Assembly (NCBI RefSeq): GCF_024223415.1
Contig: NZ_CP100500.1
Strand: one strand, 5' to 3'
Length of the DNA: 64,000 nucleotides
From: Escherichia coli
Lineage (GTDB): Bacteria > Pseudomonadota > Gammaproteobacteria > Enterobacterales > Enterobacteriaceae
Notes under the pieces: model-generated
Told to the model about the DNA's origin: nothing
The model's input: the letters and a program-made list of their open reading frames with translations, nothing else
Database searches by the model: none
Part shown: in pieces, positions 1-64,000 of the stretch
Numbering within the stretch: position 1 is the first letter of the stretch
How the letters are laid out: each line of letters begins with the position of its first letter
Made by a program: the position numbers and the translations under genes

Positions 1-130
1 TAGTAGATCGTCGGAGAGCAAAAAACGGCGATAACGAATACATGGCATGGGATATGACTCTCGGTTGGATCGTCTGGCAGCAACGAGCTGGTATCCATTT
101 TTCAACAATGACACAGCAAGAGGTGAAATA

Positions 131-502
131 ATGGAGCCATACAGCCTCACACTCGATGAGGCCTGTCAGTTTCTTAAGATATCCAGACCAACCGCCACCA
201 ACTGGATACGAACAGGCCGCCTACAGGCAACACGTAAAGATCCAACCAAGCCAAAATCTCCTTACCTCACAACACGGCAAGCCTGCATTGCGGCGCTTCA
301 GTCTCCGCTGCATACTGTCCAGGTGAGCGCGGGTGATGGCATAACAGAGGAAAGAAAATGTCACTCTTCCGCAGAAATGAAATATGGTATGCCTCGTATT
401 CGCTCCCGGGCGGGAAACGAATTAAGGAATCTCTTGGCACAAAGGACAAGCGGCAAGCTCAGGAGTTGCACGACAAGCGAAAAGCAGAACTCTGGCGAGT
501 AG
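131..502 (+). CDS. xisD: prophage excisionase-like HTH protein, overlaps integrase 5' end
   Basis: ATG at 131 is preceded by AAGAGGTG. An HTH segment [26 protein letters not shown] sits directly upstream of and overlapping int. The 3' extent is uncertain. Confidence 0.5.
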
Positions 503-1521
503 AAAAGCTAGGGGATTTACCTGATGTCACTTTTGAAGAGGCCTGCCTAAGATGGCTTGAGGAAAAAGCTGATAAAAAATCTCTCGATTCAGATAAAAGC
601 CGGATTGAGTTCTAGCTTGAACATTTTGAGGGTATAAGGCTTAAAGATATCTCGGAGGCAAAGATTTACTCTGCTGTAAGCAGAATGCATAACAGAAAGA
701 CGAAAGAAATATGGAAACAGAAAGTTCAGGCCGCCATCAGGAAAGGTAAAGAACCGCCTGTTTATGAACCAAAGCCAGTATCAACTCAGACAAAGGCAAA
801 GCATCTTGCCATGATAAAGGCCATTCTCCGTGCTGCAGAACGCGACTGGAAGTGGCTGGAAAAAGCGCCTGTCATCAAGATACCAGCGGTCAGAAACAAG
901 CGAGTCAGATGGCTGGAAAAGGAGGAAGCAAAACGCCTTATTGATGAGTGCCCCGAACCACTGAAATCTGTCGTCAAGTTTGCGCTGGCAACTGGTCTGA
1001 GAAAGTCGAACATCATAAATCTGGAATGGCAACAAATCGACATGCAGCGACGAGTTGCCTGGGTGAATCCAGAAGAGAGCAAATCAAACCGCGCCATTGG
1101 TGTGGCGCTGAACGATACCGCCTGTAAAGTGTTGCGTGATCAAATAGGCAAGCATCACAAATGGGTGTTTGTACATACCAAGGCGGCTAAGCGAGCAGAT
1201 GGAACATCAACGCCTGCGGTCAGGAAGATGCGCATCGACAGCAAGACATCATGGCTATCAGCTTGTCGTCGTGCAGGAATTGAAGATTTCCGTTTCCATG
1301 ACCTCAGACACACCTGGGCAAGCTGGCTGATCCAGTCAGGCGTCCCATTATCAGTGCTTCAGGAAATGGGCGGATGGGAGTCCATAGAAATGGTTCGTAG
1401 GTATGCTCACCTTGCGCCTAATCATTTGACAGAGCATGCAAGGAAAATAGACGACATTTTTGGTGATAATGTCCCAAATATGTCCCACTCTGGAATTATG
1501 GAGGATATAAAGAAGGCGTAA
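358..1521 (+). pseudogene. intD: DLP12-type tyrosine integrase interrupted by one in-frame TAG (613-615)
   Basis: ORFs 358-615 and 685-1521 are in the same frame. The N-terminus [21 protein letters not shown] and the C-terminal catalytic HDLRHTW...RRYAHL motifs match IntD. The only break is the stop in GAG TTC TAG CTT. Confidence 0.85.
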
Positions 1522-1536
1522 CTGATTGAATTGTAA

Positions 1537-1613
1537 TGGCGCGCCCTGCAGGATTCGAACCTGCGGCCCACGACTTAGAAGGTCGTTGCTCTATCCAACT
1601 GAGCTAAGGGCGC
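1537..1613 (-). tRNA. argU: tRNA-Arg (anticodon UCU)
   Basis: The reverse complement GCGCCCTTAGCTCAGTTGGATAGAGCAACGACCTTCTAAGTCGTGGGCCGCAGGTTCGAATCCTGCAGGGCGCGCCA folds as a 77-nt cloverleaf. The anticodon loop is CU-UCU-AA. Confidence 0.95.
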
Positions 1614-1855
1614 GTTGATACCGCAATGCGGTGTAATCGCGTGAATTATACGGTCAACCCTTGCTGAGTCAATGGCTTTTGATCTGGTTGCTGAACAAGT
1701 GAACGACCGCGTCTGATTTTCTGATTTATTTCGCTATAGCGGCAAACAAATGCACACCGCTGCGCGTCTGAATCAAGAAAACCCGTATTTTCATGTATCA
1801 AAGTACAATTTACCGCCCTAACGGAAAATTGTCCGCTCCTATGAGACTGGTAACT

Positions 1856-2488
1856 ATGAAACCAACGTCGGTGATCATTATGGATACTCATCCTATCATC
1901 AGAATGTCTATTGAAGTTCTGTTGCAAAAAAACAGTGAATTGCAGATTGTCCTGAAAACGGATGATTACCGCATAACCATCGATTATCTCCGAACCCGTC
2001 CTGTTGATTTAATCATTATGGATATAGACTTGCCCGGAACAGACGGTTTTACCTTCCTGAAAAGGATCAAACAAATCCAGAGCACAGTGAAAGTGTTATT
2101 TTTATCATCGAAATCAGAATGCTTTTATGCTGGCAGAGCGATACAAGCTGGTGCTAACGGTTTTGTCAGTAAATGCAATGATCAGAATGATATTTTTCAT
2201 GCCGTTCAGATGATCCTCTCCGGATACACGTTTTTTCCCAGCGAAACGCTCAACTATATAAAAAGCAATAAATGTAGTACGAATAGTTCAACGATCACTG
2301 TACTATCTAATCGTGAAGTGACGATATTACGTTATCTGGTTAGCGGATTATCTAATAAAGAAATTGCCGATAAGTTATTACTTAGTAATAAAACAGTTAG
2401 TGCGCATAAATCTAATATTTATGGCAAGCTAGGTTTGCATTCAATTGTAGAGCTTATCGACTACGCCAAATTATACGAATTAATATAA
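1856..2488 (+). CDS. fimZ: LuxR/FixJ-type response regulator of type-1-like fimbriae
   Basis: 210-aa protein starting MKPTSVIIMDTHPIIRMS, with receiver domain plus C-terminal LuxR HTH. K-12 synteny next to argU and sfm. Confidence 0.9.
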   Translation: MKPTSVIIMDTHPIIRMSIEVLLQKNSELQIVLKTDDYRITIDYLRTRPVDLIIMDIDLPGTDGFTFLKRIKQIQSTVKVLFLSSKSECFYAGRAIQAGANGFVSKCNDQNDIFHAVQMILSGYTFFPSETLNYIKSNKCSTNSSTITVLSNREVTILRYLVSGLSNKEIADKLLLSNKTVSAHKSNIYGKLGLHSIVELIDYAKLYELI

Positions 2489-2490
2489 TA

Positions 2491-3006
2491 TTAATTATAA
2501 TTGATCATAAATATCGCATCCGCTTTCGCCACACCTGGCCGAACACCGCTGGCTAACGCTCGATAATTGGCAAAAAAGTTTAGTGTGACATTGCCATTTG
2601 CATCTACTTCCTCAGTCGGGCTCGCCTCCCCCAGTGCGAGCCGGGAGCGATCGCTATTACGTAATTCGATGGCGACGGTTTGTGCCATTGCGGGATCATC
2701 CAGAGCCAGCAGGTTGACATCAGATGCCGGCGTTCCCGTAAATAAAATCGCAACTGAACCCGGAGGACATCCCTCCAGCCGCAGGCTAAAAGGGACGAGT
2801 GCCGTGGTATCGCCAGCGGTCAGTAGTTGTGTCGTAGGCCATCTGCCTAAATCTACCGTCTTATCCTTATCTGCTGTGTTTACGGTACAGGAGAAATCAA
2901 CCACGTTACCGTGCAAATTGATATTAATCGTTCCTAAAGGGTCAACTGCCCATCCACTGGAACTCCACAGTAGCCCGCAGAAACAGCTAAAGAGTACTCT
3001 TCTCAT
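2491..3006 (-). CDS. sfmF: minor fimbrial subunit
   Basis: 171 aa from MRRVLFSCFCGLL, with a fimbrial subunit C-terminus (ADAIFMINYN). Last gene of the sfm operon. Confidence 0.9.
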   Translation of the reverse strand: MRRVLFSCFCGLLWSSSGWAVDPLGTININLHGNVVDFSCTVNTADKDKTVDLGRWPTTQLLTAGDTTALVPFSLRLEGCPPGSVAILFTGTPASDVNLLALDDPAMAQTVAIELRNSDRSRLALGEASPTEEVDANGNVTLNFFANYRALASGVRPGVAKADAIFMINYN

Positions 3007-3016
3007 TCTCCGTACC

Positions 3017-4024
3017 TCATTGATAATCGACGCGTAAATACCCCAGCGCGCTAAACGGCCCTTCGGTCGGTTTTTGACCGGTAATACTGATAGGCCAGGC
3101 GCGAAGTGTGACATTGGCTACCGCAGCTGCATCCAGACGGAAAGGAATAACGCTATTGAGATCGTTAGGCGTGATCGGCGTATCGTTCTGATCGGCGACA
3201 ATAAAACCTAAATCCTGATTGTCCGACACCATCGCCTGACCAGAAACGGCACTGGCTTCCAGACGCATTGTTAAATAAGCCTGCGCAGCAACATTCGTAC
3301 ATTTGACCGCAATGCTCTTGGTTTGCGGCATGACACCAGCAGGTCGATTACCCGGCCCTGCCGCACTAAATAACGATGCGCCGATATCACCAAAATCAAA
3401 TTCAACAATCTGCCCGGCATTTAATTCGCAGTTTTGCGGTACTTCAACCCGGCCACCAAAACTAATGGTATAAACAGGTGTAACCAACGGATCGTAAGGC
3501 GTTGATGTCACATACACGGTAAACATCACCTGTCTGGGGATCTCCACCATGTTAATAAAGGGCCGAATAACCTTTAAACGAAATATCAAACGAGAATCCA
3601 TCACCCCGAACGGAAGGTTTTGCGAAACGTTAGGATCTGTTCCCATACGAATATAATTTTGCGGGGAAAATTGAATATCCATCACACTATCAACCAGACT
3701 CATCGCACCTAATAGATAATCATTTAATTGCATATATTTATAATTATCTATAGTTTCCTGAACAATAAAGTTAGTGACATAACTACGGTATGTATAATTC
3801 ACCAGCGTGCCGGGTGGACAAATTGCTGACACACCTACCCAGCCGGATTTTTCCGGTAAAACAACAATCTGCCCTGGCTGGTTATTGGTGCTATTAAAGA
3901 CATTTGAGAGATCATAGTGCTCATCTTCTGCTACGCCAGTACTATTTGCACAAACAGTAGCCCAGGATATGTTTGCCAGACACAAACATGCCATCGCCAA
4001 TAATAATCTGCAGATTATCTTCAT
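3017..4024 (-). CDS. sfmH: fimbrial adhesin-like subunit
   Basis: 335-aa ORF with signal peptide and FimH-like two-domain layout. sfm synteny. Confidence 0.85.
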   Translation of the reverse strand: MKIICRLLLAMACLCLANISWATVCANSTGVAEDEHYDLSNVFNSTNNQPGQIVVLPEKSGWVGVSAICPPGTLVNYTYRSYVTNFIVQETIDNYKYMQLNDYLLGAMSLVDSVMDIQFSPQNYIRMGTDPNVSQNLPFGVMDSRLIFRLKVIRPFINMVEIPRQVMFTVYVTSTPYDPLVTPVYTISFGGRVEVPQNCELNAGQIVEFDFGDIGASLFSAAGPGNRPAGVMPQTKSIAVKCTNVAAQAYLTMRLEASAVSGQAMVSDNQDLGFIVADQNDTPITPNDLNSVIPFRLDAAAVANVTLRAWPISITGQKPTEGPFSALGYLRVDYQ

Positions 4025-4036
4025 TGATAATTTCCT

Positions 4037-6646
4037 TTATGAGCCAGGATGTGTGCAAACTGCCGAAATAACAGTGACGGCTTGCTGTAAGCTTTGCTTC
4101 GGCAATACATAGTGCGCAATGCAGCGTGAGTTCGCGCCGTCTCCCCACTGAACCAGTAATTCACCAGACAATGGCGCACCACTTAAATAAACTTGCCCGT
4201 CATCACCCACCATACTGGTTATTCCGGTACTGTTTTCCCGTACCAGTGATCCAAACGGCACCGGTTTTCCGCCCTGGGTAACGGTAATGAGCGCCCGCAC
4301 GCCTATGCGGGTATCAAAATTGGCACGAACCAACGCGCCTTGCGTCGGCACAACGCTGCTAATATTTTTTTCAACATCGATGGAATTCCCCATCGTATTG
4401 GTATCAAGCGCGATACGGTTATACCGATAAACCGTGGCATACGGCATCACCGCATAGCCGCGCCAGTCGGTTAAAATGCCAGTTTGATTTTCAATGCGTA
4501 CACCGCCTGCGCCAGGCGCTTTAATCAAAACATTGGTATCCCCTAAAGGCTGGCTCAGCGTTATGCCATTTTCATGCCCGACCACACCGCCAGACAGCTG
4601 CCAGTTAACGTCATGTTGATCGCGGTCGTAGTTATACCCGATCCCCAGCGTACCGTAAGCGGCCTGCCAGTTTGCCGTGGCGCTGCCCGTGTACCCATTA
4701 TTCGAAGTATCGCCCTGGCTTACGTGATAACTCAGGTTGTGGCCTTCCAGTAAGGTCCCACCAACGCCTGCCAGCCAGCTATTTTGCCCGTTGCTATTAC
4801 GGTTAGCGTTAAAGGAGGCATAAGCGCGGTCGAGCGCATTTTCCCGGGTGTAGCGACGTTTGGTCAAAACATTGAAAGGCACTGAAACATTAAGTCCGAC
4901 AATACGTTCATTATCGGGGATCCCTACAGATTCATTCCACGAAAATGAGAGCGAATAACTGATGCCAACCCAGCTGCTGGTATACCCCACCTGATACCAC
5001 GTATCTGAATCCGAAGTATTCCAGTATTTTTGATGGGTACCAGAAATATAAAGCGAGCCAAAGTCATTAAGTGATTGTGAAATATTTAACTGCAAACGGT
5101 CTTTACGGCTAAAGCGTAAATTGTGGTAATTCACGATTATCGGTTCATCGCGATGCTCACCGTCGTAATCGTAATCATATTCGTACCCCTCCATTCGACG
5201 ATACGCAACATCATCAAGGGTATAAAAACCTTGTGTCGAATAGCGGTAACCCATTAACTGAAAATTGGTGCCGAAGGTGTTCATCGATTTCGCATAGAGG
5301 AAGCGAATAGAATCCCCCTCATGACGACTATCGTCGGCTAACTGACTGCGCGCATGGGTCACATCCAGAGATACTGCCCCCCAGTTTCCGAGATTGCGCC
5401 CCAGCCCTAATAAAAAGGCGGTGTAATTGGCAGATAATTGTGTCCCGCCGTAGGCAGTAAATTCCTGTGGTAAACCACCGAGTGCCGTGCCCTGAAAAAA
5501 GAAAGGTGATGATTGCTGACTATTACCGCTACGAAAATCGCCCGCCGTCAGGTCAAATTTGAAACGCCCTTCGCGTTGTAAAATTGGCACTGTTGAATAC
5601 GGAATTGTGTAATTCTGCTGATTACCATCGCGCTCGTCGATGGTGACGTCCAGATCGCCATTTGAAGATGTCGGGTGCAAATCTGTAATTTCAAAAGCGC
5701 CGGGGGAAACATAGCTTTGATAGATAATAAAACCATTTTGCCGAATCGTTAGCTGGGCCGCCGTACGGGCAATCCCACGTACTGTTGGGGCAAACCCTTG
5801 CTGGCTATCAGGATACATATTATCGGAAGAATAAAGCCGTACACCACGAAATCCAACACCATCGAAAATATCACTTCCTGTATTGCCGTCTCCCATTACC
5901 AGTTCACTTTTCAGTGGAATAATGGCGCGCTGTACCCAGGTGCCAATATTATTCCACTGTTCTGAATGATATCCATTTCCGCGAAAATAGTTCCAGGAAC
6001 CATTGTTGCGTAAACGCCACGGGCCAATATTAATCCCGCTGAGCTCACTAAAAAAATAGCTATCGTTACCATTACCTCTGTTACCGGTGAAATTATAATT
6101 CAGGAGTAAAGCAGGAATACCTTCATCCCACTCTTCAGGCGGAATGTAACCGTGAGCGCTACTCAGCAACGCTATCTGTGGAATAGTGATGTTCAGGCGC
6201 ATCGCTGCAAAATCAAAGTTAATTGTGGCATCAGGTACAGCTTTCAGTAAATTAATACATTTATTATTTTGCTGCTGGGCTAACTCGGGAAATGCACTGC
6301 TATTAAGGCCAATTCGTTCAAGGAGTACCTGGTTAAAACAGGGCATTAACCCACCTGATTTATCACCTGTATTTTCTGTTGTCGATTCAAATACGATATC
6401 CTGTGAACCAATGAACTCATCATTACGCCAGAGATCCACCCGATACACACCCGCAGGTTGATGATTACCTCTCTCAAAGCGCGATAAATCAGCAACGGAT
6501 GTGCCATTCTCTAATAAAAATGCCGGGTTGAAATAACTTTCCGCATAGCTTAAAAAGGAGGGTAAAATGGCAAGAGATGAATAACAAATTCCGGCCAGAC
6601 ACCAGGTATACCTCTGCGGAATATCCGTAGTAGTGGGTATTTTCAT
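4037..6646 (-). CDS. sfmD: fimbrial outer-membrane usher
   Basis: 869-aa usher-family protein between the chaperone and tip subunits. Confidence 0.93.
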
Positions 6647-6676
6647 AATTAGCTCTGATATTGTCAGATGATTCGG

Positions 6677-7369
6677 TTAGTTTAAGTTCACTTCTCTGAC
6701 CGGGGTTACTGAACCATAATCATTAACGGTCTGAAATTTCAGCTTTCCCTGCACTCCTGAGGGTAAGGGAATTTGTGAATTAACTCTGGGTGCAGCCATA
6801 GCATTCCCCAACTTTTGGCTGCCCACTTGTAAGTTAACCAGGGTGACATAAAAAGGTGATGGATTATGAACATTGATATAGTTACCGGATCGCGAAAACT
6901 TGAGTGTGTCCGGCGCTTCTGCGGGTAATTCTTGTAGTTGAATTGGACGGAGAAATAACTTCATGCGCGATAAAATCGCCAGTTGCAAAACATTCCTGCC
7001 GTTCAATGCATTTTTATCTACCGAAGGGATCGTCTTAACATTCATCCAGAACAGAGACTCACGATCTGCCGCCAGCGGTGGACCGGTGTAAATAATACGC
7101 AAAGTATTTTCGCTTTTGGGTTCACTAACAAATAGTGGCGGTGTAATGATGAATGACTTTTCTTTTACACCGCTGCTGTTTTCAATCCACGAATTGACCA
7201 GAAAACGCTCATTGGTATGGCTATTTCTAATCCATACCGCAGTCTGTTTAGCATCAGCGGGATAAATAATACGCGTGGCACCTAATGCGATCCCTCCGGC
7301 AGCATGGGCGCTGGCCGAAATGATTAAATAAAATATAATGAGCATCAATAACTTTATTTTAGTCATCAT
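6677..7369 (-). CDS. sfmC: periplasmic fimbrial chaperone
   Basis: 230 aa with signal peptide, PapD-like. Confidence 0.93.
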
Positions 7370-7588
7370 AGTTAATACGCCTTGTGTATTCCTGACGGCA
7401 AAAATAAGAAATATAAAGAAATGATTGCTTTGGTTTCTTACAACACATCATTCCCTTTTCATTTAATAAAGCGGCATGATACAAAGTGAACATGATTTCG
7501 ATTTACATTGCCACCATACCGCTTCAGACAACCGGTACATTACTTTGTTATAAGACGTGATATATAATTCAAAACAACGTGGTTTTGA

Positions 7589-8131
7589 TTATTCGTATCT
7601 CATAATAAAAGTCGCGTCAGCATTTGCTTGCCCTGCTGATGCACTTGTACCGGTGCCTTTATAACGTGCAGAAAAATGAAGAACGTTGGTCCCGGGGATC
7701 AAGTTCTGGTTGGTTGAGAAGCTATTCCCATCAGGTTTGAGAATTGCGGATGTATTATCAAGTATTTCAATACCGACACCCGTTGCTGTTGTTGTATTGG
7801 TACTGGATGCAATGGCCAATAAATTATCATTGATTGCATCAGCCTGACCAGAAAATGCAACGGCAGCATTAGCGGCAACAACAGGATCGCAGTCGTTCAA
7901 CTGTATAGTGAATGGAATTAATGCAGAGGTATTACCAACAGCATTGAAAATATCGGTACGATATTGACCGAGTGTGACAACCTGGTCTGCCGAGTCAGTA
8001 TTCACTGAACAGGCAGCATTCACCAGTTCGCCTTCAAAGTGAATTGTACCGCCATCTACAACGGCAGCATAACTACCCGTAGCGGCGAATAGTGCGGCAG
8101 CCAGCGCAGACGAAATAAATCTTAATTTCAT
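7589..8131 (-). CDS. sfmA: major type-1-like fimbrial subunit
   Basis: 180 aa from [22 protein letters not shown], with the fimbrial C-terminal beta-strand ATFIMRYE. Confidence 0.9.
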
Positions 8132-8601
8132 ATATATTCCTTCAATCTCATTTATCGACTCCACATCCGTATATAACCGATTACTTTATTTAAGACACTG
8201 ATAGTAGTAAATTCCTTTTTATCCTCTAAGAATGTCTTAATTGAAAATATGCACTCTATTCTAAAAAATAGAGAGCCCCGTTAGATGAATACTTCCGCGC
8301 AAAATATATTCAACACAAATATAGACCTGAAGCGGTAAATTACCAGGCTGAAAATTCTTTTTATATTGTCAGGTATTTCTTAAATTATCTTAATCCTTTG
8401 ACAAGGAAATAAGTCAGTTCCAGATTTACAACGCCATCATGGACGAAAAATGAAGCTTTCAATCTCAGCGACAGTGCGCCTCACCTTCGCAAGAGGTCGC
8501 TTCACGCGATAAATCTGAAACGAAACCTGACAGCGCGCCCCGCTTCTGACAAAATAGGCGCATCCCCTTCGACCTACGTAACAGATGGAATCCTCTCTCT
8601 G

Positions 8602-9468
8602 ATGGCAGCAAAGATTATTGACGGTAAAACGATTGCGCAGCAGGTGCGCTCTGAAGTTGCTCAAAAAGTTCAGGCGCGTATTGCAGCCGGACTGCGGGCA
8701 CCAGGACTGGCCGTTGTGCTGGTGGGTAGTAACCCTGCATCGCAAATTTATGTCGCAAGCAAACGCAAGGCTTGTGAAGAAGTCGGGTTCGTCTCCCGCT
8801 CTTACGACCTCCCGGAAACCACCAGCGAAGCGGAGCTGCTGGAGCTTATCGATACGCTGAATGCCGATAACACCATCGATGGCATTCTGGTTCAACTGCC
8901 GTTACCGGCGGGTATTGATAACGTCAAAGTGCTGGAACGTATACACCCGGACAAAGACGTAGACGGTTTCCATCCTTATAACGTCGGTCGTCTGTGCCAG
9001 CGCGCGCCGCGTCTGCGTCCCTGCACCCCGCGCGGTATTGTCACGCTGCTTGAGCGTTACAACATTGATACCTTCGGCCTCAACGCCGTGGTGATTGGCG
9101 CATCGAATATCGTTGGCCGCCCGATGAGCATGGAACTGTTGCTCGCAGGTTGCACCACCACCGTGACTCACCGTTTCACTAAAAATCTGCGTCACCACGT
9201 AGAAAATGCCGATCTACTGATCGTTGCCGTCGGCAAGCCGGGCTTTATTCCTGGTGACTGGATCAAAGAAGGCGCAATTGTGATTGATGTCGGCATCAAC
9301 CGTCTGGAAAATGGCAAAGTTGTGGGCGACGTCGTGTTTGAAGACGCGGCTAAACGCGCCTCATACATTACGCCTGTTCCGGGCGGCGTTGGCCCGATGA
9401 CGGTTGCCACGCTGATTGAAAACACGCTACAGGCGTGCGTTGAATATCATGATCCACAGGGTGAGTAA
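8602..9468 (+). CDS. folD: bifunctional methylene-THF dehydrogenase/methenyl-THF cyclohydrolase
   Basis: 288 aa, [19 protein letters not shown]. Confidence 0.97.
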
Positions 9469-9469
9469 C

Positions 9470-9682
9470 ATGGCGACATTTTCTTTAGGTAAACATCCGC
9501 ACGTTGAGCTGTGCGACTTGCTGAAACTGGAAGGCTGGAGCGAAAGCGGCGCGCAGGCGAAAATCGCGATTGCCGAAGGCCAGGTGAAAGTCGACGGTGC
9601 GGTTGAAACGCGCAAACGCTGCAAAATCGTCGCCGGGCAGACAGTGAGTTTTGCAGGTCACAGCGTACAGGTTGTTGCCTGA
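9470..9682 (+). CDS. ybcJ: S4-like RNA-binding domain protein
   Basis: 70 aa from MATFSLGKHPHVELCDLLK, immediately after folD. Confidence 0.85.
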   Translation: MATFSLGKHPHVELCDLLKLEGWSESGAQAKIAIAEGQVKVDGAVETRKRCKIVAGQTVSFAGHSVQVVA

Positions 9683-9789
9683 TCCCTTTCCCGGCCTGTA
9701 TCAACAGGCCGGTTCTCTTTTCAGACTTTTGCCCTCTACGCCCCGTTCATCCATGCTGATAGCATCGACATTTTGCCGAAGCGACCATC

Positions 9790-10311
9790 ATGCCAACCGT
9801 TATTACGCACGCCGCCGTTCCCCTATGCATTGGTTTAGGGTTGGGTTCGAAAGTCATCCCTCCGCGTCTGTTATTTGCCGGAATCATCCTGGCGATGCTG
9901 CCCGACGCAGACGTATTGTCGTTTAAATTTGGCCTTGCTTACGGCAATGTTTTTGGTCATCGCGGGTTTACCCATTCGCTGGTGTTTGCGTTTGTTGTCC
10001 CGCTGTTATGTGTGCTGATTGGACGCCGATGGTTCAGGGCTGGGCTGATTCGCTGCTGGCTGTTTTTAACCGTCTCGTTGCTATCGCACAGCATGCTGGA
10101 TTCGGTAACCACTGGCGGTAAGGGTGTTGGCTGGCTGTGGCCGTGGTCAGATGAACGCTTTTTCGCTCCCTGGCAGGTGATTAAAGTCGCGCCGTTTGCA
10201 TTGTCTCGTTACACCACAGCGTACGGGCATCAGGTGATTATTTCTGAATTGATGTGGGTGTGGTTGCCGGGGATGCTACTGATGGGAATATTGTGGTGGC
10301 GCAGACGATAA
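9790..10311 (+). CDS. ybcI: inner-membrane metal-dependent hydrolase family protein (DUF457)
   Basis: 173 aa, multi-TM. K-12 synteny. Confidence 0.85.
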   Translation: MPTVITHAAVPLCIGLGLGSKVIPPRLLFAGIILAMLPDADVLSFKFGLAYGNVFGHRGFTHSLVFAFVVPLLCVLIGRRWFRAGLIRCWLFLTVSLLSHSMLDSVTTGGKGVGWLWPWSDERFFAPWQVIKVAPFALSRYTTAYGHQVIISELMWVWLPGMLLMGILWWRRR

Positions 10312-10334
10312 CCGGATGCGAAAACTCGCATCCG
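10311..10334. terminator. hairpin CCGGATGCG-aaaact-CGCATCCGG between convergent ybcI and cysS
   Basis: Perfect 9-bp stem located between the two convergent stop codons. Confidence 0.6.
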
Positions 10335-10346
10335 GCAATAGCGCAA

Positions 10347-11732
10347 TTACTTACGACGCCAGGTGGTCCCTTGCGGGCCATCTTCCAGCACGATCCCCAT
10401 CTCGTTAAGACGGTCACGCGCCGCATCTGCCGCCGCCCAGTCTTTCGCTTTACGGGCATCCAGACGCTGTTGAATTAACGCTTCAATCTCAGCCACTTCG
10501 CTGTCATCTGCCTGCGCGCCGCTTTGCAGGAACGCTTCCGGTTCTTGCTCCAGCAGGCCCAATACAGCGGAAAGTTTACGCAGGTGAGATGCCATTGCAT
10601 TCGCCGCTGCCATATCTTCTGCTTTCAGACGGTTCACTTCACGCGCCATATCAAACAGCACGGAATAGGCTTCCGGGGTGTTGAAATCGTCGTCCATCGC
10701 TTCAATAAAGCGCGCTTCAAACGCTTCGCCACCGGCAGGCGCAACGGTTTTATCTGTGCCGCGCAGCGCAGTGTAGAGACGCTCCAGCGCCGCACGCGCC
10801 TGCTTCAGGTTCTCTTCGCTATAGTTCAGCTGGCTGCGATAGTGGCCCGACATCAGGAAGTAACGCACGGTTTCCGCGTCGTAGTATTTCAGCACATCGC
10901 GCACGGTAAAGAAGTTACCCAGCGATTTGGACATCTTCTCGCGGTCAACCATCACCATCCCCGAGTGCATCCAGTAGTTAACATACTGACCATCATGGGC
11001 ACAGGTGGACTGCGCGATTTCATTCTCGTGGTGCGGGAACATCAGGTCTGAACCGCCGCCGTGGATGTCAAAGTGGTTACCCAGCTGCTTGCAGTTCATT
11101 GCCGAACATTCAATGTGCCAGCCAGGACGGCCCGCGCCCCACGGAGACGGCCAGCTCGGTTCGCCCTCTTTCGACATCTTCCACAGAACGAAGTCCATCG
11201 GGTTGCGTTTGTCGTCGACCACGTCAACGCGCGCGCCTGCCTGCAGCTGGTCGAGATCCTGACGCGACAGCACGCCATAAGTTGGATCGGTCGGGACGTC
11301 GAACATCACGTCGCCGTTGTCCGCCACATAAGCGTGACCTTTGGCGATCAGTTGTTCAGTGAGTTCAATAATTTCTGCGATATGGTGCGTCGCGCGCGGC
11401 TCCATATCCGGGCGCAGAATGTTCAACGCATCAAAATCTTTGTGCATTTCGGCGATCATGCGATCCACCAGCGCCACAAAGCTTTCGCCATTTTCATTGG
11501 CGCGTTTGATGATTTTGTCGTCGATATCGGTAATGTTGCGTACATACTTCAGCTTATAGCCGAGGAAACGCAGATAGCGCGCAACCACGTCAAAGGCAAC
11601 AAAGGTACGCCCGTGACCGATATGACAGAGATCGTAAACGGTGATTCCACACACGTACATGCCGACTTCCCCGGCGTGAATAGGCTTAAATTCCTCTTTT
11701 TGGCGTGTCAGAGTATTGAAGATTTTTAGCAT
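10347..11732 (-). CDS. cysS: cysteinyl-tRNA synthetase
   Basis: 461 aa, with HIGH (CHIGHGR) and KMSKS motifs present. Confidence 0.97.
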
Positions 11733-11905
11733 CGAAGATTCCGTTTAGACATGTGTGGGTAATTGAGTTGCGTATAATACCCATATTTCCCGCGCGAATC
11801 AGCATACATTGCGTGATGATCCGATCGTGCGGTTATGCTATAACACCACCCTATATATGACCCGAACTGGGTTGAAGCACCAATCAAACGGAACAGGATG
11901 CAAAA

Positions 11906-12400
11906 ATGGTTACTTTCCACACCAATCACGGCGATATTGTCATCAAAACTTTTGACGATAAAGCACCTGAAACAGTTAAAAACTTCCTGGACTACTGCCG
12001 CGAAGGTTTTTACAACAACACCATTTTCCACCGTGTTATCAACGGCTTTATGATTCAGGGCGGCGGTTTTGAACCGGGCATGAAACAAAAAGCCACCAAA
12101 GAACCGATCAAAAACGAAGCCAACAACGGCCTGAAAAATACCCGTGGTACGCTGGCAATGGCCCGTACTCAGGCTCCGCACTCTGCAACTGCACAGTTCT
12201 TCATCAACGTGGTTGATAACGACTTCCTGAACTTCTCTGGCGAAAGCCTGCAAGGTTGGGGCTACTGCGTGTTTGCTGAAGTGGTTGAAGGCATGGACGT
12301 GGTAGACAAAATCAAAGGTGTTGCAACCGGTCGTAGCGGTATGCACCAGGACGTGCCAAAAGAAGACGTTATCATTGAAAGCGTGACCGTTAGCGAGTAA
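11906..12400 (+). CDS. ppiB: peptidyl-prolyl cis-trans isomerase B (cyclophilin)
   Basis: 164 aa, [27 protein letters not shown]. Confidence 0.97.
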
Positions 12401-12402
12401 TC

Positions 12403-13125
12403 GTGGCGACACTCTTTATTGCAGATCTTCATCTCTGCGTGGAAGAACCGGCGATCACCGCCGGTTTTCTGCGTTTTTTAGCGGGGGAAGCTCGCAAGGC
12501 CGACGCGCTGTATATTCTTGGCGATCTGTTTGAAGCGTGGATTGGCGACGACGATCCCAACCCACTCCATCGCCAGATGGCGGCGGCGATCAAAGCGGTG
12601 TCCGATTCCGGCGTTCCCTGTTATTTCATTCATGGCAACCGTGATTTTCTGCTCGGCAAACGCTTTGCCCGTGAAAGCGGCATGACGTTATTGCCGGAAG
12701 AAAAGGTGCTCGAACTTTATGGTCGCCGGGTGTTGATTATGCATGGCGACACGCTGTGCACCGATGACGCGGGTTATCAGGCTTTTCGCGCCAAGGTCCA
12801 CAAACCCTGGCTGCAGACGCTATTCCTCGCCCTGCCGTTGTTTGTGCGCAAACGCATTGCCGCGCGAATGCGCGCGAACAGTAAAGAAGCCAACAGCAGT
12901 AAATCGCTGGCGATCATGGACGTTAACCAAAACGCGGTGGTCAGTGCGATGGAAAAACATCAGGTGCAATGGCTGATTCACGGGCATACCCATCGCCCGG
13001 CGGTACATGAACTTATCGCCAACCAGCAACCTGCTTTTCGCGTGGTACTCGGTGCCTGGCATACAGAAGGTTCGATGGTGAAAGTCACGGCGGATGACGT
13101 TGAGCTGATTCATTTTCCGTTTTAA
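12403..13125 (+). CDS. lpxH: UDP-2,3-diacylglucosamine pyrophosphohydrolase
   Basis: 240 aa with GTG start, and calcineurin-like motifs DLHL, GDLFE, GNRD. Confidence 0.95.
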
Positions 13126-13155
13126 AAAACCCGCAACTTTGCTGATTTCACAGCC

Positions 13156-13171
13156 ACGCAACCGTTTTCCT
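13156..13171. promoter_or_regulatory. PurR operator (PUR box) upstream of purEK
   Basis: ACGCAACCGTTTTCCT matches the PUR-box consensus ACGCAAACGTTTTCNT and lies about 70 bp upstream of purE. Confidence 0.75.
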
Positions 13172-13242
13172 TGCTCTCTTTCCGTGCTATTCTCTGTGCC
13201 CTCTAAAGCCGAGAGTTGTGCACCACAGGAGTTTTAAGACGC

Positions 13243-13752
13243 ATGTCTTCCCGCAATAATCCGGCGCGTGTCGCCATCGTGATGGGGTCCAAAAGCGACT
13301 GGGCTACCATGCAGTTCGCCGCCGAAATCTTCGAAATCCTGAATGTCCCGCACCACGTTGAAGTGGTTTCTGCTCACCGCACCCCCGATAAACTGTTCAG
13401 CTTCGCCGAAAGCGCCGAAGAGAACGGTTATCAGGTGATTATTGCGGGCGCAGGCGGCGCAGCGCACCTGCCAGGCATGATTGCTGCCAAAACGCTGGTG
13501 CCAGTGCTGGGCGTGCCAGTACAGAGCGCCGCACTGAGCGGTGTCGATAGCCTCTACTCCATCGTACAAATGCCGCGCGGCATTCCGGTGGGTACGCTGG
13601 CGATTGGTAAAGCTGGCGCGGCAAACGCGGCGTTACTGGCAGCACAAATTCTTGCGACTCATGATAAAGAACTGCACCAGCGTCTGAATGACTGGCGCAA
13701 AGCCCAGACCGACGAAGTGCTGGAAAACCCGGACCCGCGAGGTGCGGCATGA
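13243..13752 (+). CDS. purE: N5-carboxyaminoimidazole ribonucleotide mutase
   Basis: 169 aa from [19 protein letters not shown]. Confidence 0.97.
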
Positions 13753-14816
13753 AACAGGTTTGCGTCCTCGGTAACGGGCAGTTAGGCCGTATGCTGCGTC
13801 AGGCAGGCGAACCGTTAGGCATTGCTGTCTGGCCAGTCGGGCTGGACGCTGAACCGGCGGCGGTGCCTTTTCAACAAAGCGTGATTACCGCTGAGATCGA
13901 ACGCTGGCCGGAAACCGCATTAACCCGCGAGCTGGCGCGCCATCCGGCCTTTGTGAACCGCGATGTGTTCCCGATTATTGCTGACCGTCTGACTCAGAAG
14001 CAGCTTTTCGATAAGCTCCACCTGCCGACCGCACCGTGGCAGTTACTTGCCGATCGCAGCGAGTGGCCTGCGGTGTTTGATCGTTTAGGTGAGCTGGCGA
14101 TTGTTAAGCGTCGCACTGGTGGCTATGACGGTCGCGGTCAATGGCGTTTACGTGCCGATGAAACCGAACAGTTACCGGCTGAATGCTACGGCGAATGTAT
14201 AGTCGAGCAGGGCATAAACTTCTCTGGTGAAGTGTCGCTGGTTGGCGCGCGCGGCTTTGATGGCAGCACCGTGTTTTATCCGCTGACGCATAACCTGCAT
14301 CAGGACGGTATTTTGCGCACCAGCGTCGCTTTCCCGCAGGCCAATGCACAGCAGCAAGCGCAAGCCGAAGAGATGCTGTCGGCGATTATGCAGGAGCTGG
14401 GCTATGTGGGCGTGATGGCGATGGAGTGTTTTGTCACCCCGCAAGGTCTGCTGATCAACGAACTGGCTCCGCGTGTGCATAACAGCGGTCACTGGACACA
14501 AAACGGTGCCAGCATCAGCCAGTTTGAGCTGCATCTGCGGGCGATTACCGATCTGCCGTTACCGCAACCAGTGGTGAATAATCCGTCGGTGATGATCAAT
14601 CTGATTGGTAGCGATGTGAATTATGACTGGCTGAAACTGCCGCTGGTGAATCTGCACTGGTACGACAAAGAAGTCCGTCCGGGCCGTAAAGTGGGGCATC
14701 TGAATTTGACCGACAGCGACACATCGCGTCTGTCCGCGACGCTGGAAGCCTTAATCCCGCTGCTGCCGCCGGAGTATGCCAGCGGCGTGATGTGGGCACA
14801 GAGTAAGTTCAGTTAA
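13749..14816 (+). CDS. purK: N5-carboxyaminoimidazole ribonucleotide synthase
   Basis: 355 aa, ATP-grasp fold. Its ATGA start overlaps the purE stop. Confidence 0.97.
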
Positions 14817-14834
14817 CCTGGTGCTCATTTGATT

Positions 14835-14923
14835 GCCGGATGCGGCGTGAACGCCTTATCCGGCCTACACCGCTCCGGTACCCATTGTAGGCCTGATAAG
14901 ACGCGTCAAGCGTCGCATCAGGC
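14835..14923. repeat. REP/BIME element (two inverted REP units)
   Basis: GCCGGATGCGGCGTGAACGCCTTATCCGGCCTAC and GTAGGCCTGATAAGACGCG...GCATCAGGC are canonical REP palindromes. Confidence 0.9.
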
Positions 14924-14954
14924 ATGGTGCACCGATTGCTGGATGCTCTCATCA

Positions 14955-15848
14955 CTACAGCGAAATACAGGTCCCCGCTTCGCCCGCCAGCGTCTCTTCA
15001 ATTCGCGATAACGCCCCAATCCACGCGGGTTTACCACGGCTTCTGACATAACCACTCACCGCCGTTACCTTCGGCCCCATCGAACCATCGGCTTTGGCAA
15101 ATGGCGCTAACTCATCCGGTGTGGCATGGCGAATGGCACGTTGCTGCGGCGTTCCCCAGTTTTCATATACCGCATCAGCATCGGTGAGGATCACCAGTCC
15201 ATCTGCATTAATCTGCTCGGCGAGCAACGCAGCGGCGAGATCTTTATCAATCACCGCTTCACTCCCTGCTCCGTCATCCGTCACAGGCACACCGCCGCCG
15301 CCGCTGCAAATCACCACATGCCCCTCTTTGAGCAACAACTCGATGGCTTCGCTGTCGAGAATTTTACGCGGTTGCGGAGACGCCACCACCCGGCGCAAAT
15401 ATTTACCATCACGTTTCATCTGCCAGCCGTAAGCCGCTTCCAGTGCCTCTTGTTCTTCTGGCTGATAAACCGGACCAATAAATTTCTCTGGCTGCAAAAA
15501 CGCCGGATCATCAGGCGAAACTTCAATGCGCGTCAGCACCGTCGTGACAGGCGGCATCTGCGGCTGTGCGCTCAAACTCTGCGCCAGCATATAGCCAATC
15601 ATCCCCTGACTTTCTGCCACCAGCACATCCAGCGGATACGGTTCTACCTCTTTCCACGCCAGATTCTGCAATGCCAGCAACCCCACCTGCGGCCCGTTGC
15701 CGTGAACAATCGCCAGCCGATAAGAACGGGCCAGGCGCGCCAGCGCGGGTACAGCACTGGCGATATTGCGATATTGATTTTCTGCCGTCAGCGCCTCACC
15801 GCGCTGGAGTAAGGCGTTGCCCCCAAGAGCTACAACCAGTGTTTTCAT
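14955..15848 (-). CDS. ybcF: carbamate kinase-like protein of the anaerobic allantoin/oxamate branch
   Basis: 297 aa from [18 protein letters not shown], carbamate kinase family. Confidence 0.92.
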
Positions 15849-16660
15849 GGTTTTCCTTGTAATAATTGTTGGCCAAGCCAAAACCCCAGCAGCGTATCTG
15901 CCCCTGACGTATGCCCCAGCGCCAGCAGCGAATCAATCGCAACAGCGGTACGTTTCGGGCAACTCAGAGCATGAACAAAGTGCAGGAGTGGCGAGGCGAA
16001 ATATCCTTGCGCGGCATAACGTAAATAACTGACGCTCACCGCTGTGGTAACGAGTTGCAGATTGTCGGAACAGGCAAAAAACGGACGACCGGAGCGCGCA
16101 TCTAAAGCGCCATAATACCAGGCCGCCAGCAGCATTCCGCTCAGCGTGTCATCATGACTCGGCGTTAATCCGGGGCCTTTACCCAGCCAGTGCCGCCAGT
16201 CGGTCTTAACGCCATTGAGCGCGGCCTGAAAACAGTGACGAAACTGGCGTAACTCAGCAGGCAGCGGATCGCTTGCCGCCAACGCCAGTGGCCCGAAAAG
16301 CCCGTTTTCCTCCGCGCGTTGCATCCATGCAGCTGCAAGTGGTTGAGGATGCGCAGGCGGCGTAATACGCAGCAAACAATAACGCTGTGGCTGTTTAACC
16401 GTGAAACGCCCGAGGCGAATCCCTTGAGCCACAACCTGTGGTCGTTCATTGCCGCATAATCCACCGCATAACGCATCGAATTGCGCACGGCGAAGCACCC
16501 ATCCTCCGGGGCCGAAACCACTACCCTGACGATGCAGCGTTAACAGTTCGCCGCTTTCCGTCATCAGGTTAATCGCCCGCCGCCACACTCCCGCTAACCG
16601 CCAGGACTGGCGATAATTCGGTGCGCTACTACTGGCAAGCAGAGGATGGATGATCGTCAT
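15845..16660 (-). CDS. ylbF: DUF2877 protein, fdrA-ylbE-ylbF cluster
   Basis: 271 aa from [19 protein letters not shown]-12 synteny. Confidence 0.85.
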
Positions 16661-16670
16661 TGCGCGTTCC

Positions 16671-17930
16671 TCAACCAATCCCCATGCTTTCAGCCAGTGC
16701 TTCCAGCGCCTGTTCAAAACACGCCAGCGGTGCCCGCACGGTGCCTGCGCCAATCTGCCCGATCCCCGCCTCTTTATGGGCGATACCGGTATTGATGAGT
16801 GGCGTAATGCCGGTTTCTACCACGCGACGAATGTCCAGTCCCAGGCACGCGCCCTGAAAATCCCAGCTTGGGATCTGCAACTGCATATTGCGTTCAAGGT
16901 AAATTTCCGCCATCTCTTCAGATACCGCCCTGGCCGCTTCCATGCCACCCGCACCGACAAAGCGCGTTACGCCAGGCGCTGCGATCATTGCCGCACCTCC
17001 GATACCAAAGGTTTCGGTAATCGCGCTATCGCCCATATCCGGGTTCGCCTGCTCCTGCGAGAAGCCGGTGAAAAACAGACCTTGCGGAGTGTTTACAGGC
17101 GCAGTAAACCAGCGTTCGCCCAGCCCGCTTACCCGAATCCCGAACATATTGCCGTTGCGGGTCATTGCCGTGACGATGCTGCCTGCGCGGATCATCGCGC
17201 CAGCATCCATCGCCGCCTTGCAGTAAGCCATCGCGAGGTTGAGGAAGAACTGATCGGTCACGCTGAGGAAATCCATCACTTCCGCGATGTGCTGTTTATC
17301 ATGATCGAGGCGAGCAATTTGTGGGGCCAGCGCACGCATTAACAGTGCTGAGGAAGCAATATTGCGTTGATGGAACTCATCGCCCATCGTAATGCCCTGC
17401 GCCATCATCGCAGTAAGATCGATACCGCGCTCCATGCGCCCCAGCGCCGCGCTTAATACTGGCATTAACACATCGCGCATCCAGCGATGGCGAGTCAGGA
17501 CATCTTCGCCGTAAGCGCCAAAACGCATCACTTTGCCGATACCTTCGTTGAGGTTGCAGTACGCCCGGTTGCCGTCGGTCACGTTCTCGACCACCAGCAT
17601 CGGCATACTGGCAGAAGTAATACCGCCCATTGGCCCGACGGCATTCACATGGTGACAAGGAATGAAGTTCACTTCCCCCAGATCCAGCATCGCCAGTGCC
17701 TGCGCTTCATCTTTCGCCCAGCCTTCAAACAGACATGCGCCCACGCACGCCCCTTTCATTGGCCCGGTCATCTCCTGCCAGCGCATTGGTGGCCCGGCGT
17801 GAAGCAGTGTTTTGCCCTGGTTTAACGCACTGATGAGTGAAGATGCTGGTTTAACATCCAGCCAGTGTGGACGAGCGCGACGAATTTGTTCGATAACCGC
17901 AGCATTGGCTTGCGCCACTGATGTAAACAT
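16671..17930 (-). CDS. ylbE: DUF1116 protein, intact 419 aa here (recalled as frameshifted in K-12)
   Basis: Single uninterrupted [21 protein letters not shown]... Confidence 0.85.
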
Positions 17931-17939
17931 GGGAACCCC

Positions 17940-19607
17940 TTATTGCAAACGTTCTAATAAACGAGCCAGTTTTTTATTGCCGCCGGCGACTGGCGCCCAT
18001 TGGTAATGCACCACCGGTTTGCTGGCGCTTTGTAGTTCCAGCGCAAAACTGCGTAATCCGATGTTAATCACGGCGACGTTTTCCAGTAATGACGGTGTGT
18101 GTTGCTGTGCGGCAGGCGAGAGCGGATGAATTAACGCTGCCGCCAGCAAGGTGGCTTCCGGTAGCGAACTCACGACCGCAATCCCCGCATCTTCCAGCGT
18201 GGCGATTTGCTGCGAGCGGCATTGCGGGTCACGTTCAGTGCCTGTCACCGTGGCAATGGCATACAGTGGTTGATTGTCTGAACGCGCAGCACAGGCTTTT
18301 TGCCAGGCGCTTACCAGCGAGGCGGCAGGATCGGCGGTCGCACCGAAGCCAATCACGACATCAAGCAGCAGCACACGCACTTGCGGTTTAGCGCCGAGAT
18401 CGGCAATTAACTGGTTGCGTAAGGTTGGGTCGATCATCGGATGGGGACGCCCGACTGTGTAGAAATCATCGCCGAGGTCAATAATCTGGTGACCATCGGC
18501 GTCGAGCATCATGCCGTGATGATGGGCATCATCGGCTTCCACGCCAAGGTGTCCGGCAAGTAATCCCGCCGCTTCGGCAGCCAGCGTACCGCCGGTATAC
18601 AAACCGCAAATAAATCCGCTGCTGGCAGGCGTTATCGCGTTACGTCGCGCCGTAACGCGTGAAAGCAGGCAAGCCAGGCGTGCGGCCTCATCCAGCGAGG
18701 AGGCAAACCAGACATTCTCGTCGCGGGCCACCGCCGGGGTATAACCTAAAAACAGCGCCACCGTCGGTTTGCCGGTTGCTTTCATGGCATTAACAATTTT
18801 CAGACGCACCGCTTCGGCAGGTGGTTTTGAAACAAATGCCAGCACTTCGCTTTTCTCGTCTGCACTGAGCATCTCCAGCGCCGTCAGCGCACTGATGCCG
18901 CCCACTTCACGGCTGAGGTCGCGGCCGCCAAGGCCAATCGCGTGAGTAATTCCCTCCCCTGCCAGCGCAATCTGCGAACACAGCTCCTGAATCCCGGTAC
19001 CGGAAGCGCCAATGACGCCAATATTGCCTTCCGGCATCACGTTAGCAAAAGCCAGCGGCGTGGCGGCAATCATCGACGTACCGCAGTCCGGCCCCATCAC
19101 CAGCAAGCCTTTTTCCCGCGCGCGGGTTTTAAGTTGGATTTCATCTTCCAGCGTGACGTTATCGGAGAACATCATCACGTTGAGGTTGCGATCCAGCGCC
19201 TGATTCGCCAGCTCCGCCGCATACTCGCCAGCCACTGAAATCAGCGCCAGATTGGCATCGGGTAATTTCTGACAGGCACTGTCCCAGCGACGCACCTGCG
19301 TCAACGCCTGGCTGCTGCCTGACCCCTGCGCCAGTTGTTTTAGCGCCTCTTCAAGCTGCTGCATAATCGCCTGCGCGATCCCCGCATCCGCCGCTTCGCT
19401 ACGAATTGCCACGCAAATATCGTTCGGCGTGGCGTTATTAAAATCGTCATGCCAGAAACCTGTGGTATCTAATAACGCTTTATTGGCGGGCGTACCCATC
19501 ATTACGGAAACATCATCAACATTTTCTGATTCGCTGAGTTTTCGTGAAATAATCATTAAACTGACCGAATCCTGAAAACACCCTTTTTTAATAAAGGCGT
19601 GGATCAT
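17940..19607 (-). CDS. fdrA: succinyl-CoA-synthetase-alpha-like (CoA-ligase fold) protein
   Basis: 555 aa, MIHAFIKKGCFQDSVSLMIISRKL. Confidence 0.9.
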   Translation of the reverse strand: MIHAFIKKGCFQDSVSLMIISRKLSESENVDDVSVMMGTPANKALLDTTGFWHDDFNNATPNDICVAIRSEAADAGIAQAIMQQLEEALKQLAQGSGSSQALTQVRRWDSACQKLPDANLALISVAGEYAAELANQALDRNLNVMMFSDNVTLEDEIQLKTRAREKGLLVMGPDCGTSMIAATPLAFANVMPEGNIGVIGASGTGIQELCSQIALAGEGITHAIGLGGRDLSREVGGISALTALEMLSADEKSEVLAFVSKPPAEAVRLKIVNAMKATGKPTVALFLGYTPAVARDENVWFASSLDEAARLACLLSRVTARRNAITPASSGFICGLYTGGTLAAEAAGLLAGHLGVEADDAHHHGMMLDADGHQIIDLGDDFYTVGRPHPMIDPTLRNQLIADLGAKPQVRVLLLDVVIGFGATADPAASLVSAWQKACAARSDNQPLYAIATVTGTERDPQCRSQQIATLEDAGIAVVSSLPEATLLAAALIHPLSPAAQQHTPSLLENVAVINIGLRSFALELQSASKPVVHYQWAPVAGGNKKLARLLERLQ

Positions 19608-19923
19608 AACAACTCCTTAAAAATTGCACCCATGGCAATTGCACGAGCAGTGTTAATGTGGCGATTACGGTATCGATGACAACGAGTAAATAAGGTGATG
19701 AATATCACACAGGGATTATTAACAAAAGAATTCAAATAACCGCCAGACTATTACGCGTTATTTTTTAATAAGCATGGTTGTTTTAAAAACCAGGTTAAAA
19801 GCGCGAAGATTATCAAATAAATTCTAACTATATTTTTTTGCCTGTCTGGATCACATAATCCAGATATTTTCCCTGTATGTTAATTGCAGTCATGCTTCAC
19901 ACCGTCGTTAAAAAGGAAGACAG

Positions 19924-20973
19924 ATGAAAATCAGTCGGGAAACACTCCACCAGCTAATTGAGAATAAACTCTGCCAGGCTGGGTTAAAACGTGAGCACGC
20001 TGCAACCGTGGCTGAAGTATTGGTTTACGCCGATGCCAGAGGGATCCACTCTCATGGCGCGGTGCGCGTGGAATACTACGCGGAACGCATTTCAAAAGGC
20101 GGCACCAACCGCGAACCGGAGTTTCGTCTTGAGGAAACCGGGCCGTGCTCGGCAATTTTACATGCCGACAATGCCGCCGGACAGGTCGCGGCGAAAATGG
20201 GTATGGAACATGCCATCAAAACCGCCCAGCAAAATGGCGTTGCGGTGGTCGGTATCAGCCGGATGGGTCACAGCGGCGCAATCTCTTATTTTGTGCAGCA
20301 GGCAGCCCGCGCCGGATTAATTGGCATTTCGATGTGCCAGTCCGATCCAATGGTGGTGCCGTTTGGCGGCGCGGAAATTTACTACGGTACTAACCCACTG
20401 GCCTTTGCCGCGCCGGGAGAAGGCGACGAGATCCTTACCTTTGATATGGCGACTACCGTACAGGCATGGGGAAAAGTGCTCGACGCCCGCTCGCGTAATA
20501 TGTCTATCCCGGATACCTGGGCGGTCGATAAAAACGGTGCACCAACAACCGATCCGTTCGCGGTACATGCTCTGCTCCCCGCAGCCGGGCCGAAAGGGTA
20601 TGGCCTGATGATGATGATTGACGTCCTCTCAGGCGTCTTACTCGGCTTACCGTTCGGGCGACAGGTTAGTTCGATGTATGACGATTTACACGCCGGGCGT
20701 AATTTGGGGCAATTACATGTAGTTATTAACCCGAACTTTTTCTCCTCCAGCGAATTATTCCGTCAACATCTTAGCCAGACCATGCGCGAATTAAATGCCA
20801 TTACCCCCGCGCCCGGTTTTAATCAGGTTTATTATCCCGGACAGGATCAGGATATTAAACAACGCAAAGCCGCCGTCGAAGGCATCGAAATTGTTGATGA
20901 TATTTACCAGTATTTAATTTCCGACGCGCTTTATAACACGTCATACGAAACGAAAAATCCCTTTGCGCAATAA
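19924..20973 (+). CDS. allD: ureidoglycolate dehydrogenase
   Basis: 349 aa, Ldh_2 family, MKISRETLHQLIENKLCQAGL. Confidence 0.95.
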   Translation: MKISRETLHQLIENKLCQAGLKREHAATVAEVLVYADARGIHSHGAVRVEYYAERISKGGTNREPEFRLEETGPCSAILHADNAAGQVAAKMGMEHAIKTAQQNGVAVVGISRMGHSGAISYFVQQAARAGLIGISMCQSDPMVVPFGGAEIYYGTNPLAFAAPGEGDEILTFDMATTVQAWGKVLDARSRNMSIPDTWAVDKNGAPTTDPFAVHALLPAAGPKGYGLMMMIDVLSGVLLGLPFGRQVSSMYDDLHAGRNLGQLHVVINPNFFSSSELFRQHLSQTMRELNAITPAPGFNQVYYPGQDQDIKQRKAAVEGIEIVDDIYQYLISDALYNTSYETKNPFAQ

Positions 20974-20994
20974 TTATTGAGACAGGACTTTCTT

Positions 20995-22230
20995 ATGATT
21001 ACACATTTTCGTCAAGCCATAGAAGAAGCGCTGCCCTGGCTTTCCTCATTTGGCGCTGACCCAACGGGTGGGATGACCCGTTTACTTTATTCGCCGGAAT
21101 GGCTGGAAACCCAGCAGCAATTTAAAAAAAGAATGGCCGCAAGTGGGCTGGAAACACGTTTCGATGAAGTGGGGAATTTATACGGTCGCCTGAGTGGCAC
21201 CGAATATCCACAGGAAGTGGTTCTGAGCGGTTCGCATATCGATACCGTGGTTAACGGCGGTAACCTCGACGGGCAATTCGGCGCGCTGGCGGCGTGGCTG
21301 GCAATTGACTGGCTGAAAACTCAATACGGCGCACCGCTGCGTACGGTTGAAGTGGTGGCGATGGCGGAAGAAGAAGGCAGCCGCTTCCCGTATGTTTTCT
21401 GGGGCAGTAAAAATATCTTTGGGCTGGCGAATCCTGACGACGTGCGGAATATCTGTGATGCCAAAGGAAATAGTTTTGTCGATGCGATGAAGGCTTGCGG
21501 ATTTACTCTGCCGGACGCCCCGCTAACTCCGCGTCAGGATATTAAAGCCTTTGTCGAACTGCATATCGAACAGGGCTGTGTGCTGGAAAGTAATGGGCAA
21601 TCAATTGGCGTGGTGAATGCAATTGTCGGGCAACGTCGCTATACGGTGACGCTGAACGGCGAATCAAACCATGCAGGCACCACGCCGATGGATTATCGTC
21701 GTGATACGGTTTACGCTTTCAGTCGCATTTGCCATCAGTCGATCGAAAAAGCGAAAAAGATGGGCGACCCGCTGGTGCTGACCTTTGGTAAGGTGGAGCC
21801 GCGCCCGAATACGGTGAATGTGGTGCCGGGTAAAACCACGTTCACCATTGATTGTCGTCATACCGACGCCGCCGTGCTGCGTGATTTCACCCAACAGTTA
21901 GAAAACGACATGCGGGCGATTTGCGATGAAATGGACATTGGTATTGATATCGATTTATGGATGGACGAAGAACCCGTGCCGATGAATAAGGACCTGGTCG
22001 CCACCCTGACAGAATTGTGTGAAAGTGAAAAACTGAATTACCGGGTGATGCACAGTGGTGCCGGGCACGACGCGCAAATTTTCGCGCCTCGCGTGCCGAC
22101 CTGCATGATTTTCATTCCCAGCATCAATGGGATCAGCCATAACCCGGCGGAACGCACCAATATTACCGACCTTGCCGAAGGGGTCAAAACGTTGGCACTC
22201 ATGCTTTATCAACTTGCCTGGCAGAAATAA
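20995..22230 (+). CDS. allC: allantoate amidohydrolase
   Basis: 411 aa from MITHFRQAIEE, M20 peptidase family. Confidence 0.95.
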   Translation: MITHFRQAIEEALPWLSSFGADPTGGMTRLLYSPEWLETQQQFKKRMAASGLETRFDEVGNLYGRLSGTEYPQEVVLSGSHIDTVVNGGNLDGQFGALAAWLAIDWLKTQYGAPLRTVEVVAMAEEEGSRFPYVFWGSKNIFGLANPDDVRNICDAKGNSFVDAMKACGFTLPDAPLTPRQDIKAFVELHIEQGCVLESNGQSIGVVNAIVGQRRYTVTLNGESNHAGTTPMDYRRDTVYAFSRICHQSIEKAKKMGDPLVLTFGKVEPRPNTVNVVPGKTTFTIDCRHTDAAVLRDFTQQLENDMRAICDEMDIGIDIDLWMDEEPVPMNKDLVATLTELCESEKLNYRVMHSGAGHDAQIFAPRVPTCMIFIPSINGISHNPAERTNITDLAEGVKTLALMLYQLAWQK

Positions 22231-22237
22231 GGAGTCA

Positions 22238-22249
22238 TAAATGGGATAT
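22238..22249 (+). repeat. left copy of the attachment core/target duplication TAAATGGGATAT
   Basis: Matches 33891-33902 (TAAAAGGGATAT) at 11 of 12 positions. GGGATAT is identical in both. Confidence 0.8.
22241..22249 (+). other. allE: orphaned first three codons of allE (ATG GGA TAT), cut off from the gene body by the satellite insertion
   Basis: The SD GGAG and ATGGGATAT follow the allC stop exactly as in the uninterrupted arrangement. Reading continues into island DNA and stops after 12 codons. Confidence 0.8.
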
Positions 22250-22322
22250 ATCTATAACTTATTTTCAATAAGGTATTGATTTAATTAAACAACTTACACT
22301 ACAAAAAGTGCCAAAAATCGCA

Positions 22323-22348
22323 AATTAACTACACCATTAACTACACCG
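22323..22348 (+). repeat. 26-bp island-internal direct repeat AATTAACTACACCATTAACTACACCG (itself a tandem ATTAACTACACC x2), left copy
   Basis: Identical copy at 33743-33768. Imperfect similarity extends about 50 bp further. Confidence 0.85.
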
Positions 22349-22645
22349 TTCGGCGCACTGTATGAAACAACGTGGAACAAATAGGCACAAGAAATATAAA
22401 GGCGGGTAATTTTAAGGGGGCGTTGCTGTCGATACGGGGATCCACATATCGAGATTGATACCTGGCTTTTTTTCCGGTTAACCTTTAATCAGGCTGGTGG
22501 GCTTTACCTGTTCTGTAGGAGTGGTCATTATGACCATTCAGCCAATGACCTTAATCAGAATTTTTCGCTAAAAAATGACGTTGGCCACGTCATCCGGAAA
22601 GCACAAAATCACGTCGATTTTTAATGGATGGTTAAACCGTCTTTT

Positions 22646-22681
22646 TGTCACGGTGTGTCACTGGTTGTCACGCTCTGTCAC
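22646..22681 (+). repeat. four TGTCAC motifs spaced exactly 10 bp apart
   Basis: TGTCAC starts at 22646, 22656, 22666 and 22676, so the copies are phased by one helical turn. Confidence 0.8.
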
Positions 22682-22693
22682 GATGTCCGGCCT

Positions 22694-23044
22694 CCTCACA
22701 TTGAGGATTGTGGAAGAATCAATGGGTTAGTCTTACTACCCAAACTACGGGTAGTTTCCGTAGTTTCATGGTCGAGTTGCAGATCTGCAACTCCCCCATC
22801 AACCACAGGCGAATTTCCGCCTTCGGTCATTCCTTAATCATCTGCGTAATCATAATGATTATTCAGCCACCTCAATTTTGAGGTTTGCTTTAAGTTCAGC
22901 GAGTTACCGCGCCGACTTCCTCAAATTGAGGTTTCCGAAAATATCAGTGGGTTAGCGATTAAGCTGACCATTAATTAAACTGCGAAAATTTCGTAGTTTG
23001 TGACTGTCTTTCAGGCAGCTTGTTATCAGTCCTCAGATGTGAGG
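22694..23044. promoter_or_regulatory. four dispersed palindromes CCTCA-N3/4-TGAGG
   Basis: Located at 22694-22706, 22870-22883, 22919-22931 and 23031-23044. A perfect 20-bp palindrome GAGTTGCAGATCTGCAACTC lies at 22774-22793. Confidence 0.7.
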
Positions 23045-23087
23045 GATGTAGCCAGCGCAATTTTGCGTTATCGGGAATATCAGCAAG

Positions 23088-23369
23088 TTACCGCCGTAAC
23101 CGTTCCGGCTTCTTCCACTGATAAGTGTTTTTCGCGCTCTCCTGATACATCGCCACGCGTCGACGGTATGCCAGCAACTCTAGTACTCTGATTCGTATGT
23201 CGCGCATATCCACGCCGTTAAGCTCAATACCATCACGGCGCATTACATCAGCAACAACACGCACGTAATTTTCGGCGATCACGCTGTCCGGCTGCGTGGC
23301 CTGTTCGTCATGCTGCTGGCTGATTCCGGTAACGCGGCGGATTAATCCCAGTAGTTCGGCTTCTGTCAT
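23088..23369 (-). CDS. hypothetical 93-aa satellite protein
   Basis: ATG preceded by GGGGGC. No family recognised. Lies just beyond the left cos copy. Confidence 0.55.
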   Translation of the reverse strand: MTEAELLGLIRRVTGISQQHDEQATQPDSVIAENYVRVVADVMRRDGIELNGVDMRDIRIRVLELLAYRRRVAMYQESAKNTYQWKKPERLRR

Positions 23370-23402
23370 TGTGCCCCCATCGCTCTGATAGTCTGGTGTC
23401 GT

Positions 23403-23466
23403 CGGGTCCTTCTGGAATTATGGCCCGTTACGGGGCGTCGACCTCGCGGTTTTTCGCTATTTATGA
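23403..23466 (+). repeat. lambda-type cosQ-cosN sequence, left copy (12-mer GGGCGTCGACCT at 23433-23444)
   Basis: CGGGTCCTT..GTTACGGGGCGTCGACCTCGCGGTTTTTCGCTATTTATGA matches the lambda cos junction ..GGGTCCTTTCCGG..GTTACG/GGGCGGCGACCT/CGCGGGTTTTCGCTATTTATGA (from memory). Confidence 0.8.
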
Positions 23467-23480
23467 GCTTTTTTAGAGGG

Positions 23481-23631
23481 AGGTTGTTGTTTAATTGTTT
23501 GTCATATCCATTTGATAACTAAGTAAAAATAAAGAGCAATACAACAACCTGATAGTGTTTTTTTGATGCTAAAAATAAAAAAATACTAATTGAATCAAAT
23601 AGTTTTAAAAAAATACGTGGTTGTTGTATTG
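23481..23631 (+). promoter_or_regulatory. cosB-like region: three GGTTGTTGT(A/T)TT sites in + - + orientation separated by A-tract DNA
   Basis: Sites at 23481-23497 (+), 23537-23550 (-) and 23618-23631 (+). Their order and orientation mirror lambda R3-R2-R1. Confidence 0.6.
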
Positions 23632-23661
23632 CGTATTTGATGGCGTAACAGAAAGTGATTT

Positions 23662-24102
23662 TTAACTTTGCTGTTCTGTAACGACTGATTGTTCCATGCT
23701 GGCACGGCGAACGCTTACGGCATGACGCCACCCAGCCAGAAAGCCAGCCATTTTATTTCGTGCCTTGCTCACATCTTCCGGTGAATAGCCGTAAATATGC
23801 AAACCTTCATCAAATCGCTGTTCTGTTTCTTCACTGAAATACTCGTCGCGCTCTGACGCAATCAACCTGGCAACCATAATCTTTTCCAGTGCGCTGGTTT
23901 CTCCGTGGTACTCAATAGCATCAAGATGGCTTTTACCCATGCACCAGAATAATGTGTGTCCGATGTGATAACCGCCGGACTTTCCGCGATCCGCATCAAG
24001 ATATGGCATGCCCTGTTTGGTCCATGCGCGAATAGTGGTTCTGTTGACCTTGAAATGTTCTGCTATTTCCTGCTGACTCACAAAACAAGCTTTATCAATC
24101 AT
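23662..24102 (-). CDS. Nu1-like winged-HTH protein (small-terminase N-domain homologue; candidate packaging-redirection protein)
   Basis: VSQQEIAEHFKVNRTTIRAWTKQGMPYL aligns with lambda Nu1 VNKKQLADIFGASIRTIQNWQEQGMPVL. The C-terminal half is unrelated to Nu1. Confidence 0.7.
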   Translation of the reverse strand: MIDKACFVSQQEIAEHFKVNRTTIRAWTKQGMPYLDADRGKSGGYHIGHTLFWCMGKSHLDAIEYHGETSALEKIMVARLIASERDEYFSEETEQRFDEGLHIYGYSPEDVSKARNKMAGFLAGWRHAVSVRRASMEQSVVTEQQS

Positions 24103-24169
24103 AATGTTACCTTAATCATGCGATTAAATGTTAATCAAGTGGTGGTGGTGTCACCTTCACGGAAAAACG

Positions 24170-24234
24170 TCATAAATAGCGAAAACGCGCGAGGTCGACG
24201 CCCCGTAACGGGTCCACATGCCGGAAAGGACCCG
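24170..24234 (-). repeat. lambda-type cosQ-cosN sequence, right copy, inverted (12-mer at 24192-24203)
   Basis: The reverse complement CGGGTCCTTTCCGGCATGTGGACCCGTTACGGGGCGTCGACCTCGCGCGTTTTCGCTATTTATGA matches the left copy and lambda cos. Confidence 0.8.
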
Positions 24235-24235
24235 C

Positions 24236-24258
24236 AAAAAAAGCCGGATTTCTCCGGC
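24236..24258 (-). terminator. intrinsic terminator after orf137
   Basis: On the minus strand, the GCCGGAGAAATCCGGC hairpin is followed by a U7 run, 7 nt after the stop codon. Confidence 0.8.
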
Positions 24259-24264
24259 CTTGTC

Positions 24265-24678
24265 TCAGATGGTTTTCAGTATGCGATCGATGTCGCCGTC
24301 ATCGCCCTGGTTTGTGCCATCGTATGCCATGCCAGCTGATACGGCTTTCGGGCTGTGCATGTCCATAAAGTTTTCAAAGGCTGAAGTAAGCTCTGGTGCA
24401 ACCTTCGGGCGTTCCTGCTCTATGGTCATGCTAAGGATGCTTTTAGCCGTACCAACATCGATACAAGGCACGTTAGCCATTGCACGTAACAGCGGCTGGT
24501 AGTCGTCAGATTCATGAAGCGCCATAATCGCATCAGCGCGCGGCTTGTCCTGTTCTTCCAGTTTGTTGAGTCGGTGTATGGCCTCGTAGGTTGATAAACC
24601 TCTGTCAGCCATTGCCCGCGCTTCGGCTTTAAATTTACTCGCCAGCGGTAGCTTCATGATACTTTCATTCGTTGCCAT
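24265..24678 (-). CDS. hypothetical 137-aa head-module protein
   Basis: Strong SD AGGGGGAA. Tightly packed after the decoration gene. No family recognised. Confidence 0.6.
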   Translation of the reverse strand: MATNESIMKLPLASKFKAEARAMADRGLSTYEAIHRLNKLEEQDKPRADAIMALHESDDYQPLLRAMANVPCIDVGTAKSILSMTIEQERPKVAPELTSAFENFMDMHSPKAVSAGMAYDGTNQGDDGDIDRILKTI

Positions 24679-24690
24679 CGTTCCCCCTGC

Positions 24691-25026
24691 TTATCGTGCC
24701 AGCGGCTGAACGGATACGCCGGAACCCGCAAAGGCGGCGCATTTTTTCGCATCGGTGTCGACGCTATCAGGCCAGTTAACGGCGGCAATATTGAATATCC
24801 CCGTTTTGTAACACTGTGCTGATTTCTGCTTTGACGTGTCCACGGGGTGCGAAGTCAGATAAACAGCTTTGCCAGATTCCTGACCATCCCACGCCTTAAA
24901 CTCGCCATTGTCTGCCAGCATCAGCGGGGTAAATTCCTGAATAACGCCAGCATCAGCGGCAAAATGTACCAGCGTCGTGGATACCTGCTGGCTGCCTGAA
25001 AATAACTCAATGTATGGAGCGTCCAT
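24691..25026 (-). CDS. head decoration protein, lambda gpD-like
   Basis: 111 aa. TPLMLADNGEFKAWDG and KKCAAFAGSGVSV align with gpD TPLMLDTSSRKLVAWDG and KKRTAFAGTAISIV. Confidence 0.8.
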   Translation of the reverse strand: MDAPYIELFSGSQQVSTTLVHFAADAGVIQEFTPLMLADNGEFKAWDGQESGKAVYLTSHPVDTSKQKSAQCYKTGIFNIAAVNWPDSVDTDAKKCAAFAGSGVSVQPLAR

Positions 25027-25037
25027 AGAATCCCCCG

Positions 25038-26093
25038 TTAAGCAATTTTGACGGTAACAAATTTGCGAATATCTGCCGGTACCGGCTGCGGTGCGCTGTG
25101 CGTCTGCACGTACTCAATCGCCGGATCGCCGTCCTCAATCCAGTTTTTCGGGTAGTACATGTTTTGCGTTGCGCCCGTTCTTACCGCTTCCTGATCCATA
25201 ATCGCACCATATGCCACCAGCCCTTTATTGTTGGTGTTACCCAGGACCAGCAAATCAGGCTCAAGGAAATATTTTTCGGTGCCGTCGCTGTCAGTGTATT
25301 TGCCGGAATAGACGATAAGGGCCAGATCACCAAGATAGCCTTTAAAGCTCACCACTTCGCCCAGGTTTTTACAGGCCAGCTCGGCGGCGGATTCTGACCC
25401 ACGGGAAAGATCGTACAGTTCACGGAATTTTTTAAAGCTGCGTAATGTGCGCCATACCTCACCGCCCATAATCATGACGTTGGCGGGGCAACCTGCCTGA
25501 TCAGCATAAAGCTCGATGTCATAGATTGGGTCGTGCATGTCTTTATCCTGCTGGGACCATTTTTTACCACTGGCCTGCTGTATGATGCAGTTTTCCGGTA
25601 TTTTCCAGTCGATTTCATAGCGTTCTATGCCTTCGCCCTCAATGATGTTTTTTCCGGTCGTTACCGCATTCACCGCCAGCCATTCAACACGCGCTTTAAT
25701 GGCGTTTACCTGGCGGCGCATGTTGCCAGTAATCAGGCGCATACGGCGATAGGTTGGGTCGTTAAGCTGTGCCGGATCTTCTCCAGCCATGCGCATGATG
25801 GTCTTTGTTGGATCGATTTCGTGCTTTGGCTTCATGTAGCCTGGTTTAATCGTGCTGGTTTCGTACCCTTTATCGCGCTGGACCTGACTACCCACCATAG
25901 GAGAACAGAACGCAGACATCGTAACCTCTTCAATGTCCAGGGTGTCCAGCATGATGTTTTGGGTGTTGAAGGTCGCCACGTTCGGGAAAAACAGCGTGGT
26001 AAACAGCGGACTAAATTTAAATTCCGAAATATCCCCGCGATTCAGGTACGCGAAAAGCTGGTTAGTTGTAAGTGCCGTTGCTTTGCCTGTCAT
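25038..26093 (-). CDS. major capsid protein, lambda gpE family
   Basis: 351 aa. KFSPLF, PGYMKPKHE, YPKNW and HSAP align with gpE KFDPLF, PGYVKPKHE, YPKNW and QSAP. SD GGAGGTG, with a TAATG overlap with the upstream ORF. Confidence 0.9.
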   Translation of the reverse strand: MTGKATALTTNQLFAYLNRGDISEFKFSPLFTTLFFPNVATFNTQNIMLDTLDIEEVTMSAFCSPMVGSQVQRDKGYETSTIKPGYMKPKHEIDPTKTIMRMAGEDPAQLNDPTYRRMRLITGNMRRQVNAIKARVEWLAVNAVTTGKNIIEGEGIERYEIDWKIPENCIIQQASGKKWSQQDKDMHDPIYDIELYADQAGCPANVMIMGGEVWRTLRSFKKFRELYDLSRGSESAAELACKNLGEVVSFKGYLGDLALIVYSGKYTDSDGTEKYFLEPDLLVLGNTNNKGLVAYGAIMDQEAVRTGATQNMYYPKNWIEDGDPAIEYVQTHSAPQPVPADIRKFVTVKIA

Positions 26094-26299
26094 TATTCAC
26101 CTCCGTGAACCTGATTGATACCCAGCGCCGCACGTAAATAGGTGCGCACCTGCCAGCCTGTTGACGGCTCAACCATCGCCAGCGGATCAAGTCCTGCCGC
26201 AATGCCTGCTTTTACATTCTGCTGGTGGCGTTCCTTGAGCGCCTCCACGATGTCGGGGCTTATGTAGACCGTCACCCCGCCTTTTTTCTCTTCTGCCAT
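26093..26299 (-). CDS. hypothetical 68-aa protein, first gene of the capsid operon
   Basis: Translationally coupled to the capsid gene. No family recognised. Confidence 0.55.
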   Translation of the reverse strand: MAEEKKGGVTVYISPDIVEALKERHQQNVKAGIAAGLDPLAMVEPSTGWQVRTYLRAALGINQVHGGE

Positions 26300-26332
26300 A
26301 GTCAGAAATTCCTCTTTGACTTAAAAAATCAT

Positions 26333-26383
26333 AACTGGATGTTCATCCAGTCCTGATTATAATCATGATTGCATTTTGTGCAA
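26333..26383 (-). promoter_or_regulatory. sigma70 promoter of the capsid operon (TTGCAC-16-TATAAT) with an overlapping LexA-like palindrome
   Basis: On the minus strand, the -35 is at 26378-26383 and the -10 at 26356-26361. AACTGGATGTTCATCCAGTC (26333-26352) has CTG-N10-CAG and starts 5 nt after the -10. Confidence 0.6.
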
Positions 26384-26466
26384 TAATGTTGAGTTGTGTT
26401 GCAAATTATGAAATGATTATCCCGATCATGTGTGTCAGTGCACCATAAAAAACCTCGTATACAAAA

Positions 26467-26504
26467 GCCCGATAAGCCCCCTGTGACCTTATCGGGCTTT
26501 TTTT
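26467..26504. terminator. hairpin GCCCGATAAG..CTTATCGGGC with T7 on the plus strand and UUUUGU on the minus strand (bidirectional)
   Basis: 10-bp stem flanked by A/T runs. Confidence 0.7.
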
Positions 26505-26510
26505 AGGCGT

Positions 26511-26532
26511 AAAAAAGCCGGATTGCTCCGGC
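26511..26532 (-). terminator. intrinsic terminator after the PerC-like gene
   Basis: On the minus strand, the GCCGGAGCAATCCGGC hairpin is followed by U6. Near-identical to the terminator at 24236-24258. Confidence 0.8.
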
Positions 26533-26539
26533 TGTGTGC

Positions 26540-26812
26540 TCACTTCTGCGGGTAGTTGCGCCATATTGCTTTGCCAATACCAGCTATCCCCATTTGTTTT
26601 TCAGTGCGATTAACTGACCTTTTCAGAGCGCCTAAATCATCCGGCGGCTCCGGTGGCCTCTGTGCCTTCCGTGAACATTCCAGCCGTCGCATTGCCACCT
26701 GTGCGCGTTCCTTGTCTGTCTCCACCAGCATCATCACTTCACCCCATCGCGCGGCCGCCCTCCGGTAAAATCCTTTCGCCTCCAGTTCCTCCGCTATCCG
26801 GTCATGTACCAT
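26540..26812 (-). CDS. PerC/Pch-family transcriptional activator-like protein
   Basis: 90 aa from MVHDRIAEELEAKGFYRRAAARWGEVM, with SD GAGGGGG. The motif resembles PerC-family A..LE..GLWRRAA.RW (from memory). Confidence 0.55.
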   Translation of the reverse strand: MVHDRIAEELEAKGFYRRAAARWGEVMMLVETDKERAQVAMRRLECSRKAQRPPEPPDDLGALKRSVNRTEKQMGIAGIGKAIWRNYPQK

Positions 26813-26822
26813 CGTCACCCCC

Positions 26823-27233
26823 TCAGAACGGAATATCATCACCGTAAGGGTCATCGCCTCCCGCTGGTGGCTGATTACCCTGTGTGCCTGTGGTTTTGCG
26901 TCTGTTCCCGCCAGGACGTGCCGCACGGGCACTGATTACGCTGTCTGCGATGACCTGCCAGCCCTGCCGCGTTTCGCCGTTCTGGCCTGTCCACTGGCTT
27001 ACCTGCATGTTACCCGCCACGCTCACCAGTTCGCCTTTGTGGTGTCTGGCCAGTGCGTCGGCCTGTCTGCCAAACGCCAGGACGGATAACCACATCGTCG
27101 CCGTTCCGTCATCTGCCTGGCTGCATGGCAGGGGAACCGCCATACTCGCCATCGCCATTTGTGTCCCTTTGCTGGTCTGTTTTGTCTGCGGGTCGTCCAC
27201 CAGCCGCCCGTAAGCCGCTATCTGTGCTGTCAT
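26823..27233 (-). CDS. ssb: single-stranded DNA-binding protein
   Basis: 136 aa with an OB-fold-like N-terminus, a Gly/Pro-rich linker and the canonical acidic tip DDIPF. Confidence 0.85.
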   Translation of the reverse strand: MTAQIAAYGRLVDDPQTKQTSKGTQMAMASMAVPLPCSQADDGTATMWLSVLAFGRQADALARHHKGELVSVAGNMQVSQWTGQNGETRQGWQVIADSVISARAARPGGNRRKTTGTQGNQPPAGGDDPYGDDIPF

Positions 27234-27487
27234 GCTGTCTGCTCTCCGGTTTTAACATTGATGGTTGTCACCTGTTCCGCTCCGGCAATCTCCCGCTCTG
27301 TCAGCGTGGCAAAGTTTGCCGCCGTCGTTGTCATGAATGCGCTTATCAGTTCGGGATGTGCTTTCGCGTATCCTTCCCCCGTGTTGCGGTCGATGATTTT
27401 TATCGCCACCCTCAGCCAGTGCTCTGTAAGGTCAATGGCGCGGTTATGTGATTTCTTCTGATTGTTAAATTTTTCTGATGTGTGCAT
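27230..27487 (-). CDS. hypothetical 85-aa protein
   Basis: ATGA overlap with the ssb start. No family recognised. Confidence 0.5.
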   Translation of the reverse strand: MHTSEKFNNQKKSHNRAIDLTEHWLRVAIKIIDRNTGEGYAKAHPELISAFMTTTAANFATLTEREIAGAEQVTTINVKTGEQTA

Positions 27488-27534
27488 TTTTATTTTTACC
27501 CCCTCGTTTAAAAAGTTTTGAGTTGTGGTGCACC

Positions 27535-27760
27535 TCCTCTACCTCTCTACACAATCATCTTTCAGGTCAGTAATGGCGCGGCTTTCAGCGGGGTAGAGGG
27601 CTTTTTTGGCCCTCTACCCGCCATCTACCACCCCCTCACAAATGCCCTGAATTATGGTAGAGGGTGTAGAGGGCTTTTAAGTACCTTCTACCTGCCATCC
27701 ACCCAATCTATCCACATGAAATATATGTAATTATTTTCTTAAGGTAGAAGGGGTAGAGGG
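27535..27760. repeat. iteron array, at least 10 copies of (G/T)GTAGA(G/A)GG in both orientations; candidate satellite replication origin
   Basis: Includes GGGTAGAGGGC-ttttttg-GCCCTCTACCC (27590-27618), GGTAGAGGGTGTAGAGGGC (27655-27673) and GGTAGAAGGGGTAGAGGGC (27742-27760). Lies directly downstream of the primase-helicase gene. Confidence 0.7.
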
Positions 27761-27773
27761 CTTTTGTCTAAAA

Positions 27774-29522
27774 CTATAAAAACGCGTCGCAGTCGTCTGT
27801 TGTTGTCACGTTGGTTTGCGTAAACCCTTTAATCCTGCGCGTTATATATTCATGACCGTAAACTTTCGCCGCTGGCTTCATGGCCTTGCTGAACTCAGCC
27901 ACGTTCAGCGGTTTGCTCCTGCCTGCATACGCCATAAACGCCAGATAGACGCGGTAAAGGCTGTTTCTGGTCGTGTACTTCACTGAATCGCCACCGCCGC
28001 CCATCATCAGGCCACGTGCTTCCTCCAGAAAATTCAGGAACTGGCAAAACTCAATAACCGGATCCGTCTGTTGCTTTATTGCCAGAGCTTCATCACCGTC
28101 TCGCTGTTCAATGAGTAAAGCCCGTGCCTTTTCAGGGTCGGCAAAGTTCGCCAGCAAGCGGCGGATAATGACAGGGATTTCAGCCGCGATCTTTTCCGGT
28201 AGCTCCCTGTCTTTTTCTGCCTCGCTTACGATGTTATCGAACCGGAATATCACCCGACGACGTGACACGCCTCCTGCCCGTTCGGTGAATATCATCGGGT
28301 TATTATTGGTTGCCAGCACAACCGCCCTGATTACCGCCGTGAATCGCTTTTCATATTTCGGGTTGATTTCCACGGGGTCGCCGCCCGTGATTTTCTTGAT
28401 GCCCGTTCCTTCGCCTGTATATTTCGGCTGGTCTGCCAGGACAATAAGCCTACTCCCGACAACCTGCGCACGCCCACCAGCATCATCAAGCGATGTCATC
28501 TCAGCGCTTACCGTGTTCTGTTTCCCTGCCAGAAGGCTGGCTATGTGTGTGAATGTACTTTTACCGCTCCCGCCGTCTCCGGTGGCCTCAATAAACATCT
28601 GCCAGTCGTACCGGTTCGCCATAATCATGTACAGCGCGGCACATATACGCATCATCTTGCGCGGGTCTTTTCCGGCAGCGTGATCAAGCCATTTATGAAA
28701 GTTTGGCGCGTTGTCGCGGATATTCTCACCTGGTACTGGCGGCGTGTACTCAATGCCGTTGTGTGTGGTGATCCAGTTCTCCGGCGTGTGCGGGGAAAAT
28801 TCCCCCGTTTTCAGGTCAAGCGCACCATTGGCGAACGGCAGCAAATCGCCGGACGGCTCGCCCATTGGTTCGGCAATAACTTTTAACGCTTCCACGGCGT
28901 TACTGATTACGCGCTTGCTGAAAGTGGCCCTGTGCTCTGAATAGATCGCCACCATTTCGCGGCTCAGTTCCATTGTGCTGACCGGACACCATACCCCGCC
29001 GCGCCATACGTGAACGATTTCACTTTCCAGATGCACACAAACGCCATCAAATCGACCAGCAAGCATCTGTGCGCGCTCACTGTCTGCCATTTGTGCCAGT
29101 TGCGTATTTTTCTGCTCCGGCATGGTAAGCCCTGCGGCAATATTTTCACGCTCAGCATTCAGATAGCGCCGCCAGTTTTCACACTTCTGACCGTGCATTC
29201 CTTCAGAGTAAAAATTCGCATCCTGAATATCTGCCGCCGCCAGCTTCTGACCAATCTTTTTGGTCTCCACTAAATCCAGTTCTCCGGCCTGGTACAGCCT
29301 TACGCGTTTTTTTCCATCCGGAACAATTTTCAGCGCATCAAGTTCAGCAAGCTGATTTGGCCCAAGCCACACAGGCGGCACATTATCGCCGGATGCGGGA
29401 CCGTCCTTCTCCTGCCACTGTTGTGCATGCGACCAGGCATCACTACCCGCAAAGATAATTACCTCTGTGTCTTTGTGTTTTATTCCGCGTGGCTGTTTTT
29501 TTACGTTCGGTGCCAGTTTCAT
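27774..29522 (-). CDS. P4-alpha-type primase/SF3 helicase (replication initiator)
   Basis: 582 aa with Walker A GDGGSGKST and a D5_N/P4-family C-terminal layout. Confidence 0.85.
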   Translation of the reverse strand: MKLAPNVKKQPRGIKHKDTEVIIFAGSDAWSHAQQWQEKDGPASGDNVPPVWLGPNQLAELDALKIVPDGKKRVRLYQAGELDLVETKKIGQKLAAADIQDANFYSEGMHGQKCENWRRYLNAERENIAAGLTMPEQKNTQLAQMADSERAQMLAGRFDGVCVHLESEIVHVWRGGVWCPVSTMELSREMVAIYSEHRATFSKRVISNAVEALKVIAEPMGEPSGDLLPFANGALDLKTGEFSPHTPENWITTHNGIEYTPPVPGENIRDNAPNFHKWLDHAAGKDPRKMMRICAALYMIMANRYDWQMFIEATGDGGSGKSTFTHIASLLAGKQNTVSAEMTSLDDAGGRAQVVGSRLIVLADQPKYTGEGTGIKKITGGDPVEINPKYEKRFTAVIRAVVLATNNNPMIFTERAGGVSRRRVIFRFDNIVSEAEKDRELPEKIAAEIPVIIRRLLANFADPEKARALLIEQRDGDEALAIKQQTDPVIEFCQFLNFLEEARGLMMGGGGDSVKYTTRNSLYRVYLAFMAYAGRSKPLNVAEFSKAMKPAAKVYGHEYITRRIKGFTQTNVTTTDDCDAFL

Positions 29523-29818
29523 TTTTTACCCCTGAATACGTTAAGCATCTTTTTTATTTCCTGAATATTGGCGCGTGCTTTCTCCCTGCTGGTTGGTTTA
29601 CTGCGGGGCGCTGCCTGTACCAGAGAAAAATCACGCCGGAACTGATAAACAGGCATCACGCAATCATATTCGTAGCCTTCACGGCGGTAAGTGATGCGCC
29701 GTTCCTCCACGCCTTTAATCGTTACCGTGCCGCCGTACTGGTCGCGGTAAATATCGCCGTTCATAAATTCAGGCCGAGCGGGGCCGCTGGCATTAACGCC
29801 AGTATTTTTCATTCCCAT
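29519..29818 (-). CDS. hypothetical 99-aa protein
   Basis: ATGA overlap with the primase start. Basic C-terminus. Confidence 0.55.
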   Translation of the reverse strand: MGMKNTGVNASGPARPEFMNGDIYRDQYGGTVTIKGVEERRITYRREGYEYDCVMPVYQFRRDFSLVQAAPRSKPTSREKARANIQEIKKMLNVFRGKK

Positions 29819-29822
29819 ATAA

Positions 29823-30065
29823 TTAAATTCCGTTTGTGTGGTGTTTTAATTCGTCAATTTTTTCTAATGCTTTGTTTATCTTGCTGGTGGAAATATCCAG
29901 CAATTCAGAAATAGCAAATATAAGTCTTGCCGTTGATTCATCTCTTTCGTTGTTTGACAGCAATTGAAACCACACGTTTGTAATTTCAATTGCCGAATTA
30001 TTATAGGTTATTGCACTGTTCATGTATTCCGACACCTCTGCAAGCGAAAGTTTATTATTCTCCAT
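29823..30065 (-). CDS. hypothetical 80-aa protein (AT-rich)
   Basis: Predicted helical, with markedly lower GC than its neighbours. Confidence 0.5.
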   Translation of the reverse strand: MENNKLSLAEVSEYMNSAITYNNSAIEITNVWFQLLSNNERDESTARLIFAISELLDISTSKINKALEKIDELKHHTNGI

Positions 30066-30246
30066 AACGTTCTACCCTCTCATCAATTAACCACAGTGCA
30101 ACACTTCCTGACAGTCTTGCCAGAAGGCCAGCTAATGCGGATATATCATCATCATTTAATTTATTAGGGTACGCTTCAAGAAGTCTGCAAATAATTTCGG
30201 TTTGGTGGGCGCGTTCAGCGGCTTCGTGTAATGTAATTTCCTTCAT
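30055..30246 (-). CDS. hypothetical 63-aa protein (AT-rich)
   Basis: Overlaps the next ORF by 11 nt. Confidence 0.5.
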   Translation of the reverse strand: MKEITLHEAAERAHQTEIICRLLEAYPNKLNDDDISALAGLLARLSGSVALWLIDERVERYGE

Positions 30247-30431
30247 TAATGCACCTCTTTTAATTCATACACTGCTGAAATAATGACTTGTGATAAGCCA
30301 TATTCTGATGATTCGCTTCTCACCGCAGCAATAGCCGTCTGAACATTAACAGCCTTCACATTCTGAGCGATACCAATTGTGTGGCCTAGTGGGTTAACAG
30401 CTCGGGCAAATACACGGAAGGTTTTAAGCAT
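30246..30431 (-). CDS. hypothetical 61-aa protein
   Basis: Its start overlaps the upstream stop, and its own stop overlaps the next start by 1 nt. Confidence 0.5.
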   Translation of the reverse strand: MLKTFRVFARAVNPLGHTIGIAQNVKAVNVQTAIAAVRSESSEYGLSQVIISAVYELKEVH

Positions 30432-30789
30432 GGCGCACCCCCTGAATAACCTGATATCCGCAACTGGTCAGCAATTCGATAAATTCCGGCAGAGTGCCAA
30501 AACAGCAATCAGTGCGTAGCTGTTCGCAGGATACCTCAACGCCGTTTTCGTAATGGCTCACTATGCGCCCGGTAAAATGCGGATCATCATCGTGATGGCA
30601 CGTTGACGGTTTCATCAGCCGCGCGCGTTCCGCCAGTTCCAGCAATGCTTCAACGCTTCCGGCAATTGCACCATCCGGCAGGTGATAATTACTTACTACG
30701 CGTCCATTCTCTACATTGACCAGTAGCTGTCCGGTAAATTTCTCACGAAACTGAACGCGGTTAAGATCGGTAAGTGACAGGTTAATCAT
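30424..30789 (-). CDS. hypothetical 121-aa protein
   Basis: Start MINLSLTDLNR, chosen because ATGATTAA overlaps the upstream stop codon. Confidence 0.55.
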   Translation of the reverse strand: MINLSLTDLNRVQFREKFTGQLLVNVENGRVVSNYHLPDGAIAGSVEALLELAERARLMKPSTCHHDDDPHFTGRIVSHYENGVEVSCEQLRTDCCFGTLPEFIELLTSCGYQVIQGVRHA

Positions 30790-30979
30790 GGCACACCTCC
30801 TGACGAATACGGGCGGCGAATACAGCGACACAACCGGACGGGCAACGGTTACGCGCTTCGCGTTCTGTCCAGGCGGTCACGTGGATAATTTGAGATTCTC
30901 CGGCACTCAGTGCCAGAAAACGCCACACAAAGGCGGTTTGTGTGTGCGCAAGGCGTGGGGTATGCTGTGTTCCAGCCAT
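30782..30979 (-). CDS. small Icd-like (P4-family cell-division-inhibitor-like) protein
   Basis: 65 aa MAGTQHTPRLAHTQTAFVWRFLALS...TEREARNRC...FAARIRQE, with SD GAGGT. The family call is from memory of P4-like prophage annotations. Confidence 0.4.
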   Translation of the reverse strand: MAGTQHTPRLAHTQTAFVWRFLALSAGESQIIHVTAWTEREARNRCPSGCVAVFAARIRQEVCHD

Positions 30980-31070
30980 AATCGTTACCTCAATTAATGG
31001 TTTGGTTAGAAGCCCGTTGGTGTTCATAGCGCCAGCGGGCTTTGTCTTTTCATCGATTACCTCAATAAAG

Positions 31071-31151
31071 GTGTCAGCCACTATACTAGTAACAGGTGTC
31101 AGCCACGTCAATAGTGTTTTTCCATTTTCTTGTGTGTATACTGTCAGCCAC
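31071..31151. promoter_or_regulatory. divergent control region with three (G/C)TGTCAGCCAC repeats interleaved with TATACT -10-like hexamers
   Basis: Copies at 31071-31081, 31096-31106 and 31141-31151. TATACT at 31082-31087 and 31137-31142. Confidence 0.65.
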
Positions 31152-31172
31152 CTAATAACAAGGAAATCAGAT

Positions 31173-31352
31173 ATGGCAACGAAAGCAGTTAATGGAAAAT
31201 CCAAAAAACTTGAGGCACGAGTCCCCCATGCAATAGCTGACGCTTTAGAAAATTTAAAGGAAGAAGGCGAAAGCACTGGGCAATTTATCGTTTCGGCACT
31301 TGAAGGCGAGATCAAACGCCGCCAGCGCCGGAAGGCCAAAGAATCAGAATAA
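31173..31352 (+). CDS. ribbon-helix-helix (Arc/MetJ/CopG-like) DNA-binding protein, candidate satellite repressor
   Basis: 59 aa. KKLEARVPHAIADALENLKEEGESTGQFIVSALEGEIKRRQ fits a beta-strand/helix/helix pattern. Divergent from the early operon. Confidence 0.6.
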   Translation: MATKAVNGKSKKLEARVPHAIADALENLKEEGESTGQFIVSALEGEIKRRQRRKAKESE

Positions 31353-31409
31353 TCACTATCAGCGCCGTGGTGTGAGGTACTGCGGCGCATTGTTTTAAAG
31401 GTGATAATT

Positions 31410-31601
31410 ATGAATAACCAAGAACTACAAAATAAAGCATTATCAATTATCATGCGCCAGCGTGAGAAAACCCGCAGGGAAATAAATAAGGCATTAACCC
31501 GCACTGAAAATCTTAAAGTTCCTGATAAGTTCGCCCTTGATCCTTTTGTCGAGAAATACCCTCGGCGCTTAAAAGCAAACAAAAACCGCCCACCTGGCTG
31601 A
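31410..31601 (+). CDS. hypothetical 63-aa basic protein
   Basis: ATG with SD AAGGTG. Followed by an intrinsic terminator. Confidence 0.5.
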   Translation: MNNQELQNKALSIIMRQREKTRREINKALTRTENLKVPDKFALDPFVEKYPRRLKANKNRPPG

Positions 31602-31635
31602 CAATCCACCAGCAAGCCAGGACACTGATCACATT

Positions 31636-31663
31636 GGCCACCGTGACAGGTGGCCTTTTCTTT
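31636..31663 (+). terminator. intrinsic terminator of the rhh operon
   Basis: GGCCACC-gtgaca-GGTGGCC followed by TTTTCTTT. Confidence 0.8.
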
Positions 31664-31716
31664 GCCCGTTATCCGGCAATTGTGGCGCTTCGCCACACGG
31701 TTGATATAATCCCACT

Positions 31717-31787
31717 GCTCATATTCATTTTTTGCGCAGTAGGTTAATTGTTCAGAAAGGCGGCTCCTTATCGGGGCCGCTTTTTTT
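31717..31787 (+). ncRNA. candidate ~70-nt small RNA, antisense to the alpA-early operon transcript
   Basis: An extended -10 TGATATAAT (31702-31710) lies upstream of an 8-bp-stem hairpin plus T7 (31760-31787). There is no credible plus-strand CDS between them. Confidence 0.35.
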
Positions 31788-31928
31788 ATGTCTGAAAAAC
31801 CGCGATTTTGTTGTTTTTCAGTTTCACAAGGCCGAACGAAGCCCCGCCCCTGTTCGGGCGTATATCCAGTCTTCATGGTTAAATCTCTGTATTAGTGGAT
31901 GGGTGGCGGCTGTGTGCCGCCAGTCTTT

Positions 31929-32117
31929 TTAGTGAACTGCCTCGCAGCTTTCCTTCCATGCCAGAACTTCGGATAAAGACCAGCCAACGGAACGACCGCC
32001 CAGCTTACGCCGTGATGGGAATTGTCCGGCCTTTTCCAGGCGGTAGCGGCATGAGCGGCTAAGCCCTGTTAGCTTTTCGCATTCTTTTTCACGTATAAAC
32101 CGATCAGTGCTTAACAC
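31929..32117 (-). CDS. alpA: AlpA-family HTH regulator/excisionase-like protein
   Basis: 62 aa, GTG start with SD AAAGGGGG. The LTGLSRSCRYRLEKAGQFPSRRKLGGRSVGWSLSEVLAW motif is typical of AlpA. Confidence 0.85.
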   Translation of the reverse strand: MLSTDRFIREKECEKLTGLSRSCRYRLEKAGQFPSRRKLGGRSVGWSLSEVLAWKESCEAVH

Positions 32118-32409
32118 TATTGCCCCCTTTCGTTTCTTAAAGAGTTATTTCGTGTTCTATTGCGTTGGTATGTGTCTGATTGTGTCAGGGTGATTCAGAG
32201 TTGGCAAATGTTGGTGGCGGGTATTTTACAGAAACGGGGTTATTTTAATAAAAAACATTTTAATTCAGTATTATGCAAAGGCATAAAATCTCGTTTTATG
32301 CCTTTTTTCTCACTATTTAAAGCGTTATTCGCTAATGTATAAAAAACCAGTTGAGCATTAAAAATCAGCAACTTATAAATCTGTATACTTTTTGGCCTCT
32401 TGTTCGTGG

Positions 32410-32443
32410 TTGTTTCACGTTGTTGCGTATTGTTTCACGTTGT
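32410..32443 (+). repeat. two direct copies of TTGTTTCACGTTGT, 20 bp apart
   Basis: The same 13-mer family occurs inverted near both island ends (22364-22379 and 33787-33800). Confidence 0.75.
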
Positions 32444-32491
32444 ATCTGTGCACTTATCCAGTATGCGCATACTGAAAAAACACGAAAAAAA

Positions 32492-33742
32492 TTATTTTCT
32501 TCTGGTTACTGGTAGCGTGGTTACGTTTTCATGTGCTCCCGCCAGTATCTCCAACCGCTCCACCCACATATCCAGCGCATTGCGTTTCGCATCCAGATAA
32601 CGGGAATGATTATAAACTCGCTGCATTCCTGGCATCTGGTGGCCTGTAAGCTGCTCCACGACGTGAGGATCCACGCCTAAATCGTTCAGCATCGTTGTAA
32701 AGGTGCGCCGGATGTCATGCAGTGACCAGTGAGGGTGTTTAAGCCTCCTGTGCGCTAATCTTCCATACTGCGATACGCTGGCCTCCTGTTTCACTTCCCC
32801 CAGCAATAAGCCCGTGTGCCTGTTCTGCTCCACCAGCTGCGTGACGAACGGCAGTATCGCTTCCGGTATGGGCCGGAATATGGCTACCTTCGTTTTGCTG
32901 TGCTCCTTCGGAACGGTCCATAGCATTTCGGTAAAATCCCACTCCCCGATCTCCGATAGCCTCAGTTCTACTGTCCTGGCTCCGAAGACAATCAGGAGGC
33001 GGATTAGTGCGACGTAGTAAGGGGAAAATATTTTTTTGTCCAGTGCCTGCAATAATTCGCCAAGTTCTTTGTTACTTAAGACACGCTGACTTATATCCGG
33101 TTTTTTCCCAACGTCAGCAACACTCATATCATCAAGAACGTTGCTGATTGCATAGCGCCGCTTCCGGCAGAACTTAAGCGCCTGTTTGCATGTCTGTAGC
33201 AGGAATCCGGCGGAAACAGGGGCTTGCTTTGCCACCCGATCAAAACAGGCCAGCCAGTGCCGTAGCTCGCATTTATCCAGCGGCATAGCACCAATCTGCT
33301 GTATTACGTGATTATTAAGTCGCCTTTTCAGGGCGATATAATCCACGCGGTTTTCCTTTACGTAATACTCAAGCCAGTAGGTAAGCGCATCGCCAACCGT
33401 TACAGGCTTTAACGCTTCCTGTACGGTGTAATTCATCTCATGACGTGGATTTTTCCCCTCAGCCAGCCATGCGCGGCACTGTGCGGCTTTTTCCCTGGCT
33501 GCTTTCAGGCTCAGATCAGGATAATTTCCCAGCTTAATCCGTTCCGGTCGTGCTCCCCTTCCCGTTCCGGCCCTGTAGGTGAAATACCAGGTTAAAAGGC
33601 CGCTGGTTGAATGCCTGACGGTCAGGTTTCCACCGTCATTAAGAAAGACTGTTTTTTGGGCGGGTGTGCCGTTGATTTTCCTTAGCTGTGTATCGCTCAG
33701 TTTGTTAAGTGCTCTGCGCATAATTTTGATTCCGGTCATCAC
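32492..33742 (-). CDS. int: P4-family tyrosine integrase
   Basis: About 410 aa with catalytic HDIRRT...GH...Y motifs. Adjacent to the right attachment site. The start is ambiguous (GTG 33742, ATG 33739 or the ATG of MRRALNKL). Confidence 0.9.
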   Translation of the reverse strand: MMTGIKIMRRALNKLSDTQLRKINGTPAQKTVFLNDGGNLTVRHSTSGLLTWYFTYRAGTGRGARPERIKLGNYPDLSLKAAREKAAQCRAWLAEGKNPRHEMNYTVQEALKPVTVGDALTYWLEYYVKENRVDYIALKRRLNNHVIQQIGAMPLDKCELRHWLACFDRVAKQAPVSAGFLLQTCKQALKFCRKRRYAISNVLDDMSVADVGKKPDISQRVLSNKELGELLQALDKKIFSPYYVALIRLLIVFGARTVELRLSEIGEWDFTEMLWTVPKEHSKTKVAIFRPIPEAILPFVTQLVEQNRHTGLLLGEVKQEASVSQYGRLAHRRLKHPHWSLHDIRRTFTTMLNDLGVDPHVVEQLTGHQMPGMQRVYNHSRYLDAKRNALDMWVERLEILAGAHENVTTLPVTRRK

Positions 33743-33768
33743 AATTAACTACACCATTAACTACACCG
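33743..33768 (+). repeat. right copy of the 26-bp repeat, immediately upstream of the integrase start
   Basis: Identical to 22323-22348. Candidate integrase arm-type or RDF binding site. Confidence 0.85.
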
Positions 33769-33890
33769 ATCGTTGCACAAAGGGCTACAACGTGAAACAA
33801 GCTGGAACAAGAAAAATCACAAATTTGTTTATAATCAAAAACATAATGCACAACCTGAAACATTATGAAACGGCAAAAAACACTAATTGA

Positions 33891-33902
33891 TAAAAGGGAT
33901 AT
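33891..33902 (+). repeat. right copy of the attachment core TAAAAGGGATAT
   Basis: See the left copy. The allE reading frame resumes inside this repeat. Confidence 0.8.
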
Positions 33903-34679
33903 TTAAATAACGTCACCGGTTACCGCGATGATTTACTGGCTAACCGTGCGATTGTGAAACACGGTAATTTCGCACTGTTAACACCAGACGGTCTGGTAAA
34001 AAATATTATTCCGGGCTTTGAAAATTGTGACGCGACAATCCTCTCCACGCCAAAGCTGGGTGCCTCTTTTGTTGATTATCTGGTCACACTGCATCAAAAC
34101 GGTGGCAACCAACAGGGCTTCGGTGGCGAAGGCATTGAAACGTTCCTGTATGTGATCTCTGGAAATATCACTGCCAAAGCCGAAGGCAAAACATTTGCCT
34201 TAAGCGAAGGTGGCTATCTTTATTGCCCGCCAGGCTCCTTAATGACGTTTGTTAACGCCCAGGCCGAAGACAGCCAAATCTTTTTATATAAGCGCCGCTA
34301 TGTTCCGGTAGAAGGCCATGCACCGTGGCTGGTTTCTGGCAATGCCAGCGAACTGGAACGCATTCACTATGAAGGTATGGATGATGTGATCCTGCTGGAT
34401 TTTCTGCCCAAAGAGTTAGGTTTTGATATGAACATGCATATCCTCTCTTTTGCACCAGGTGCCAGCCATGGTTATATCGAAACACACGTTCAGGAACACG
34501 GTGCCTATATTCTTTCCGGTCAGGGGGTTTATAACCTCGACAATAACTGGATCCCGGTGAAAAAAGGCGATTACATCTTTATGGGCGCTTATTCTTTACA
34601 GGCTGGTTATGGCGTAGGGCGTGGTGAAGCGTTCAGCTATATTTACTCGAAAGATTGCAACCGCGACGTAGAGATTTAA
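33897..34679 (+). pseudogene. allE: (S)-ureidoglycine aminohydrolase body lacking its start codon (codons 2-261)
   Basis: GYLNNVTGYRDDLLANRAIVKHGNF... continues to the native stop. ATG is replaced by AAG and preceded by an in-frame TAA. The first possible internal start is GTG 33954. Confidence 0.8.
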
Positions 34680-34721
34680 GTCATACCACTCGCCTGATTA
34701 TTTTTAGCTATGTTGGATTTT

Positions 34722-34748
34722 GCCACGGTTTATACCGTGGCTTTTTTT
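34722..34748 (+). terminator. intrinsic terminator after allE
   Basis: GCCACGG-tttata-CCGTGGC followed by T7. Confidence 0.8.
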
Positions 34749-34756
34749 GTAACATT

Positions 34757-34785
34757 GCCTGATGCGCTTCGCTTATCAGGCCTAC
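34757..34785. repeat. REP element
   Basis: GCCTGATGCGCTTCGCTTATCAGGCCTAC. Confidence 0.85.
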
Positions 34786-34906
34786 ATGATCTCTGCAATA
34801 TATAGAATTTGCGCGATTTTCAGGAAGGATATAGTGCTCATGCAGCATCCGGCATGAGCACTGCGCTCTTATACGAAATAAATCGCATCCGCTTTAAAGG
34901 TAAGGG

Positions 34907-36052
34907 TCAGTTTTTAATTCCCTGACCTATTTTAATGGCGCAGGCAATATTTCGCGCGCTGTTGAAGAGATTGGTTTCACCGCTGGCGAGCACTTCGGCT
35001 AAAGGTGCCAGACGAGGCAAAATGCTGAATACCGCGTCAATGCCGTACTGGTGCACCACTTCCACGCCATCACCCAATACGCCAGCAATCCCAATCACCG
35101 GTACATTAAACTGCTTCGCCACCGACGCAACGCCCAGCGGCGCTTTACCGCCTGCCGTTTGCGAGTCAATGCGCCCTTCCCCGGTGATCACCAGTGCTGC
35201 CCCCTGCACCGCCTGCTCCAGGTTGACCGCACGCAGTACAATCTCAATACCCGGTTTAATATCCGCATTGAGAAATACCGCCGCCGCAATACCCATACCG
35301 CCCGCAGCGCCGCCGCCCGCCATCTGACAGACATTAATTTCAGTTTGCTGTTGTAAAACACGGGCGTAATTTTGCAGCCCCTGTTCCAGCTCTTCGACCA
35401 TCTCCGGCGTTGCCCCTTTTTGCGGGCCAAACACCGCCGCCGCGCCGCGTGCCCCTACCAGCGGGTTATCAACGTCACATGCTACTTCAATATGGCAGTT
35501 CGCCAGACGCGGATCGCATTCATCCATCTCAATGCTTGCCACGCGCGCTAAATTGCCGCCGTTAGCCACCAGCACCTGACCGTCGGCATCAAGGAAACGC
35601 ACACCGAGCGCCTGCGCCATGCCCATACCGCCGTCGACCGTCGCACTGCCGCCAATGCCGAGAATAATATGGCGAATGCCGTTATCCAGCGCATGACGAA
35701 TTAACTCCCCCGTACCAAAACTGGAGGCCAGCAACGGATTACGCTTTTCAGGCGCGACCAGCATCAGGCCACTTGCTGCCGCCATCTCAATCACCGCCGT
35801 TTTCCCGTCGCCGGTAAGGCCATAAAAAGCATTCACTTTTTCGCCCATCGGCCCGCAGACTTCAAGCGTCACGATGTTGCCGCCCGTCGCGGCGACCATC
35901 GCATCCACCGTCCCTTCGCCGCCATCCGCTATCGGCAAACAGATATAGTTCGCATCGGGAAAGAGGGTCGAAAACCCGGCTTTAATTGCCTGACAACATT
36001 TTTCTGCACTTAAGCTCTCTTTAAAAGAGTCTGGCGCAATGACAATCTTCAT
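34907..36052 (-). CDS. glxK: glycerate 2-kinase
   Basis: 381 aa from [18 protein letters not shown]. Confidence 0.95.
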
Positions 36053-36073
36053 TATCAATCCTTTTTCAACAAA

Positions 36074-37375
36074 TTATTCGATGCGTTCCCACGGAATAAG
36101 GTTATCCATAAGAACAGCCAGTAAAATCCCGACCAATAAGCCGTTACTGAGCAGAGGACGAAGCGTTAATGGAAGGTCTTGCAGATACACAGGCGGTAAT
36201 GCCATTAAAAATATGCCGACAAATAACGGCAATGCGAGTCGATAAATATTGCGAGCGGTAAACGTTATTTGCTGGCTAAACACCAGCGCGGAAAAGAGTA
36301 AAGGCAGATAAGAAACCAGCATGACCGCACTACTCACGGGTAAAGGGATACTGCAAAACAGTCGCGTGAGTGCAGGAACCAGCGCCACCAGCAGGCAAAT
36401 AACGCTGCCATAAATAAACGAACGCCGCGTGTAATCGCCAGTCTGGGTTAATAAACCAATGGATGAAACAAACGGTGAAAATGGAATTACCGCCAGCGGT
36501 ACGGTTATCAGCGTCATAAATCCGGTCGCCACAAAGCTGCGACGATAACGCGTATTCCCCGCGCCCTGCTGCGGATAAAAAACATCCGTGCCCCGAATCG
36601 CACCGTAGGTATTGCTGATATTCACCAGACCTGTAATCACCGCCGTCAGAATAATCCCCGGAGACAAAGCACCGCCACTGCCGAGCGGGAACCACTGCCA
36701 GTGCAACTCACCGGAGAGCGAATGCGAAGAAGGAAAGCAAAAGTACCACAACAACCAGCCGGTTATGGTGCCGACCAGCAGGCCATAACGGGCAAAACGT
36801 TGCGGCAGGAAAATAATCATCGCCAGTACCAGGCACATCACCGCCACCGAGAGCGCGAACGGCGGTAACTGAATTTTAAAATTCGGGTCGGCTATGCCAA
36901 ACGGCAGCCCGAGCATACCTTTGAAAAAGATAGTGGTCAGCTGCGCGCCCAGCATCAACATAAACAAGACCATCACCGACGGCGTAAATAACCGCGCCAG
37001 GCGATGACCTAATCCGCTAAAACCAATCAACATCGTCAGCACGCCGGAGAGCGCAATCCCCACTGCCAGGCTGGTGGCGATATCGTTGATCGGTGTCCCG
37101 CGCGATGCTTCGCCAAGGGTGATAGTTAGGATGGTTCCCCACCACAGGCCCCCCGGCCCTTCCATAATAGCGCGACGATGGCCACAGAACGCCTGAGCGA
37201 AGCAGGCCAGTGCGGTAGCAAGAAAAGCATATTGCGTGAGCGTAAGCAGGCTACTTTGCGGCAACTGAAAAGCAGAAAGTAGCGTAGGAGGAACCACAAC
37301 CGTGTTGCAAAAAATAAAGAAAAACCACTGAAATCCTGATAACAGGCTTTCGCGGCTGACTGCAAAATTGAACAT
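36074..37375 (-). CDS. ybbY: putative purine/uracil permease family transporter
   Basis: 433 aa, multi-TM. K-12 synteny. Confidence 0.9.
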   Translation of the reverse strand: MFNFAVSRESLLSGFQWFFFIFCNTVVVPPTLLSAFQLPQSSLLTLTQYAFLATALACFAQAFCGHRRAIMEGPGGLWWGTILTITLGEASRGTPINDIATSLAVGIALSGVLTMLIGFSGLGHRLARLFTPSVMVLFMLMLGAQLTTIFFKGMLGLPFGIADPNFKIQLPPFALSVAVMCLVLAMIIFLPQRFARYGLLVGTITGWLLWYFCFPSSHSLSGELHWQWFPLGSGGALSPGIILTAVITGLVNISNTYGAIRGTDVFYPQQGAGNTRYRRSFVATGFMTLITVPLAVIPFSPFVSSIGLLTQTGDYTRRSFIYGSVICLLVALVPALTRLFCSIPLPVSSAVMLVSYLPLLFSALVFSQQITFTARNIYRLALPLFVGIFLMALPPVYLQDLPLTLRPLLSNGLLVGILLAVLMDNLIPWERIE

Positions 37376-37431
37376 AAACACACCTTAACCGGAGAATGCC
37401 CGCCGCAAGGACGGGCATTGCAGGGGCCAGA

Positions 37432-38793
37432 TTACTGCTGATGTTTAAGGATAAATTGACCTTTCGGCGCAACAGGGAAGCCCAGTTCAATGTCGTAAAT
37501 CACATCACCACGTAAGATGGTTTTCGTGATACGCGCGCCAATGGTACGGCCAACATACGGGCTGACTTTGTGGCGATATTCCAGATCGTCATTGGTAAGA
37601 ACATAGCTGCTATTCGGCTGAATGAAGACGAAGTCGGCATCTTTTCCTGGGGCGATACGGCCTTTTTGCTGCAGACCGAAAATATCTGCTGCGTTAGTCG
37701 CCATTAATTTGCCGAACATTGGCAGAGACATTCCGCGTTTCTGTACCGCTTCATCGAACATCACGTCCATACAGTTTTGCAGACCGGCAATACCGCCCCA
37801 TGCTTCCATGATGTTGCCGGCTTTCATTTCCGGAGGGCATGGTGAGTGGTCGGAAACCAGGCAGTCGATTTCACCGTTAAACAGTTTTTCCCACATGCCT
37901 TTCTGGTTTTCCAGATCGCGGATCGGCGGTGAACACTTCGCCAGAGTGCCGATTTCTTCGAACTGATCGGTATCCAGTACAAAGTAATGCGGGCAGGATT
38001 CACAAGTAACATCCTGACCTTCCTGACGTGCACGAGTCACTTCTTCAACGCCTTCCGGGCTGCTGATATGGCAAACGTGCAGACGGCAACCGGCAACTTT
38101 CGCCAGATACAGCACGCGGCGAATCGCTTCCACTTCGGTAAATACCGGACGCGAAGCCACATAGTCATGGGCAGTTACGCGACCTTCACGTTTCGCTTCT
38201 TCGCCCAGTGCGTCACAGATCAGCGCGTTTTCGCAGTGCACCAGCACCGGCTGCCCCAGTTCGCCCAGCTTCTGCGCACCTTTGAAGAACTGCCAGTCGT
38301 TTACATCACGGAAGTCGTTGTCGATACCGCGATCGCCACAGGTCGCAACGAAGCATTTGAAGCCGACAACGCCCACTTCATCCAGCTCATGCAGACGGTC
38401 GATGTTGTAAGACACCAGGCCACCGAGTTGTGCCGCATCGATAGTCAGCTTGCCTTTAGCGGCATCGAACTTCAGTTCAATTGAAGCGCGGTCAACCGTT
38501 GCAGGCAGCTGGTTGAGCGGCATTTCGATCATGGTGGTGATACCACCTTTTGCCGCTGCGCGAGTACCGGTTTCATAACCTTCCCAGTGGCTACGACCCG
38601 GTTCAGAAATATGGGTGTGCGCATCAACCATGCCCGGCGAAACCACCAGACCAGACGCATCCATAACTTCTTTTGCATCGCCCAGATCCTGACCGATAGC
38701 AGCAATTTTGCCGCCTTTAACGGCGATATCTACAACGCGAGCTTCGTTTTCTAAAATAACGGTGCCGTTTTTAATGATTAAATCAAAAGACAT
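37432..38793 (-). CDS. allB: allantoinase
   Basis: 453 aa, [25 protein letters not shown], amidohydrolase fold. Confidence 0.97.
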
Positions 38794-38852
38794 AACAAAC
38801 TCCTTGTAAAATACAGATTGGTTTTTAACTCAATGTTCAATATCGGGATTAA

Positions 38853-40307
38853 TTAACCTATGGTTTTTTGCTCTCCTGTTTTTTCTGCTGTTGTACGTTT
38901 CTTTAATAAGGCGTAGGCCGCAAAGGCGACGATGACGCCGACAAACCATGAAACACGCGATAACGGTTCCATAAAGGGAATAAACTTACCGCCAAGAGAT
39001 AAAATAACGGCCACCAGAGTTACTGAAAACGCGGTGAGGTTAAAACCGTTATCGTAATATTTATAATCGCCAGGTGCGGTGTACAGTTCATCAAGATTAA
39101 TTTGCCCACGCATCACCACAAAATAATGCGCCATCATGACACCAATTACCGGACCCAGCATTCCGCCGATGATATCGAGGAACAGATAAATACTGTCCTG
39201 ATTTTCCATTAATTTCCACGGGCAGATCAGCAGGCTGATAATACTGGCAATCAGTACGCCGTTTTTATAGGTCAGTTTTGTCGGTGCAATGGCAGCAATC
39301 TAATAACCGGCCGGAATAATATTACCGGTGGCGTTAGTGGAAATGGTCGTCATCAGAATAACCAGTACCGCAAAGAACGAGGCAAACAGGCTGTCCCAAC
39401 GCTGAACAATATCCAGCACGTTCCAGGTGTCAGCGCCGTAGTGAATACTGGCTCCGGCAATAATACATACCCCAGCGACCGCAAACAGAATATAGGCCAC
39501 AACTAAACCCAGCGTTTGCCCCAGCGCTTGCTCACGAAACGAGTGGGCGTTTTGCGTAAAGTCGGATGCGCTCACCGCCGGTGCCGCCCAGACCGCAACT
39601 ACCGCATTAATCACTACCAGGAACAAGAATCCACTGTTTTCTGCTTTCTGAATACCGCTCGGAATGTAGTCAAAGATTGGACCGAGCCCGACCAGCGAAA
39701 TCGCCCAAATCGCCATACCGCCGAAAACGATATAGATGCACGGGTTAAGAATAGCAGTGAATTTATTTAAAACTTTGCCACCGCCAAAACCTATACCAAC
39801 GTTGACCAGCCAGAAGAGTAAGAAAGTAATTAAGCCCGGTAGAGAAAGGCCTAACAGAGTGAAATCACCACCGAGAGTCAAAAATCCCGGCCAGATTTTG
39901 CCAATCAGAATCAAGCAGGCCAGTGACCCCGCGTAACATTGCAGGCCAAACCACATAATGGCAGCAATACCGCCTCTTAATAATCCGGGAAACAGTGCGC
40001 CACGTACGCCGTAAGAAGCACGCAGGATCATGGCAAACGGTACGCCGTATTTACTGCCCGCAGCGCCGTTTAATACCATTACCGCGGCAATGAAAAAGGC
40101 GCTGAGGATAATTGCCAGCATAATACTAAAGGTAGACAAGCCGAGAATAAAAAAGCCGCCGACCATCACATAATTGGGAACGTTATGAACCGAACCCATC
40201 CATAAGGTAAAATAGTTAAATGTTTTCCAGGTCCGCTGGCTTTGCGTTTTCGGCAATAGATCTTCGCTATAGCCGCGTTGCTGGAATAGTTTTCTCTGAT
40301 GTTCCAT
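38853..40307 (-). pseudogene. allP: NCS1-family allantoin permease split by one in-frame TAG (39300-39302)
   Basis: ORFs 39300-40307 and 38853-39209 share one frame. The frame reads ..NIIPAGY*IAAIAPTKLTYKNG.. with no other stop, giving 485 codons in total. Confidence 0.85.
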
Positions 40308-40475
40308 AAATCCCTCTTAATTTCACGTATCGAATAACGTTGTTTTAATCTAGCTATGAGGAACAAATAAAATAAAAATATTATTTTTAATACTGAAGCA
40401 ACATCTTTGGCTGCTTTCTTTTTTAATATTGCTGGCCGATTCATTTTCTGATATCGGCCATTTTTATTGCGGGTA

Positions 40476-41354
40476 TCAGGCCAGTTTATGGTTAGCCATT
40501 AATTCCAGCGCCTGCACTAACGCAGAGTGATCCAACTGGCTGCCACCGTTTGCCGCACAGGTATTAAATAGCTCCTGGCAGGTCGCAGTGTTTGGCAGGT
40601 TCAGCGCCAGTGCTTTCGCACTTTGCAGTGCCTGGTTGAGATCTTTCTGGTGCAGCGCAATTTTGAAACCTGGATTAAAGGTGCGTTTAATCATGCGCTC
40701 ACCGTGAACTTCCAGAATACGTGAGGAAGCAAAGCCGCCCATCAGCGCCTGGCGCACGCGTACCGGGTCTGCACCGGCTTTTGAAGCAAACAGCAGAGCT
40801 TCAGAGACCGCTTCAATATTGAGCGCCACAATAATCTGATTTGCCACTTTGCAGGTTTGTCCGTCGCCGTTACCGCCCACAAGGGTGATATTTTTACCGA
40901 GCAGTTCAAATAGCGGTTTAACACGTTCAAATACCGCTTCGTCACCGCCAACCATAATTGACAACGTACCTTCACGCGCGCCGATTTCGCCGCCGGAGAC
41001 TGGCGCATCGAGATAATCACCGCCCAGTTCATTCACCTGACGAGCGAAACGTTTAGTTTCAATCGGGGAAATGGAGCTCATATCAACAATGGTTTTGCCC
41101 TTCAGCGAGGCTTTGGTACAACCATTTTCACCGAACAGAACTTCTTCAACCTGTGGTGTATCCGGCACCATAATAAAAATGATGTCCGATGCTTCCGTTA
41201 CCTGGTGCGCAGTTTCAACACTGACGGCACCCAGTGACAGTAATTCATCAGCAACCGGACCAATGGTTGTGACATGCAGTTGATGACCGGCACGCGCCAG
41301 ATTAATGGCCATCGGTGTACCCATAATGCCTAAGCCAATAAATCCCAGTTTCAT
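40476..41354 (-). CDS. glxR: tartronate semialdehyde reductase 2
   Basis: 292 aa, MKLGFIGLGIMGTPMAINL. Confidence 0.96.
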   Translation of the reverse strand: MKLGFIGLGIMGTPMAINLARAGHQLHVTTIGPVADELLSLGAVSVETAHQVTEASDIIFIMVPDTPQVEEVLFGENGCTKASLKGKTIVDMSSISPIETKRFARQVNELGGDYLDAPVSGGEIGAREGTLSIMVGGDEAVFERVKPLFELLGKNITLVGGNGDGQTCKVANQIIVALNIEAVSEALLFASKAGADPVRVRQALMGGFASSRILEVHGERMIKRTFNPGFKIALHQKDLNQALQSAKALALNLPNTATCQELFNTCAANGGSQLDHSALVQALELMANHKLA

Positions 41355-41453
41355 AATTAACCTCTTTTAAATTTTGCTTTTCCTGGATTCAGACAACACG
41401 ATCCCCTGCCAACTTAGCGGCCTAAAAAAGCATTGCCTGAATAGCGTTACGTT

Positions 41454-42230
41454 TTAACGGTACGGATCCATCCAGCGTAAACCGGCTTCCGTGGTGGTTT
41501 GGGGTTTATATTCACAACCAACCCAACCGTTGTAGTCAGAATTTTCGATTACCTTAAAGAGATAATCATAATTAATTTCTCCGGTCCCCGGTTCGCCGCG
41601 ATGCGGATTATCGGCAATTTGCAGGTGACCAATTTTATCGGCCCACTGAGTCATGGTGTTGGTTAATTCACCTTCCATCCGCTGCATGTGATAAATGTCA
41701 TACTGAATTTTCAAATTGCAGCAACCAACATCATCAATCAATTTCAGCGCCTGCCGAGTTCCGGTGAGATGGAAACCAGGAATATCAAAATGGTTAATAG
41801 GTTCAATCAGTAATAAAATATCTTCTTTCATCAGCATATTCGCGGCATAACGCAGGTTTTCTACAAGCGTTGCGTGAATCTGTTCACTGCTGAAACCAGC
41901 CGGCGTTTTACCGACCAGACAGTTAATTTTTTTATTACCCAGCGCACGGGCATAACGAATCGCTGCTGCTACGCCATCCCGAAACTCTTCTTCACGACCA
42001 GGAATACAGGCAATACCGCGCTCCCCCGCCGCCCAGTCACCCGCCGGTAAATTGTGCAGCGTATGTTCGAGTTTATTACTCGCCAGCACCTGTTTTAATT
42101 CTTCAATGTCGTAGTCATAAGGAAACATAAATTCAACGCCGCGAAAACCACACTGCGCAGCTTTCTCAAAACGGGCGAGAAAATCATATTCACCAAATAA
42201 CATCGATAAATTAGCAGAGAAACGTAACAT
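41454..42230 (-). CDS. hyi: hydroxypyruvate isomerase
   Basis: 258 aa, MLRFSANLSMLFGEYDFLARF. Confidence 0.96.
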   Translation of the reverse strand: MLRFSANLSMLFGEYDFLARFEKAAQCGFRGVEFMFPYDYDIEELKQVLASNKLEHTLHNLPAGDWAAGERGIACIPGREEEFRDGVAAAIRYARALGNKKINCLVGKTPAGFSSEQIHATLVENLRYAANMLMKEDILLLIEPINHFDIPGFHLTGTRQALKLIDDVGCCNLKIQYDIYHMQRMEGELTNTMTQWADKIGHLQIADNPHRGEPGTGEINYDYLFKVIENSDYNGWVGCEYKPQTTTEAGLRWMDPYR

Positions 42231-42242
42231 TATTTATCTCCC

Positions 42243-44024
42243 TTATTCATAGTGCATGAAGCAGGTTTCAGTCGGTGCATCCGCTGCGTTATCGGCGATA
42301 TCTTCAAATTCCATGACGTTATCCAGTTCGCTGCCCATCGAAATATTGGTCACACGCTCGAGAATAACTTCCACGACTACCGGTACCCGATATTGCGCCA
42401 TTAAGGCTTTCGCCTGTTCAAAGGCCGGTGCAATATCTTCCGGTTTGAAGACGCGAATCGCTTTACAACCTAAACCTTCCGCTACTTTTACGTGGTCGAC
42501 GCCGTAACCGTTCACTTCGCTGGAGTTGATATTCTCGAAAGCGAGTTGCACGCAGTAGTCCATGTCAAAGGCGCGTTGTGACTGACGAATCAGGCCGAGA
42601 TAGGCGTTATTCACCAGCACATGGATGTACGGAATGTTGAACTGCGCGCCAACGGCTAACTCTTCAATCAGGAACTGGAAGTCGAAGTCACCGGAAATCG
42701 CCACCACATTGCGTTTCGGATCAGCGGCACAAACCCCTAGCGCCGCCGGAATCGTCCAGCCTAACGGACCAGCCTGACCACAGTTGATCCAGTGGCGGTC
42801 TTTAAAGACATGCAGCATTTGTGCCGCAGCGATTTGTGACAGACCGATGGTGGTAACATAACAAACATCGCGACCAAAGGCTTTGTTCATCTCTTCATAC
42901 ACGCGCTGCGGTTTCACCGGCACGTTGTCGAAGTGGGTTTTGCGCAGCAAAGTGCGTTTGCGCTGCTGGCAGTCGGCGACCCATTCTTTACGACACGGCA
43001 GACGACCCGCTTTTTGCATCTCCTGCGCCACTTCAACCAGCAGTGTCAGCGCCGCTTTAGCATCAGAGACAATGCCGAGATCCGGACACAGCACGCGGCC
43101 AATTTGCGTCGGCTCAATATCGATATGAACGATTTTGCGCCCTTCGGTGTATTTCTCTACCGAACCGGTATGACGGTTAGCAAAACGGTTACCGATACCA
43201 AACACCATGTCGGACGCCAGCAGCGTTGCGTTACCGTAACGATGCGCGGTTTGCAGACCGACCATCCCGGCCATCAGTTCATGATCGTCCGGGATACAGC
43301 CCCAGCCCATCAGTGTTGGGATCACCGGAACGCTGGTCAGTTCAGCAAACTGTTGTAACAGTGCAGCTGCGTCAGCATTGATTACCCCACCCCCGGCAAC
43401 AATCACCGGACGTTCGGCCTGGATTAACATTTCTACAGCTTTTTCGATCTGCATACGGCTGGCAGCAGGTTTGTAGACCGGCAGCGGTTCGTACATGTCA
43501 GGATCAAACTCGATTTCCGCAACCTGAACGTCGAACGGTAAATCCACCAGTACCGGACCCGGACGACCAGAACGCATCAGGTGAAATGCCTGTTGCAGCA
43601 CGCGAGGCACCAGCGCCGCTTCACGAACTGTAACCGCCATTTTGCTGACCGGTTTAGCGATTGCTTCAATATCTACGGCCTGAAAATCTTCTTTATGCAG
43701 ACGGGCGCGCGGTGCCTGGCCGGTAATGCACAGAATAGGAATGGAATCAGCAGAAGCGGAATAGAGCGCGGTGATCATGTCCGTGCCCGCAGGACCGGAA
43801 GTCCCCAGACATACGCCGATATTCCCTGCCGTTGCGCGGGTATAACCTTCCGCCATGTGCGAAGCACCTTCCACATGACGCGCCAGAATGTGACGAATAC
43901 CGCCGTGCTTACGCATCGCTGAGTAGAACGGATTGATTGCAGCTCCCGGAACGCCGAAGGCGGTGGTGATACCTTCTTTCTCCAGCACATACATTGCCGC
44001 GTCAACGGCTCTCATTTTTGCCAT
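42243..44024 (-). CDS. gcl: glyoxylate carboligase
   Basis: 593 aa from [18 protein letters not shown], a ThDP enzyme. Confidence 0.96.
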
Positions 44025-44044
44025 TTTATTCCTACCTCTATTAA

Positions 44045-44061
44045 TTGGAAAAATTTTCCAA
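44045..44061. promoter_or_regulatory. AllR operator in the gcl promoter
   Basis: TTGGAAAAATTTTCCAA palindrome, 20 bp upstream of the gcl start. Confidence 0.75.
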
Positions 44062-44113
44062 CCTTCAAATTTTGTCAAAAAAACCCGCTCCGCAGAGCGG
44101 GATGCGACAGACA

Positions 44114-44929
44114 CTATGGATGTGCTTTCAGTCCCAACGCCGTGCTGATATCGCGGGCGGTGTCTCTGACCAGCTCACCCTGACTGACAAAACGATCTTC
44201 TGTCAGTCTTGATGAAGGCCCGGAGATGGAGATAGCGGCAACAACACTACCGACATCATCGTAAATTGCTGAAGCTATGCAATTCAGACCTACAACATGC
44301 TCTTCTTTATCTACGGTATAGCCCAGTTCACGCGCTTGTTCCAGGTCCTTCAGCAAGGTGAGCATATCCACAAGCGTAGTTGGCGTAAACTGCTGCAAAC
44401 CGGTTTGCAGAATGATGCTCATCAACTCCTCTTCCGCCAGCGGATAAAGCAGCGCTTTGCCCGCACCGGAAGCATGCAGTGGCAGACGACTGCCCAGTGG
44501 CGCACACATCCTGACCATCGATTTACACTCTAACTGACCAATTAATACCGCTTCATTGCCGTTACGGATCGCGACATTGACCGTTTCGCCGGAAAGTAAC
44601 ATCAGGCGGCGCATAAACGGCCCGGCGACGGAGAGGACATCGCGGTTATGGATGTACGCTGCACCGACGTTAAAGACACCTAATCCTATATGCCACCAGC
44701 CTAACTGACTGTCCTGATAGACAAAATCCGCTGCCTGTAAAACCTTCAGCAAGCGAAAGGTCGTGGAGAGCGGCAAATCCAGATTGAGAGAAATATCGCT
44801 AACCGACGAACTTCCCCCACTTTTTTCCAAATATTGCAGAATCGCAATTCCCCGCTCTAACGCCTGTGCGCCCTTCTGTGCCACAGGCTCCGCCTGTCCT
44901 GGCCTGCCGCGCCGTCTAACTTCCGTCAT
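44114..44929 (-). CDS. allR: IclR-family repressor of the allantoin regulon
   Basis: 271 aa, [27 protein letters not shown]. Confidence 0.96.
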
Positions 44930-45006
44930 ACCTACGTTAACTCCGACCTACAAGTGAGCATAAACAATGAACAATTAGTTTATCTTATGCAAGTCGGTTG
45001 CAGGCG

Positions 45007-45489
45007 TCACGCAAAACAGAGTTCCTGTTCAGGAATACTTTCAACATCACAGTTGTCACTGCCGCCGCGATCGATGGTCAGAAAATCGGTGACGCGCTGC
45101 CAGGCGAAAAGTGGGTGATGCCAGACGTTACGATGGTAATTCACTCCCTGTTCGCCGTTGGTGATAAACGCCCGCAGCGTTGACAGGTCTGGTTTGTCGT
45201 CGCCTAACGCCACGACCACCACAAACACCTCACCTTTCATCGGGATAAAGGCCTGAGTACCCAGCGGATGACGTTCGAGTTCGTGAATGGTCAGCGGCAG
45301 ATTCGCCGGTTGCGCGCGGTTAATGCTGATAAGCGTACGGTCTTGCTCAAGAATCTCAACCAGCGCCAAATCGTGGTAACGCTCCACCAGGCCATTGTTA
45401 ATATGGAAAAAATCCCGTTGCTGCGTTTCGATTACGTCGCCATAAGCACTAAAGGCTTTCTGACTTAACGGTAATACCTGAAGTTTCAT
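45007..45489 (-). CDS. allA: ureidoglycolate lyase
   Basis: 160 aa, [21 protein letters not shown]. Confidence 0.96.
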
Positions 45490-45594
45490 CTTTTTGTCCT
45501 TGTAACATAATTCCGTTCAACCACCGCCGACCGGTCAGCTTGGTTTCAATAACAGGCAATCTAAAACCTTAAGAGAACAACATCAACACAAAAG

Positions 45595-45611
45595 TTGGAA
45601 TATTTTTCCAA
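45595..45611. promoter_or_regulatory. AllR operator in the allA-allS intergenic region
   Basis: TTGGAATATTTTTCCAA palindrome. Confidence 0.7.
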
Positions 45612-45718
45612 AACTAGATTTAGTCCACAAATTGAACAGGGTTATCATGTAAAAATACTGATAAATCAGAGGATAAGAAAATCACGCAACTTGCGGATTT
45701 AAAAGGGGATACCTGAAG

Positions 45719-46645
45719 ATGTTCGATCCAGAAACCTTGCGGACTTTCATTGCGGTTGCTGAAACAGGAAGTTTTTCAAAAGCGGCAGAACGATTATGTA
45801 AAACCACGGCGACGATCAGTTATCGCATTAAACTTCTGGAAGAGAATACCGGAGTAGCGCTGTTTTTCCGCACGACTCGCAGCGTGACGTTGACAGCGGC
45901 TGGCGAGCATCTACTTTCCCAGGCCAGAGACTGGCTGAGCTGGCTGGAAAGTATGCCAAGCGAGCTGCAACAGGTGAATGATGGCGTGGAACGCCAGGTG
46001 AATATTGTCATCAACAACCTGCTCTATAACCCCCAGGCCGTCGCCCAGTTGCTGGCGTGGCTGAATGAGCGTTACCCCTTTACCCAGTTTCACATCTCCC
46101 GACAAATCTATATGGGCGTCTGGGACTCGCTATTGTACGAAGGTTTTTCGCTGGCTATCGGCGTCACGGGAACTGAGGCGCTGGCAAATACCTTTAGTCT
46201 TGATCCCTTAGGATCGGTGCAATGGCGATTTGTCATGGCGGCGGATCATCCGCTGGCGAACGTTGAAGAGCCGCTAACAGAAGCGCAGTTGCGGCGCTTT
46301 CCGGCGGTCAATATTGAAGACAGCGCCCGCACCTTAACCAAACGCGTCGCCTGGCGATTGCCAGGGCAAAAAGAGATTATTGTTCCTGATATGGAAACGA
46401 AAATCGCCGCCCATCTGGCGGGCGTTGGCATTGGTTTTTTGCCAAAATCGCTTTGCCAGTCAATGATCGATAATCAACAACTGGTCAGCCGGGTAATCCC
46501 AACGATGCGCCCTCCTTCGCCATTGAGTCTGGCATGGCGCAAATTTGGCAGCGGCAAAGCGGTAGAAGATATTGTGACCTTGTTTACCCAGCGCAGGCCG
46601 GAAATCAGCGGATTTTTAGAAATTTTCGGCAACCCACGCAGTTAA
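45719..46645 (+). CDS. allS: LysR-type activator of allD
   Basis: 308 aa, [24 protein letters not shown]. Confidence 0.95.
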
Positions 46646-46698
46646 AAATCAAGTTTCCTTGCGCGTTGGCGCGTAAAATAACGCGCAAGCTGATTTGA

Positions 46699-47808
<1,110 letters not shown>

Positions 47809-47923
47809 TGAGGGACGTATTTGTATTAGTCGCGACTTGATCTGACACATGGCCTTGAAAGGTTGAGAGTTACCGGTTTTGATATGAGTGTCGAATCCTT
47901 ATCCAAAACAAGAGGTAACTCTC

Positions 47924-48346
47924 ATGCTTCATACTGCCAATCCCGTCATCAAACACAAAGCCGGTTTGCTCAATCTGGCTGAAGAACTCAGCAACGTATC
48001 AAAAGCCTGTAAAATCATGGGCGTTTCGCGTGATACGTTTTATCGTTACCGCGAACTGGTCGCTGAAGGCGGTGTGGATGCGCAGATTAATCGTAGTCGC
48101 CGCGCTCCTAACCTTAAGAACCGTACCGATGAGGCAACTGAACAGGCTGTTGTTGATTACGCCGTCGCTTTCCCGACACATGGTCAGCACCGGGCCAGCA
48201 ACGAGCTGCGTAAACAGGGGGTTTTTATCTCCGACAGTGGTGTCCGTTCTGTCTGGTTACTCCATAACCTTGAGAATCTCAAAAGACGATACTGAACAAA
48301 TTTTATCAGGTGACGTTCCGTAAAAAGTTGTATGGAGTTCTCGATG
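47924..48346 (+). pseudogene. ylbG: IS481-family transposase remnant: N-terminal HTH part, then an internal deletion and a short C-terminal piece
   Basis: MLHTANPVIKHKAGLLNLAEELSNVSKACKIMGVSRDTFYRYR... stops at 48295. FYQVTFRKKLYGVLDA (48299-48346) resembles a segment from far downstream in full-length transposases. Confidence 0.65.
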
Positions 48347-48349
48347 CAG

Positions 48350-48443
48350 TCGGCGCGACTATCAGTACCCCCGCTGAACCCTGGACTATCGGGCCGCCGT
48401 ACTGGGGCATGTCACCCTGGCGTGCCGCTGGTTTTCCGCTAAT
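48350..48443 (-). pseudogene. diverged orphan 5' fragment of an rhs gene (PAAR-like N-terminus) with ATG changed to ATT
   Basis: The reverse complement encodes ISGKPAARQGDMPQYGGPIVQGSAG. It is about 80 percent identical in DNA to 53425-53521, the start of the main rhs gene. Confidence 0.75.
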
Positions 48444-48809
48444 GGTTTATTTCCTCTTTCTTTCCCGGCAAGAATTTATTTTAATCCGGAAGGATTATTT
48501 ATTTTCAGATAGGGACTCACATTAAACACGTAACATTTTAATTAATGCATGGCTGAATATGTATTACACAATGTCAGATATCGTAAAAGACCAGTGCAAT
48601 TCTATGTAAACTCTCTGACTGTTTATTTTATTTGTTGTTTCAGGGTCGGAACTCACCCTCAATAAACAACTGAATACGAGTAGATATTCATCGTCTGAGC
48701 TATATGGCTTTACACAATAGCCGACATGTCTTTTCTCAGTCAGAAATTTTACTTTTCCTCACTACGAAGTTGACGACTTCGATATGGGATAGACTCTTAA
48801 TTCAAGCAA

Positions 48810-49007
48810 TTACTCTGCACAAGCATCAGGCAATCCAGCTCCAATATTTGTTATAAAATAATGCGTAACATTAATTTCACCAACAAAAAAAAGGTTTACG
48901 CTATCCCCTTGCCCTGGTATTTTACCATATTTACACCACACTTTTTTTGTATCTGGATCATTCTCTGATACGATTTTCGCCACTTGTTCCCTGGCCCTCA
49001 CTGTCAA
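48810..49007 (-). CDS. hypothetical 65-aa ORF (TTG start), possibly the frameshifted 3' part of the immunity gene
   Basis: AT-rich. Its frame stays open upstream into the 86-aa ORF as far as the T7/A7 tract. Confidence 0.35.
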   Translation of the reverse strand: MTVRAREQVAKIVSENDPDTKKVWCKYGKIPGQGDSVNLFFVGEINVTHYFITNIGAGLPDACAE

Positions 49008-49039
49008 TGTTTTCTTAAACCTACCCCCATCATCATTTG

Positions 49040-49300
49040 TTAGGGAAAAATAAGAAAAAAATAATCATCTTCTACATTTGTGTATATTGATATATCCACC
49101 GCTACGTGCGGAAAAAAATCTGGGAGCCATGTAAAAACTCCATCATTTTCTGGTATTGCCATATAGTTTATGTAATGTTTACTTACAAGAGATTCATCTT
49201 TGTATAAATAAAGATAAGTAATTACGCATAAAACAACAATGATTATAATAGCAAAAATAAATATTATCATCTTTGATAGATTACTTGAGATAGCCAGCAT
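49040..49300 (-). CDS. candidate Rhs immunity protein, small membrane-anchored
   Basis: 86 aa with N-terminal [24 protein letters not shown]. Overlaps the rhs stop by 20 nt. AT-rich like the toxin tip. Confidence 0.55.
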
Positions 49301-52300
49301 CTTGTAAAGCCTTTATCGTTTTTTTATGCTCTGGATTAATATAATCACTACATCTATCTGAGCAATCTGTTGTTGATGGACATGTCAACCCATGGTCATT
49401 TACAGCCAAGTCTTTTTTATTATCTTCAATCATTTCAGAATGGGATAGCTTTACTTTTCTGCCGTACATACCGAACAGATTTAACCCGTAATCTCTAATC
49501 TCTTTTTCATAACCCAGCCCTTTCGCCGATCGGCTAACACCAGCGTCATTTAATTTAGACACTCGACAAAATGCCATACAATGGAAAAATTGATCAGTCC
49601 CACCTAAATTTAATCTCTTCATATCTTCATAAGTATCAGATAATATATCCCATGCTCTTTGATGGTTTAGTTGATCTTTTCTTCTTATTAGCGCTACATC
49701 TGCGGGACTTAACCCTAATGGATCAATACCATTCACCGGATTCAGCGGATACGCATACAGACTCCATCCCCCCTCCAGCCCTATCGGGTCCTGAGTGATA
49801 TACCGCCCCTGCAACGGATCGTAGTACCGGTTCCGGTTGTAGTACAGCCCCGACTCCTTATCATACTGCTGCCCCGGCAGCCGGTACGGCTGGTGCAGGT
49901 GATGCGGGTTCTCCTCATTAAGCTGGTTGCCCCATTCATCATATTCCGCGCTCCACGCCGTATTGCCGTCTTCACTGATAAGCGCCAGCGGCAGGCCCCG
50001 GTAGTCACAGTGATAAAGATGTATTTTTCGCTCAGGCAAATAAACCGGCTCTATCTGTGCCGCCAGCCGCTCCACCGTCAGCCCGCACTGCGCAAGCCAC
50101 TGGCGGCTTTCACTGCTCACGCAGTTTGCCCGGATTTCCCCCTCCAGCCTGTCCAGCAGCCCCACCAGTTCAGCCGGGAACACCACACCGTGGCCGTCTT
50201 CGCTCCCTTCCTGCTGCAGCTTCTCCGCCAGGCTGCGGCACTGCGCTTTCTCCCGTTCACCGTTGTCTGTTTCGATGCGGATGAGCGGCGCGAAGCTCCC
50301 CGGCTGGTATACCGTCTGGATACGCGTGGTGTCGGTCTGTACCGTCGTCAGCCGGTCGCCGTCCCATCCGTACCACGTCACCTCCGGTTTACGCGACAGC
50401 GACATCCATCCCGTCAGGTCACGCTCCCGCCGCCATACCCGTTTCGCCATTCGCCGTCCCAGCGGGTCACAGAGGTAGCGGCTCTCGACCAGTGGCTCGC
50501 CATGCTGTATCCGCGTGTGGAACACCAGGCGGTGCTGGCTGTCGTAGTGATAGTGGTGGGTCCGCTCGTCGTCCGTCCGTATCACACCCGCCGGGATGCG
50601 GTCCGTCTTCTCCGTCAGCCTGCCGTATTCATCGTGGCGGTAGACATAGTGCGCATCCTCCGCGATGCGGTTATCCGGCCACACTGTGAGTGTACTGTCC
50701 GGGTGCAGCTCCGGGTCCGGCAGCCGGTTTCCCGCCGGGTCGGTCGCATACGGGATGCGGATGTCCAGGTCCGGTGCGAGGGTGCGCACGCTCTCCAGCC
50801 TGCCCGTGGCGCTGTAGCCGTATTCCCGCGTCTGCCGGGGGGCGCTGATGCGCACCAGGTCGCCGTTGTCACTCCACCCGTAGTCACGGTCATATACCAG
50901 GCTGTTCAGGTGCTGGCTCTGTAACCGGCCTGCGGGGGTGTATGTGTTGGTCAGTTCATATGCGGCATTACTGCCTGCCATGCTGCCGAAGCTGCGCACC
51001 GTCTCCCGGTGCAGGCGGTCGCGCGTGAACTCCAGCAGCGGCGTCCCGCCCAGCTTCATTCCCGCCAGGTAACCGCTGCCATACGTCAGCCACTCCACCG
51101 GCGGCAGGCTGTCCGGCGTGACGCGGTTTGCCAGCCCCTGTTCGTTGTATGCGTGTTTCGTCTCATGCTGCCACAGCAGTTCCCCCGTCTCCGGGTTCTC
51201 CACCGTCTGGCGTTCGCCGGTCAGGCGGCCCTTATCGTCGTAGCCGTAGTGGGCAGCGACACGGTGGCCTTCACTGAGATGGCTGATGTCTGTCAGCCAG
51301 CCGTGGCCGTCATACTGCCACTGCTCTGCCGGTTCACCGTTTACCGTGCGGTGAGTGATACAGTCCGATTCATCGTAGTACCAGAGGGTGACAAGCCCCT
51401 CATCTTCACTCTGCGTGAGTTTTCCTGTCAGGTCATAATGATAACGCAGCGTCCGCCCGTCAAAGCCGCCCTGCTGTACCAGGCGGTCCAGCGCATCGTA
51501 ACTGAAATCACTGTGGCTGCCGTTCTCGTTAGTCAGACTGATGACACGTCCGGCAACATCGTACTCCATACTGCGCGTCAGCCCGCCCTGCGTGGTGCTG
51601 ACCGCCTTTCCCCACGCATCGTACTGTGTCTCGCTCCGGTTGCCGTCCGGGGTGATAACGGCAGTCAGGTCGCCTGCGGCGTTGTACTCATACCGCGTTT
51701 CATGGCCCTGTGCGTCTTTCACCGAGATTAACCGGCCACGGTTGTCATAGCGGCGGTAAAGGCTGATGCCTTCCTCGCGGTGGACCGCCGTCATCTGGCC
51801 GAAGCGGTCGTATTCATAGCGGGTCTGGTAGCCCGAGCAGTCGGTGAACGCCAGCAACTGACCGTAGCGGCTCCAGGTCATCTGCCGGGTGCTGCCCGTC
51901 GCATCTGTTGTCGTGGCCGGTAATTCACTGTGCGGATTATCATAAGCATGCCGGATGACGTCCCCGCTGCGCGATGTCTCCGATACCAGCCTGCCCGGTT
52001 CATCATATGCCCGGCGGCTCTCCAGCCCGTCCGGGGACACCACCGCCGTCAGCTGGTTCCCGTCGTTATAGTAAAATTTCGTCTCCCGCCCGTCCGGTGT
52101 GGTGATGTCCGTGATATCGCCGGACACCACATTCAGACCGTACTCTGTCCGCCGTCCCGCCGCGTCCGTCTGCGCCGTGAGCCTTCCTGCCGCGTCATAC
52201 CCGCTGTGCGTGACGCTGCCGTCCGCCAGTTCTTTTTTCACCACCCGCTTCAGCCCGGCCCCGCCTTCTGTATGCAGCACCTCACGCCGGTTCAGGCTAT

Positions 52301-53521
52301 CCGTGACGGTGATGCGGTCCTGCTCATACTGGTAGCGGTAACTCAGGCCTGCCGGGTTCAGCTGCTCCACCACCCGCCCGGTATCGTCGTAGCGGTAGCG
52401 CATCTCCGGCCTTCCCGCATAACGGTGCCCCACCATCCGGCCCGGGTGCTGCGCGTCATACGTGAAAGCGCGCACCTGCGTATTGCTGCGGTCATATACC
52501 GCCAGCAGTTCACCGGCTTCCGTATACGTGTACCGCACCAGTGGCGCACCGGGCAGGCTCTCCGGGTATGCCGGATCGTGCATCAGCCACACCGCCGAAA
52601 GGCGGATGCCCCTGTCGGGGCCGTATTCGGTACCGGGCAGTGTGTCGGGGAACGCTGAGGCTGAGAGAGGGCGGGAACGGTCAGAAGAAGATAGCGAAGA
52701 GGTGCGGGCCTCTTCCGCACGCTGCGCCTGCGTGGTCAGCACCAGACGGAACTCCCGCCCGGCACCGTCCGTCACGCCGGTGATTCCCCCGGCCAGGTCA
52801 CCGGCGGCCTCACGCCGGTGATTCCCCCGGCCAGGTCACCGGCGGCCTCACGCCGGTACGTCAGCGTCCGCCCGAAGCGGTCCGCCATCCCGGTAAGCAC
52901 CCGGTACGGCGGCAGCGGCGCTGGCAGTACGTCCTCAGCACCCGGCACCCGCTCAGACCACCCCAGTATCCACCACGGCCCCTGTGCGCTGTTGGTCGCC
53001 AGGTAAAGATGCGGGCTTAACCGGATATCCGGCGGCAGCGACGCCCACAGCCGTGCCAGCGTATGGCCGTCCGGCTGTGCTGCCTTACCACCGCGCACCA
53101 GCCACAGGGACTCGCTGCGGCTGTACACCGCCTCACCCGGCAGCAGCGGCTCAAAGTGAATGCTCCGTCCGCCGTTGTCGTTGAGTACCAGTGCATCATC
53201 GCGTAGCTGTAAGCGGATATCAGAAGGCGCTTTCCAGCCGGGGCCAAAAATCCCCACCGGTGCAGGCGTCTTCGTCCGGTAGCTGCTGTAGGTGCGGGAG
53301 AGAATGAACGGCAGCGGGCCGGGCAGCGCAAGGTCCGTCTCGCCGGGCAGCACCTTCGCCCCCAGCAGCGGATTTACCGGGTTGCCCGAAGTCATCCCGC
53401 CCGGACACACCGAGCACGCCACGCCAGTTGGCGCGCCAATTCTTACACCTGCCGAACCCTGGACAATGGGACCGCCATACTGAGTCATATCTCCCTGACG
53501 CGCCGCTGGTTTTCCGCTCAT
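49281..53521 (-). pseudogene. rhsD: RhsD-type polymorphic toxin gene, frameshifted by a 38-bp tandem duplication
   Basis: N-terminal MSGKPAARQGDMTQYGGPIVQG, YD-repeat core and DPLGL demarcation (49710-49724). The reading frame is broken between ORFs 52772-53521 and 49281-52775. Confidence 0.85.
52773..52848. repeat. perfect tandem duplication, 2 x 38 bp (CACGCCGGTGATTCCCCCGGCCAGGTCACCGGCGGCCT), followed by a third 9-bp CACGCCGGT
   Basis: Copies at 52773-52810 and 52811-52848 are identical. Because 38 is not a multiple of 3, the duplication causes a frameshift. Confidence 0.95.
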
Positions 53522-53949
53522 ATAAAGTGCCCTTTTAGTTATTGTTCATATCCCTGTGTTAGTAACAAAAAAATAAAATGACACACAAGACCAGCTAATG
53601 TATTTATATATTTTTCACATAAACTTATTTGTTCTCAATCAACAACAACTGTTATTACAGGTCACTTTCAATATTTTATTAAACTAAAATTTTTAGCACA
53701 GATGAATTCATCATCAACAAATTCACTATATGGATAATATCCATTCAACGCATATGATTTATGATTTTATTAGTCTGAGTTATTTTTGTAGGGCTATATT
53801 TAAAATTATTAAACTCCACCGATTCAGATTAATATCAGCAATAGAAAGATAGGAAATCACCAATTCAATAACATCATCAATGAAACATATTGTAGAATTA
53901 ATTTAAACAAGGCGTTCCATTCAACCAGAACGCCCCTTATTTACTCTCA

Positions 53950-56364
53950 TCACCCCGCAAACTGCCTGAACAGCGCCTTACCCTTAACCAGTCGCGCACC
54001 CAGCCAGCCGCCGAAAAGCGACAGCAGCAGCGCACCGCTGCACGGCAGAACAATCCACAATCGCCAGTCTGGCTCCCACGGAAAATCAAACACTTTCGCC
54101 TGCAACACTGCCAGCGCCGTTTCCGCACCAATTGCGGCCACCAGGCCGGAAACAAACCCAAGCATGGCGAACTCACACCACAACGTGGTACGCAGCAGTT
54201 TTTTCCCCGCACCGAGTGTGCGCCACACCACCAGCTCCTGATGACGCTGACGCATTCCCACCTGCACCTGTGCCAGCAACAGCAACATACCGCAGGCGGT
54301 GACCAGCACTACCATCACTTCCAGCGCCCGACTTACCTGCTCCAGCACCTGGCCGACCTGTTTTAAAATCGCGCCAATGTCTAACAGGCTAATGGTCGGG
54401 AACTGGCGGTTGAGTTGCGTCAACATGCCGTTGCCATTCTCCCAGCGGAAACTGGTAAGCCAGCTCTGCGGTTGCCCGTCTAATGCCCCTTCAGGGAAAA
54501 TAAAATAGAAATTAGGCCGCAGACTTTCCCAGTCCACTTTGCGCAGGCTGGTCACTTTAGCACGGAACTCCTGGGTATCGCCCATAAAAGTCACGGTATC
54601 ACCGAGGGCAACGTTTAAGCGTTTCGCCAGCCCCTCTTCCATCGACACTTCATCGGCTTTTGGCGGCCAGTTACCGGCGACAATCGGATTATGATCGGGC
54701 CGCGTATTTTGCCAGGTAAGATTGAGTTCGCGATTGAGCGCCTCATCTTCATTGCCTTCTGTCGGCTTGCCGTTAATCGCCGTCAGTCTCGCCCGCACCA
54801 CCGGATAAAACGATTCCGGGACTATCTGATGTTCCGCGAGGAACGCTTTTAGCGGTGCTACCTGTTCTGTGGCGATGTTGATTAAAAAGTAGTTCGGGCT
54901 TTCTGGAGGTAGCTGCTGCTGCCAGCGGTCGAGCAGATCGCCACGCAACACCAGCAGCAGTGCCAGCAGCATAAAGGAGAGCGAAAATGCCGAAAGCTGG
55001 CTTAACGTTGACCACGGCTGACGTAACAGGCGGCTAACCGCCAGGCGCAGAGGCAGCGATTTCAGCGTCATGCGGCGAAGTACATTCAGCAGCATCCAGC
55101 CCAGCACACCGCACAGCAAAGCCAGTACTACCGCGCCCGCCAGCACCGCCCAAAGCAGCATGCTGCCACCCATTAATCCGACGAGCAGCAGCACAACCAC
55201 CACACTGACAATCGGCAGATAAAACTTCAGCGGCCAGACGTTCGCAACCACATCATTACGTAATACGCGTAAAGGCTGCGTTGCCAGCAACAAGCGGTAT
55301 GGTCGTAGCCCCACCAGCAGCGAGATGACTGTCATGGTGCCAAGCGCCCACAGCCACGGCCAGAGGCTGGCAGGCGGTAGTGCAGCAGGCAGAACGGGCT
55401 TGAGCAGCACCATCAACACGTTTTCGAACAACAGGCCTATCGCCCCACCGGTAACGGCTGAAAGCGCCAGCACCATCAACCACTGACCGACGATTAGCTT
55501 ACGCAGTTGCGCACGCCCTGCCCCCAGCGTTTTGAGGATCGCCACCAGATCGTAGCGACTGCGACAGTAATGATTCATCGCTACCGCCACTGCTGCCACT
55601 GCCAGCAGCAAGGTCAGAAGCGCCGAAAGCAGCAGGAACTGTTGCGAGCGTTCCATCGATCGCCCCAGCGCGCCTTCGTCCTGTTCCAGACCGTACCAGC
55701 GTTGTTCGGGTTTAAGCTGAGGTAACAACCATTTCTCATAGCCGTCGAGTTGGTTCTCGTTGCCGCCGAATTTATAGCGCCAGTTGACCCGACTCCCCGG
55801 CTGCACGGCTCCGGTTTTATCGACATCCGCCAGATTCATCATCAGACGCGGAGCCATCTGGAAGGGGTTAAAACCGGAATCCGGTTCCTGAATCACTTCT
55901 CCGGCAATCCGCAAAGTGGCATCGCCCACGTCAATGGTGTCGCCCGTTTTCAGGTTAAGCAGTGCCATCAGGCGTGGGGCCAGCAATACGCTGCCCGCCT
56001 GCGGTTTCAGGCCAGGGGGATTGGTTTGCAGATCGCCATACATCGGGTAGATATCATCCACCGCTTTGACGTTCGCCAGCTGCGGTGTGTCGCCTGCAAA
56101 TGTCATGGTGGCGAAAGTCAGCTGCTTGCCGACTTTCAGGCCGCGCTTTTGCGCTTCCTCCAGCCATGCTTGCGGCACTTCGCGCGAACTGCGCAACGCC
56201 CGATCGCCCGCCATAAACTCCCGGCTTTGTTGGCTTAAGCCCTTCTCCATGCGATCGCTGATATTGCCCAGCGCCAGCACGCAGGCCACCGCCAGGCTTA
56301 GCGCCAGCCAGACAATTAATAGCGACGGCGAACGCCATTCGCGCCAGAACCAACGTGCAATCAT
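53950..56364 (-). CDS. ybbP: FtsX-like ABC transporter permease
   Basis: 804 aa, multi-TM. Its ATGA start overlaps the ybbA stop. Confidence 0.93.
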   Translation of the reverse strand: MIARWFWREWRSPSLLIVWLALSLAVACVLALGNISDRMEKGLSQQSREFMAGDRALRSSREVPQAWLEEAQKRGLKVGKQLTFATMTFAGDTPQLANVKAVDDIYPMYGDLQTNPPGLKPQAGSVLLAPRLMALLNLKTGDTIDVGDATLRIAGEVIQEPDSGFNPFQMAPRLMMNLADVDKTGAVQPGSRVNWRYKFGGNENQLDGYEKWLLPQLKPEQRWYGLEQDEGALGRSMERSQQFLLLSALLTLLLAVAAVAVAMNHYCRSRYDLVAILKTLGAGRAQLRKLIVGQWLMVLALSAVTGGAIGLLFENVLMVLLKPVLPAALPPASLWPWLWALGTMTVISLLVGLRPYRLLLATQPLRVLRNDVVANVWPLKFYLPIVSVVVVLLLVGLMGGSMLLWAVLAGAVVLALLCGVLGWMLLNVLRRMTLKSLPLRLAVSRLLRQPWSTLSQLSAFSLSFMLLALLLVLRGDLLDRWQQQLPPESPNYFLINIATEQVAPLKAFLAEHQIVPESFYPVVRARLTAINGKPTEGNEDEALNRELNLTWQNTRPDHNPIVAGNWPPKADEVSMEEGLAKRLNVALGDTVTFMGDTQEFRAKVTSLRKVDWESLRPNFYFIFPEGALDGQPQSWLTSFRWENGNGMLTQLNRQFPTISLLDIGAILKQVGQVLEQVSRALEVMVVLVTACGMLLLLAQVQVGMRQRHQELVVWRTLGAGKKLLRTTLWCEFAMLGFVSGLVAAIGAETALAVLQAKVFDFPWEPDWRLWIVLPCSGALLLSLFGGWLGARLVKGKALFRQFAG

Positions 56365-57047
56365 GCTTCCTCCTGCAACTGCCCGTTCACCAGCCGTAAG
56401 CAGCGGTCGCAGCGTGCCGCCAGTTGCAGGTCGTGGGTCACCATAATCAACGTGGTGCCATGTTCACGGTTGAGGGAAAACAGCAGGTCGGCAATTTTAT
56501 CGCCGGTCTGGCGGTCAAGGTTGCCGGTGGGTTCGTCGGCAAACAGCACATCAGGTCGACCGTTAAAGGCTCGTGCCAGCGCCACTCGTTGCTGTTCACC
56601 GCCGGAAAGCTGTGCCGGAAGATGATCCAGACGTTTACCCAGCCCTAACTGTTCGAGCAACGCTTTCGCTCCGTTACGACTTTCCGCGCTACTCTCACCG
56701 CGCAGCAGCGCCGGAAGCTCGACGTTTTCCAGCGCGTTAAGGGTAGGAATTAACATAAATGACTGAAAAACAAAGCCGACGTGCTTCGCGCGCAACTTTG
56801 CCCGCGCTTCTTCGTCCATATTATGTAGCGGTTGTCCCACCAAACTCACTTCGCCACTGCTGCCGTCATCCAGCCCGGCGAGGATCGCCAGCAAGGTTGA
56901 CTTACCCGATCCCGACTCGCCCACCAGCGCGATGGTCTCGCCGCGTTTGACAACCAACTCAACTCCGGTGAGGATGGAGAGTTCATGCTCCCCCTGACCG
57001 ACGGACTTCTTAAGATGATGAACTTCAACAATGTTTTCCGCTGGCAT
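56361..57047 (-). CDS. ybbA: ABC transporter ATP-binding protein
   Basis: 228 aa with Walker A GESGSGKST and signature LSGGEQQR. Confidence 0.95.
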   Translation of the reverse strand: MPAENIVEVHHLKKSVGQGEHELSILTGVELVVKRGETIALVGESGSGKSTLLAILAGLDDGSSGEVSLVGQPLHNMDEEARAKLRAKHVGFVFQSFMLIPTLNALENVELPALLRGESSAESRNGAKALLEQLGLGKRLDHLPAQLSGGEQQRVALARAFNGRPDVLFADEPTGNLDRQTGDKIADLLFSLNREHGTTLIMVTHDLQLAARCDRCLRLVNGQLQEEA

Positions 57048-57641
57048 TTGCCCTTCCTGTTCCTGGTCCTGTTAACCTTCCGTGCCGCCGCAGCGGACAC
57101 GTTATTGATTCTGGGTGATAGCCTGAGCGCCGGGTATCGAATGTCTGCCAGCGCGGCCTGGCCTGCCTTGTTGAATGATAAGTGGCAGAGTAAAACGTCG
57201 GTAGTTAATGCCAGCATCAGCGGCGACACCTCGCAACAAGGGCTGGCGCGCCTTCCGGCTCTGCTGAAACAGCATCAGCCGCGCTGGGTGCTGGTTGAAC
57301 TGGGCGGCAATGACGGTTTGCGTGGTTTTCAGCCACAGCAAACCGAGCAAACGCTGCGCCAGATTTTGCAGGATGTCAAAGCCGCCAACGCTGAACCATT
57401 GTTAATGCAAATACGTCTGCCTGCAAACTATGGCCGCCGTTATAATGAAGCCTTTAGCGCCATTTACCCCAAACTCGCCAAAGAGTTTGATGTTCCGCTG
57501 CTGCCCTTTTTTATGGAAGAGGTCTACCTCAAGCCACAATGGATGCAGGATGACGGTATTCATCCCAACCGCGACGCCCAGCCGTTTATTGCCGACTGGA
57601 TGGCGAAGCAGTTGCAGCCTTTAGTAAATCATGACTCATAA
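57015..57641 (+). CDS. tesA: periplasmic thioesterase I/protease I/lysophospholipase L1
   Basis: 208 aa from MMNFNNVFRW, with the SGNH motif GDSLSAGY. Confidence 0.95.
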   Translation: MMNFNNVFRWHLPFLFLVLLTFRAAAADTLLILGDSLSAGYRMSASAAWPALLNDKWQSKTSVVNASISGDTSQQGLARLPALLKQHQPRWVLVELGGNDGLRGFQPQQTEQTLRQILQDVKAANAEPLLMQIRLPANYGRRYNEAFSAIYPKLAKEFDVPLLPFFMEEVYLKPQWMQDDGIHPNRDAQPFIADWMAKQLQPLVNHDS

Positions 57642-58440
57642 AGCAACGGAGATCCTGACAGGTAAAGTTATGCAAAAATCGGTCTTAATTACCGGATGTT
57701 CCAGTGGAATTGGCCTGGAAAGCGCGCTCGAATTAAAACGCCAGGGTTTTCATGTGCTGGCAGGTTGCCGGAAACCGGATGATGTTGAGCGCATGAACAG
57801 CATGGGATTTACCGGCGTGTTGATCGATCTGGATTCACCAGAAAGTGTTGATCGCGCAGCCGACGAGGTGATCGCCCTGACCGATAATTGTCTGTATGGG
57901 ATCTTTAACAATGCCGGATTCGGCATGTATGGCCCCCTTTCCACCATCAGCCGTGCGCAGATGGAACAGCAGTTTTCCGCCAACTTTTTCGGCGCACACC
58001 AGCTCACCATGCGCCTGTTACCCGCGATGTTACCGCACGGTGAAGGGCGTATTGTGATGACATCATCGGTGATGGGATTAATCTCCACGCCGGGTCGTGG
58101 CGCTTACGCGGCCAGTAAATATGCGCTGGAGGCGTGGTCAGACGCGCTGCGCATGGAGCTACGCCACAGCGGAATTAAAGTCAGCCTGATCGAACCCGGT
58201 CCCATTCGTACTCGCTTCACCGACAACGTCAACCAGACGCAAAGTGATAAACCAGTCGAAAATCCCGGCATCGCCGCCCGCTTTACGTTGGGACCGGAAG
58301 CGGTGGTGGACAAAGTACGCCATGCTTTTATTAGCGAGAAGCCGAAGATGCGCTATCCGGTAACGCTGGTGACCTGGGCAGTAATGGTGCTTAAGCGCCT
58401 GCTGCCGGGGCGCGTGATGGACAAAATATTGCAGGGGTGA
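57631..58440 (+). CDS. ybbO: short-chain dehydrogenase/NADP-dependent aldehyde reductase
   Basis: 269 aa with the SDR motif TGCSSGIG. Confidence 0.9.
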   Translation: MTHKATEILTGKVMQKSVLITGCSSGIGLESALELKRQGFHVLAGCRKPDDVERMNSMGFTGVLIDLDSPESVDRAADEVIALTDNCLYGIFNNAGFGMYGPLSTISRAQMEQQFSANFFGAHQLTMRLLPAMLPHGEGRIVMTSSVMGLISTPGRGAYAASKYALEAWSDALRMELRHSGIKVSLIEPGPIRTRFTDNVNQTQSDKPVENPGIAARFTLGPEAVVDKVRHAFISEKPKMRYPVTLVTWAVMVLKRLLPGRVMDKILQG

Positions 58441-58458
58441 GTTGAAGCGCGCGCTTAA

Positions 58459-59355
<897 letters not shown>

Positions 59356-59417
59356 TATTCCGTTGATCGGCACATGAACCACAACGCCGGATGCGATGCT
59401 GCGCATCCGGCATCGCA

Positions 59418-60197
59418 TCATTTCTTCTTCAATTGCGTCACCACCAACTGGTGGCGCGAATTATAAAACTTACGATAGGTTAAATAGCAGGCAATAATGG
59501 TCGACAAGCTGGCGGTTGAGAGCAGCATAAAAGTCACCATAATCTGATATTTAATCGCCTTCACCGGATCAATCCCGGCAAATATCAGCCCGGACATCAT
59601 TCCTGGTAAACTCACTAAGCCAACCGTTTTTGCTGAATCGACCGTCGGAATTAAAGCCGCGCGAATACTGTCGCGAATCAATATCGCTGAAGCCTGCTTC
59701 GGCGTCGCGCCAAGACTCAGTTTCTCCTGAATCTGTTGCTGTTCGCTAATGACCCGTTGCCCTAAATTGTTGTAACACAACCCCACCGCTACCATGGCGT
59801 TACCGGCAATCATCCCGGCGATAGGGATCACCTGCATCGGGATAAATTCAATCGACCCTGAGAGAATCAGCACCGCCAGGGTAATTCCCGCCCCGACCGT
59901 AATGGCAATAAACGATGAGATAAAAGCTTTAGCAATATATTTACTGCGTTTTTGCGCGTTCCACGCCGCATTAAAGCAGATAAATAACACCATCAATAAT
60001 GTCAGGCTGGCATCATCCACGCTGAAAATATACTTCAGCACATAGCCGACAATAATCAGCTGAATTATCGCTCGCCCGACGCTCCAGAGAATATCTTTCT
60101 CCAGCGCCAGTTTTTCTTTATGGCTAATTAAGATTGCCACCACCACCAGCATTAATGCCAGTGCTAATGATTCGTTAGTAATATTATGCGAGTTCAT
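59418..60197 (-). CDS. fetB: iron-export ABC permease
   Basis: 259 aa from MNSHNITNESLALALML. Confidence 0.92.
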   Translation of the reverse strand: MNSHNITNESLALALMLVVVAILISHKEKLALEKDILWSVGRAIIQLIIVGYVLKYIFSVDDASLTLLMVLFICFNAAWNAQKRSKYIAKAFISSFIAITVGAGITLAVLILSGSIEFIPMQVIPIAGMIAGNAMVAVGLCYNNLGQRVISEQQQIQEKLSLGATPKQASAILIRDSIRAALIPTVDSAKTVGLVSLPGMMSGLIFAGIDPVKAIKYQIMVTFMLLSTASLSTIIACYLTYRKFYNSRHQLVVTQLKKK

Positions 60198-60861
60198 AGC
60201 GTGCTTCCTGCATTTCTCCGGCATGCGGTTGCAGTGTAATCACTTTATCCGCATGATTAATTTCGTCTTTATCGTGTGTCACCCACAGCACGGCAATATT
60301 TTGCTCGCGCACATAACGATGGATCATCTCATTAACGTTATGTTTATTACTTTCATCCAGCGCACTGGTGATTTCATCCAGCAATAAAACCTTCGGCATA
60401 AATTGCAGGTTACGAATCAGTGAGATGCGTTGTTTTTCACCACCAGATAGCTCGGCGATATTTTTCGTCAAAATGCTGTCCGGCAAGGCGAAGCGTTCGA
60501 GAAAATCGAGAAAAATGGCTGGGTCAGGCTGCCGGTTACGGATCTGCCAGGGAAAGATCAGATTATCGTATACCGTATCGCCAAACAGCGTCGGTGTCTG
60601 GGCGCAGTAAGAGACTTGTTGGCGGTAGATTTCTGGCTTTAGTGTGCTGACATCCTCACCTTCAAACAGTAACGTTCCGCTGGTTGGGCTGATCAATGAA
60701 GCAACTATTTTTAGCAACGTACTTTTGCCACAACCAGAAGGACCGGTAATTAACTTAAATTCGCCAGCACGCAGCGAAAAATTGATGTTATTAAGAATCT
60801 TCGCATCACCCGCCAGATATCCTACGTTTTGTAGCTGAAGCAAAGGACTATTTTCCTGCAT
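60184..60861 (-). CDS. fetA: iron-export ABC ATPase
   Basis: 225 aa with Walker A GPSGCGKST. Confidence 0.93.
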   Translation of the reverse strand: MQENSPLLQLQNVGYLAGDAKILNNINFSLRAGEFKLITGPSGCGKSTLLKIVASLISPTSGTLLFEGEDVSTLKPEIYRQQVSYCAQTPTLFGDTVYDNLIFPWQIRNRQPDPAIFLDFLERFALPDSILTKNIAELSGGEKQRISLIRNLQFMPKVLLLDEITSALDESNKHNVNEMIHRYVREQNIAVLWVTHDKDEINHADKVITLQPHAGEMQEARYELA

Positions 60862-61006
60862 CGCTGTTCCCTTTTTCTGATTTTTACTAAAAACAGTTTA
60901 TCCTTCGCAGGAATAAGGGGGAACTCTCTTTCAGTAATCAGGTATAATTTGTTTAATCAAGCAGCAATTTTGCTGATTATGGACGGTACAACAGGAGGTT
61001 TTTCCG

Positions 61007-61924
61007 ATGCTTATCTTTATCCCGATTCTCATTTTTGTCGCGCTGGTCATTGTCGGCGCGGGCGTCAAAATCGTGCCGCAGGGCTATCAATGGACGGTAG
61101 AACGTTTTGGTCGCTATACCAAAACGTTACAGCCGGGGCTCAGTCTGGTGGTGCCGTTTATGGATCGCATTGGTCGCAAGATCAATATGATGGAGCAAGT
61201 GCTCGATATCCCTTCCCAGGAAGTTATCTCGAAAGATAACGCCAACGTTACCATCGACGCCGTGTGCTTTATTCAGGTGATTGATGCGCCGCGCGCGGCT
61301 TATGAAGTCAGCAATCTGGAGCTGGCGATCATCAACCTGACCATGACTAACATCCGTACCGTGCTGGGTTCAATGGAACTTGACGAAATGCTCTCTCAGC
61401 GCGACAGCATCAACTCACGCCTGCTGCGTATTGTCGATGAAGCCACTAACCCGTGGGGGATTAAAGTCACCCGTATTGAAATTCGCGACGTGCGCCCACC
61501 GGCAGAGCTTATCTCTTCAATGAACGCGCAGATGAAAGCGGAACGTACCAAACGTGCTTACATTCTTGAAGCGGAAGGGATCCGTCAGGCGGAAATCCTC
61601 AAAGCCGAAGGTGAAAAACAGTCGCAAATCCTGAAAGCGGAAGGCGAACGTCAGTCGGCGTTTTTACAGGCTGAAGCGCGTGAACGTTCCGCTGAAGCAG
61701 AAGCCCGCGCCACCAAAATGGTGTCTGAAGCCATCGCCTCCGGTGATATTCAGGCGGTGAACTACTTCGTAGCGCAGAAATACACCGAAGCGTTACAGCA
61801 GATCGGTTCGTCCAGTAACAGCAAAGTGGTGATGATGCCATTAGAGGCCAGCAGCCTGATGGGGTCGATTGCCGGGATTGCCGAGCTGGTGAAAGACAGC
61901 GCCAACAAGCGGACTCAGCCATGA
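61007..61924 (+). CDS. qmcA: SPFH/band-7 (stomatin-like) membrane protein
   Basis: 305 aa, [29 protein letters not shown]. Confidence 0.95.
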
Positions 61925-62379
61925 TGGAGTTAATGGTCGTTCATCCACATATTTTCTGGCTCAGTCTCGGCGGTTTGCTGCTGGCAGCCGAGATGCTGGG
62001 CGGAAATGGTTATTTGTTGTGGAGCGGCGTGGCAGCGGTGATTACCGGCCTGGTGGTCTGGCTGGTGCCGCTGGGTTGGGAGTGGCAAGGGGTGATGTTT
62101 GCCATCCTGACGCTGCTCGCCGCCTGGCTGTGGTGGAAATGGTTGTCGCGGCGGGTGCGCGAACAAAAGCACAGCGACAGTCATTTAAACCAGCGCGGGC
62201 AGCAGCTGATTGGCCGACGTTTTGTGCTGGAATCTCCGCTGGTCAACGGGCGCGGTCATATGCGCGTCGGTGACAGTTCATGGCCTGTCAGCGCCAGCGA
62301 GGATCTCGGCGCAGGTACGCATGTTGAAGTCATTGCGATAGAAGGGATAACGCTGATCATCCGTGCGGTCATCGCCTGA
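61921..62379 (+). CDS. ybbJ: NfeD-family membrane protein
   Basis: 152 aa. Its ATGA start overlaps the qmcA stop. Confidence 0.9.
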
Positions 62380-62460
62380 TGCGACGCTGACGCGTCTTAT
62401 CATGCCTACAAAATATGCCCGAATCGTAGGCCAGATAAGGCGCTTGCGCCGCATCCGGCA
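62374..62460. repeat. REP/BIME element
   Basis: GCCTGATGCGACGCTGACGCGTCTTATCATGCCTAC and GTAGGCCAGATAAGGCGCTTGCGCCGCATCCGGCA. Confidence 0.9.
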
Positions 62461-62481
62461 TATAGCCGAGTAGAGGCAAAA

Positions 62482-62844
62482 TTACTCTTCCCTGCCTTTA
62501 CCCATACTTTTTTGGTCTTCATCCGGATAGTGTTTTTTTAGATATTCCAGGACGTTTTTATTGACCTTGTGTTGGGTATACACCCACCCTTTCCAGTAAT
62601 CAGGCTGGTCCAGGTAAACTTCTGGCGGAATGGTGAAATCAGAAAGCGTTAACCATTCGGCTAACAGATCGGGGTTTCGTTTCTGTATCAACTGCAACAG
62701 CATAATCAGCGACATGGCAGAGGCAGGAGCCGTACTATCGCCGCTTAAATACTTCCACACTGTCGACCGGTTCGAACGAAAAAGGATCGGTAGCAATGCC
62801 CGGTCCAGATTCATTTCATTAAAAATCTTCTCAAATTCATTCAT
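62482..62844 (-). CDS. hypothetical 120-aa protein with possible N-terminal HTH
   Basis: RSTVWKYLSGDSTAPASAMSLIMLLQ resembles an XRE-type HTH. AT-rich. Divergent from the repeat-protein gene. Confidence 0.45.
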   Translation of the reverse strand: MNEFEKIFNEMNLDRALLPILFRSNRSTVWKYLSGDSTAPASAMSLIMLLQLIQKRNPDLLAEWLTLSDFTIPPEVYLDQPDYWKGWVYTQHKVNKNVLEYLKKHYPDEDQKSMGKGREE

Positions 62845-63210
62845 TTAAATTTTCCTGCCTGGCGTAAACCTCTTAAAAATTGAGATTTATCAAAGAAACG
62901 CATTTTAGCACACATCAGGAACCGCTTCACGTTTAGTCCAGAAACAGAATTTATTTCGCTTATCAAAACAAGTCTTTACTCTTTTTTACATTGAAAGAGC
63001 ACGAAATGTTTTCCTTTTTTATTTATAAAAGAAACAATTTTTGTTTCTTATTGGTGGTGTTTACGCTTACACCAAACAAAAATGCGCTTTACATCACATA
63101 AATGGCGGCGTAGATTTCGATCAAATTGCAACGCAGTTTATTTCTTAAAACAATATTATTTGTTTCTTATAGAAACATTAATACGACTTATTTTGAACAA
63201 GAGAAAATGA

Positions 63211-64000
63211 ATGAAAACTGTAAACGTAGCTTTACTGGCACTCATAATTTCAGCAACATCCAGCCCTGTTGTTTTAGCTGGTGATACCATTGAAGCAGCG
63301 GCAACAGAGCTTTCAGCCATTAACTCTGGCATGTCGCAATCGGAGATTGAGCAGAAGATTACCCGCTTTTTAGAACGCACAGACAACAGCCCCGCTGCGT
63401 ATACCTATTTGACTGAACATCACTACATCCCTTCTGAAACACCTGATACCACTCAGACTCCCACTGTCCAGACAGATCCTGACGCAGGACAAAAAACCGT
63501 TGCCGCTACAGGTGATGTACAGACAACTGCCCGTTATCAGAGCATGATCAACGCCCGACAGTCTGCGGTAACTGACGCCCAGCAAACGCAAATTACAGAG
63601 CAACAGGCGCAGATCGTAGCCACACAAAAAACGCTCGCCGCGACTGGAGATACGCAAAATACCGCGCATTATCAGGAGATGATTAATGCCAGACTGGCGG
63701 CTCAAAATGAGGCTAATCAGCGCACCGCCACTGAACAAGGGCAGAAAATGAATGCGCTGACAACCGATGTGGCAGCACAACAGCAAAATGAAAGGACTCA
63801 ATACGATAAACAAATGCAAAGTCTGGCGCAGGAGTCTGCCCAGGCACATGAACAAATTGACAGCCTGTCACAAGACGTAACCCAAACGCACCAACAGTTA
63901 ACCAACACCCAAAAACGGGTTGCAGATAACAGCCAGCAAATTAACACGCTCAATAACCATTTCAGTTCGCTAAAAAACGAAGTTGATGACAATCGTAAAG
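63211..64000 (+). CDS. secreted Q/T-rich coiled-coil repeat protein, 5' part only; possibly the stalk of a trimeric-autotransporter-type adhesin
   Basis: Not in the ORF track because no stop falls inside the window. ATG 63211, signal peptide MKTVNVALLALIISATSSPVVLA/GD, 263 codons open to the window end. Ends NHFSSLKNEVDDNRK, which is typical just before YadA-like anchors (from memory). Confidence 0.5.
   Translation, partial: MKTVNVALLALIISATSSPVVLAGDTIEAAATELSAINSGMSQSEIEQKITRFLERTDNSPAAYTYLTEHHYIPSETPDTTQTPTVQTDPDAGQKTVAATGDVQTTARYQSMINARQSAVTDAQQTQITEQQAQIVATQKTLAATGDTQNTAHYQEMINARLAAQNEANQRTATEQGQKMNALTTDVAAQQQNERTQYDKQMQSLAQESAQAHEQIDSLSQDVTQTHQQLTNTQKRVADNSQQINTLNNHFSSLKNEVDDNRK

Follow-up and report, generated by a model that had tools for sequence, protein, structure and literature searches.

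How an 11.6-kb segment of foreign DNA came to lie between allC and allE in an Escherichia coli chromosome, what kind of element it is, and whether its arrival has harmed allE are the questions raised by the window, i.e. the whole 64,000-nucleotide stretch of DNA analysed here. Our answer is that the insert is very probably a phage-inducible chromosomal island (PICI) of the EcCICFT073 type (lambdoid-helper, cos-packaged), which was set on the start of allE by its own integrase at an overlap shared by attP and attB.

The left boundary follows an intact allC gene for allantoate deiminase (20995..22230, + strand, from the ORF list; the identical flank is annotated in strains SCU-316 and AR_0085), whose stop codon (22228-22230) meets the allE Shine-Dalgarno sequence AGGAG (22230-22234). 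Next comes the attL core, TCATAAA-T-GGGATAT-A-TCTATAA (22235..22257, + strand), composed of the chromosomal half-site B (22235-22241), a T (22242), the overlap (22243-22249), an A and the element half-site C' (22251-22257). At the other end, the attR core TGATAAA-A-GGGATAT-T-TAAATAA (33888..33910, + strand) consists of the element half-site C, an A (33895), the overlap (33896-33902), a T and the chromosomal half-site B'. Read directly in the window, 22238-22249 is TAAATGGGATAT and 33891-33902 is TAAAAGGGATAT, and TAAAWGGGATAT matches the 64 kb only at these two junctions, against 0.01 matches expected. The empty site of SCU-316 reads ggagTCATAAATGGGATATTTAAATAACGTC, and the native allE start is therefore ATGGGATATTTAAATAACGTC; the window equals this empty-site sequence with DNA added after GGGATAT, and in empty-site strains the allC/allE junction is TCATAAA-T-GGGATAT-T-TAAATAA. 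The block of identity between attB and attP is exactly 7 bp, with mismatches flanking it on each side, and 11,646 bp (22250-33895) lie between its two copies, or 11,653 bp including one copy. The first-pass annotation had taken MGY after the Shine-Dalgarno sequence to be the native start of allE, and had proposed that site-specific recombination with a 7-12 bp core had inserted 11,646 bp between copies of TAAA(T/A)GGGATAT in the first codons of the gene, the remainder resuming at 33897; the comparison with an uninterrupted allC-allE junction, which it had called for, bears this out to the base, the core being the 7-bp overlap.

As had also been noted, the allE ATG has become AAG at attR (33894-33896), directly preceded by an in-frame TAA (33891-33893), and the 786-nt allE frame is otherwise identical to that of SCU-316. 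The 23-bp attB extends from the spacer behind the Shine-Dalgarno sequence through the ATG and over codons 2-6, and the orphaned ATG (22241-22243) now opens a 12-codon ORF, MGYIYNLFSIRY and a stop (22241-22279). We propose that the tyrosine integrase of the island would recombine attP, TGATAAA-A-GGGATAT-A-TCTATAA as reconstructed, with this attB, and that the strands would be exchanged inside GGGATAT; the base to the left of the overlap would then be the chromosomal T in attL and the A of the element in attR, and this A would turn ATG into AAG. What remains of allE stands 11.6 kb from its own promoter and ribosome-binding site, and the island in between has all its recognisable genes pointing the opposite way. 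Precise excision would restore allE, the predicted full junctions being TGATAAAAGGGATATATCTATAA for attP and ATGGGATATTTAAAT for attB.

The allE site is genuine but rare. It is occupied in 12 of 5,426 complete E. coli genomes, whereas islands are found at roxA-phoQ in 599 and at tqsA in 247, and of the 5,342 genomes with this region, 5,316 show an unbroken allC/allE junction. The junctions, with GGGATAT at both ends, are identical across six occupied loci and two IMG/VR proviruses. The backbones at this site are those of a classical PICI in the window and in AR_0085, and of capsid-forming elements in TUM1886, 2012C-4502 and AST19; the chromosomal flanks of the occupied loci differ by 0.9-2.9%, while the left arms of E300010 and AST19 are identical. 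Insertion at the allE start has apparently not been reported before.

From codon 2 to its stop, allE (33897..34679, + strand; its protein is that of PDB 1RC6) is intact, as it is in all six occupied loci, but parted from its start codon, its Shine-Dalgarno sequence and its coupling to allC, as first annotated. Judging from this arrangement, it is most likely translated poorly or not at all, and a direct metabolic cost, which the first-pass annotation had asserted, is plausible. The contrary explanation, that the insertion is harmless because AllE is made from an in-frame CTG at codon 15 (33936) or GTG at codon 21 (33954), or because ureidoglycine, which has been described as unstable (PMC10163214), decays unaided, is doubtful, though less so than the other alternatives. 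RefSeq gives a 247-aa AllE with the CTG start in every occupied genome and never flags a pseudogene; furthermore, distant homologues lack the first 17-20 residues and align only from residues 18-21, so that a protein begun at CTG-15 or GTG-21 might keep activity. CTG, however, is a poor initiator, and no Shine-Dalgarno sequence precedes CTG-15, GTG-21 or the third in-frame alternative, an ATT at codon 20; the RefSeq call hides any such cost. In addition, the AllS-activated allD promoter, which is needed for allE (PMC12535856), now lies 11.6 kb upstream, past the opposing genes and several strong terminator-like hairpins on the + strand of the island, and in two of the five occupied complete genomes analysed, other genes of the cluster are pseudogenes (allC in E300010; in AR_0085, fdrA and its DUF1116 neighbour at the ylbE position). 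Promoter-like sites across the region occur at the chance level (15 versus 15.4 expected), and therefore allow no statement on transcription into allE.

The island itself may well still be mobile in the window, since all six occupied loci keep int, alpA, the arm motifs and the two att cores undamaged. The first-pass annotation had looked to an excision junction with the proposed core; no allE-type attP was present in IMG/VR, 185,579 species genomes or JGI metagenomes, so that excision of the allE lineage is not documented, but IMG/VR does hold a sister island of the tqsA type as a circle of 10,979 bp with exactly the reconstructed attP. One could suppose a single old immobile insertion, spread by homologous recombination of its flanks, with its interior swapped in place; the missing attP and the mosaic interiors, built from modules known at other sites, would agree with this. 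Yet such a fossil is very unlikely in view of the intact recombination functions, the flanks that differ by up to 2.9% (the left arms of E300010 and AST19 being identical), and the circle of the sister lineage.

We now turn to what directs an insertion to allE under the preferred reading, i.e. integration by the island's own integrase. The int gene (32492..33721, - strand) encodes a tyrosine integrase of 409 aa that includes an arm-binding domain (Arm-DNA-bind_3 + Phage_integrase), and every integrase among 50,697 phage records is less than 50% identical to it. The doubled arm-type motif ATTAACTACACC x2 occurs on the + strand in each arm. In the int-distal P' arm (22324..22347) its start is 78 bp from the overlap centre; in the int-proximal P arm (33744..33767) it abuts the int start codon, and its end is 132 bp from that centre. 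The window contains four half-sites of this motif, all inside the two arms, against 0.65 expected, and they are candidate binding sites for the arm domain. A second motif, ACAACGTGGAACA (22367..22379, + strand, P' arm), is one of five copies of ACAACGTGRAACA, versus 0.18 expected, all of which lie in the att arms or in the int-alpA spacer; two ACAACGTGAAACA motifs in that spacer (32411..32443, - strand) are inverted relative to the copies in the arms. This type of motif is a candidate accessory site for AlpA or Int.

Identity between the integrases of the allE, roxA and tqsA sites is 88-98%, and it is one protein family that places the sister islands at roxA-phoQ and within tqsA. A comparison of 15 integrases shows no residue fixed for either the allE or the roxA group, in a small sample (groups of 6, 4, 4 and 1) where combinations of residues could still matter; those of AR_0085 (allE) and GF4 (roxA) are 100% identical over residues 101-210. 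Unlike the residues, the 7-bp overlap of attP tracks the site: it is GGGATAT for allE, TATGTCC for roxA-phoQ and TGCTGTT for tqsA, in cores that share one register, each 32 nt from the conserved ATTGATTTAATTAAA, that of the roxA type being a perfect dyad (TGATAAA-N9-TTTATCA). The roxA and allE attP also differ over ~25 nt of the P' side beside the overlap, which is therefore not the sole DNA difference between them. The window island is 96% identical to the tqsA-site island of strain Ch1 from 22250, the first base past the overlap, to 27463; between 30429 and the last base before the overlap, the identity is 93%. It seems that a known integrase family reaches allE through seven changed bases in its own attachment site; the choice is most likely set by the overlap together with loose AT-rich half-sites, and not by changes in the integrase.

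That a roxA- or tqsA-type island strayed into allE as a secondary site, like lambda without its primary site, is highly unlikely. The integrases at allE are indeed 96.6-98% identical to those at roxA, allE is used ~50-fold less often than roxA-phoQ, and related HE-PICI integrases are on record as inserting off target (PMC10111431); but neither the six loci nor the two proviruses show a hybrid overlap, GGGATAT standing at attL as well as attR in each, and the junctions are identical despite differing backbones and divergent flanks. In most occupied genomes these arms occur on no other island; the primary sites were thus free there, and allE did not stand in for one already taken. The first-pass annotation had considered the 5' end of a protein gene an unusual target, which does not hold for this clade: integrases almost the same as this one split an IS110 transposase gene and, after its first 144 nt, tqsA (PMC6092414 Table S1; PMC7192596), and related ones target prophage late genes (PMC10111431).

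The gene content identifies the element. From the attL side it begins with a terminal PICI gene of 93 aa (phrog_1561; 23088..23369, - strand), conserved in all related islands. Two cos sites follow, one like EcCICFT073 cos.2 (23400..23473, + strand; cosQ-like TCGTCGGGTCCTTC, cosN-like GGGCGTCGACCT, with an inverted repeat) and, inverted relative to it, one like cos.1 (24163..24240, - strand). Between them lies a gene for a 146-aa protein with an N-terminal small-terminase-like HTH (23662..24102, - strand), which has a homologue at the same position in CFT073, with 89% nucleotide identity from 23666 onward; this TerS-like protein is a candidate for redirecting packaging. The head module (24265..26299, - strand), annotated alike in the relatives, comprises a connector-like protein (24265-24678), a lambda D-like decoration protein (24691-25026), a lambda E-like major capsid protein (25038-26093) and a small phrog_3255 gene (26093-26299). 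Further genes, all on the - strand, encode a PerC-family regulator (26540-26932 as listed; PerC domain, residues 41-129), an SSB (26823-27233) and phrog_1231 (27230-27487). Three iterons GGGGTAGAGGGCTTTT (at 27590, 27663 and 27750; 27590..27765) directly 3' of pri-rep form a putative replication origin, a placement described for PICI origins (PMC6092414). The replication module (27774..29818, - strand) holds Pri-Rep (D5_N, DUF5906, Pox_D5; 27774-29522) and a DUF4222 protein (29519-29818). In the variable zone (29823..31876, - strand) are small ORFs of phrog_5796, 1478, 3672 and 340, a YlcI/YnfO-like segment on the + strand, and a 364-aa ORF (30782-31876) whose sole recognisable part is an Icd-like C-terminus; 29810-30428 has no match in any of 15 related loci. 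Before int comes alpA (Phage_AlpA; 31929..32117, - strand); in EcCICFT073, AlpA is the regulator that governs PICI induction (PMC6092414).

It is scarcely credible that the island is a P4-type satellite needing a P2-like helper: the domains of its integrase and primase and the RefSeq name of the primase homologue ('phage/plasmid primase, P4 family') point that way, but psu, sid, delta and epsilon match none of the 20 ORFs scanned, no Rfam family, the P4-type CI RNA included, was detected, the cos sites are lambda-type and match those of EcCICFT073, the head genes resemble lambda E and D, and 79% of the island's length aligns to EcCICFT073 at 89% identity. Of the two earlier labels, a satellite and a P4-family integrase, the first stands, and the second holds only as membership of the broad PICI/P4 integrase clade sensu PMC10111431; by gene content and cos sites the element is an EcCICFT073-type PICI.

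EcCICFT073 (Fillol-Salom et al. 2018; PMC6092414) has the same order of genes, from int, alpA, the variable zone, DUF4222, pri-rep and the iteron origin to SSB, perC, the E/D-like head genes, the TerS-like gene between inverted cos sites and the 93-aa gene, and its integrase is 93.6% identical. It lies between roxA (ycfD) and phoQ, however, with the overlap TATGTCC and the perfect-dyad attP, and has another 25-nt P' side and another variable zone. EcCI042 and other tqsA-site PICIs (PMC6092414 Table S1) also insert into the 5' part of a gene without replacing what is lost, and share the half-site layout and, up to the overlap, near-identical arms; they differ in the overlap, in their own residues of the arm-binding domain (1-56) and in a variant of the arm motif. 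RefSeq flags the split tqsA as a pseudogene, whereas allE is unflagged; among the gene-disrupting candidates for 'regulated gene integrity', tqsA has also been named (PMC7192596). Helper-embedded PICI integrases (Tommasini, Mageeney and Williams 2023, PMC10111431) have repeatedly acquired new targets inside protein genes, and their attP likewise carries a doubled arm motif twice, at 81 and 132 bp, which matches the 78 and 132 bp of the present island; but that motif is TGTATTGC and ours AACTACACC, and their subclades follow 14 target sites, whereas here no residue follows the site and the targets lie in the chromosome. Capsid-forming PICIs (bioRxiv 10.1101/2022.09.08.507074) use the same allE site and int/att module in TUM1886, 2012C-4502 and AST19. 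The window island has no TerL, portal, protease or HK97-type capsid, and is therefore not capsid-forming. As integration at the 5' end of genes was already known for this clade, the novelty is modest. In the lambda saf overlap mutants of Weisberg et al. in 1983, the identity of the 7-bp overlap, more than recognition by the integrase, is said to steer insertion. Those were laboratory mutants directed to low-efficiency secondary sites, whereas here natural lineages each pair an overlap with a recurrent chromosomal site.

The island (window 22250-33895) sits on the start codon of allE. Its left junction, TAAATGGGATAT (22238-22249), lies directly 3' of the allC stop codon and an AGGAG Shine-Dalgarno sequence, and its right junction, TAAAAGGGATAT (33891-33902), is followed by TTAAATAACGTCACC. 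The sequence TAAAWGGGATAT has two matches in the window, i.e. these junctions alone, where 0.01 would be expected by chance. In the empty-site reference strain SCU-316 the corresponding region reads ggagTCATAAATGGGATATTTAAATAACGTC, is annotated as allC / allE, and has an allC end 100% identical to that of the window; the window thus corresponds to the empty site with 11,646 bp added between two GGGATAT copies. At the right junction the ATG of allE has become AAG, with an in-frame TAA just before it, and the 786-nt allE frame is otherwise identical to that of SCU-316. The first-pass annotation had given the native allE start and proposed an insertion there with loss of the ATG; the SCU-316 junction agrees with the former and confirms the latter. 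Of the 5,342 complete E. coli genomes with this region, 5,316 have an unbroken allC/allE junction, and attB is conserved not only in E. coli but also in Shigella flexneri, E. whittamii, E. ruysiae and Escherichia sp. E1V33. About 14 of the 5,342 genomes have a junction that is interrupted or partly deleted but does not carry this insertion of a phage-inducible chromosomal island (PICI), e.g. CP131_Sichuan, which matches on the allE side only.

The element is a classical Gram-negative PICI of the EcCICFT073 type (PMC6092414), an assignment that rests on its gene content, its cos sites, its identity with the CFT073 island (89% over 79% of its length) and the absence of P4 or capsid-forming markers. 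With 11,646 bp bounded by att sequences at a single specific chromosomal site, it falls within the 8-15 kb of this type (PMC6092414), and all its recognizable genes lie on the minus strand, with int and alpA at one end. The int gene (32492-33721, minus strand) encodes a 409-aa tyrosine integrase with domain matches to Arm-DNA-bind_3 (1.8e-18) and Phage_integrase (2e-16) and a weak match to Phage_int_M below the Pfam cut-off, i.e. the arm-binding, core-binding and catalytic layout of the clade that such integrases are known to share with P4 (PMC10111431, from which the clade placement is taken). From right to left, int is followed by alpA (31929-32117, minus strand), a variable zone, a DUF4222 protein gene, a D5_N/DUF5906/Pox_D5 primase-initiator gene (27774-29522, minus strand), three 16-nt iterons adjoining the 3' end of the initiator gene (27590-27765) that form a putative origin, SSB and PerC genes, head genes, a gene for a 146-aa protein with a small-terminase-like HTH, and a conserved 93-aa gene at the left end. 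The head genes, encoding lambda E-like capsid, lambda D-like decoration and connector-like proteins, are the sole morphogenesis homologues in the island; domain and family scans of its ORFs revealed no tail, lysis, portal, protease or large-terminase gene. The HTH gene lies between the arms of a 64-nt inverted repeat that match the published EcCICFT073 cos.1 and cos.2, with cosQ and cosN elements (cos.2-like site at 23400-23473, plus strand; cos.1-like site at 24163-24240, minus strand; mutually inverted); both cos sites have been proven functional in EcCICFT073 (PMC6092414). The cosN of both sites carries the variant GGGCGTCGACCT in place of the GGGCGGCGACCT of lambda, phi80 and CFT073, a possible hint of a helper phage whose cohesive end matches. 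The att site is not shared with prophages, as all six allE occupants examined are PICIs, and no integrase in 50,697 phage records exceeds 49% identity to that of the island. The island is a mosaic whose modules occur in sister islands.

Two other assignments were rejected. A capsid-forming PICI would carry the TerL, TerS, HNH, portal, protease and HK97-type capsid set, which is absent from the window. A P4-like satellite would share the integrase clade (the integrase had first been labelled P4-family), but none of the P4 markers psu, sid, delta and epsilon had a match among the 20 ORFs scanned, the cos sites are of the lambda type, and Rfam gave no match over the island at E <= 0.1, so that no immunity RNA (CI RNA) was identified. 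Three segments of the island may be described separately. Within the variable zone, the segment 30782-31925 contains a 364-aa minus-strand ORF whose sole recognizable part is an Icd-like C-terminus, and which overlaps a plus-strand YlcI/YnfO-like segment and four strong plus-strand terminator-like hairpins (31009, 31362, 31636 and 31904). The ~620 bp at 29810-30428, with three small ORFs (phrog_5796, 1478 and 3672), had no nucleotide match among the 15 related islands compared. The left-end segment 22420-23087 has no convincing ORF, is patchily conserved among sister islands, and holds 32-nt and 44-nt direct repeats (22687, 22878, 22912, 22926 and 23062).

The AllS-activated allDCE operon ends with allE, which encodes ureidoglycine aminohydrolase, whose step precedes the ureidoglycolate branch point; AllE has also been reported to aid survival of long nitrogen starvation (PMC10163214, PMC12535856). 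After the insertion, the orphaned Shine-Dalgarno sequence and ATG of allE stay at the left (allC) junction, attL, where they open a 12-codon ORF, MGYIYNLFSIRY* (22241-22279), into the island arm. As in regulated gene integrity (PMC7192596), the lost part of the gene is not replaced: the island supplies neither a start codon nor a Shine-Dalgarno sequence. The first in-frame ATG, GTG or TTG of the allE body is GTG-21, which has no Shine-Dalgarno sequence, and the body is now separated from its promoter by 11.6 kb that contain opposing genes and, at 31.0-31.9 kb, several strong plus-strand hairpin-plus-T-run structures. Terminator-like sites are mildly enriched (23 versus 15.2 expected, sd 3.9), and promoter-like sites occur at the chance level (15 versus 15.4 expected). 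Judged from this arrangement, the insertion likely inactivates allE or abolishes its expression. Since distant AllE homologues, solved structures included, align only from residues 18-21, a truncated AllE, even if weakly made, could still be active.

This damage is concealed by standard annotation. In all five occupied complete genomes examined (L003, L006, L007, L008 and L009), RefSeq (PGAP) calls allE as a 744-nt gene of 247 aa with CTG codon 15 as its start and in no case marks it as a pseudogene, whereas the split tqsA of sister islands is marked as a pseudogene. Surveys of pan-genomes, gene presence or metabolic models would therefore score occupied strains as allE-positive and miss the disruption. 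Two of the five genomes have additional pseudogenes in the allantoin cluster: E300010 has an allC with an internal stop, and AR_0085 has a truncated fdrA and a truncated adjacent DUF1116 gene at the ylbE position. They may reflect relaxed selection after the loss of allE, although this is suggestive only.

Occupation of allE is genuine and recurrent, though rare. The two junctions are found together in 12 of 5,426 complete E. coli genomes, and when five of these and the window were read base by base, attL (...ATAAATGGGATAT|ATCTATAAC...) and the right (allE) junction, attR (...TTGATAAAAGGGATAT|TTAAATAAC...), were found at all six loci; the same attL is present in two IMG/VR proviruses. The occupants, 10.4-14.9 kb in size, comprise classical PICIs (the window and AR_0085), capsid-forming PICIs with TerL, TerS, HNH, portal, protease and HK97 capsid genes (TUM1886, 2012C-4502 and AST19) and a shorter derivative (E300010). 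The allC flanks of the occupied genomes diverge by 0.9-2.9%, yet the left arms of the E300010 and AST19 islands are identical and their integrases 99.8% identical, a pattern suggesting that the islands entered different backgrounds separately. Use of the sister sites is far commoner: roxA-phoQ is occupied in 599 genomes and tqsA in 247. The allE site was not a fallback for a primary site already taken, since most allE-occupied genomes lack a second island with these arms.

The first-pass annotation had also regarded a target in the 5' part of a protein-coding gene as unusual for this integrase clade; such integration has in fact been published, in tqsA, an IS110 transposase gene and prophage late genes, together with the element type, the integrase clade and cos packaging (PMC6092414, PMC7192596, PMC10111431). 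On the other hand, none of the eight E. coli PICI sites in the 2018 survey (PMC6092414) is at allE, and neither allE, ylbA nor allC was found as an integration site in the open-access text or supplements of published work (PMC6092414, PMC10111431, PMC7192596, PMC10121019; full-text searches). It is thus an attachment site not found in published E. coli PICI lists, at which the island disrupts a metabolic gene rather than leaving it intact.

To compare the attachment sites, the attP types were aligned with int on the right; in register, each has 32 nt from TAAAA to a conserved ATTGATTTAATTAAA. The attP cores are TGATAAA-A-TATGTCC-T-TTTATCA for the roxA type, a perfect dyad, TGATAAA-A-TGCTGTT-A-TATATAA for the tqsA type, and TGATAAA-A-GGGATAT-A-TCTATAA for the allE type. 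The allE attB, TCATAAA-T-GGGATAT-T-TAAATAA, agrees with its attP at 18 of 23 positions, and their identity block is exactly seven bases, with a T/A mismatch at either edge. Because the T is always kept in attL and the A in attR, strand exchange at allE must be confined to GGGATAT. The identity blocks of the sister types measure 9-10 bp, and the seven-base block at allE fixes the position of the overlap for the roxA and tqsA types as well, and so defines where crossover takes place for the integrase group as a whole. Once the cores had been aligned in register, the idea of a secondary site based on the likeness of GGACATATTT to GGGATATTT was rejected. In the roxA-phoQ island of MEI4BO-21, the overlap is TATGTCC in attL and TATGCCC in attR, a difference that could be a trace of recombination with mismatched overlaps or a later mutation.

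Outside the cores, a motif, ATTAACTACACC, occurs twice in each arm, these four half-sites being all that are present in the window. Measured from the overlap centre, the doubled motif begins at 78 bp in the int-distal arm and finishes at 132 bp in the int-proximal arm, and its copies are most likely sites for the arm domain of the integrase; a two-copy geometry of 81 and 132 bp with a different motif is known in helper-embedded PICIs (PMC10111431). The doubled motif lies at 22323-22348 and 33743-33768, 78-155 bp inside both ends of the insert. The 26-bp 'att site core' given for EcCIDI14, CGGTGTAGTTAATGGTGTAGTTAATT (PMC6092414 Table S1), is the reverse complement of this doubled motif, and is probably an arm-type integrase site rather than a crossover; the doubled 14-mers given as cores of PICIs at the yejM site appear to be sequences of this kind as well. 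Published 'att cores' of 26-29 bp for some PICIs are thus probably arm-type integrase sites. A second motif, ACAACGTGRAACA, has five copies versus 0.18 expected, found only in the att arms (22367-22379, 33787-33799 and 33850-33862) and, as two inverted copies, between int and alpA (32411-32443). By analogy, we propose it as a candidate accessory site for AlpA or Int, or a site for another factor of recombination or regulation.

From these junctions, the excised allE-type island is predicted to have the attP TTGATAAAAGGGATATATCTATAAC and to leave the attB CATAAATGGGATATTTAAATAAC, and precise excision would restore ATGGGATAT. No true match to the allE-type attP was found with exact or relaxed patterns in IMG/VR, the GTDB one-genome-per-species set or JGI metagenomes, the 24 relaxed-pattern matches being unrelated AT-rich sequences without arm motifs. 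The roxA-type attP, searched as a control, is likewise absent from IMG/VR despite its 599 occupied genomes, so the missing allE-type attP carries little weight. A tqsA-type attP, on the other hand, was found in the metagenomic viral contig IMGVR_UViG_3300045988_152974 (11,098 bp), whose 119-bp terminal repeat implies a circular unit of 10,979 bp. This circle is collinear with the window island and reads contiguously from the int-proximal P arm through TGATAAA-A-TGCTGTT-A-TATATAA to the int-distal P' arm; it thus documents precise excision at the predicted crossover for the tqsA-type sister lineage, and is direct evidence that the island family occurs in nature as excised or packaged DNA. For the allE lineage, we infer such excision. 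A benefit to the host from regulated restoration of allE seems doubtful, as PICI excision normally accompanies induction of a helper phage.

What directs these islands to one site rather than another was considered by comparing 15 integrases (six from allE, four from roxA, four from tqsA and one from the IS110 transposase site), which are 82-100% identical. The window and AR_0085 integrases are nearer to a roxA-site protein (96.6% and 98.0%, respectively) than to other allE-site proteins (89-94%), and residues 101-210 are 100% identical between AR_0085 (allE) and GF4 (roxA). Among these 15 proteins neither the allE nor the roxA group has a fixed residue of its own, and further sequences could only remove such fixed differences, never create them. 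The tqsA-group integrases are distinct only in residues 1-56, in the arm-binding domain, and are accompanied by a variant arm motif. The window island and the tqsA-site island of Ch1 are 96% identical from 22250, the first base past the overlap, to 27463, and 93% identical between 30429 and the base that directly precedes the overlap. The simplest reading would be that the target is set by the 7-bp attP overlap together with loosely specified AT-rich half-sites, although the roxA and allE attP also differ in ~25 nt adjoining the overlap. It is conceivable, though we hold it at somewhat under even chances, that one nearly unchanged integrase serves at least three sites (roxA-phoQ, tqsA and allE) in this way and that the clade is naturally retargetable through its DNA. 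If so, the allE lineage would be a recent reprogramming of a tqsA- or roxA-type attP, and a seven-base change would suffice to direct an island or engineered cargo to a chosen site; if the overlap, and not the protein, determines target choice, the family would offer a simple natural scaffold for retargetable integration. To specialists, the interest of the allE island lies in a gene disruption hidden by annotation and in the mismatch between integrase tree and target site. In the helper-embedded PICIs (PMC10111431) the integrases form site-coherent subclades, whereas the integrases compared here do not group by target site.

Follow-up and report, generated by a model that had tools for sequence, protein, structure and literature searches.

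A non-coding arm of an Escherichia coli PICI carries repeated units homologous to an element inside helper-phage roi genes

Known cis-acting systems and the int-distal arm

In the satellite P4, the late promoters Psid and PLL carry sites bound by P2 Ogr and P4 Delta (TGT-N12-ACA, upstream of defined promoters), and crr repeats the origin iterons. In the P arm of lambda attP and in cosB (R3-I1-R2), IHF sites are interleaved with sites for specific proteins in a bent nucleoprotein complex. The RIP/RIB BIMEs of E. coli consist of REP palindromes flanking an IHF site, and the consensus for IHF is WATCAANNNNTTR. In Gram-negative PICIs, attention has gone mainly to proteins (AlpA, Rpp, capsid genes). 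Lambda is a working helper of EcCICFT073 and is not known to carry a roi gene. In 1996 Clerget & Boccard reportedly found that HK022 Roi binds inside its own gene, close to an IHF site, and that IHF stabilises this binding. Roi is also cited as a DNA-binding protein (PMC4587872), and the papers searched do not restate the Roi site.

We analysed the non-coding arm at the int-distal end of a PICI, within a 64-kb stretch of E. coli DNA (the whole stretch is called the window here). The island limits were set by alignment with the Ch1 relative and by a 7-bp flanking duplication. The arm sits between the attachment site and orf93, and it exceeds the stretch flagged by the first-pass annotation.

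22243-22249 and 33896-33902: flanking duplication GGGATAT, 7 bp
22250-23087, no strand: int-distal non-coding arm, lying between the island end and the orf93 stop codon
23088-23369, minus strand: orf93 (phrog_1561), the conserved neighbour of the arm

The host element is an Rpp/cos-type PICI of the EcCICFT073 kind. It carries Int and AlpA, encodes a D5-type primase, and has origin iterons, an RppC homologue (PDB 6hlk, E = 1.7e-32) and two copies of a lambda-like cosN. Its cosB-like GGTTGTTGT sites are of a non-lambda type. In the circular island orf93, the arm and int are co-oriented, and int lies directly downstream of the arm. Sequence resembling the arm was present in 1577 of 5426 complete E. 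coli genomes. The absence of the repeats from related elements, which the first-pass annotation had named as refuting its reading, was not observed: pieces of the arm are common to the arms of many other PICIs, as a mosaic shuffled among PICI types, with arm lengths of ~330 to 900 bp.

The first-pass annotation saw no credible coding sequence here, and we agree. Small arm ORFs (69, 57, 51, 44 and 63 aa) were considered as genes and rejected, having no PHROG match; their similarity to other arms was only partial and did not depend on frame. No ORF was conserved at full length in related arms, and RefSeq annotates nothing in the arm region of the closest relative. We found no roi gene within the window, no Rha-type protein in the island by Pfam and PHROG scans, and no promoter-like sequence in the arm. 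A second cos site, suggested by the weak cos likeness of 22430-22475, was rejected because the second lambda-like cosN is at 24187-24206, across rpp from the arm.

The neighbouring gene orf93 was considered as the binder of the palindromes described below. All of its 957 homologues are named hypothetical, and its AF2 model is all-helical (pLDDT 70), with no significant match in a PDB fold search. A tblastn search of genome contigs with orf93 gave no match. This candidate was rejected on two counts: identity above 80% is kept in orf93 while the palindromes vary, and the helical model has no fold match.

A repeated palindrome and IHF-consensus unit

Every motif listed by the first-pass annotation was present where it had been placed, far above chance. 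That annotation had counted at least five distinct repeat systems. The motifs are real, but one composite ~45-bp module, which we call module B, takes one half from the CCTCA palindromes and the other from the TCAGCRAGTTACCGC/TGGGTTAG duplicates. We also confirmed the two occurrences of TCAGC(G/A)AGTTACCGC, at 22896 and 23080, along with the paired TGGGTTAG and CGTAGTTT. Module B is laid out as a dyad-symmetric palindrome of 13-16 bp, then 10-11 bp, then an IHF-consensus match (WATCARNNNNTTA). The window holds four copies. The four CCTCA-N3/4-TGAGG palindromes noted earlier (22694, 22870, 22919 and 23031) all exist, but the one at 23031 is a separate orphan, and the fourth module uses GCGCAATTTTGCG instead.

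22687-22732, plus strand: module B copy 1, palindrome TCCTCACATTGAGGA (22693-22707), 10 bp, IHF-like core AATCAATGGGTTA (22717-22729)
22865-22910, plus strand: module B copy 2, palindrome ACCTCAATTTTGAGGT (22869-22884), 10 bp, degenerate IHF-like core GTTCAGCGAGTTA
22912-22957, plus strand: module B copy 3, palindrome CCTCAAATTGAGG (22919-22931), 10 bp, IHF-like core TATCAGTGGGTTA (22942-22954)
23031-23044, no strand: orphan palindrome CCTCAGATGTGAGG, lacking an IHF core where a module would have one
23050-23095, plus strand: module B copy 4, palindrome GCGCAATTTTGCG (23055-23067), 10 bp, IHF-like core TATCAGCAAGTTA (23078-23090)

The core of copy 1 (22717) matches WATCAANNNNTTR perfectly, those of copies 3 (22942) and 4 (23078) are each one position off, and that of copy 2 (22894) is two positions off. 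Matches to WATCARNNNNTTA numbered seven in the 64-kb window, against 1.8 expected; three fall in arm modules and one adjoins the att core. The spacers between palindrome and core are GAAAATAT or GGAAGAAT, which place an A/T-rich stretch 5' of the core, as is looked for in IHF sites. By their match to the consensus, the module cores are predicted IHF sites. No other part of the arm is as widespread as copy 3, and the core of copy 4 overlaps the orf93 stop codon. At the position of copy 2 other arms have AGCGCAATTTTGCGCT between identical flanks, a compensated change. The orphan palindrome recurs in several other arms. The CCTCA-N3-TGAGG form gave two matches, against 0.03 expected.

Among 44 non-redundant PICI arms we counted 52 copies of module B, compared to 0.065 in shuffles. 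All 52 had the same orientation, with none on the opposite strand. Spacing between palindrome and core was 10-11 nt in 43/52, and the palindrome centre was 1-2 nt in 44/52. Cassettes anchored on the palindrome, picked by the palindrome alone with no core required, showed information peaks at TCAR and GTTA and low information between them. The flanks stayed constant while the palindromes changed in compensated fashion (CCTCA/TGAGG, GCGCA/TGCGC, CCCCC/GGGGG, CTGCA/TGCAG, CAGCC/GGCTG, CCACAG/CTGTGG), giving ten or more classes. Palindrome density was 182 versus 26.8 in shuffles, a 7-fold excess. Module B was equally frequent whether or not an arm had the ACTACACC att type. Three modules also lie at the int-distal end of a Xenorhabdus satellite; relative to the element their orientation is unchanged, although the gene beside them points the opposite way. 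This was the single genuine extra match, amid chance matches, in a pattern scan of one genome per species. Outside roi genes, arm modules occurred only in satellite arms in the sequences searched.

The arm holds further repeats and palindromes:

22269-22281, minus strand: IHF consensus match AATCAATACCTTA (fits WATCARNNNNTTA), adjoining the attachment core
22323-22348, plus strand: direct repeat of two 12-bp ATTAACTACACC (ACTACACC type), candidate Int arm-type site from the attP-arm geometry
22522-22536, no strand: palindrome TGGTCATTATGACCA, then TTCAG (module A)
22575-22593, no strand: palindrome ATGACGT-N5-ACGTCAT, kept in some arms (e.g. L010)
22626-22650, plus strand: terminator-like hairpin GGATGGTTAAACCGTC, then a T-run
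22646-22681, plus strand: four (T)GTCAC direct repeats in 10-bp phase
22742-22766, no strand: AAACTACGGGTAGTTT palindrome with an extra GTAGTTT half-site, present in 10 arms
22774-22793, no strand: perfect 20-bp palindrome GAGTTGCAGATCTGCAACTC, central GATC
22847-22861: TAATCATAATGATTA, a compensated variant of TGGTCATTATGACCA
22976-22998, no strand: near-palindrome AAACTGCGAAAATTTCGTAGTTT, a perfect 23-bp palindrome in other arms

The exact 10-bp spacing of the TGTCAC repeats, the 20-bp palindrome and the ATGACGT palindrome had all been named by the first-pass annotation, and all three hold. The ATTAACTACACC repeat, which falls outside the stretch flagged by the first-pass annotation, has a partner copy at 33743-33768, beside int, and a 26-bp exact repeat lies at both island ends, inside a ~75-bp imperfect repeat. 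In IMG/VR, 26/29 exact matches to module A (TGGTCATTATGACCA) and 65/69 matches to the 20-bp palindrome lay within 1.5 kb of an orf93 homologue. The GGATGGTTAAACCGTC hairpin faces transcription coming in from the chromosome and is kept directly upstream of the GTCAC array in other arms. GTCAC-N5-GTCAC-N5-GTCAC gave two overlapping matches in 64 kb (0.01 expected). This array is kept in 11/44 arms, in 4-5 copies and at a variable position within the arm. It is associated with att arms of the ACTACACC type (Fisher P = 0.014, with no correction for relatedness) and lies 310-510 bp away from the ACTACACC repeats. No GTCAC repeats were found near the alpA promoter. The fourfold GTCAC array and the other palindromes are probably further protein-binding sites. 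Palindromes containing AACTAC were tried as extra Int sites and rejected, with no clear association with att type.

Relation to roi genes and competing explanations

In lambdoid and Stx phages, module B is found within the gene roi, for a Rha/KilAC "antirepressor". Window positions 22686-22735 (copy 1) were 90-94% identical to nt 122-171 of phage roi over 50 bp, and copy 3 was 82% identical to the roi segment over 44 bp; copies 2 and 4 share only architecture with the roi element. Across Stx-phage roi alleles, direct DNA homology to the arm was 80-94% over 45-50 bp. A degenerate module pattern recovered 120 viral stretches: 110 roi genes, 9 orf93-bearing loci and 1 more PICI arm. HK022 roi has its palindrome and IHF core at the same gene position despite a different peptide, and this element, like the arm module, runs as a short palindrome, ~11-18 bp, then WATCAANNNNTTR. 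The HK022-class palindrome CCTGCATTGCAG(G) also occurs in some PICI arms. A decayed roi pseudogene was considered for the arm and rejected, as only a 22-residue Roi stretch aligns and the same 45-bp piece repeats.

Third-codon-position entropy in 69 unique roi alleles was ~0.02 over palindrome, spacer and core (codons 44-55), compared to ~0.4 and ~0.9 in the flanking codons. The roi element is under DNA-level selection beyond coding constraint. Palindrome class tracked the variable Roi motif in 54/54 unique roi alleles: KRHDNVKRTIE pairs with CCTCAAATTGAGG, SRHDKVKQSIE with CCCCCAATGGTGG, and both SRPDNVK(I/V)SIE and HK022 SRHSNVKVSID with CCTGCA(T/A)TGCAG. This association could reflect linkage within one gene segment instead of recognition. 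In some arms the three main palindrome classes of roi all occur next to one another, 54 bp apart. For the CCCCC class, the PICI copy is a perfect palindrome whereas the coding copy in roi is imperfect. The arm classes GCGCAATTTTGCGC, CAGCCGTTGGCTG and TTCCACAGTCTGTGGAA were in none of the sampled roi alleles, and none of the other arm palindromes was found in 970 kb around 110 roi genes. Phage roi holds a single copy in coding sequence, whereas the satellites hold 1-5 non-coding copies per arm, often of mixed classes, and, unlike the phages that carry the element, have no roi gene.

The main repeat of the arm copies a control site inside helper roi, and the arm therefore probably docks a helper-phage protein together with IHF. 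With moderate confidence, we read the arm as a double-stranded-DNA protein-binding array, whose units, homologous to the helper roi element, would dock or titrate Roi with IHF. IHF would bend each unit, and the adjoining palindrome would be occupied by a dimer of a Roi-type (Rha winged-helix) protein that the helper encodes. Once a helper is induced or infects, the DNA of the satellite would dock or titrate helper Roi, and different palindrome classes may serve different helper alleles. The consequence that we prefer is a decoy or sensor tuning the interplay of helper and satellite, or an influence on int or recombination in the excised circle. We infer Roi binding to the palindrome itself, as well as IHF and Roi binding at the arm and what would follow from it, from sequence patterns. 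Among the roles proposed in the first-pass annotation, only a helper-protein sensing platform gained evidence, through the homology to the cis element inside helper roi.

A further proposal is offered tentatively. In E. coli PICIs and at least one Xenorhabdus satellite, the arm might act as a multi-allelic DNA 'sponge', whose copies of Roi/IHF operators capture Roi after replication. Its tandem non-coding operators, matching different helper roi alleles, might sense or disarm whichever lambdoid helper is present.

The docking array resembles P4 Psid and PLL in its predicted function, as satellite cis sites for a helper-encoded regulator that couple the satellite to the helper cycle. Unlike those promoters, the arm has no evident promoter, and its sites are arrayed, IHF-paired and of many specificity classes. 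The core life cycle does not depend on the arm, given that lambda serves as a helper, that AlpA works alone in excision and replication and that cos1 plasmids are packaged. Over-expression of AlpA alone led to excision and replication without any helper, and in lambda and phi80 lysogens induction switched on a plasmid-borne reporter of alpA expression (PMC6092414). Plasmids bearing only cos1 were packaged (PMC6739421). The arm is unlikely to be essential as a site of replication or packaging.

An alternative that we consider unlikely is an extended attP or regulatory arm, in which satellite proteins (Int N-domain, AlpA as directionality factor, PerC-like, orf93) and IHF shape recombination or control int. 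The arm does abut the att core, it is co-oriented with orf93 and int in the circle, ACTACACC repeats lie on both sides of attP, and an IHF consensus match sits by the core. The phased GTCAC array, with its link to the ACTACACC att type, resembles arrays bound by Xis/Cox-type proteins, and the Xenorhabdus element keeps its geometry relative to int. As in lambda attP and cosB, predicted IHF sites are interleaved with candidate protein sites near att and cos. However, module B is independent of integrase and att type, is distinct from the cosB-like sites of the island, and lies 340-750 bp from cosN and 440-840 bp from the att core, beyond usual arm sites. The palindromes fall into at least ten classes while orf93 remains >80% identical, and this alternative must also do without a Rha-type protein in the island or a promoter in the arm.

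It is quite unlikely that the arm acts as RNA, namely as the 3' UTR of the late operon, with roi-antisense cassettes pairing with helper roi mRNA or with hairpins that stabilise or terminate the transcript. We found no minus-strand terminator between orf93 and the arm, and the E. coli arm cassettes are all antisense to roi relative to late-operon transcription. They parallel roi alleles, spacers included, and predicted folding is strong (z = -6.9). Yet the opposite strand folds equally well (z = -7.1), and the dyad symmetry reaches a centre of 1-2 nt, which is of no use to an RNA loop. Compared with their roi target, PICI copies are the more perfect palindromes, 2/4 window cassettes have no in-frame roi counterpart, and the Xenorhabdus neighbour gene is oppositely oriented relative to the cassettes. 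The best and only Rfam match overlapping the arm was manA RNA (E = 0.23, 19.7 bits versus a gathering score of 55.2). The structured RNA locus proposed in the first-pass annotation is thus disfavoured.

Recombination debris or stuffer is the null reading: fragments of phage and satellite genes gathered at a recombination-prone end and kept for packaging length. Mosaic shuffling and variable arm length would fit it, and in other PICIs the same position holds accessory genes. This reading is very unlikely given the palindrome excess over shuffles, the uniform orientation, fixed spacing and compensated changes of the modules, and the same architecture in Xenorhabdus. Moreover, the arms never contain more of roi than the 45-bp piece with the site, and that piece is repeated.

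Single-strand or cruciform hairpins read by their structure, such as lagging-strand priming signals in satellite replication assisted by IHF, are highly improbable. Stem sequences do vary freely with complementarity kept, and the island has its own primase-helicase and SSB, but stems of 5-8 bp with centres of 1-2 nt are too short for stable hairpins or cruciforms, and the match of palindrome class to Roi motif is left unexplained. Hardly credible is a second cis-replication region like P4 crr, or a partition centromere, both proposed earlier: the arm shares with crr repeat-dense non-coding DNA far from the origin, but the origin iterons (GGTAGAGGG) are confined to 27592-27760 and absent from the arm, Pfam and PHROG scans of island ORFs gave no partition-protein family, and the arm has many kinds of repeat, not one iterated site. 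As the first-pass annotation had stated, the arm motifs differ from these iterons and from the cosB-like GGTTGTTGT sites (23482-23627). The RIP/RIB BIMEs likewise couple repeated extragenic palindromes to an IHF consensus. This identity was rejected for the arm, as the REP consensus GCCKGATGCGRCG, with up to two mismatches, had no match in 22250-23100; it matched elsewhere in the window (e.g. 14835-14923).

Implications for satellites and their helpers

The arm element appears to be undescribed: the PICI papers searched do not discuss the non-coding end beside orf93. Together, the arm and orf93 provide a practical marker for the int-distal island boundary. Independently of satellites, roi genes hold an embedded, allele-specific cis element, a finding relevant to how Stx prophages are regulated.

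Should the arm dock a helper regulator, it would add a cis-acting layer to the ways in which satellites read or manipulate their helpers. The Roi/Rha proteins of lambdoid and Stx phages, which are poorly understood, would also gain a concrete role, and palindrome class could predict which helpers interact with a satellite. The sponge, if true, would mean that satellite and helper interact through decoy DNA, not through a satellite protein or RNA.

Island and gene content

We assessed the gene content of the island and its boundaries. A 7-bp duplication, GGGATAT, was observed on either side of it (22243-22249 and 33896-33902).

20977-22230, allC, in the flanking chromosome
22250-33895, the 11.6 kb PICI, between allC and the cupin gene
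23088-23369, minus strand, orf93 (phrog_1561), the last gene of the island
23430-23449 (plus strand) and 24187-24206 (minus strand), inverted pair of lambda-like cosN sites either side of the rpp gene
23662-24102, RppC homologue (PDB 6hlk match, E=1.7e-32)
32492-33742, minus strand, integrase with an arm-binding domain
33954-34679, cupin gene

The island also encodes AlpA, a D5-type primase-helicase followed by iterons (GGTAGAGGG), SSB, a PerC-like protein, and lambda-type capsid and decoration proteins. The first cosN has three cosB-like GGTTGTTGT sites on its right; the second has none beside it. This gene content, together with the inverted cosN pair and the GGTTGTTGT sites, identifies the island as an EcCICFT073-like PICI of the Rpp/cos type (PMC6092414, PMC6739421); the two cosN sites fit the cos1/cos2 pair reported for EcCICFT073. 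The closest relative of the island, in strain Ch1, was 93-96% identical, inserted in tqsA and flanked by TGCTGTTAT (about 13950-13960 and 25605-25615 of the Ch1 locus, L001). Because target and flank both differ, one island type uses different targets and different overlap sequences.

ACGTG(A/G)AACAA-like repeats were observed in both att arms and near the int 3' end (22362-22380, 32400-32450 and 33790-33815), and could be additional sites for recombination or regulation. A 364-aa open frame (30782-31876, minus strand) is probably not a single gene, because its match to known families (repressor or Icd-like PHROGs) is limited to the last 60-90 residues and the Ch1 annotation has several short genes in its place.

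The non-coding arm and its composite modules

The finding lies in the arm, the non-coding DNA that runs from orf93 to the island's int-distal end. The first-pass annotation had described 22575-23100 as repeat-dense and without a credible CDS. All of its motifs were recovered where it had placed them, each far above chance (per 64 kb, 0.01 matches expected for the phased GTCAC pattern and 0.03 for the CCTCA-N3-TGAGG palindrome). The absence of a gene was also borne out: the small ORFs of the arm had no match in a PHROG search, none was kept full-length in related arms, and the RefSeq annotation of the corresponding stretch in Ch1 contained nothing.

An Rfam scan of the arm returned a manA match alone, below threshold (E=0.23). 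Predicted folding was far better than in shuffles on both strands (z near -7). This does not argue for RNA, because palindrome-rich DNA folds so on either strand. No REP/BIME elements were present in the arm; ordinary REP/BIME (GCCGGATGCGGCG and GCCTGATGCGACG pairs) in the flanking chromosome (14835-14923 and 62374-62459) served as the positive control for this search. Outside the island, Rfam matched two enterobacterial sRNAs in the chromosome, STnc480 (34686-34752, minus strand, 87.6 bits) and ES036 (34778-34820, minus strand, 38.1 bits), ~0.8 kb past the int end and beyond the cupin gene.

The motifs had been listed as distinct repeat systems. They are real, but the CCTCA palindromes and the TCAGCRAGTTACCGC/TGGGTTAG duplicates form one system, not two. 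Each module has a CCTCA-type palindrome with (A/T)TCA(A/G)NNNGTTA, the TCAGCRAGTTACCGC and TGGGTTAG pair, 10-11 bp behind it. This core fits the IHF consensus, WATCAANNNNTTR. A relaxed form of the consensus had seven matches in the window, compared to 1.8 expected; three lie inside arm modules and one beside the att core. The four modules are:

22687-22732, module
22865-22910, module
22912-22957, module
23050-23095, module with palindrome GCGCAATTTTGCG

The palindrome CCTCAGATGTGAGG at 23031 is an orphan outside these four.

The module in helper-phage roi genes and other satellites

Searched against 50,697 phage records, 22686-22735 had essentially one match, a 50-bp stretch (90-94% identity) within the roi gene. 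In lambdoid phages, Stx phages among them, this Rha/KilAC 'antirepressor' gene is located between Q and the replication genes. Examples are L002 2380-3102, where the element is nt 122-171 of the gene, and L008 6656-7381. A degenerate module pattern found at least 120 stretches in viral sequences; among the matches listed, 110 were in roi, 9 in loci where orf93 is also present and 1 in another PICI arm. Third-codon entropy across 69 unique roi alleles of one protein class was ~0.02 over the palindrome, spacer and IHF core, whereas the codons on either side gave ~0.4 and ~0.9. With synonymous sites almost fixed, the roi element does more than encode protein.

Relative to the Stx type, HK022 roi is divergent exactly at residues 20-62, yet at matching nucleotide positions it keeps a palindrome, CCTGCATTGCAG, and a perfect IHF core. 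In 1996, Clerget and Boccard reportedly found that HK022 Roi binds within its own gene, at a site close to one for IHF, and that the binding is stabilised by IHF. Across 54 unique roi alleles, palindrome class tracked the variable Rha-domain motif without exception.

Roi motifs and the palindromes they accompany
KRHDNVKRTIE: CCTCAAATTGAGG
SRHDNVKRAIE: CCTCCAATGGAGG
SRHDKVKQSIE: CCCCCAATGGTGG
SRPDNVK(I/V)SIE and HK022 SRHSNVKVSID: CCTGCA(T/A)TGCAG

The satellite modules parallel this allelic diversity, spacers included. Some arms (L014, 1750-1915; L199, about 1030-1165; L247) carry three modules 54 bp apart, whose palindromes match the main roi classes exactly, all three of them: CCTCAAATTGAGG, CCCCCAATGGGGG and CCTGCATTGCAGG. 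In the CCCCC class the satellite palindrome is perfect whereas the coding one is imperfect, which points to selection on dyad symmetry itself.

Of 5426 complete E. coli genomes, 1577 had pieces of the arm, as a mosaic, and only 2 had the whole arm. The pieces keep their terminal position in PICIs with different integration sites and quite different packaging modules (Rpp-type, annotated small terminase, capsid-forming with large terminase, and helper-embedded). Among 44 non-redundant arms we counted 182 perfect palindromes (stem >=6, centre <=2), compared to 26.8 in shuffles, and 52 composite modules in a single orientation spread over 27 arms, compared to 0.065. Palindrome-to-core spacing was 10-11 nt in 43/52 modules. 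Palindrome changes were compensated while the flanks stayed constant (CCTCA/TGAGG, GCGCA/TGCGC, CCCCC/GGGGG, CTGCA/TGCAG, CAGCC/GGCTG, CCACAG/CTGTGG). Symmetry reached a 1-2-base centre in 44/52, which suits a dimeric protein on duplex DNA but not a hairpin in either RNA or DNA. In Xenorhabdus ehlersii, a small integrative element resembling a satellite (L396 478-730; Ash-family protein, DUF927 protein and integrase) carries three tandem modules at its int-distal end. Their palindromes are further variants, and they are oriented to the element as elsewhere, with the neighbouring gene reversed. The architecture therefore reaches beyond Escherichia.

orf93 encodes a conserved, helical protein of 93 aa with no recognisable fold, and almost always adjoins the arm. 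Exact IMG/VR matches to two arm palindromes had an orf93 homologue within 1.5 kb in 26/29 and 65/69 cases. In capsid-forming PICIs the homologue follows the large terminase gene; a cf-PICI preprint reports that loss of hypothetical gene 1792, which may or may not be the orf93 homologue, severely lowers transfer.

The GTCAC array (22646-22681) was kept, with 4-5 copies, in 11/44 arms and is preceded by a terminator-like hairpin facing transcription incoming from the chromosome. Its presence goes with the ACTACACC att type (P = 0.014 before any correction for relatedness). Because its distance to the core varies, a directionality-factor array is only a lead. Other conserved elements are the 20-bp palindrome, TGGTCATTATGACCA (compensated variant, TAATCATAATGATTA), AAACTACGGGTAGTTT and ATGACGT-N5-ACGTCAT; none of these palindromes was found among 970 kb of phage sequence surrounding roi. 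Several conserved palindromes are centred on GATC (CAGATCTG, GGGGATCCCC; 22774-22793 and other loci, e.g. L013 1517-1532), so Dam methylation could affect their binders.

Predicted function of the arm

The arm anatomy and the roi homology are solid. We conclude that the arm is predicted to serve as protein-binding duplex DNA, and that its main unit is a predicted Roi-type operator with an IHF site. IHF would bend each unit, a dimer of helper-encoded Roi would take the palindrome, and the replicated satellite would thereby dock or titrate the Roi of whichever helper is present. We infer these steps and the consequence of binding, and consider this course likely.

Satellites with helper-responsive sites include P4, whose late promoters resemble in this respect what we propose for the arm. 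Induction of lambda and phi80 lysogens switched on a plasmid-borne reporter of alpA expression, and AlpA alone gave excision and replication without any helper (PMC6092414); cos1-only plasmids were packaged when RppA was supplied (PMC6739421). The arm is therefore dispensable for induction or packaging, as are helper proteins for excision or replication. What fits best is a modulatory role specific to the helper, as decoy, sensor or int control. Judging from the coordinates and lambda biology, int would lie directly downstream of the arm on the same strand in the excised circle and, if the cos at 23430 is active, the arm and orf93 would be the last DNA packaged.

The searchable PICI literature makes no mention of the arm, IHF or palindromes. 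Operators, IHF sites and satellite sites that respond to a helper are all known kinds of part. What appears to be new is their arrangement, in which the internal control site of a helper gene is copied in diverse alleles and arrayed in non-coding satellite DNA.

Follow-up and report, generated by a model that had tools for sequence, protein, structure and literature searches.

Genomic context of the packaging module

The window, the 64-kb stretch of Escherichia coli DNA analysed here, carries an island of ~11.5 kb (at about 22.3-33.75 kb) between allC and allE. The gene order is syntenic with that of EcCICFT073, and the island is collinear with those of CFT073 and AR_0085. Pfam matches among the island proteins are to D5_N, SSB, PerC, Phage_cap_E and HDPD. 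The gene set of a phage-inducible chromosomal island (PICI) of ~10-15 kb (integrase, primase, PerC, SSB, capsid E-like and D-like proteins) was found together with this synteny. On the basis of gene content and order, we assign the region to the packaging module of a PICI of the EcCICFT073 family.

Within the module, two copies of a lambda-type cosQ-cosN junction face each other around a single gene, rpp (redirecting phage packaging; 23662..24102, minus strand). The left copy corresponds to EcCICFT073 cos2 (TCGTCGGGTCCTTC..GGAATTATGGCCCGTTACG; Fig. S1A of PMC6739421) and the right copy to cos1, the copy directly upstream of rppA. Just outside cos2 is orf93 (23088..23369, minus strand, from the open reading frame list), a conserved island gene that is 84-92% identical to its counterparts in related islands and that served as the 'A' flank marker in the orientation survey. 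The 'B' flank is orf137 (24265..24678, minus strand, from the same list), also a conserved island gene, beyond which lie the genes of a decoration protein like lambda D (HDPD) and a capsid protein like lambda E (Phage_cap_E). RefSeq names orf137 a head-tail connector protein in some genomes. Pfam returned no match for Rpp, orf93 or orf137. Between orf137 and cos1, the sequence reads as a hairpin with a T-run, GGCCGGAGAAATCCGGCTTTTTTT (24236..24259, minus strand), which is conserved in relatives and probably terminates the operon upstream. A promoter/terminator scan gave nothing exceeding shuffles, and its consensus search missed this hairpin.

Two convergent cosQ-cosN copies

The cos2 arm (23403..23466, plus strand) comprises cosQ CGGGTCCTT, a spacer, cosN GGGCGTCGACCT (23433-23444) and CGCGGTTTTTCGCTATTTATGA. 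The cos1 arm (24170..24234, minus strand) comprises cosQ CGGGTCCTTTCC, a spacer, cosN GGGCGTCGACCT (24192-24203) and CGCGCGTTTTCGCTATTTATGA. The two cosN 12-mers are convergent, and the inverted-repeat arms (23410-23473 and 24163-24226) are 64 nt long and 84% complementary. The window contains exactly two instances of a 24-nt core, CCGTTACGGGGCGTCGACCTCGCG (23425-23448, plus strand, and 24188-24211, minus strand), against none expected from 100 shuffles. Both arms align to the lambda cos junction (NC_001416; ...CGGGTCCTTTCCGGTGATCCGACAGGTTACG / GGGCGGCGACCT CGCGGGTTTTCGCTATTTATGA), both show conserved flanks around a 12-nt cosN and the lambda spacing between cosN and cosQ, and both are matched by lambdoid phages of the phage collection. 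The first-pass annotation had described two inverted lambda-type copies around a Nu1-like gene, 703 bp apart (23467-24169), with one change in the 12-nt cohesive end. This description holds throughout; the 12-mer of both copies is GGGCGTCGACCT where lambda has GGGCGGCGACCT.

Both elements are satellite sites and not the cos of a phage. Neither cosB leads into a cognate terS in the packaging direction: the left one is followed by the 3' end of rpp, on the opposite strand, and the right one by rpp, not terS.

cos1 and rpp

The gene between the copies encodes a 146-aa protein with a TerS-like winged-helix DNA-binding domain. It matches the structure of RppC (PDB 6HLK/6HN7; phmmer E=1.7e-32, residues 2-125), so what had been called Nu1-like is Rpp, with the TerS fold in its DNA-binding domain. 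It is identical to CFT073 RppA at 128/146 positions (88%). Residues 1-35 are identical, including R21, T22, R25 and K29, which are proposed to read DNA (PMC6739421).

Read on the minus strand, the sequence after the right copy continues as CGTTTTTCCGTGAAGG and, as noted earlier, reaches the ATG of rpp after 67 bp. We regard this segment (24103..24169, minus strand; 90% identical to CFT073) as the cosB of cos1, predicted to be Rpp-specific from its sequence and from the phi80-chimera primers in the supplement of PMC6739421. R repeats are absent from the 67 bp that separate the start codon from the TATTTATGA box. The element CGTTTTTCCG had been taken for a lambda-R-like site. The accepted view is another: Murialdo and Feiss (PMC9026076) put the Rpp site at bp 48-65 from cosN, which here gives the proposed R3-PICI site AGGTGACACCACCACCAC (24139-24156, minus strand). 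At bp 55-63, the conserved part of this proposed site, is ACCACCACC (24141-24149, minus strand), in a segment identical in CFT073. The fragment of the prototype that was tested functionally for cos1 also covers ~80 bp at the start of rpp (PMC6739421).

The published prototype, EcCICFT073

In EcCICFT073 both cos1 and cos2 are functional, and each lets lambda and phi80 transfer a plasmid; deletion of cos1 lowers island transfer, and deletion of both sites abolishes it (PMC6092414). Island transfer depends on the helper, Rpp binds the helper's TerS, use of cos1 depends on Rpp, and the response to RppA is confined to the cos1 cosB, which is recognised by the Rpp-TerS complex (PMC6739421). Without cos2, lambda transferred the island better, and so, to a slight extent, did phi80 (PMC6092414). 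Read in this way, cos2 is a cost and not a benefit with these two phages as helpers.

A sequence check showed the same convergent pair of cos sites in CFT073. The suggestion that inverted duplicate cos sites had not been described in PICIs of E. coli therefore fails; two facing sites around rpp are already in the literature and will not surprise a specialist. The main text of PMC6092414 and PMC6739421 makes no mention of the inverted orientation, of a match between the cos2 cosB and phages, or of inversion isomers.

The cosB of cos2 and its phage counterparts

The segment beside the left copy (23467..23640, plus strand) was delimited as a phage-type cosB from its repeats and from alignment with phage-type loci. 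The GGTTGTTGT repeat occurs there as an R3-like site (23482-23492, plus strand), an inverted R2-like site (23539-23549, minus strand) and an R1-like site (23619-23629, plus strand). A candidate I1-like IHF site (23505-23517, minus strand; one mismatch to the consensus) lies between R3 and R2. The pattern GGTTGTTGTWT was found three times in the 64 kb, against 0.17 expected, and all three occurrences are beside the left copy. The segment is 73% A+T, compared with 49% for the whole window. The full set of three R elements, R2 inverted, with a candidate IHF site in the R3-R2 interval is present at the left copy only. These results bear out the earlier view that the left cosB imitates the lambda R3-R2-R1 layout (+ - +) with another recognition sequence. 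The offsets given then for the outer repeats from the first base of the 12-mer (+49 and +186) are exact; the inverted middle repeat, approximated at +105, lies at +108.

A pattern scan of IMG/VR identified 61 loci in which cosQ-cosN is followed by GGTTGTTGT sites at +50, -109 and +187/175 and by a Nu1 homologue from +230/241; in one example (L016), a gene for a 661-aa TerL follows the TerS gene. The three R elements are identical between the window and these phage-type loci (33/33 positions), with spacer identities of 74% and 59%. Conserved R elements and drifted spacers also separate two phage sublineages. Homology with the phage loci stops right after R1, at the start of the phage terS. The GGTTGTTGT cosB together with the 5' part of terS is present in 244 of 5,426 complete E. 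coli genomes (about 4.5%). An example of this cosB/terS stretch is NZ_CP027579.1 2797352-2797767. The left cosB had been called private, but its R elements and their spacing are common to a lambdoid prophage lineage with its own TerS and TerL. By sequence comparison, we conclude that the cos2 cosB is of phage origin, copied from this lineage.

The same holds for the other form: the prototype-type cos2 cosB, with CCGGACAT repeats, matches at least 78 phage-type loci. The GGTTGTTGT- and CCGGACAT-type prophage lineages have TerL and the C-terminal half of TerS in common and differ in the TerS DNA-binding domain and cosB. In the GGTTGTTGT-type lineage, the TerS N-terminal domain reads MAFLLNKSDMASSIGISVQAFDKWGVPP.... 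A BLAST search of the left cosB (23445-23665) against the collection of isolated phages gave no match, and a protein search of that collection found no isolated phage with the TerS DNA-binding domain of the GGTTGTTGT lineage. The best full-length matches to its TerS there are 46-49% identical (N15 gp1 and Pseudomonas phages). In IMG/VR, a GGTTGTTGT phage locus was present in 2 of 8 genomes with window-type islands and in 3 of 27 genomes with islands of other types. The difference is not significant, and these counts are small and were made by eye from genome identifiers in a database that does not list all prophages.

These data reverse the roles first assigned to the two copies. The left copy had been read as the cos belonging to the island itself, with a cosB private to it, and the right as a helper-like decoy or second start, in keeping with the non-lambda repeat of the left cosB and with the loose resemblance of CGTTTTTCCG after the right copy to lambda CGTTTCC. 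However, the right copy is cos1, and in the prototype it is the cosB upstream of rpp that responds to RppA through Rpp-TerS. The GGTTGTTGT cosB is common to the 61 phage-type loci with their own TerS, and the right-hand cosB pattern was found adjoining rpp in islands only, never in a phage-type locus. This assignment is contradicted already, and we give it almost no credence. Two other explanations offered at the outset gained support, in that both prototype sites are functional (PMC6092414) and the cassette is inverted in relatives (see below).

Survey of related islands

The first-pass annotation proposed a survey of homologous islands for one or two copies. Both sites are present in all 19 evaluable rppA islands, the second, inverted cos having been kept with cosQ and cosN intact. 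The cos2 cosB is of the GGTTGTTGT type in 10 of these and of the CCGGACAT type in nine, each form matching the cosB of a phage lineage. Islands that encode TerS in place of Rpp likewise have two convergent cos sites. In such TerS-type islands, a third kind of cosB, with CAGATCC repeats, occupies the cos2 position. It was found in islands and in none of the phages, so the generalisation that cos2 always copies a phage was dropped as holding for two of the three types. In some islands one of the two cosN copies is degenerate or variant, and selection on both sites is therefore not absolute.

The cassette is mosaic in other ways. Islands without Rpp keep two phage-type cos sites, and the GGTTGTTGT cosB of their '524-bp' cassettes agrees with that of phage L014 at 175/176 positions (about 99%) up to R1. 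In another cassette (L072), a phage terS start is fused to the 3' part of rpp. The cos1 arm of the window and two phage loci (L014 and L043) have in common a rare T-variant cosN with a CCGGCATGTGGACCCG spacer, and one genome carries both a T-variant Rpp island (L213) and the T-variant phage L043. Concerted evolution of the two 12-mers was considered and suits the window and L029, each with T at both sites. L216, L223 and L225 contradict it, one copy being GGGCGGAGACCT and the other GGGCGGCGACCT.

This mosaicism (rpp-less forms, the terS-rpp fusion), the near-identical and recent capture of a phage cosB and the damaged cosN of some copies would all suit a cos2 that is a neutral scar of recombination with phages at cos, the inverted repeat being a by-product of cassette acquisition. 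A scar would not be expected to show intact cosQ and cosN in 19/19 evaluable rppA islands, nor R elements conserved at 33/33 positions beside spacers that have fallen to 59-74%, and both prototype sites work. We consider neutrality quite unlikely.

Inversion of the cassette

Both orientations of the intervening segment, which the first-pass annotation had suggested looking for, occur in relatives. Islands L006 and L011 have collinear flanks and 536-bp cassettes that are 533/536 identical in reverse complement, and the 751-bp cassette of WP4-S17-ESBL-08 is identical to that of CFT073 (751/751) in reverse complement. In junction tests on complete genomes, the rpp cassette lay as in the window in 68 and was inverted in 15; the latter all have one identity value to the query and could belong to a single clone. 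Window-type cassettes were found in one orientation only (10/10 in IMG/VR, plus the window itself). A junction between the B flank and GGTTGTTGT in 496 genomes was at one stage read as mass inversion. We dropped that reading because two fetched examples of the 496 showed islands that encode TerS, with a related cosB upstream of terS.

The exchange points of the inversions fall within an identical core of about 22 bp that contains cosN. Terminase-mediated and homologous inversion both predict exchange there, and thus the two are not separable on this evidence. The cassette contains only rpp, and no Pfam recombinase match was found among the scanned island proteins, including the neighbours of the cassette; a tyrosine integrase is annotated in relatives ~8.4 kb away. 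The occurrence of both orientations among near-identical islands could point to a programmed switch, in which the island, in the course of its life cycle, would flip the cassette to alter packaging direction or the expression of rpp. Such a switch is improbable, given the lack of a recombinase match in the scanned proteins, the distance of the integrase, the possible clonality of the inverted genomes and the single orientation of window-type cassettes. Moreover, both cos sites are complete after inversion, and hence no functional difference is expected.

Proposed mechanism

We favour, as fairly probable, a division of labour in which cos1 serves helpers redirected by Rpp, cos2 serves a second helper lineage, and the inverted layout guards against cross-termination. 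At cos1, the order is cosQ, cosN, a short N15-like cosB and rpp. A heterodimer of Rpp and helper TerS would lose binding to the phage cosB and bind the cos1 cosB instead, bringing TerL to cut cosN, and island concatemers would be packaged from cos1 in the direction of rpp. At cos2, cosQ and cosN are followed by what would be a complete R3-I1-R2-R1 cosB. The terminase of the GGTTGTTGT lineage probably uses this site directly and independently of Rpp, as judged from the shared recognition elements, and the island would therefore have a second helper range.

In lambda, initiation requires cosN and cosB, and termination requires cosQ and then cosN, in that order. Because of these rules, packaging begun at either of two inverted sites would end only when the same site came round in the following concatemer unit, so that neither site could delete the 0.7-kb cassette. 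We infer from the lambda rules that this is the reason for the inverted orientation.

A cos2 that is mainly an interference decoy, soaking up or misdirecting the terminase of the matching helper and lowering phage yield without being a productive start, would also carry the full recognition set of a phage lineage. The gain in lambda-driven transfer upon cos2 deletion, and the dispensability of cos2 with the tested helpers, fit this too. On the other hand, cosQ and cosN of cos2 are intact and cloned cos2 is packaged, so that bound terminase would package the island rather than be trapped. Interference is already supplied by Rpp, and the two phage-type cos sites kept by islands without Rpp fit packaging better. 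A role as decoy is thus unlikely, and we retain cos2 as a packaging start for a second helper lineage.

Recombination between the cosQ+cosN arms may flip or swap the cosB/rpp cassette and would leave two complete cos sites. Terminase itself may flip the cassette by cutting both cosN sites, since both ends would then have the same 12-nt overhang and could re-anneal in either orientation. More tentatively, then, cos2 may not be redundant, and the element may combine two packaging routes (through Rpp at cos1, and at cos2 unaided) with a cassette that is exchangeable with phages and flippable, perhaps by terminase.

What is new here, on the evidence of sequence, is a second site whose recognition repeats are those of a different helper-prophage family than the prototype's. 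The cos2 carries the genuine cosB of a prophage lineage found in about 4.5% of complete E. coli genomes. If our reading is correct, these islands, which carry virulence genes, would have a wider range of hosts and helpers than experiments with lambda and phi80 indicate, and the type of cos2 would predict which prophages mobilise a given island. The island and phage comparisons show that cos sites act as recombination joints between satellites and helpers, and the inverted layout would give one satellite two packaging specificities without deletion of its own packaging gene.

Comparison with known systems

The closest system is EcCICFT073 (Fillol-Salom et al., ISME J 2018, PMC6092414; Mol Cell 2019, PMC6739421), which has the same gene order, belongs to the same island family and shares the two convergent cosQ-cosN copies around rpp, with Rpp 88% and the cos1 cosB 90% identical. 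It differs in its integration site (next to phoQ in CFT073, allC/allE here) and in its cos2 cosB, with CCGGACAT repeats at +50 (inverted), +109 and +139 in CFT073 against GGTTGTTGT repeats at +49, +108 (inverted) and +186 in the window. The GGGCGTCGACCT sequence of both window 12-mers is a further difference.

The left copy resembles lambda cos in its cosQ, cosN, R elements (+ - +) and candidate IHF site, all at near-lambda positions. The R sequence is GGTTGTTGT here but CGTTTCC in lambda, R1 is 30 bp further out, and in place of terS the left cosB is followed by the oppositely directed 3' end of rpp. Phages lambda and 21 differ in packaging specificity through the TerS DNA-binding domain and cosB, and the GGTTGTTGT- and CCGGACAT-type prophage lineages differ likewise in these two parts.

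The cosB of phage N15, with a single R3, has been taken as the model for PICI cos sites (Murialdo and Feiss 2022, PMC9026076), in a review that does not treat a second PICI cos site. The window's cos1 is similar to it, with a 67-bp cosB, no R repeats and one proposed binding site at bp 48-65. It differs in that cos1 is bound, in the prototype, by the Rpp-TerS heterodimer and not by TerS alone.

Other satellites carry the cos of the helper itself, as P4 does with P2 and SaPIbov5 with cos phages, and the 11capE satellite has 258 bp at cos in common with its helper (bioRxiv 10.1101/2022.07.18.500453). The role proposed here for cos2 would be the same, a direct mimicry of a helper packaging site, cosB included. 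The difference is that in the window the mimic stands beside a second site that works by reprogramming TerS, and that the two sites face each other.

Two convergent cos sites around rpp

The two inverted lambda-type cos copies proposed in the first-pass annotation were recovered by a repeat finder as 64-nt arms that are 84% complementary (23410-23473 and 24163-24226). Their 24-nt core, CCGTTACGGGGCGTCGACCTCGCG, has no other copy in the window than these two (23425-23448 on the plus strand and 24188-24211 on the minus strand), and none is expected by chance. Both copies align to the lambda junction ...CGGGTCCTTTCCGGTGATCCGACAGGTTACG / GGGCGGCGACCT / CGCGGGTTTTCGCTATTTATGA, reconstructed by joining the two genome ends of NC_001416, and the 12-mer of both, GGGCGTCGACCT (23433-23444 and 24192-24203), carries one change relative to lambda. 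Lambdoid phages of the phage collection also match both copies. A stretch of 67 bp separates the right copy (cos1, minus strand) from the start codon (ATG) of a 146-aa ORF on the same strand (23662-24102). Beside the left copy (cos2, plus strand) are three GGTTGTTGTWT repeats, at 23482 (+), 23539 (-) and 23619 (+); these are the only occurrences in 64 kb, with 0.17 expected. Both flanking features had been read correctly from the sequence.

The island occupies ~22.3-33.75 kb of the window, between allC and allE, and is collinear with EcCICFT073, the model phage-inducible chromosomal island of Gram-negative bacteria. Pfam matches among its proteins include a D5-type primase, SSB, PerC, a lambda-E-like capsid protein and a lambda-D-like decoration protein; the tyrosine integrase was placed through collinearity with annotated relatives. 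The product of the 146-aa ORF hits the RppC crystal structure (6HLK/6HN7) at E=1.7e-32 and is identical to CFT073 RppA at 128/146 positions, with residues 1-35, including the proposed DNA-reading residues, unchanged. The region is almost certainly a cos1/rpp/cos2 module.

Elsewhere in the window, about 1.27 kb (17109-18379) is absent from strain AR_0085. The annotation of that strain gives fdrA and its DUF1116 neighbour as truncated pseudogenes, and thus AR_0085 probably carries a deletion at this locus.

Phage counterparts of the cos2 cosB

We scanned IMG/VR for cosN followed by GGTTGTTGT, the repeat of the window cos2 cosB, and obtained 88 stretches (true cosN in 83), of which 61 are phage-type. 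In these 61 loci, cosQ-cosN is followed by three repeats at +50, -109 and +187 or +175, and then by a Nu1 homologue (start +230/241; 36% identical to lambda Nu1); none has a second cos, and many lie on 40-50 kb contigs. In L016, the phage-type example examined, the gene after the Nu1 homologue encodes a TerL of 661 aa. In alignments, homology of the window to these phages spans cosQ through R1 and ends exactly at the start of phage terS and the 3' end of island rpp. The three 11-nt R elements are identical (33/33), with spacers at 74% and 59%, and two phage sublineages show the same contrast between each other, with R elements kept and spacers diverged. A candidate IHF consensus (one mismatch) lies between R3 and R2, the place of lambda I1. 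Of 5,426 complete E. coli genomes, 244 carry the GGTTGTTGT-type cosB together with the 5' part of terS. The TerS domain of this lineage occurs in none of the isolated phages of the phage collection. A phage origin of the cos2 cosB is very likely.

In the IMG/VR scan, the right-copy cosB pattern adjoins rpp in every case and occurs nowhere else. The initial labels, a private cosB at the left copy and a helper-like cos at the right, are reversed: the private cosB is the right one, and the left one is common to the 61 phage-type loci. The functionally tested cos1 fragment starts at CCGTGAAGGTGACACC and takes in about 80 bp of the 5' end of rpp (primers in the supplement of PMC6739421). Murialdo and Feiss proposed a single N15-like R3 at bp 48-65 (PMC9026076), which maps to 24139-24156 of the window (AGGTGACACCACCACCAC). 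Within the proposed Rpp site, the conserved core ACCACCACC (24141-24149, bp 55-63) reads as the reverse complement of a GGTGGTGGT run at about 2677-2690 of the TerS-type island L204; in islands of the TerS type, this run occupies the R3 position upstream of terS.

In the CFT073 cos2 cosB, the repeats are of the CCGGACAT type and lie at +50 (inverted), +109 and +139; a second scan found this cosB followed by a Nu1 homologue in at least 78 phage-type loci. The prototype cos2 is of the same nature as that of the window. The GGTTGTTGT and CCGGACAT prophage lineages have TerL and the C-terminal half of TerS in common and differ in the TerS N-terminal domain and cosB. In the phage-type loci L016 (1668-4179) and L136 (5840-8249), the TerS N-terminal domains are unrelated and the cosB repeats different, a natural swap of packaging specificity. 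Lambda and phage 21 show the same split, in the TerS N-terminal domain and cosB.

Conservation of the cos pair and exchange with phages

All rppA islands with enough sequence (n=19; 17 from IMG/VR, CFT073 and the window) have the second, inverted cos, and relative to the genes on either side all 19 are oriented alike. The GGTTGTTGT type accounts for ten of them; their inverted 12-mer begins 759-760 bp after that of cos1. The other nine belong to the CCGGACAT type, with an offset of 739 bp. A convergent cos pair, here around terS, is also present in islands with a full TerS instead of Rpp, such as those of O91 RM7190 (L204, 2630-3508) and O157 AR-0427 (L205, 2911-3789). The cosB of the outer site is of a third type, its repeats lambda-R-like in build with a CAGATCC core (GTCAGATCCGTTCT / AGAAAGGATCTGAC), found in islands only. 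The two 12-mers of the TerS-type islands L216, L223 and L225 are unlike (GGGCGGAGACCT vs GGGCGGCGACCT); thus, the two copies are not always homogenised.

Siblings without intact rpp (L006, L009, L011, L020, L027, L028, L055, L071, L090 and L203 of E. coli GF4) have GGTTGTTGT and CCGGACAT cosB face to face between both cosN, separated by a 76-nt rpp remnant; both orientations occur. The GGTTGTTGT cosB of this class matches its counterpart in phage L014 at 175/176 positions (about 99%). One cosN of GF4 is degenerate (GGGCGTGGAACC). An ORF of L072 (about 1185-1821) fuses the first nine codons of CCGGACAT-type phage terS (VATQTEVAR) to the 3' part of rpp, a visible phage-island recombination joint. 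The rare T-variant 12-mer GGGCGTCGACCT with spacer CCGGCATGTGGACCCG is common to the window cos1 arm and the phage-type loci L014 and L043, and in one genome, IMG 2778261447, a T-variant Rpp island (L213) occurs together with the T-variant phage L043. L029, like the window, has the T in both 12-mers. Taken together, the rpp-less class, the L072 fusion and the common T-variant show that phages and islands have repeatedly exchanged DNA at cos.

Inversion isomers

Inversion of the segment between the cos sites, one of the explanations first offered, agrees with the presence of both orientations in relatives, but only one orientation was seen for a cassette of the window's own type. The rpp-less loci L006 and L011 have collinear flanks and cassettes of 536 bp (cosN to cosN) that are 533/536 identical in reverse complement only; four loci have one orientation and five the other. 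Junction queries against complete genomes found the window orientation (the flank of orf137, beyond cos1, joined to cosB1-rpp) in 68 genomes and the inverted junction (the flank of orf93, beyond cos2, joined to cosB1-rpp) in 15. One of the 15, WP4-S17-ESBL-08, has a 751-bp cassette that is 751/751 identical to that of CFT073 in reverse complement, and its A flank (the orf93 side) is identical to CFT073 (400/400). Its other flank is just 90% identical, and thus this isomer may derive from two islands joined at cos. Exchange points fall inside the core of about 22 bp common to both arms (GTTACG, cosN, CGCG). Since the arms comprise cosQ plus cosN, any arm-to-arm crossover rebuilds two complete sites, which explains the survival of flipped and swapped cassettes.

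Proposed mechanism

Phage TerS and Rpp form a heterodimer that recognises the cos1 cosB and not phage cosB, and only chimeras with the cos1 cosB respond to RppA (2019, PMC6739421). By homology to this prototype, Rpp of the window would bind helper TerS, the complex would sit on the cos1 cosB, TerL would cut at cosN (24192-24203), and DNA would enter the capsid in the rpp direction. In lambda, initiation requires cosN and cosB, terminase remains on the cosB side, and termination requires cosQ and cosN at the next downstream cos (PMC9026076). A terminase started at cos1 would then meet cos2 backwards after 0.75 kb, pass over it and terminate only at the next cos1; one started at cos2 would be the mirror case. 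Were the sites in direct orientation, packaging begun at the downstream site would stop at the next unit's upstream site and leave out the rpp cassette, a loss that the inverted layout would avoid. We give this rationale an even chance of being correct.

In EcCICFT073, a plasmid with either cloned site is transferred by lambda and phi80; deletion of cos1 lowers island transfer, deletion of cos2 raises it with lambda and, slightly, phi80, and the double deletion abolishes it (PMC6092414). The published experiments used as helpers lambda, phi80 and CFT073 prophage 4, which is 21-like (cos printed in the 2018 supplement, PMC6092414), and none of the three has a GGTTGTTGT- or CCGGACAT-type cosB. 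With such non-matching helpers cos2 would be a weak competing site, a role that fits the published rise on its deletion. Terminases of the matching prophage lineage might use cos2 directly, a prospect we consider evenly balanced; if so, the helper range of the island would be wider.

Relation to published work on EcCICFT073

The phage match of the cos2 cosB, the modular types, the exchange with phages and the inversion isomers are new; these four points were not found in the searchable literature, outside which most subscription-journal papers fall. They turn a question left from 2019 into a directly testable one. The layout itself is a rediscovery of a published arrangement in a new family member, and the suggestion that inverted duplicate cos sites were undescribed is not upheld: EcCICFT073 'carries two cosN sequences' (Fillol-Salom et al. 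2018, PMC6092414). The word 'inverted' is absent from the main text of PMC6739421 and of the Murialdo and Feiss 2022 review, which discusses the cos-rpp site only (PMC9026076). Both cos sequences are printed in supplementary Figure S1A of PMC6739421, where cos1 is the copy running into ATGATTGATAAA, the start of rppA, and cos2 starts TCGTCGGGTCCTTC..GGAATTATGGCCCGTTACG. The published cos1 corresponds to the right copy of the window and the published cos2 to the left copy. The chromosomal pair of CFT073 converges on rppA in just the way seen here, and thus the inverted duplicate is an already described feature of the EcCICFT073-type island family.

Follow-up and report, generated by a model that had tools for sequence, protein, structure and literature searches.

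In this study, an island of 11,646 bp (22250..33895, minus strand) was found in the window, by which we mean the whole stretch of 64,000 nucleotides of E. coli DNA that was analysed. Comparison with the empty allC-allE site of E. coli SCU-316 placed the insertion between allC and allE. The same comparison identified the 7-bp target duplication GGGATAT on the left at 22243..22249, at the island/chromosome junction beside allC, and on the right at 33896..33902, and the size given in the original prediction was exact. The 26-bp direct repeat AATTAACTACACCATTAACTACACCG is located inside the island end at 22323..22348 (plus strand), with a partner copy at 33743-33768, and we believe that the two copies are probably integrase arm sites and not the crossover core. 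No helper prophage was visible within the window.

The gene at one end of the island encodes a tyrosine integrase (32492..33742, minus strand, as are all genes described here), which was identified by Pfam and is 94% identical to the integrase of EcCICFT073, the prototype of the classical Gram-negative phage-inducible chromosomal islands (PICIs), from strain CFT073. Beside it lies the gene of an AlpA-family regulator/excisionase (31929..32117; phrog_2790, 1.3e-17; 95% identical to CFT073 AlpA). The primase-replicase (27774..29522) carries the D5_N, DUF5906 and Pox_D5 domains and is 89% identical to that of CFT073. Directly downstream of its gene are iterons, three copies of GGGGTAGAGGGCTTTT at 27590..27765, which form a putative replication origin, and the origins of PICIs have been reported in the same position (PMC6092414). 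A single-stranded DNA-binding protein (26823..27233; Pfam SSB, 1.7e-15) and a PerC-family regulator (26540..26812; Pfam PerC, 1.7e-38) follow. Because the PerC match covers residues 41-129 of a 130-aa ORF and the annotated homologues are 82-90 aa long, the true start is probably M41. At the far side of the island, a conserved 93-aa gene (23088..23369, phrog_1561) lies downstream of rpp; it is 78% identical to its CFT073 counterpart, with a dN/dS of 0.15-0.26.

The ORF list and the Pfam and PHROG scans revealed no large terminase, portal, protease, tail or lysis gene among the island ORFs, which bears out the predicted lack of the first four. It had also been claimed that, apart from the primase, the integrase, the capsid gene and a rejected 364-aa ORF, no island ORF exceeds 146 aa. 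This holds for genes but not for ORFs as such, since antisense shadow ORFs of 236 and 191 aa, which are not genes, lie inside the primase and capsid genes. In the 364-aa ORF (30782-31876), only the last 60-90 residues are a real gene, with a repressor-like PHROG match.

Five minus-strand ORFs of 146, 137, 111, 351 and 68 aa were present where they had been predicted. The 351-aa ORF (25038..26093, orthologue of CFT073 c1499) encodes a gpE-family major capsid protein. Residues 26-349 matched Pfam Phage_cap_E (PF03864) with E=1.1e-50 and 173 bits, against a curated cut-off of 22.9 bits. Against lambda gpE, identity was 43% over 343 residues (E=6e-93). This alignment shows the PGYMKPKHE/PGYVKPKHE and YPKNW motifs together with the SAP C-terminal region, so the family and the motifs named in the original prediction agree with our results. 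In the PDB it matched 3BQW, which is from CFT073 (E=3.5e-230, approximately 96% identical), and the lambda capsid chain 7VI9 (E=1.3e-81). The 111-aa ORF (24691..25026, orthologue of CFT073 c1500) encodes a gpD-family head decoration protein, as had been proposed: it matched Pfam HDPD (PF02924) with E=2.2e-17 and 63.7 bits (curated cut-off, 29.1 bits), and it shares 36% identity with lambda gpD (E=5e-12). It also matched PDB 1TD0 (1e-12), which is annotated just as a head decoration protein.

The 137-aa protein (24265..24678) had been suggested as a scaffold candidate, and this suggestion was strengthened by three comparisons. The protein aligned with positions 495-568 of the 583 positions of phrog_53 (E=5e-8), with the C-terminus of the PhiR12_2_star C/Nu3 protein in tblastn (E=2e-4), and with a Nu3 set in hhalign (probability 96%, E=4e-9). 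BLASTP against lambda Nu3 alone gave no significant match. The homology thus covers the C-terminal scaffold region common to gpC and Nu3, and the predicted structure is all-helical with a disordered tail (pLDDT 64). We therefore assign the protein, by homology, as a Nu3-like scaffold domain without a protease domain, which is an addition to the published work on EcCICFT073. The 68-aa protein (26093..26299, phrog_3255) is encoded by a gene whose stop overlaps the start codon of the capsid gene. In its model, a short beta-hairpin at the N-terminus is accompanied by two helices (pLDDT 77), and the fold search gave no significant match. The 68-aa and 137-aa proteins are the orthologues of CFT073 c1498 and c1501, respectively, a locus-tag mapping inferred from gene order.

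The shell operon appears to have its own control. In the predicted control region (26300..26540, minus strand), two tandem terminators after perC are followed by a promoter-like site, a hairpin and a ribosome-binding site. The promoter-like site reads TTGCAC-16-TATAAT and carries the dyad ATTGCA-N5-TGCAAT, and the perfect hairpin ACTGGAT-N4-ATCCAGT with a T-run lies at 26352-26333. The mean column identity of this region in five PICIs was 92%. Directly after the 137-aa gene, sequence reading and the repeat listing pointed to a terminator-like stem-loop with a T-run (24237..24263, minus strand). This stem-loop does not appear in the list of the terminator scan.

The remaining ORF of the five, rpp (23662..24102), encodes a 146-aa protein of the RppA type with an N-terminal wHTH like that of lambda Nu1. 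The original prediction that only the wHTH is common with Nu1 was correct: the identity to lambda Nu1 (35%, E=5e-5) is confined to the N-terminal 40 residues, with residues 8-47 on Nu1 3-39 only, and small terminase phrog_57 was likewise matched in the N-terminal domain only. Homology to the TerL-binding C-terminal half of a Nu1-type small terminase was not found. By contrast, residues 2-125 aligned with residues 2-127 of RppC (PDB 6HLK, E=1.7e-32), which includes the C-terminal dimerisation and TerS-binding part, and the protein is 89% identical to EcCICFT073 RppA over 144 residues. The proposed DNA-contact residues T23 and W27 (PMC6739421) are retained, and the dN/dS of the gene was 0.16. 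From this full-length homology, we identify the protein as an Rpp (redirecting phage packaging). In PADLOC, rpp gave a weak, HTH-only match to mad1 (E=9.5e-5).

The rpp gene is flanked by two lambda-like cosN sequences in 64-nt inverted arms, and the same arrangement is present in CFT073. The first arm (23410..23473, plus strand) contains cosN GGGGCGTCGACCT at 23432-23444, and the other arm (24163..24226, minus strand), upstream of rpp, contains the second cosN at 24192-24204 on the minus strand; 0 matches are expected by chance. These two sites correspond to cos1 and cos2 of PMC6092414. The identity of the protein and the flanking cos sites suggest that the island Rpp would bind the small terminase (TerS) of its helper and divert packaging to the cos of the island.

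We compared the island with EcCICFT073 and found that the two share one gene order, which runs from int through to the 93-aa gene. The two elements have a similar size (about 11.4-11.6 kb), and both carry the same 26-bp repeats internal to both ends. Identity was 89% for Rpp, 93% for the Nu3-like protein, 94% for the gpD-like protein, 95% for the gpE-like protein and 93% for the 68-aa protein. In all, 13 island proteins were 72-95% identical to their EcCICFT073 counterparts, whereas two small ORFs and a YlcI-like ORF were more divergent. At the DNA level, identity was 89% over 79% of the length. The two elements differ in that EcCICFT073 sits between phoQ and roxA, with a different short target duplication, and in several small genes between primase and alpA.

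Studies have shown that the five core components of PICIs are int, alpA, pri with iterons, a capsid gene and a TerS-like gene (PMC10085698), and all five were found in the island. The tyrosine integrase lies at one end with a target-site duplication, the AlpA-type regulator is beside int, the primase-replicase is followed by an iteron origin of putative activity, the capsid homologue, a capsid-morphogenesis gene, is given by the Phage_cap_E match, and Rpp takes the packaging slot. The size also falls within the range of about 10-20 kb, and tail, lysis, portal and large-terminase genes are lacking. Judged on sequence, we are highly confident that this element belongs to the EcCICFT073 family of classical Gram-negative PICIs, which would make it a 'Type A' PICI in the scheme of SatelliteFinder. 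The original prediction had described an intermediate design apart from the Rpp-type PICIs, and this could not be upheld, because the 146-aa protein is assigned as an Rpp and the island is syntenic with EcCICFT073. Nor is the gene set new for a characterised satellite, since EcCICFT073 has the same five genes in the same order. The island is therefore a rediscovery: capsid-like, decoration-like and Rpp genes were described for EcCICFT073 in 2018-2019, its capsid c1499 and decoration c1500 had already been named (PMC6092414), and the mechanism and structures of Rpp have been reported (PMC6739421).

Induction, packaging, high-frequency transfer and helper interference have been shown for EcCICFT073 (PMC6092414, PMC6739421). 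Given the 89-95% identity and the identical anatomy, we infer that the island may work in the same way. A lambdoid cos helper would induce AlpA, and the island would excise by its own integrase and replicate from its own primase and iteron origin. An Rpp dimer would capture the N-terminal domain of the helper small terminase. The Rpp-TerS heterocomplex would lose recognition of the phage cos and recognise the island cosB beside the lambda-like cosN. The large terminase, proheads and tails of the helper would then package island concatemers, of which four units (46.6 kb) would fill a helper-sized head. The 68-aa, gpE-like, gpD-like and Nu3-like genes make up a conserved shell kit, with a putative scaffold, a coat and a decoration protein, that appears to be controlled separately. 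Since the kit of the orthologue is dispensable for transfer mediated by lambda, phage 80 and a CFT073 prophage (PMC6092414, PMC10530653), a core role in mobility seems unlikely for it. Our best guess is that its role is conditional, helper-specific head assembly, in which it would add to, or stand in for, the shell of certain helpers.

Purifying selection acts on the four-gene shell module. Among copies whose dS reached 0.35, the capsid gene had a dN/dS of 0.06-0.16 (about 0.1). The values for the other three genes were 0.05-0.22 (decoration), 0.2-0.6 (Nu3-like) and 0.13-0.44 (68-aa). Of 80 independent IMG/VR contigs, 79 carried the 68-aa gene at full length, all 80 the capsid gene, 78 the decoration gene and 69 the Nu3-like gene. 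The operon query was matched by 711 of the 5,426 complete E. coli genomes, mostly at 90-95% identity over the four shell genes, and the shell module itself is present in several hundred of them. The decoration or Nu3-like gene is frameshifted in occasional copies, which indicates that losing the kit does not at once entail losing the element. These frameshifts, and the finding of no phenotype in three published studies of the orthologue, could be taken to mean that the shell genes are no more than decaying remnants of a lambdoid head module and have no current function. The low capsid dN/dS at such dS values, the full-length copies and the 92% conserved upstream control region speak against decay, and we consider it extremely improbable.

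It had further been proposed that the shell homologues act as dominant-negative poisons of helper head assembly, for interference or defence. The coat is 43% identical to lambda gpE, which makes co-assembly plausible, and a precedent exists in Ccm of SaPIbov5, a homologue of the capsid protein by which helper assembly is redirected (cited in PMC6092414). However, deletion of c1499 or c1500 in the orthologue did not reduce transfer, did not relieve interference with lambda and did not bring back plaque formation by lambda (PMC6092414). In single expression of EcCICFT073 genes, c1503 (RppA) was the only one that inhibited lambda and cut its plaques, and deletion of c1503 restored them (PMC6739421). 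No shell-kit protein matched a PADLOC defence family. Such a poisoning function is thus very improbable.

Another possibility, put forward in the original prediction, is that the island is a minimal capsid-former, which would build its own shells on the helper portal, use the protease, large terminase and tails of the helper, and package either monomers in small heads or tetramers in full-size ones. The kit is a coherent scaffold-coat-decoration set, selection on it is strongly purifying and nearly every copy is intact, and a conserved promoter-like and leader region of its own lies upstream. The closest phage capsid is at most 47% identical to the island capsid, which points to an old satellite lineage and not to a recent pick-up. 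In addition, the published marked versions of EcCICFT073 (c1501::tetA, c1499::cat and c1498-c1501::cas9) are all disrupted in the kit by gene order, and the published assays may all have used a non-intact kit. Against this, the orthologue was transferred by three helpers without c1499, c1500 or the c1498-c1501 block (PMC6092414, PMC10530653), including transfer by phage 80 after c1498-c1501 had been swapped for cas9 (PMC10530653), and the island has neither portal nor protease. EcCICFT073 DNA packaged by lambda was phage-sized only (PMC6092414), which also tells against the predicted monomer packaging in small capsids. We regard a minimal capsid-former as rather unlikely.

The helpers in published tests of EcCICFT073 were lambda, phage 80 and one CFT073 prophage only, and the nearest phage relatives of the coat and of the C/Nu3 C-terminus belong to the phage 21 / PhiR12 lineage, so the right helper for the shell kit is perhaps to be sought there. 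That the kit works with the right lambdoid helper, giving heads of satellite protein or chimeric heads on the helper portal, is rather unlikely. For EcCICFT073, the literature already covers the gene set, the mechanism of Rpp, both cos sites and the fact that the capsid genes can be dispensed with. This study adds the Nu3-like identity, the cosN pair in inverted repeats, the purifying selection, the spread in E. coli and the limit of 47% identity to phage capsids. The capsid gene is one of the five PICI-defining markers, and a conserved, selected and separately controlled kit without a published phenotype is an acknowledged loose end. If it builds or modifies heads with particular helpers, it would be relevant to engineered PICI delivery vehicles, which now discard the block.

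Several known satellites resemble the island in part. Like the island, P4 has an integrase, an AlpA-like regulator, a D5/P4-alpha-type primase and helper-supplied virion proteins, but it reshapes the capsids of P2 by means of Sid and Psu and lacks a homologue of the capsid protein; Pfam and PHROG scans of the island proteins gave no match to Sid, Psu, Delta or Epsilon. The staphylococcal PICI SaPIbov5 is also cos-packaged and carries a homologue of the helper major capsid protein (Ccm), which has no sequence relationship to the island capsid protein. Ccm has a demonstrated small-capsid and helper-blocking role, whereas nothing of the kind was seen for the orthologue of the island gene with lambda (PMC6092414). 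Of the 29 reference Gram-negative PICIs, 21 have a capsid gene (PMC10111431). Among PICIs of this kind, the 11-kb 11capE has its own gpE-family capsid gene and is similar to EcCICFT073 in size and gene order (PMC10111431); it sits in capsid gene E of the helper prophage, whereas the island occupies a chromosomal intergenic site with no surrounding prophage.

Sibling PICIs were found in E. coli O145 RM9467 and O157 644-PT8 (both at phoQ) and in A33 (near tRNA-Ile). They share the 68-aa/gpE-like/gpD-like/Nu3-like block at about 92-94% DNA identity and the same cos arms. Unlike the island, they have a RepA helicase as replication module, and their rpp slot holds a full-length 180-aa Nu1-like small terminase, which is 36% identical to lambda Nu1 along its entire length. 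The capsid-forming PICIs (cf-PICIs; prototype EcCIEDL933, bioRxiv 10.1101/2022.09.08.507074) share the int-alpA-rep backbone, an own major capsid protein and the E. coli host. They add protease, portal, head-tail connectors, HNH, and small and large terminases, and form their own small capsids; large terminase, portal, prohead protease and connector/adaptor genes were absent from the island ORFs and family matches. In published phylogenies, the capsid genes of PICIs separate from those of cf-PICIs (PMC10085698). If the shell kit were functional with specific helpers, the Rpp-type PICIs would be a missing link between capsid-hijacking and capsid-forming PICIs.

All five ORFs named in the original prediction were present in place on the minus strand. 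The 351-aa ORF matched Pfam Phage_cap_E (E = 1.1e-50) and aligned with lambda gpE along 343 residues at 43% identity; the alignment takes in the PGYMKPKHE, YPKNW, and SAP regions. The 111-aa ORF matched Pfam HDPD (gpD; E = 2.2e-17), had 36% identity to lambda gpD, and matched chain 1TD0, a head decoration protein, with a value of 1e-12. These results bear out the gpE and gpD homologies that had been proposed. The capsid protein was also approximately 96% identical to PDB 3BQW, a structural-genomics structure of a CFT073 "putative capsid protein of prophage". The likeness of the 146-aa protein to lambda Nu1 was limited to approximately 40 N-terminal residues. Its residues 2–125 matched RppC (PDB 6HLK; E = 1.7e-32), and it shared 89% identity with RppA (144 aa) from EcCICFT073, the prototype classical Gram-negative PICI of E. 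coli CFT073. These alignments identify the protein as an Rpp, beyond a mere likeness to Nu1. No island ORF matched large terminase, portal, protease, tail, or lysis proteins, in agreement with the predicted absence of the first four. The related claim, that no further ORF exceeds 146 aa beyond the primase, integrase, capsid, and a 364-aa ORF, overlooked antisense shadow ORFs of 236 and 191 aa. The 364-aa ORF (30782–31876, minus strand) is mostly spurious, and its last 60–90 residues or so matched phrog_1743 and phrog_6196 (phage transcriptional repressors); therefore, position 30782 marks the end of a genuine short gene.

The window covers E. coli chromosomal sequence, with argU and the sfm fimbrial genes at one end, then purEK and the allantoin region, and rhsD at the other end. 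The island lies between allC (20977–22230) on its left and allE (33954–34679) on its right. The uninterrupted allC–allE spacer of E. coli SCU-316 was used as the empty-site reference for the island ends. The chromosomal match stopped after 22249 and restarted at 33890, and this comparison revealed a 7-bp duplication, GGGATAT, at 22243–22249 and 33896–33902. Therefore, the island occupies 22250–33895, and its length of 11,646 bp is exactly the predicted size. Direct repeats with 26-bp exact cores at 22323 and 33743 were considered as att cores, which would give 11,420 bp, and were rejected because the empty-site comparison places them inside the island. They extend over 22323–22397 and 33743–33817 (75 bp at 79% identity), approximately 75 and 130 bp inward of the island ends. 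The 26-bp repeats also lie within both ends of EcCICFT073, despite the different chromosomal targets, and the short target duplication differs, being GGGATAT here and AAATATGTCC in CFT073. The repeats probably serve the integrase as arm sites, and this enzyme seems to tolerate different core sequences. Between the left island end and a 93-aa gene there is a spacer of approximately 740 bp (22350–23088), longer than its CFT073 equivalent, in which no convincing gene or Rfam match was found; it may serve as a slot for accessory genes or cargo. The Rfam scan of the whole island returned no RNA family. Outside the island, a 1164-aa ORF at 49281–52775 has 62–67% G+C between flanks of approximately 40% G+C, and we take it to be probably the rhsD core from the K-12 map position beside the allantoin region.

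Compared with EcCICFT073, the island showed 89% DNA identity across 79% of its length and an identical gene order. The identities of the 68-aa, gpE-like, gpD-like, and 137-aa proteins were 93%, 95%, 94%, and 93%, respectively, and those of Rpp, SSB, primase, AlpA, and integrase were 89%, 85%, 89%, 95%, and 94%, respectively. The primase gene is followed directly on its downstream side by three iterons. Two cosN sites of lambda-like sequence (GGGGCGTCGACCT) were found at 23432–23444 (plus strand) and 24192–24204 (minus strand), both within 64-nt inverted arms on either side of rpp. EcCICFT073 has the same paired arrangement, which corresponds to its published cos1 and cos2. The island's size, its int-alpA-pri-ori backbone, and its close match to EcCICFT073 ruled out a defective lambdoid prophage. 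Class, cos sites, and Rpp identity can be read directly from the island; from the orthologue we infer that AlpA, induced by the helper, would start excision and replication, that Rpp would capture the helper TerS and redirect the terminase to the island cos, and that four-unit concatemers (46.6 kb, approximately 96% of lambda length) would fill heads made by the helper. Taken together, a classical Rpp-type PICI with this mechanism is very likely.

Studies have shown that EcCICFT073 has two functional cos sites with a lambda-like cosN and a different cosB, and that its DNA packaged with lambda is phage-sized throughout (PMC6092414). The RppA gene c1503 is the sole gene blocking lambda and is needed for island packaging (PMC6739421, Mol Cell 2019). 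The wHTH of Rpp resembles that of lambda TerS, and Rpp joins the N-terminal domain of TerS in a heterocomplex that shifts recognition to the island cos (PMC6739421).

The 137-aa protein had been guessed to be a scaffold, and profile searches supported this. It matched the extreme C-terminus of a head-maturation-protease PHROG (positions 495–568 of 583; E = 5e-8) and the last 80 residues or so of the phage PhiR12_2_star C/Nu3 protein (E = 2e-4). Its family profile matched a small Nu3 set with 96% probability (E = 4e-9) and the common motif FE-FM--HSP-AV--G. The Nu3 link rests on profiles, as plain BLASTP against lambda Nu3 was not significant. No PDB sequence match was found for the protein, and word-indexed and exhaustive searches with it returned almost exclusively E. 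coli PICI copies. The structural model was all helices with a disordered tail, and its pLDDT of 64 was too weak for a fold search. On these matches, the protein is a Nu3-like scaffold domain lacking the protease, and the shell block therefore forms a coherent scaffold-coat-decoration kit.

What, then, does this kit do? It could be a decaying leftover, and this reading is less favoured because it is contradicted by selection on the kit genes. The dN/dS values of the capsid, decoration, Nu3-like, and 68-aa genes were 0.06–0.16, 0.05–0.22, 0.2–0.6, and 0.13–0.44, respectively. Of 80 contigs, 79 kept the 68-aa gene at full length, 80 the capsid gene, 78 the decoration gene, and 69 the Nu3-like gene. 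The operon query was matched in 711 of 5,426 complete E. coli genomes, mostly at 90–95% identity over the four shell genes. Island copies were 92–100% identical to each other, and most IMG/VR contigs bearing them were no longer than 15 kb. No coat more than 47% identical was found among 50,697 phage records. By these comparisons, the kit is old and has been maintained.

Alternatively, the kit could poison helper head assembly, and this is also less favoured because experiments with the orthologue contradict it. Deletion of c1499 or c1500, named a putative capsid protein and a head decoration protein, respectively, left transfer undiminished and failed to bring back plaquing by lambda, and no phenotype was found for c1499 (PMC6092414, ISME J 2018). 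As regards transfer, an element with cas9 in place of c1498–c1501 still transfers with phage 80 (PMC10530653). Of 29 reference Gram-negative PICIs, 21 carry a capsid gene, which is dispensable for transfer (PMC10111431). If c1498–c1501 are the four kit genes, as locus-tag order suggests, c1501::tetA, c1499::cat, and c1498–c1501::cas9 all disrupt the kit, and by the same order published work may never have measured capsid size with the kit intact. The literature assigns no function to PICI capsid, decoration, or Nu3-like genes. We favour a role in head assembly, conditional and helper-specific, over poisoning and decay.

Upstream of the kit, approximately 240 bp (26300–26540, minus strand) are non-coding and 92% conserved. 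On this strand, the region contains two tandem terminators after perC and a promoter-like site, TTGCAC-16-TATAAT, which a dyad (ATTGCA-N5-TGCAAT) overlaps. Directly after the promoter-like site and before the ribosome-binding site lies a perfect hairpin (ACTGGAT-N4-ATCCAGT) plus its T-run, at 26352–26333. The region could function as an operator, or as a leader terminator that requires antitermination. It suggests separate, conditional control of the kit.

The packaging slot varied among related islands. Among the 80 contigs, the rpp slot held an RppA-type gene in 18 and a full-length 180-aa Nu1 homologue in 38, and the latter was also found in the O145 and O157 islands. This 180-aa small terminase, 36% identical to lambda Nu1 over the whole length, is encoded in the sibling PICIs L004 and L005 (1854–2396) and L006 (1855–2397), all of which share the shell kit. 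Therefore, Rpp and TerS are alternative cassettes beside one conserved shell block. EcCIEDL933 was rejected as the name of the O157 sibling island, being actually the prototype of the capsid-forming PICIs (cf-PICIs). In E. coli NRZ105019 (NZ_OZ501674.1, 1783–2535 of the comparison locus), rppA is flipped between its cos-bearing arms relative to window 23410–24226 and CFT073, and still encodes the unchanged protein WP_000565609.1; the segment apparently inverts via recombination between the 64-nt arms. E. coli AR_0085 carries a PICI in the same allC–allE site (8256–19571 of its locus) with a 99.1% identical late module and a RepA-helicase replicon replacing the primase, which is modular mosaicism between replication and packaging halves.

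The original prediction regarded the island as a new intermediate, set apart from classical PICIs that use Rpp. This was mistaken, because the gene set is the classical one, and the original prediction had itself named a match of this kind as refuting it; the observation was confirmed and its interpretation supported in part. Its residual value lies in the conserved shell kit and the question of that kit's function. The five core PICI components include "capsid morphogenesis" and "small terminase", and elements with all five have been found in E. coli (PMC10085698). EcCICFT073, explicitly termed a "classical" PICI in the cf-PICI preprint, matches the island with this exact gene set, own-shell genes included.
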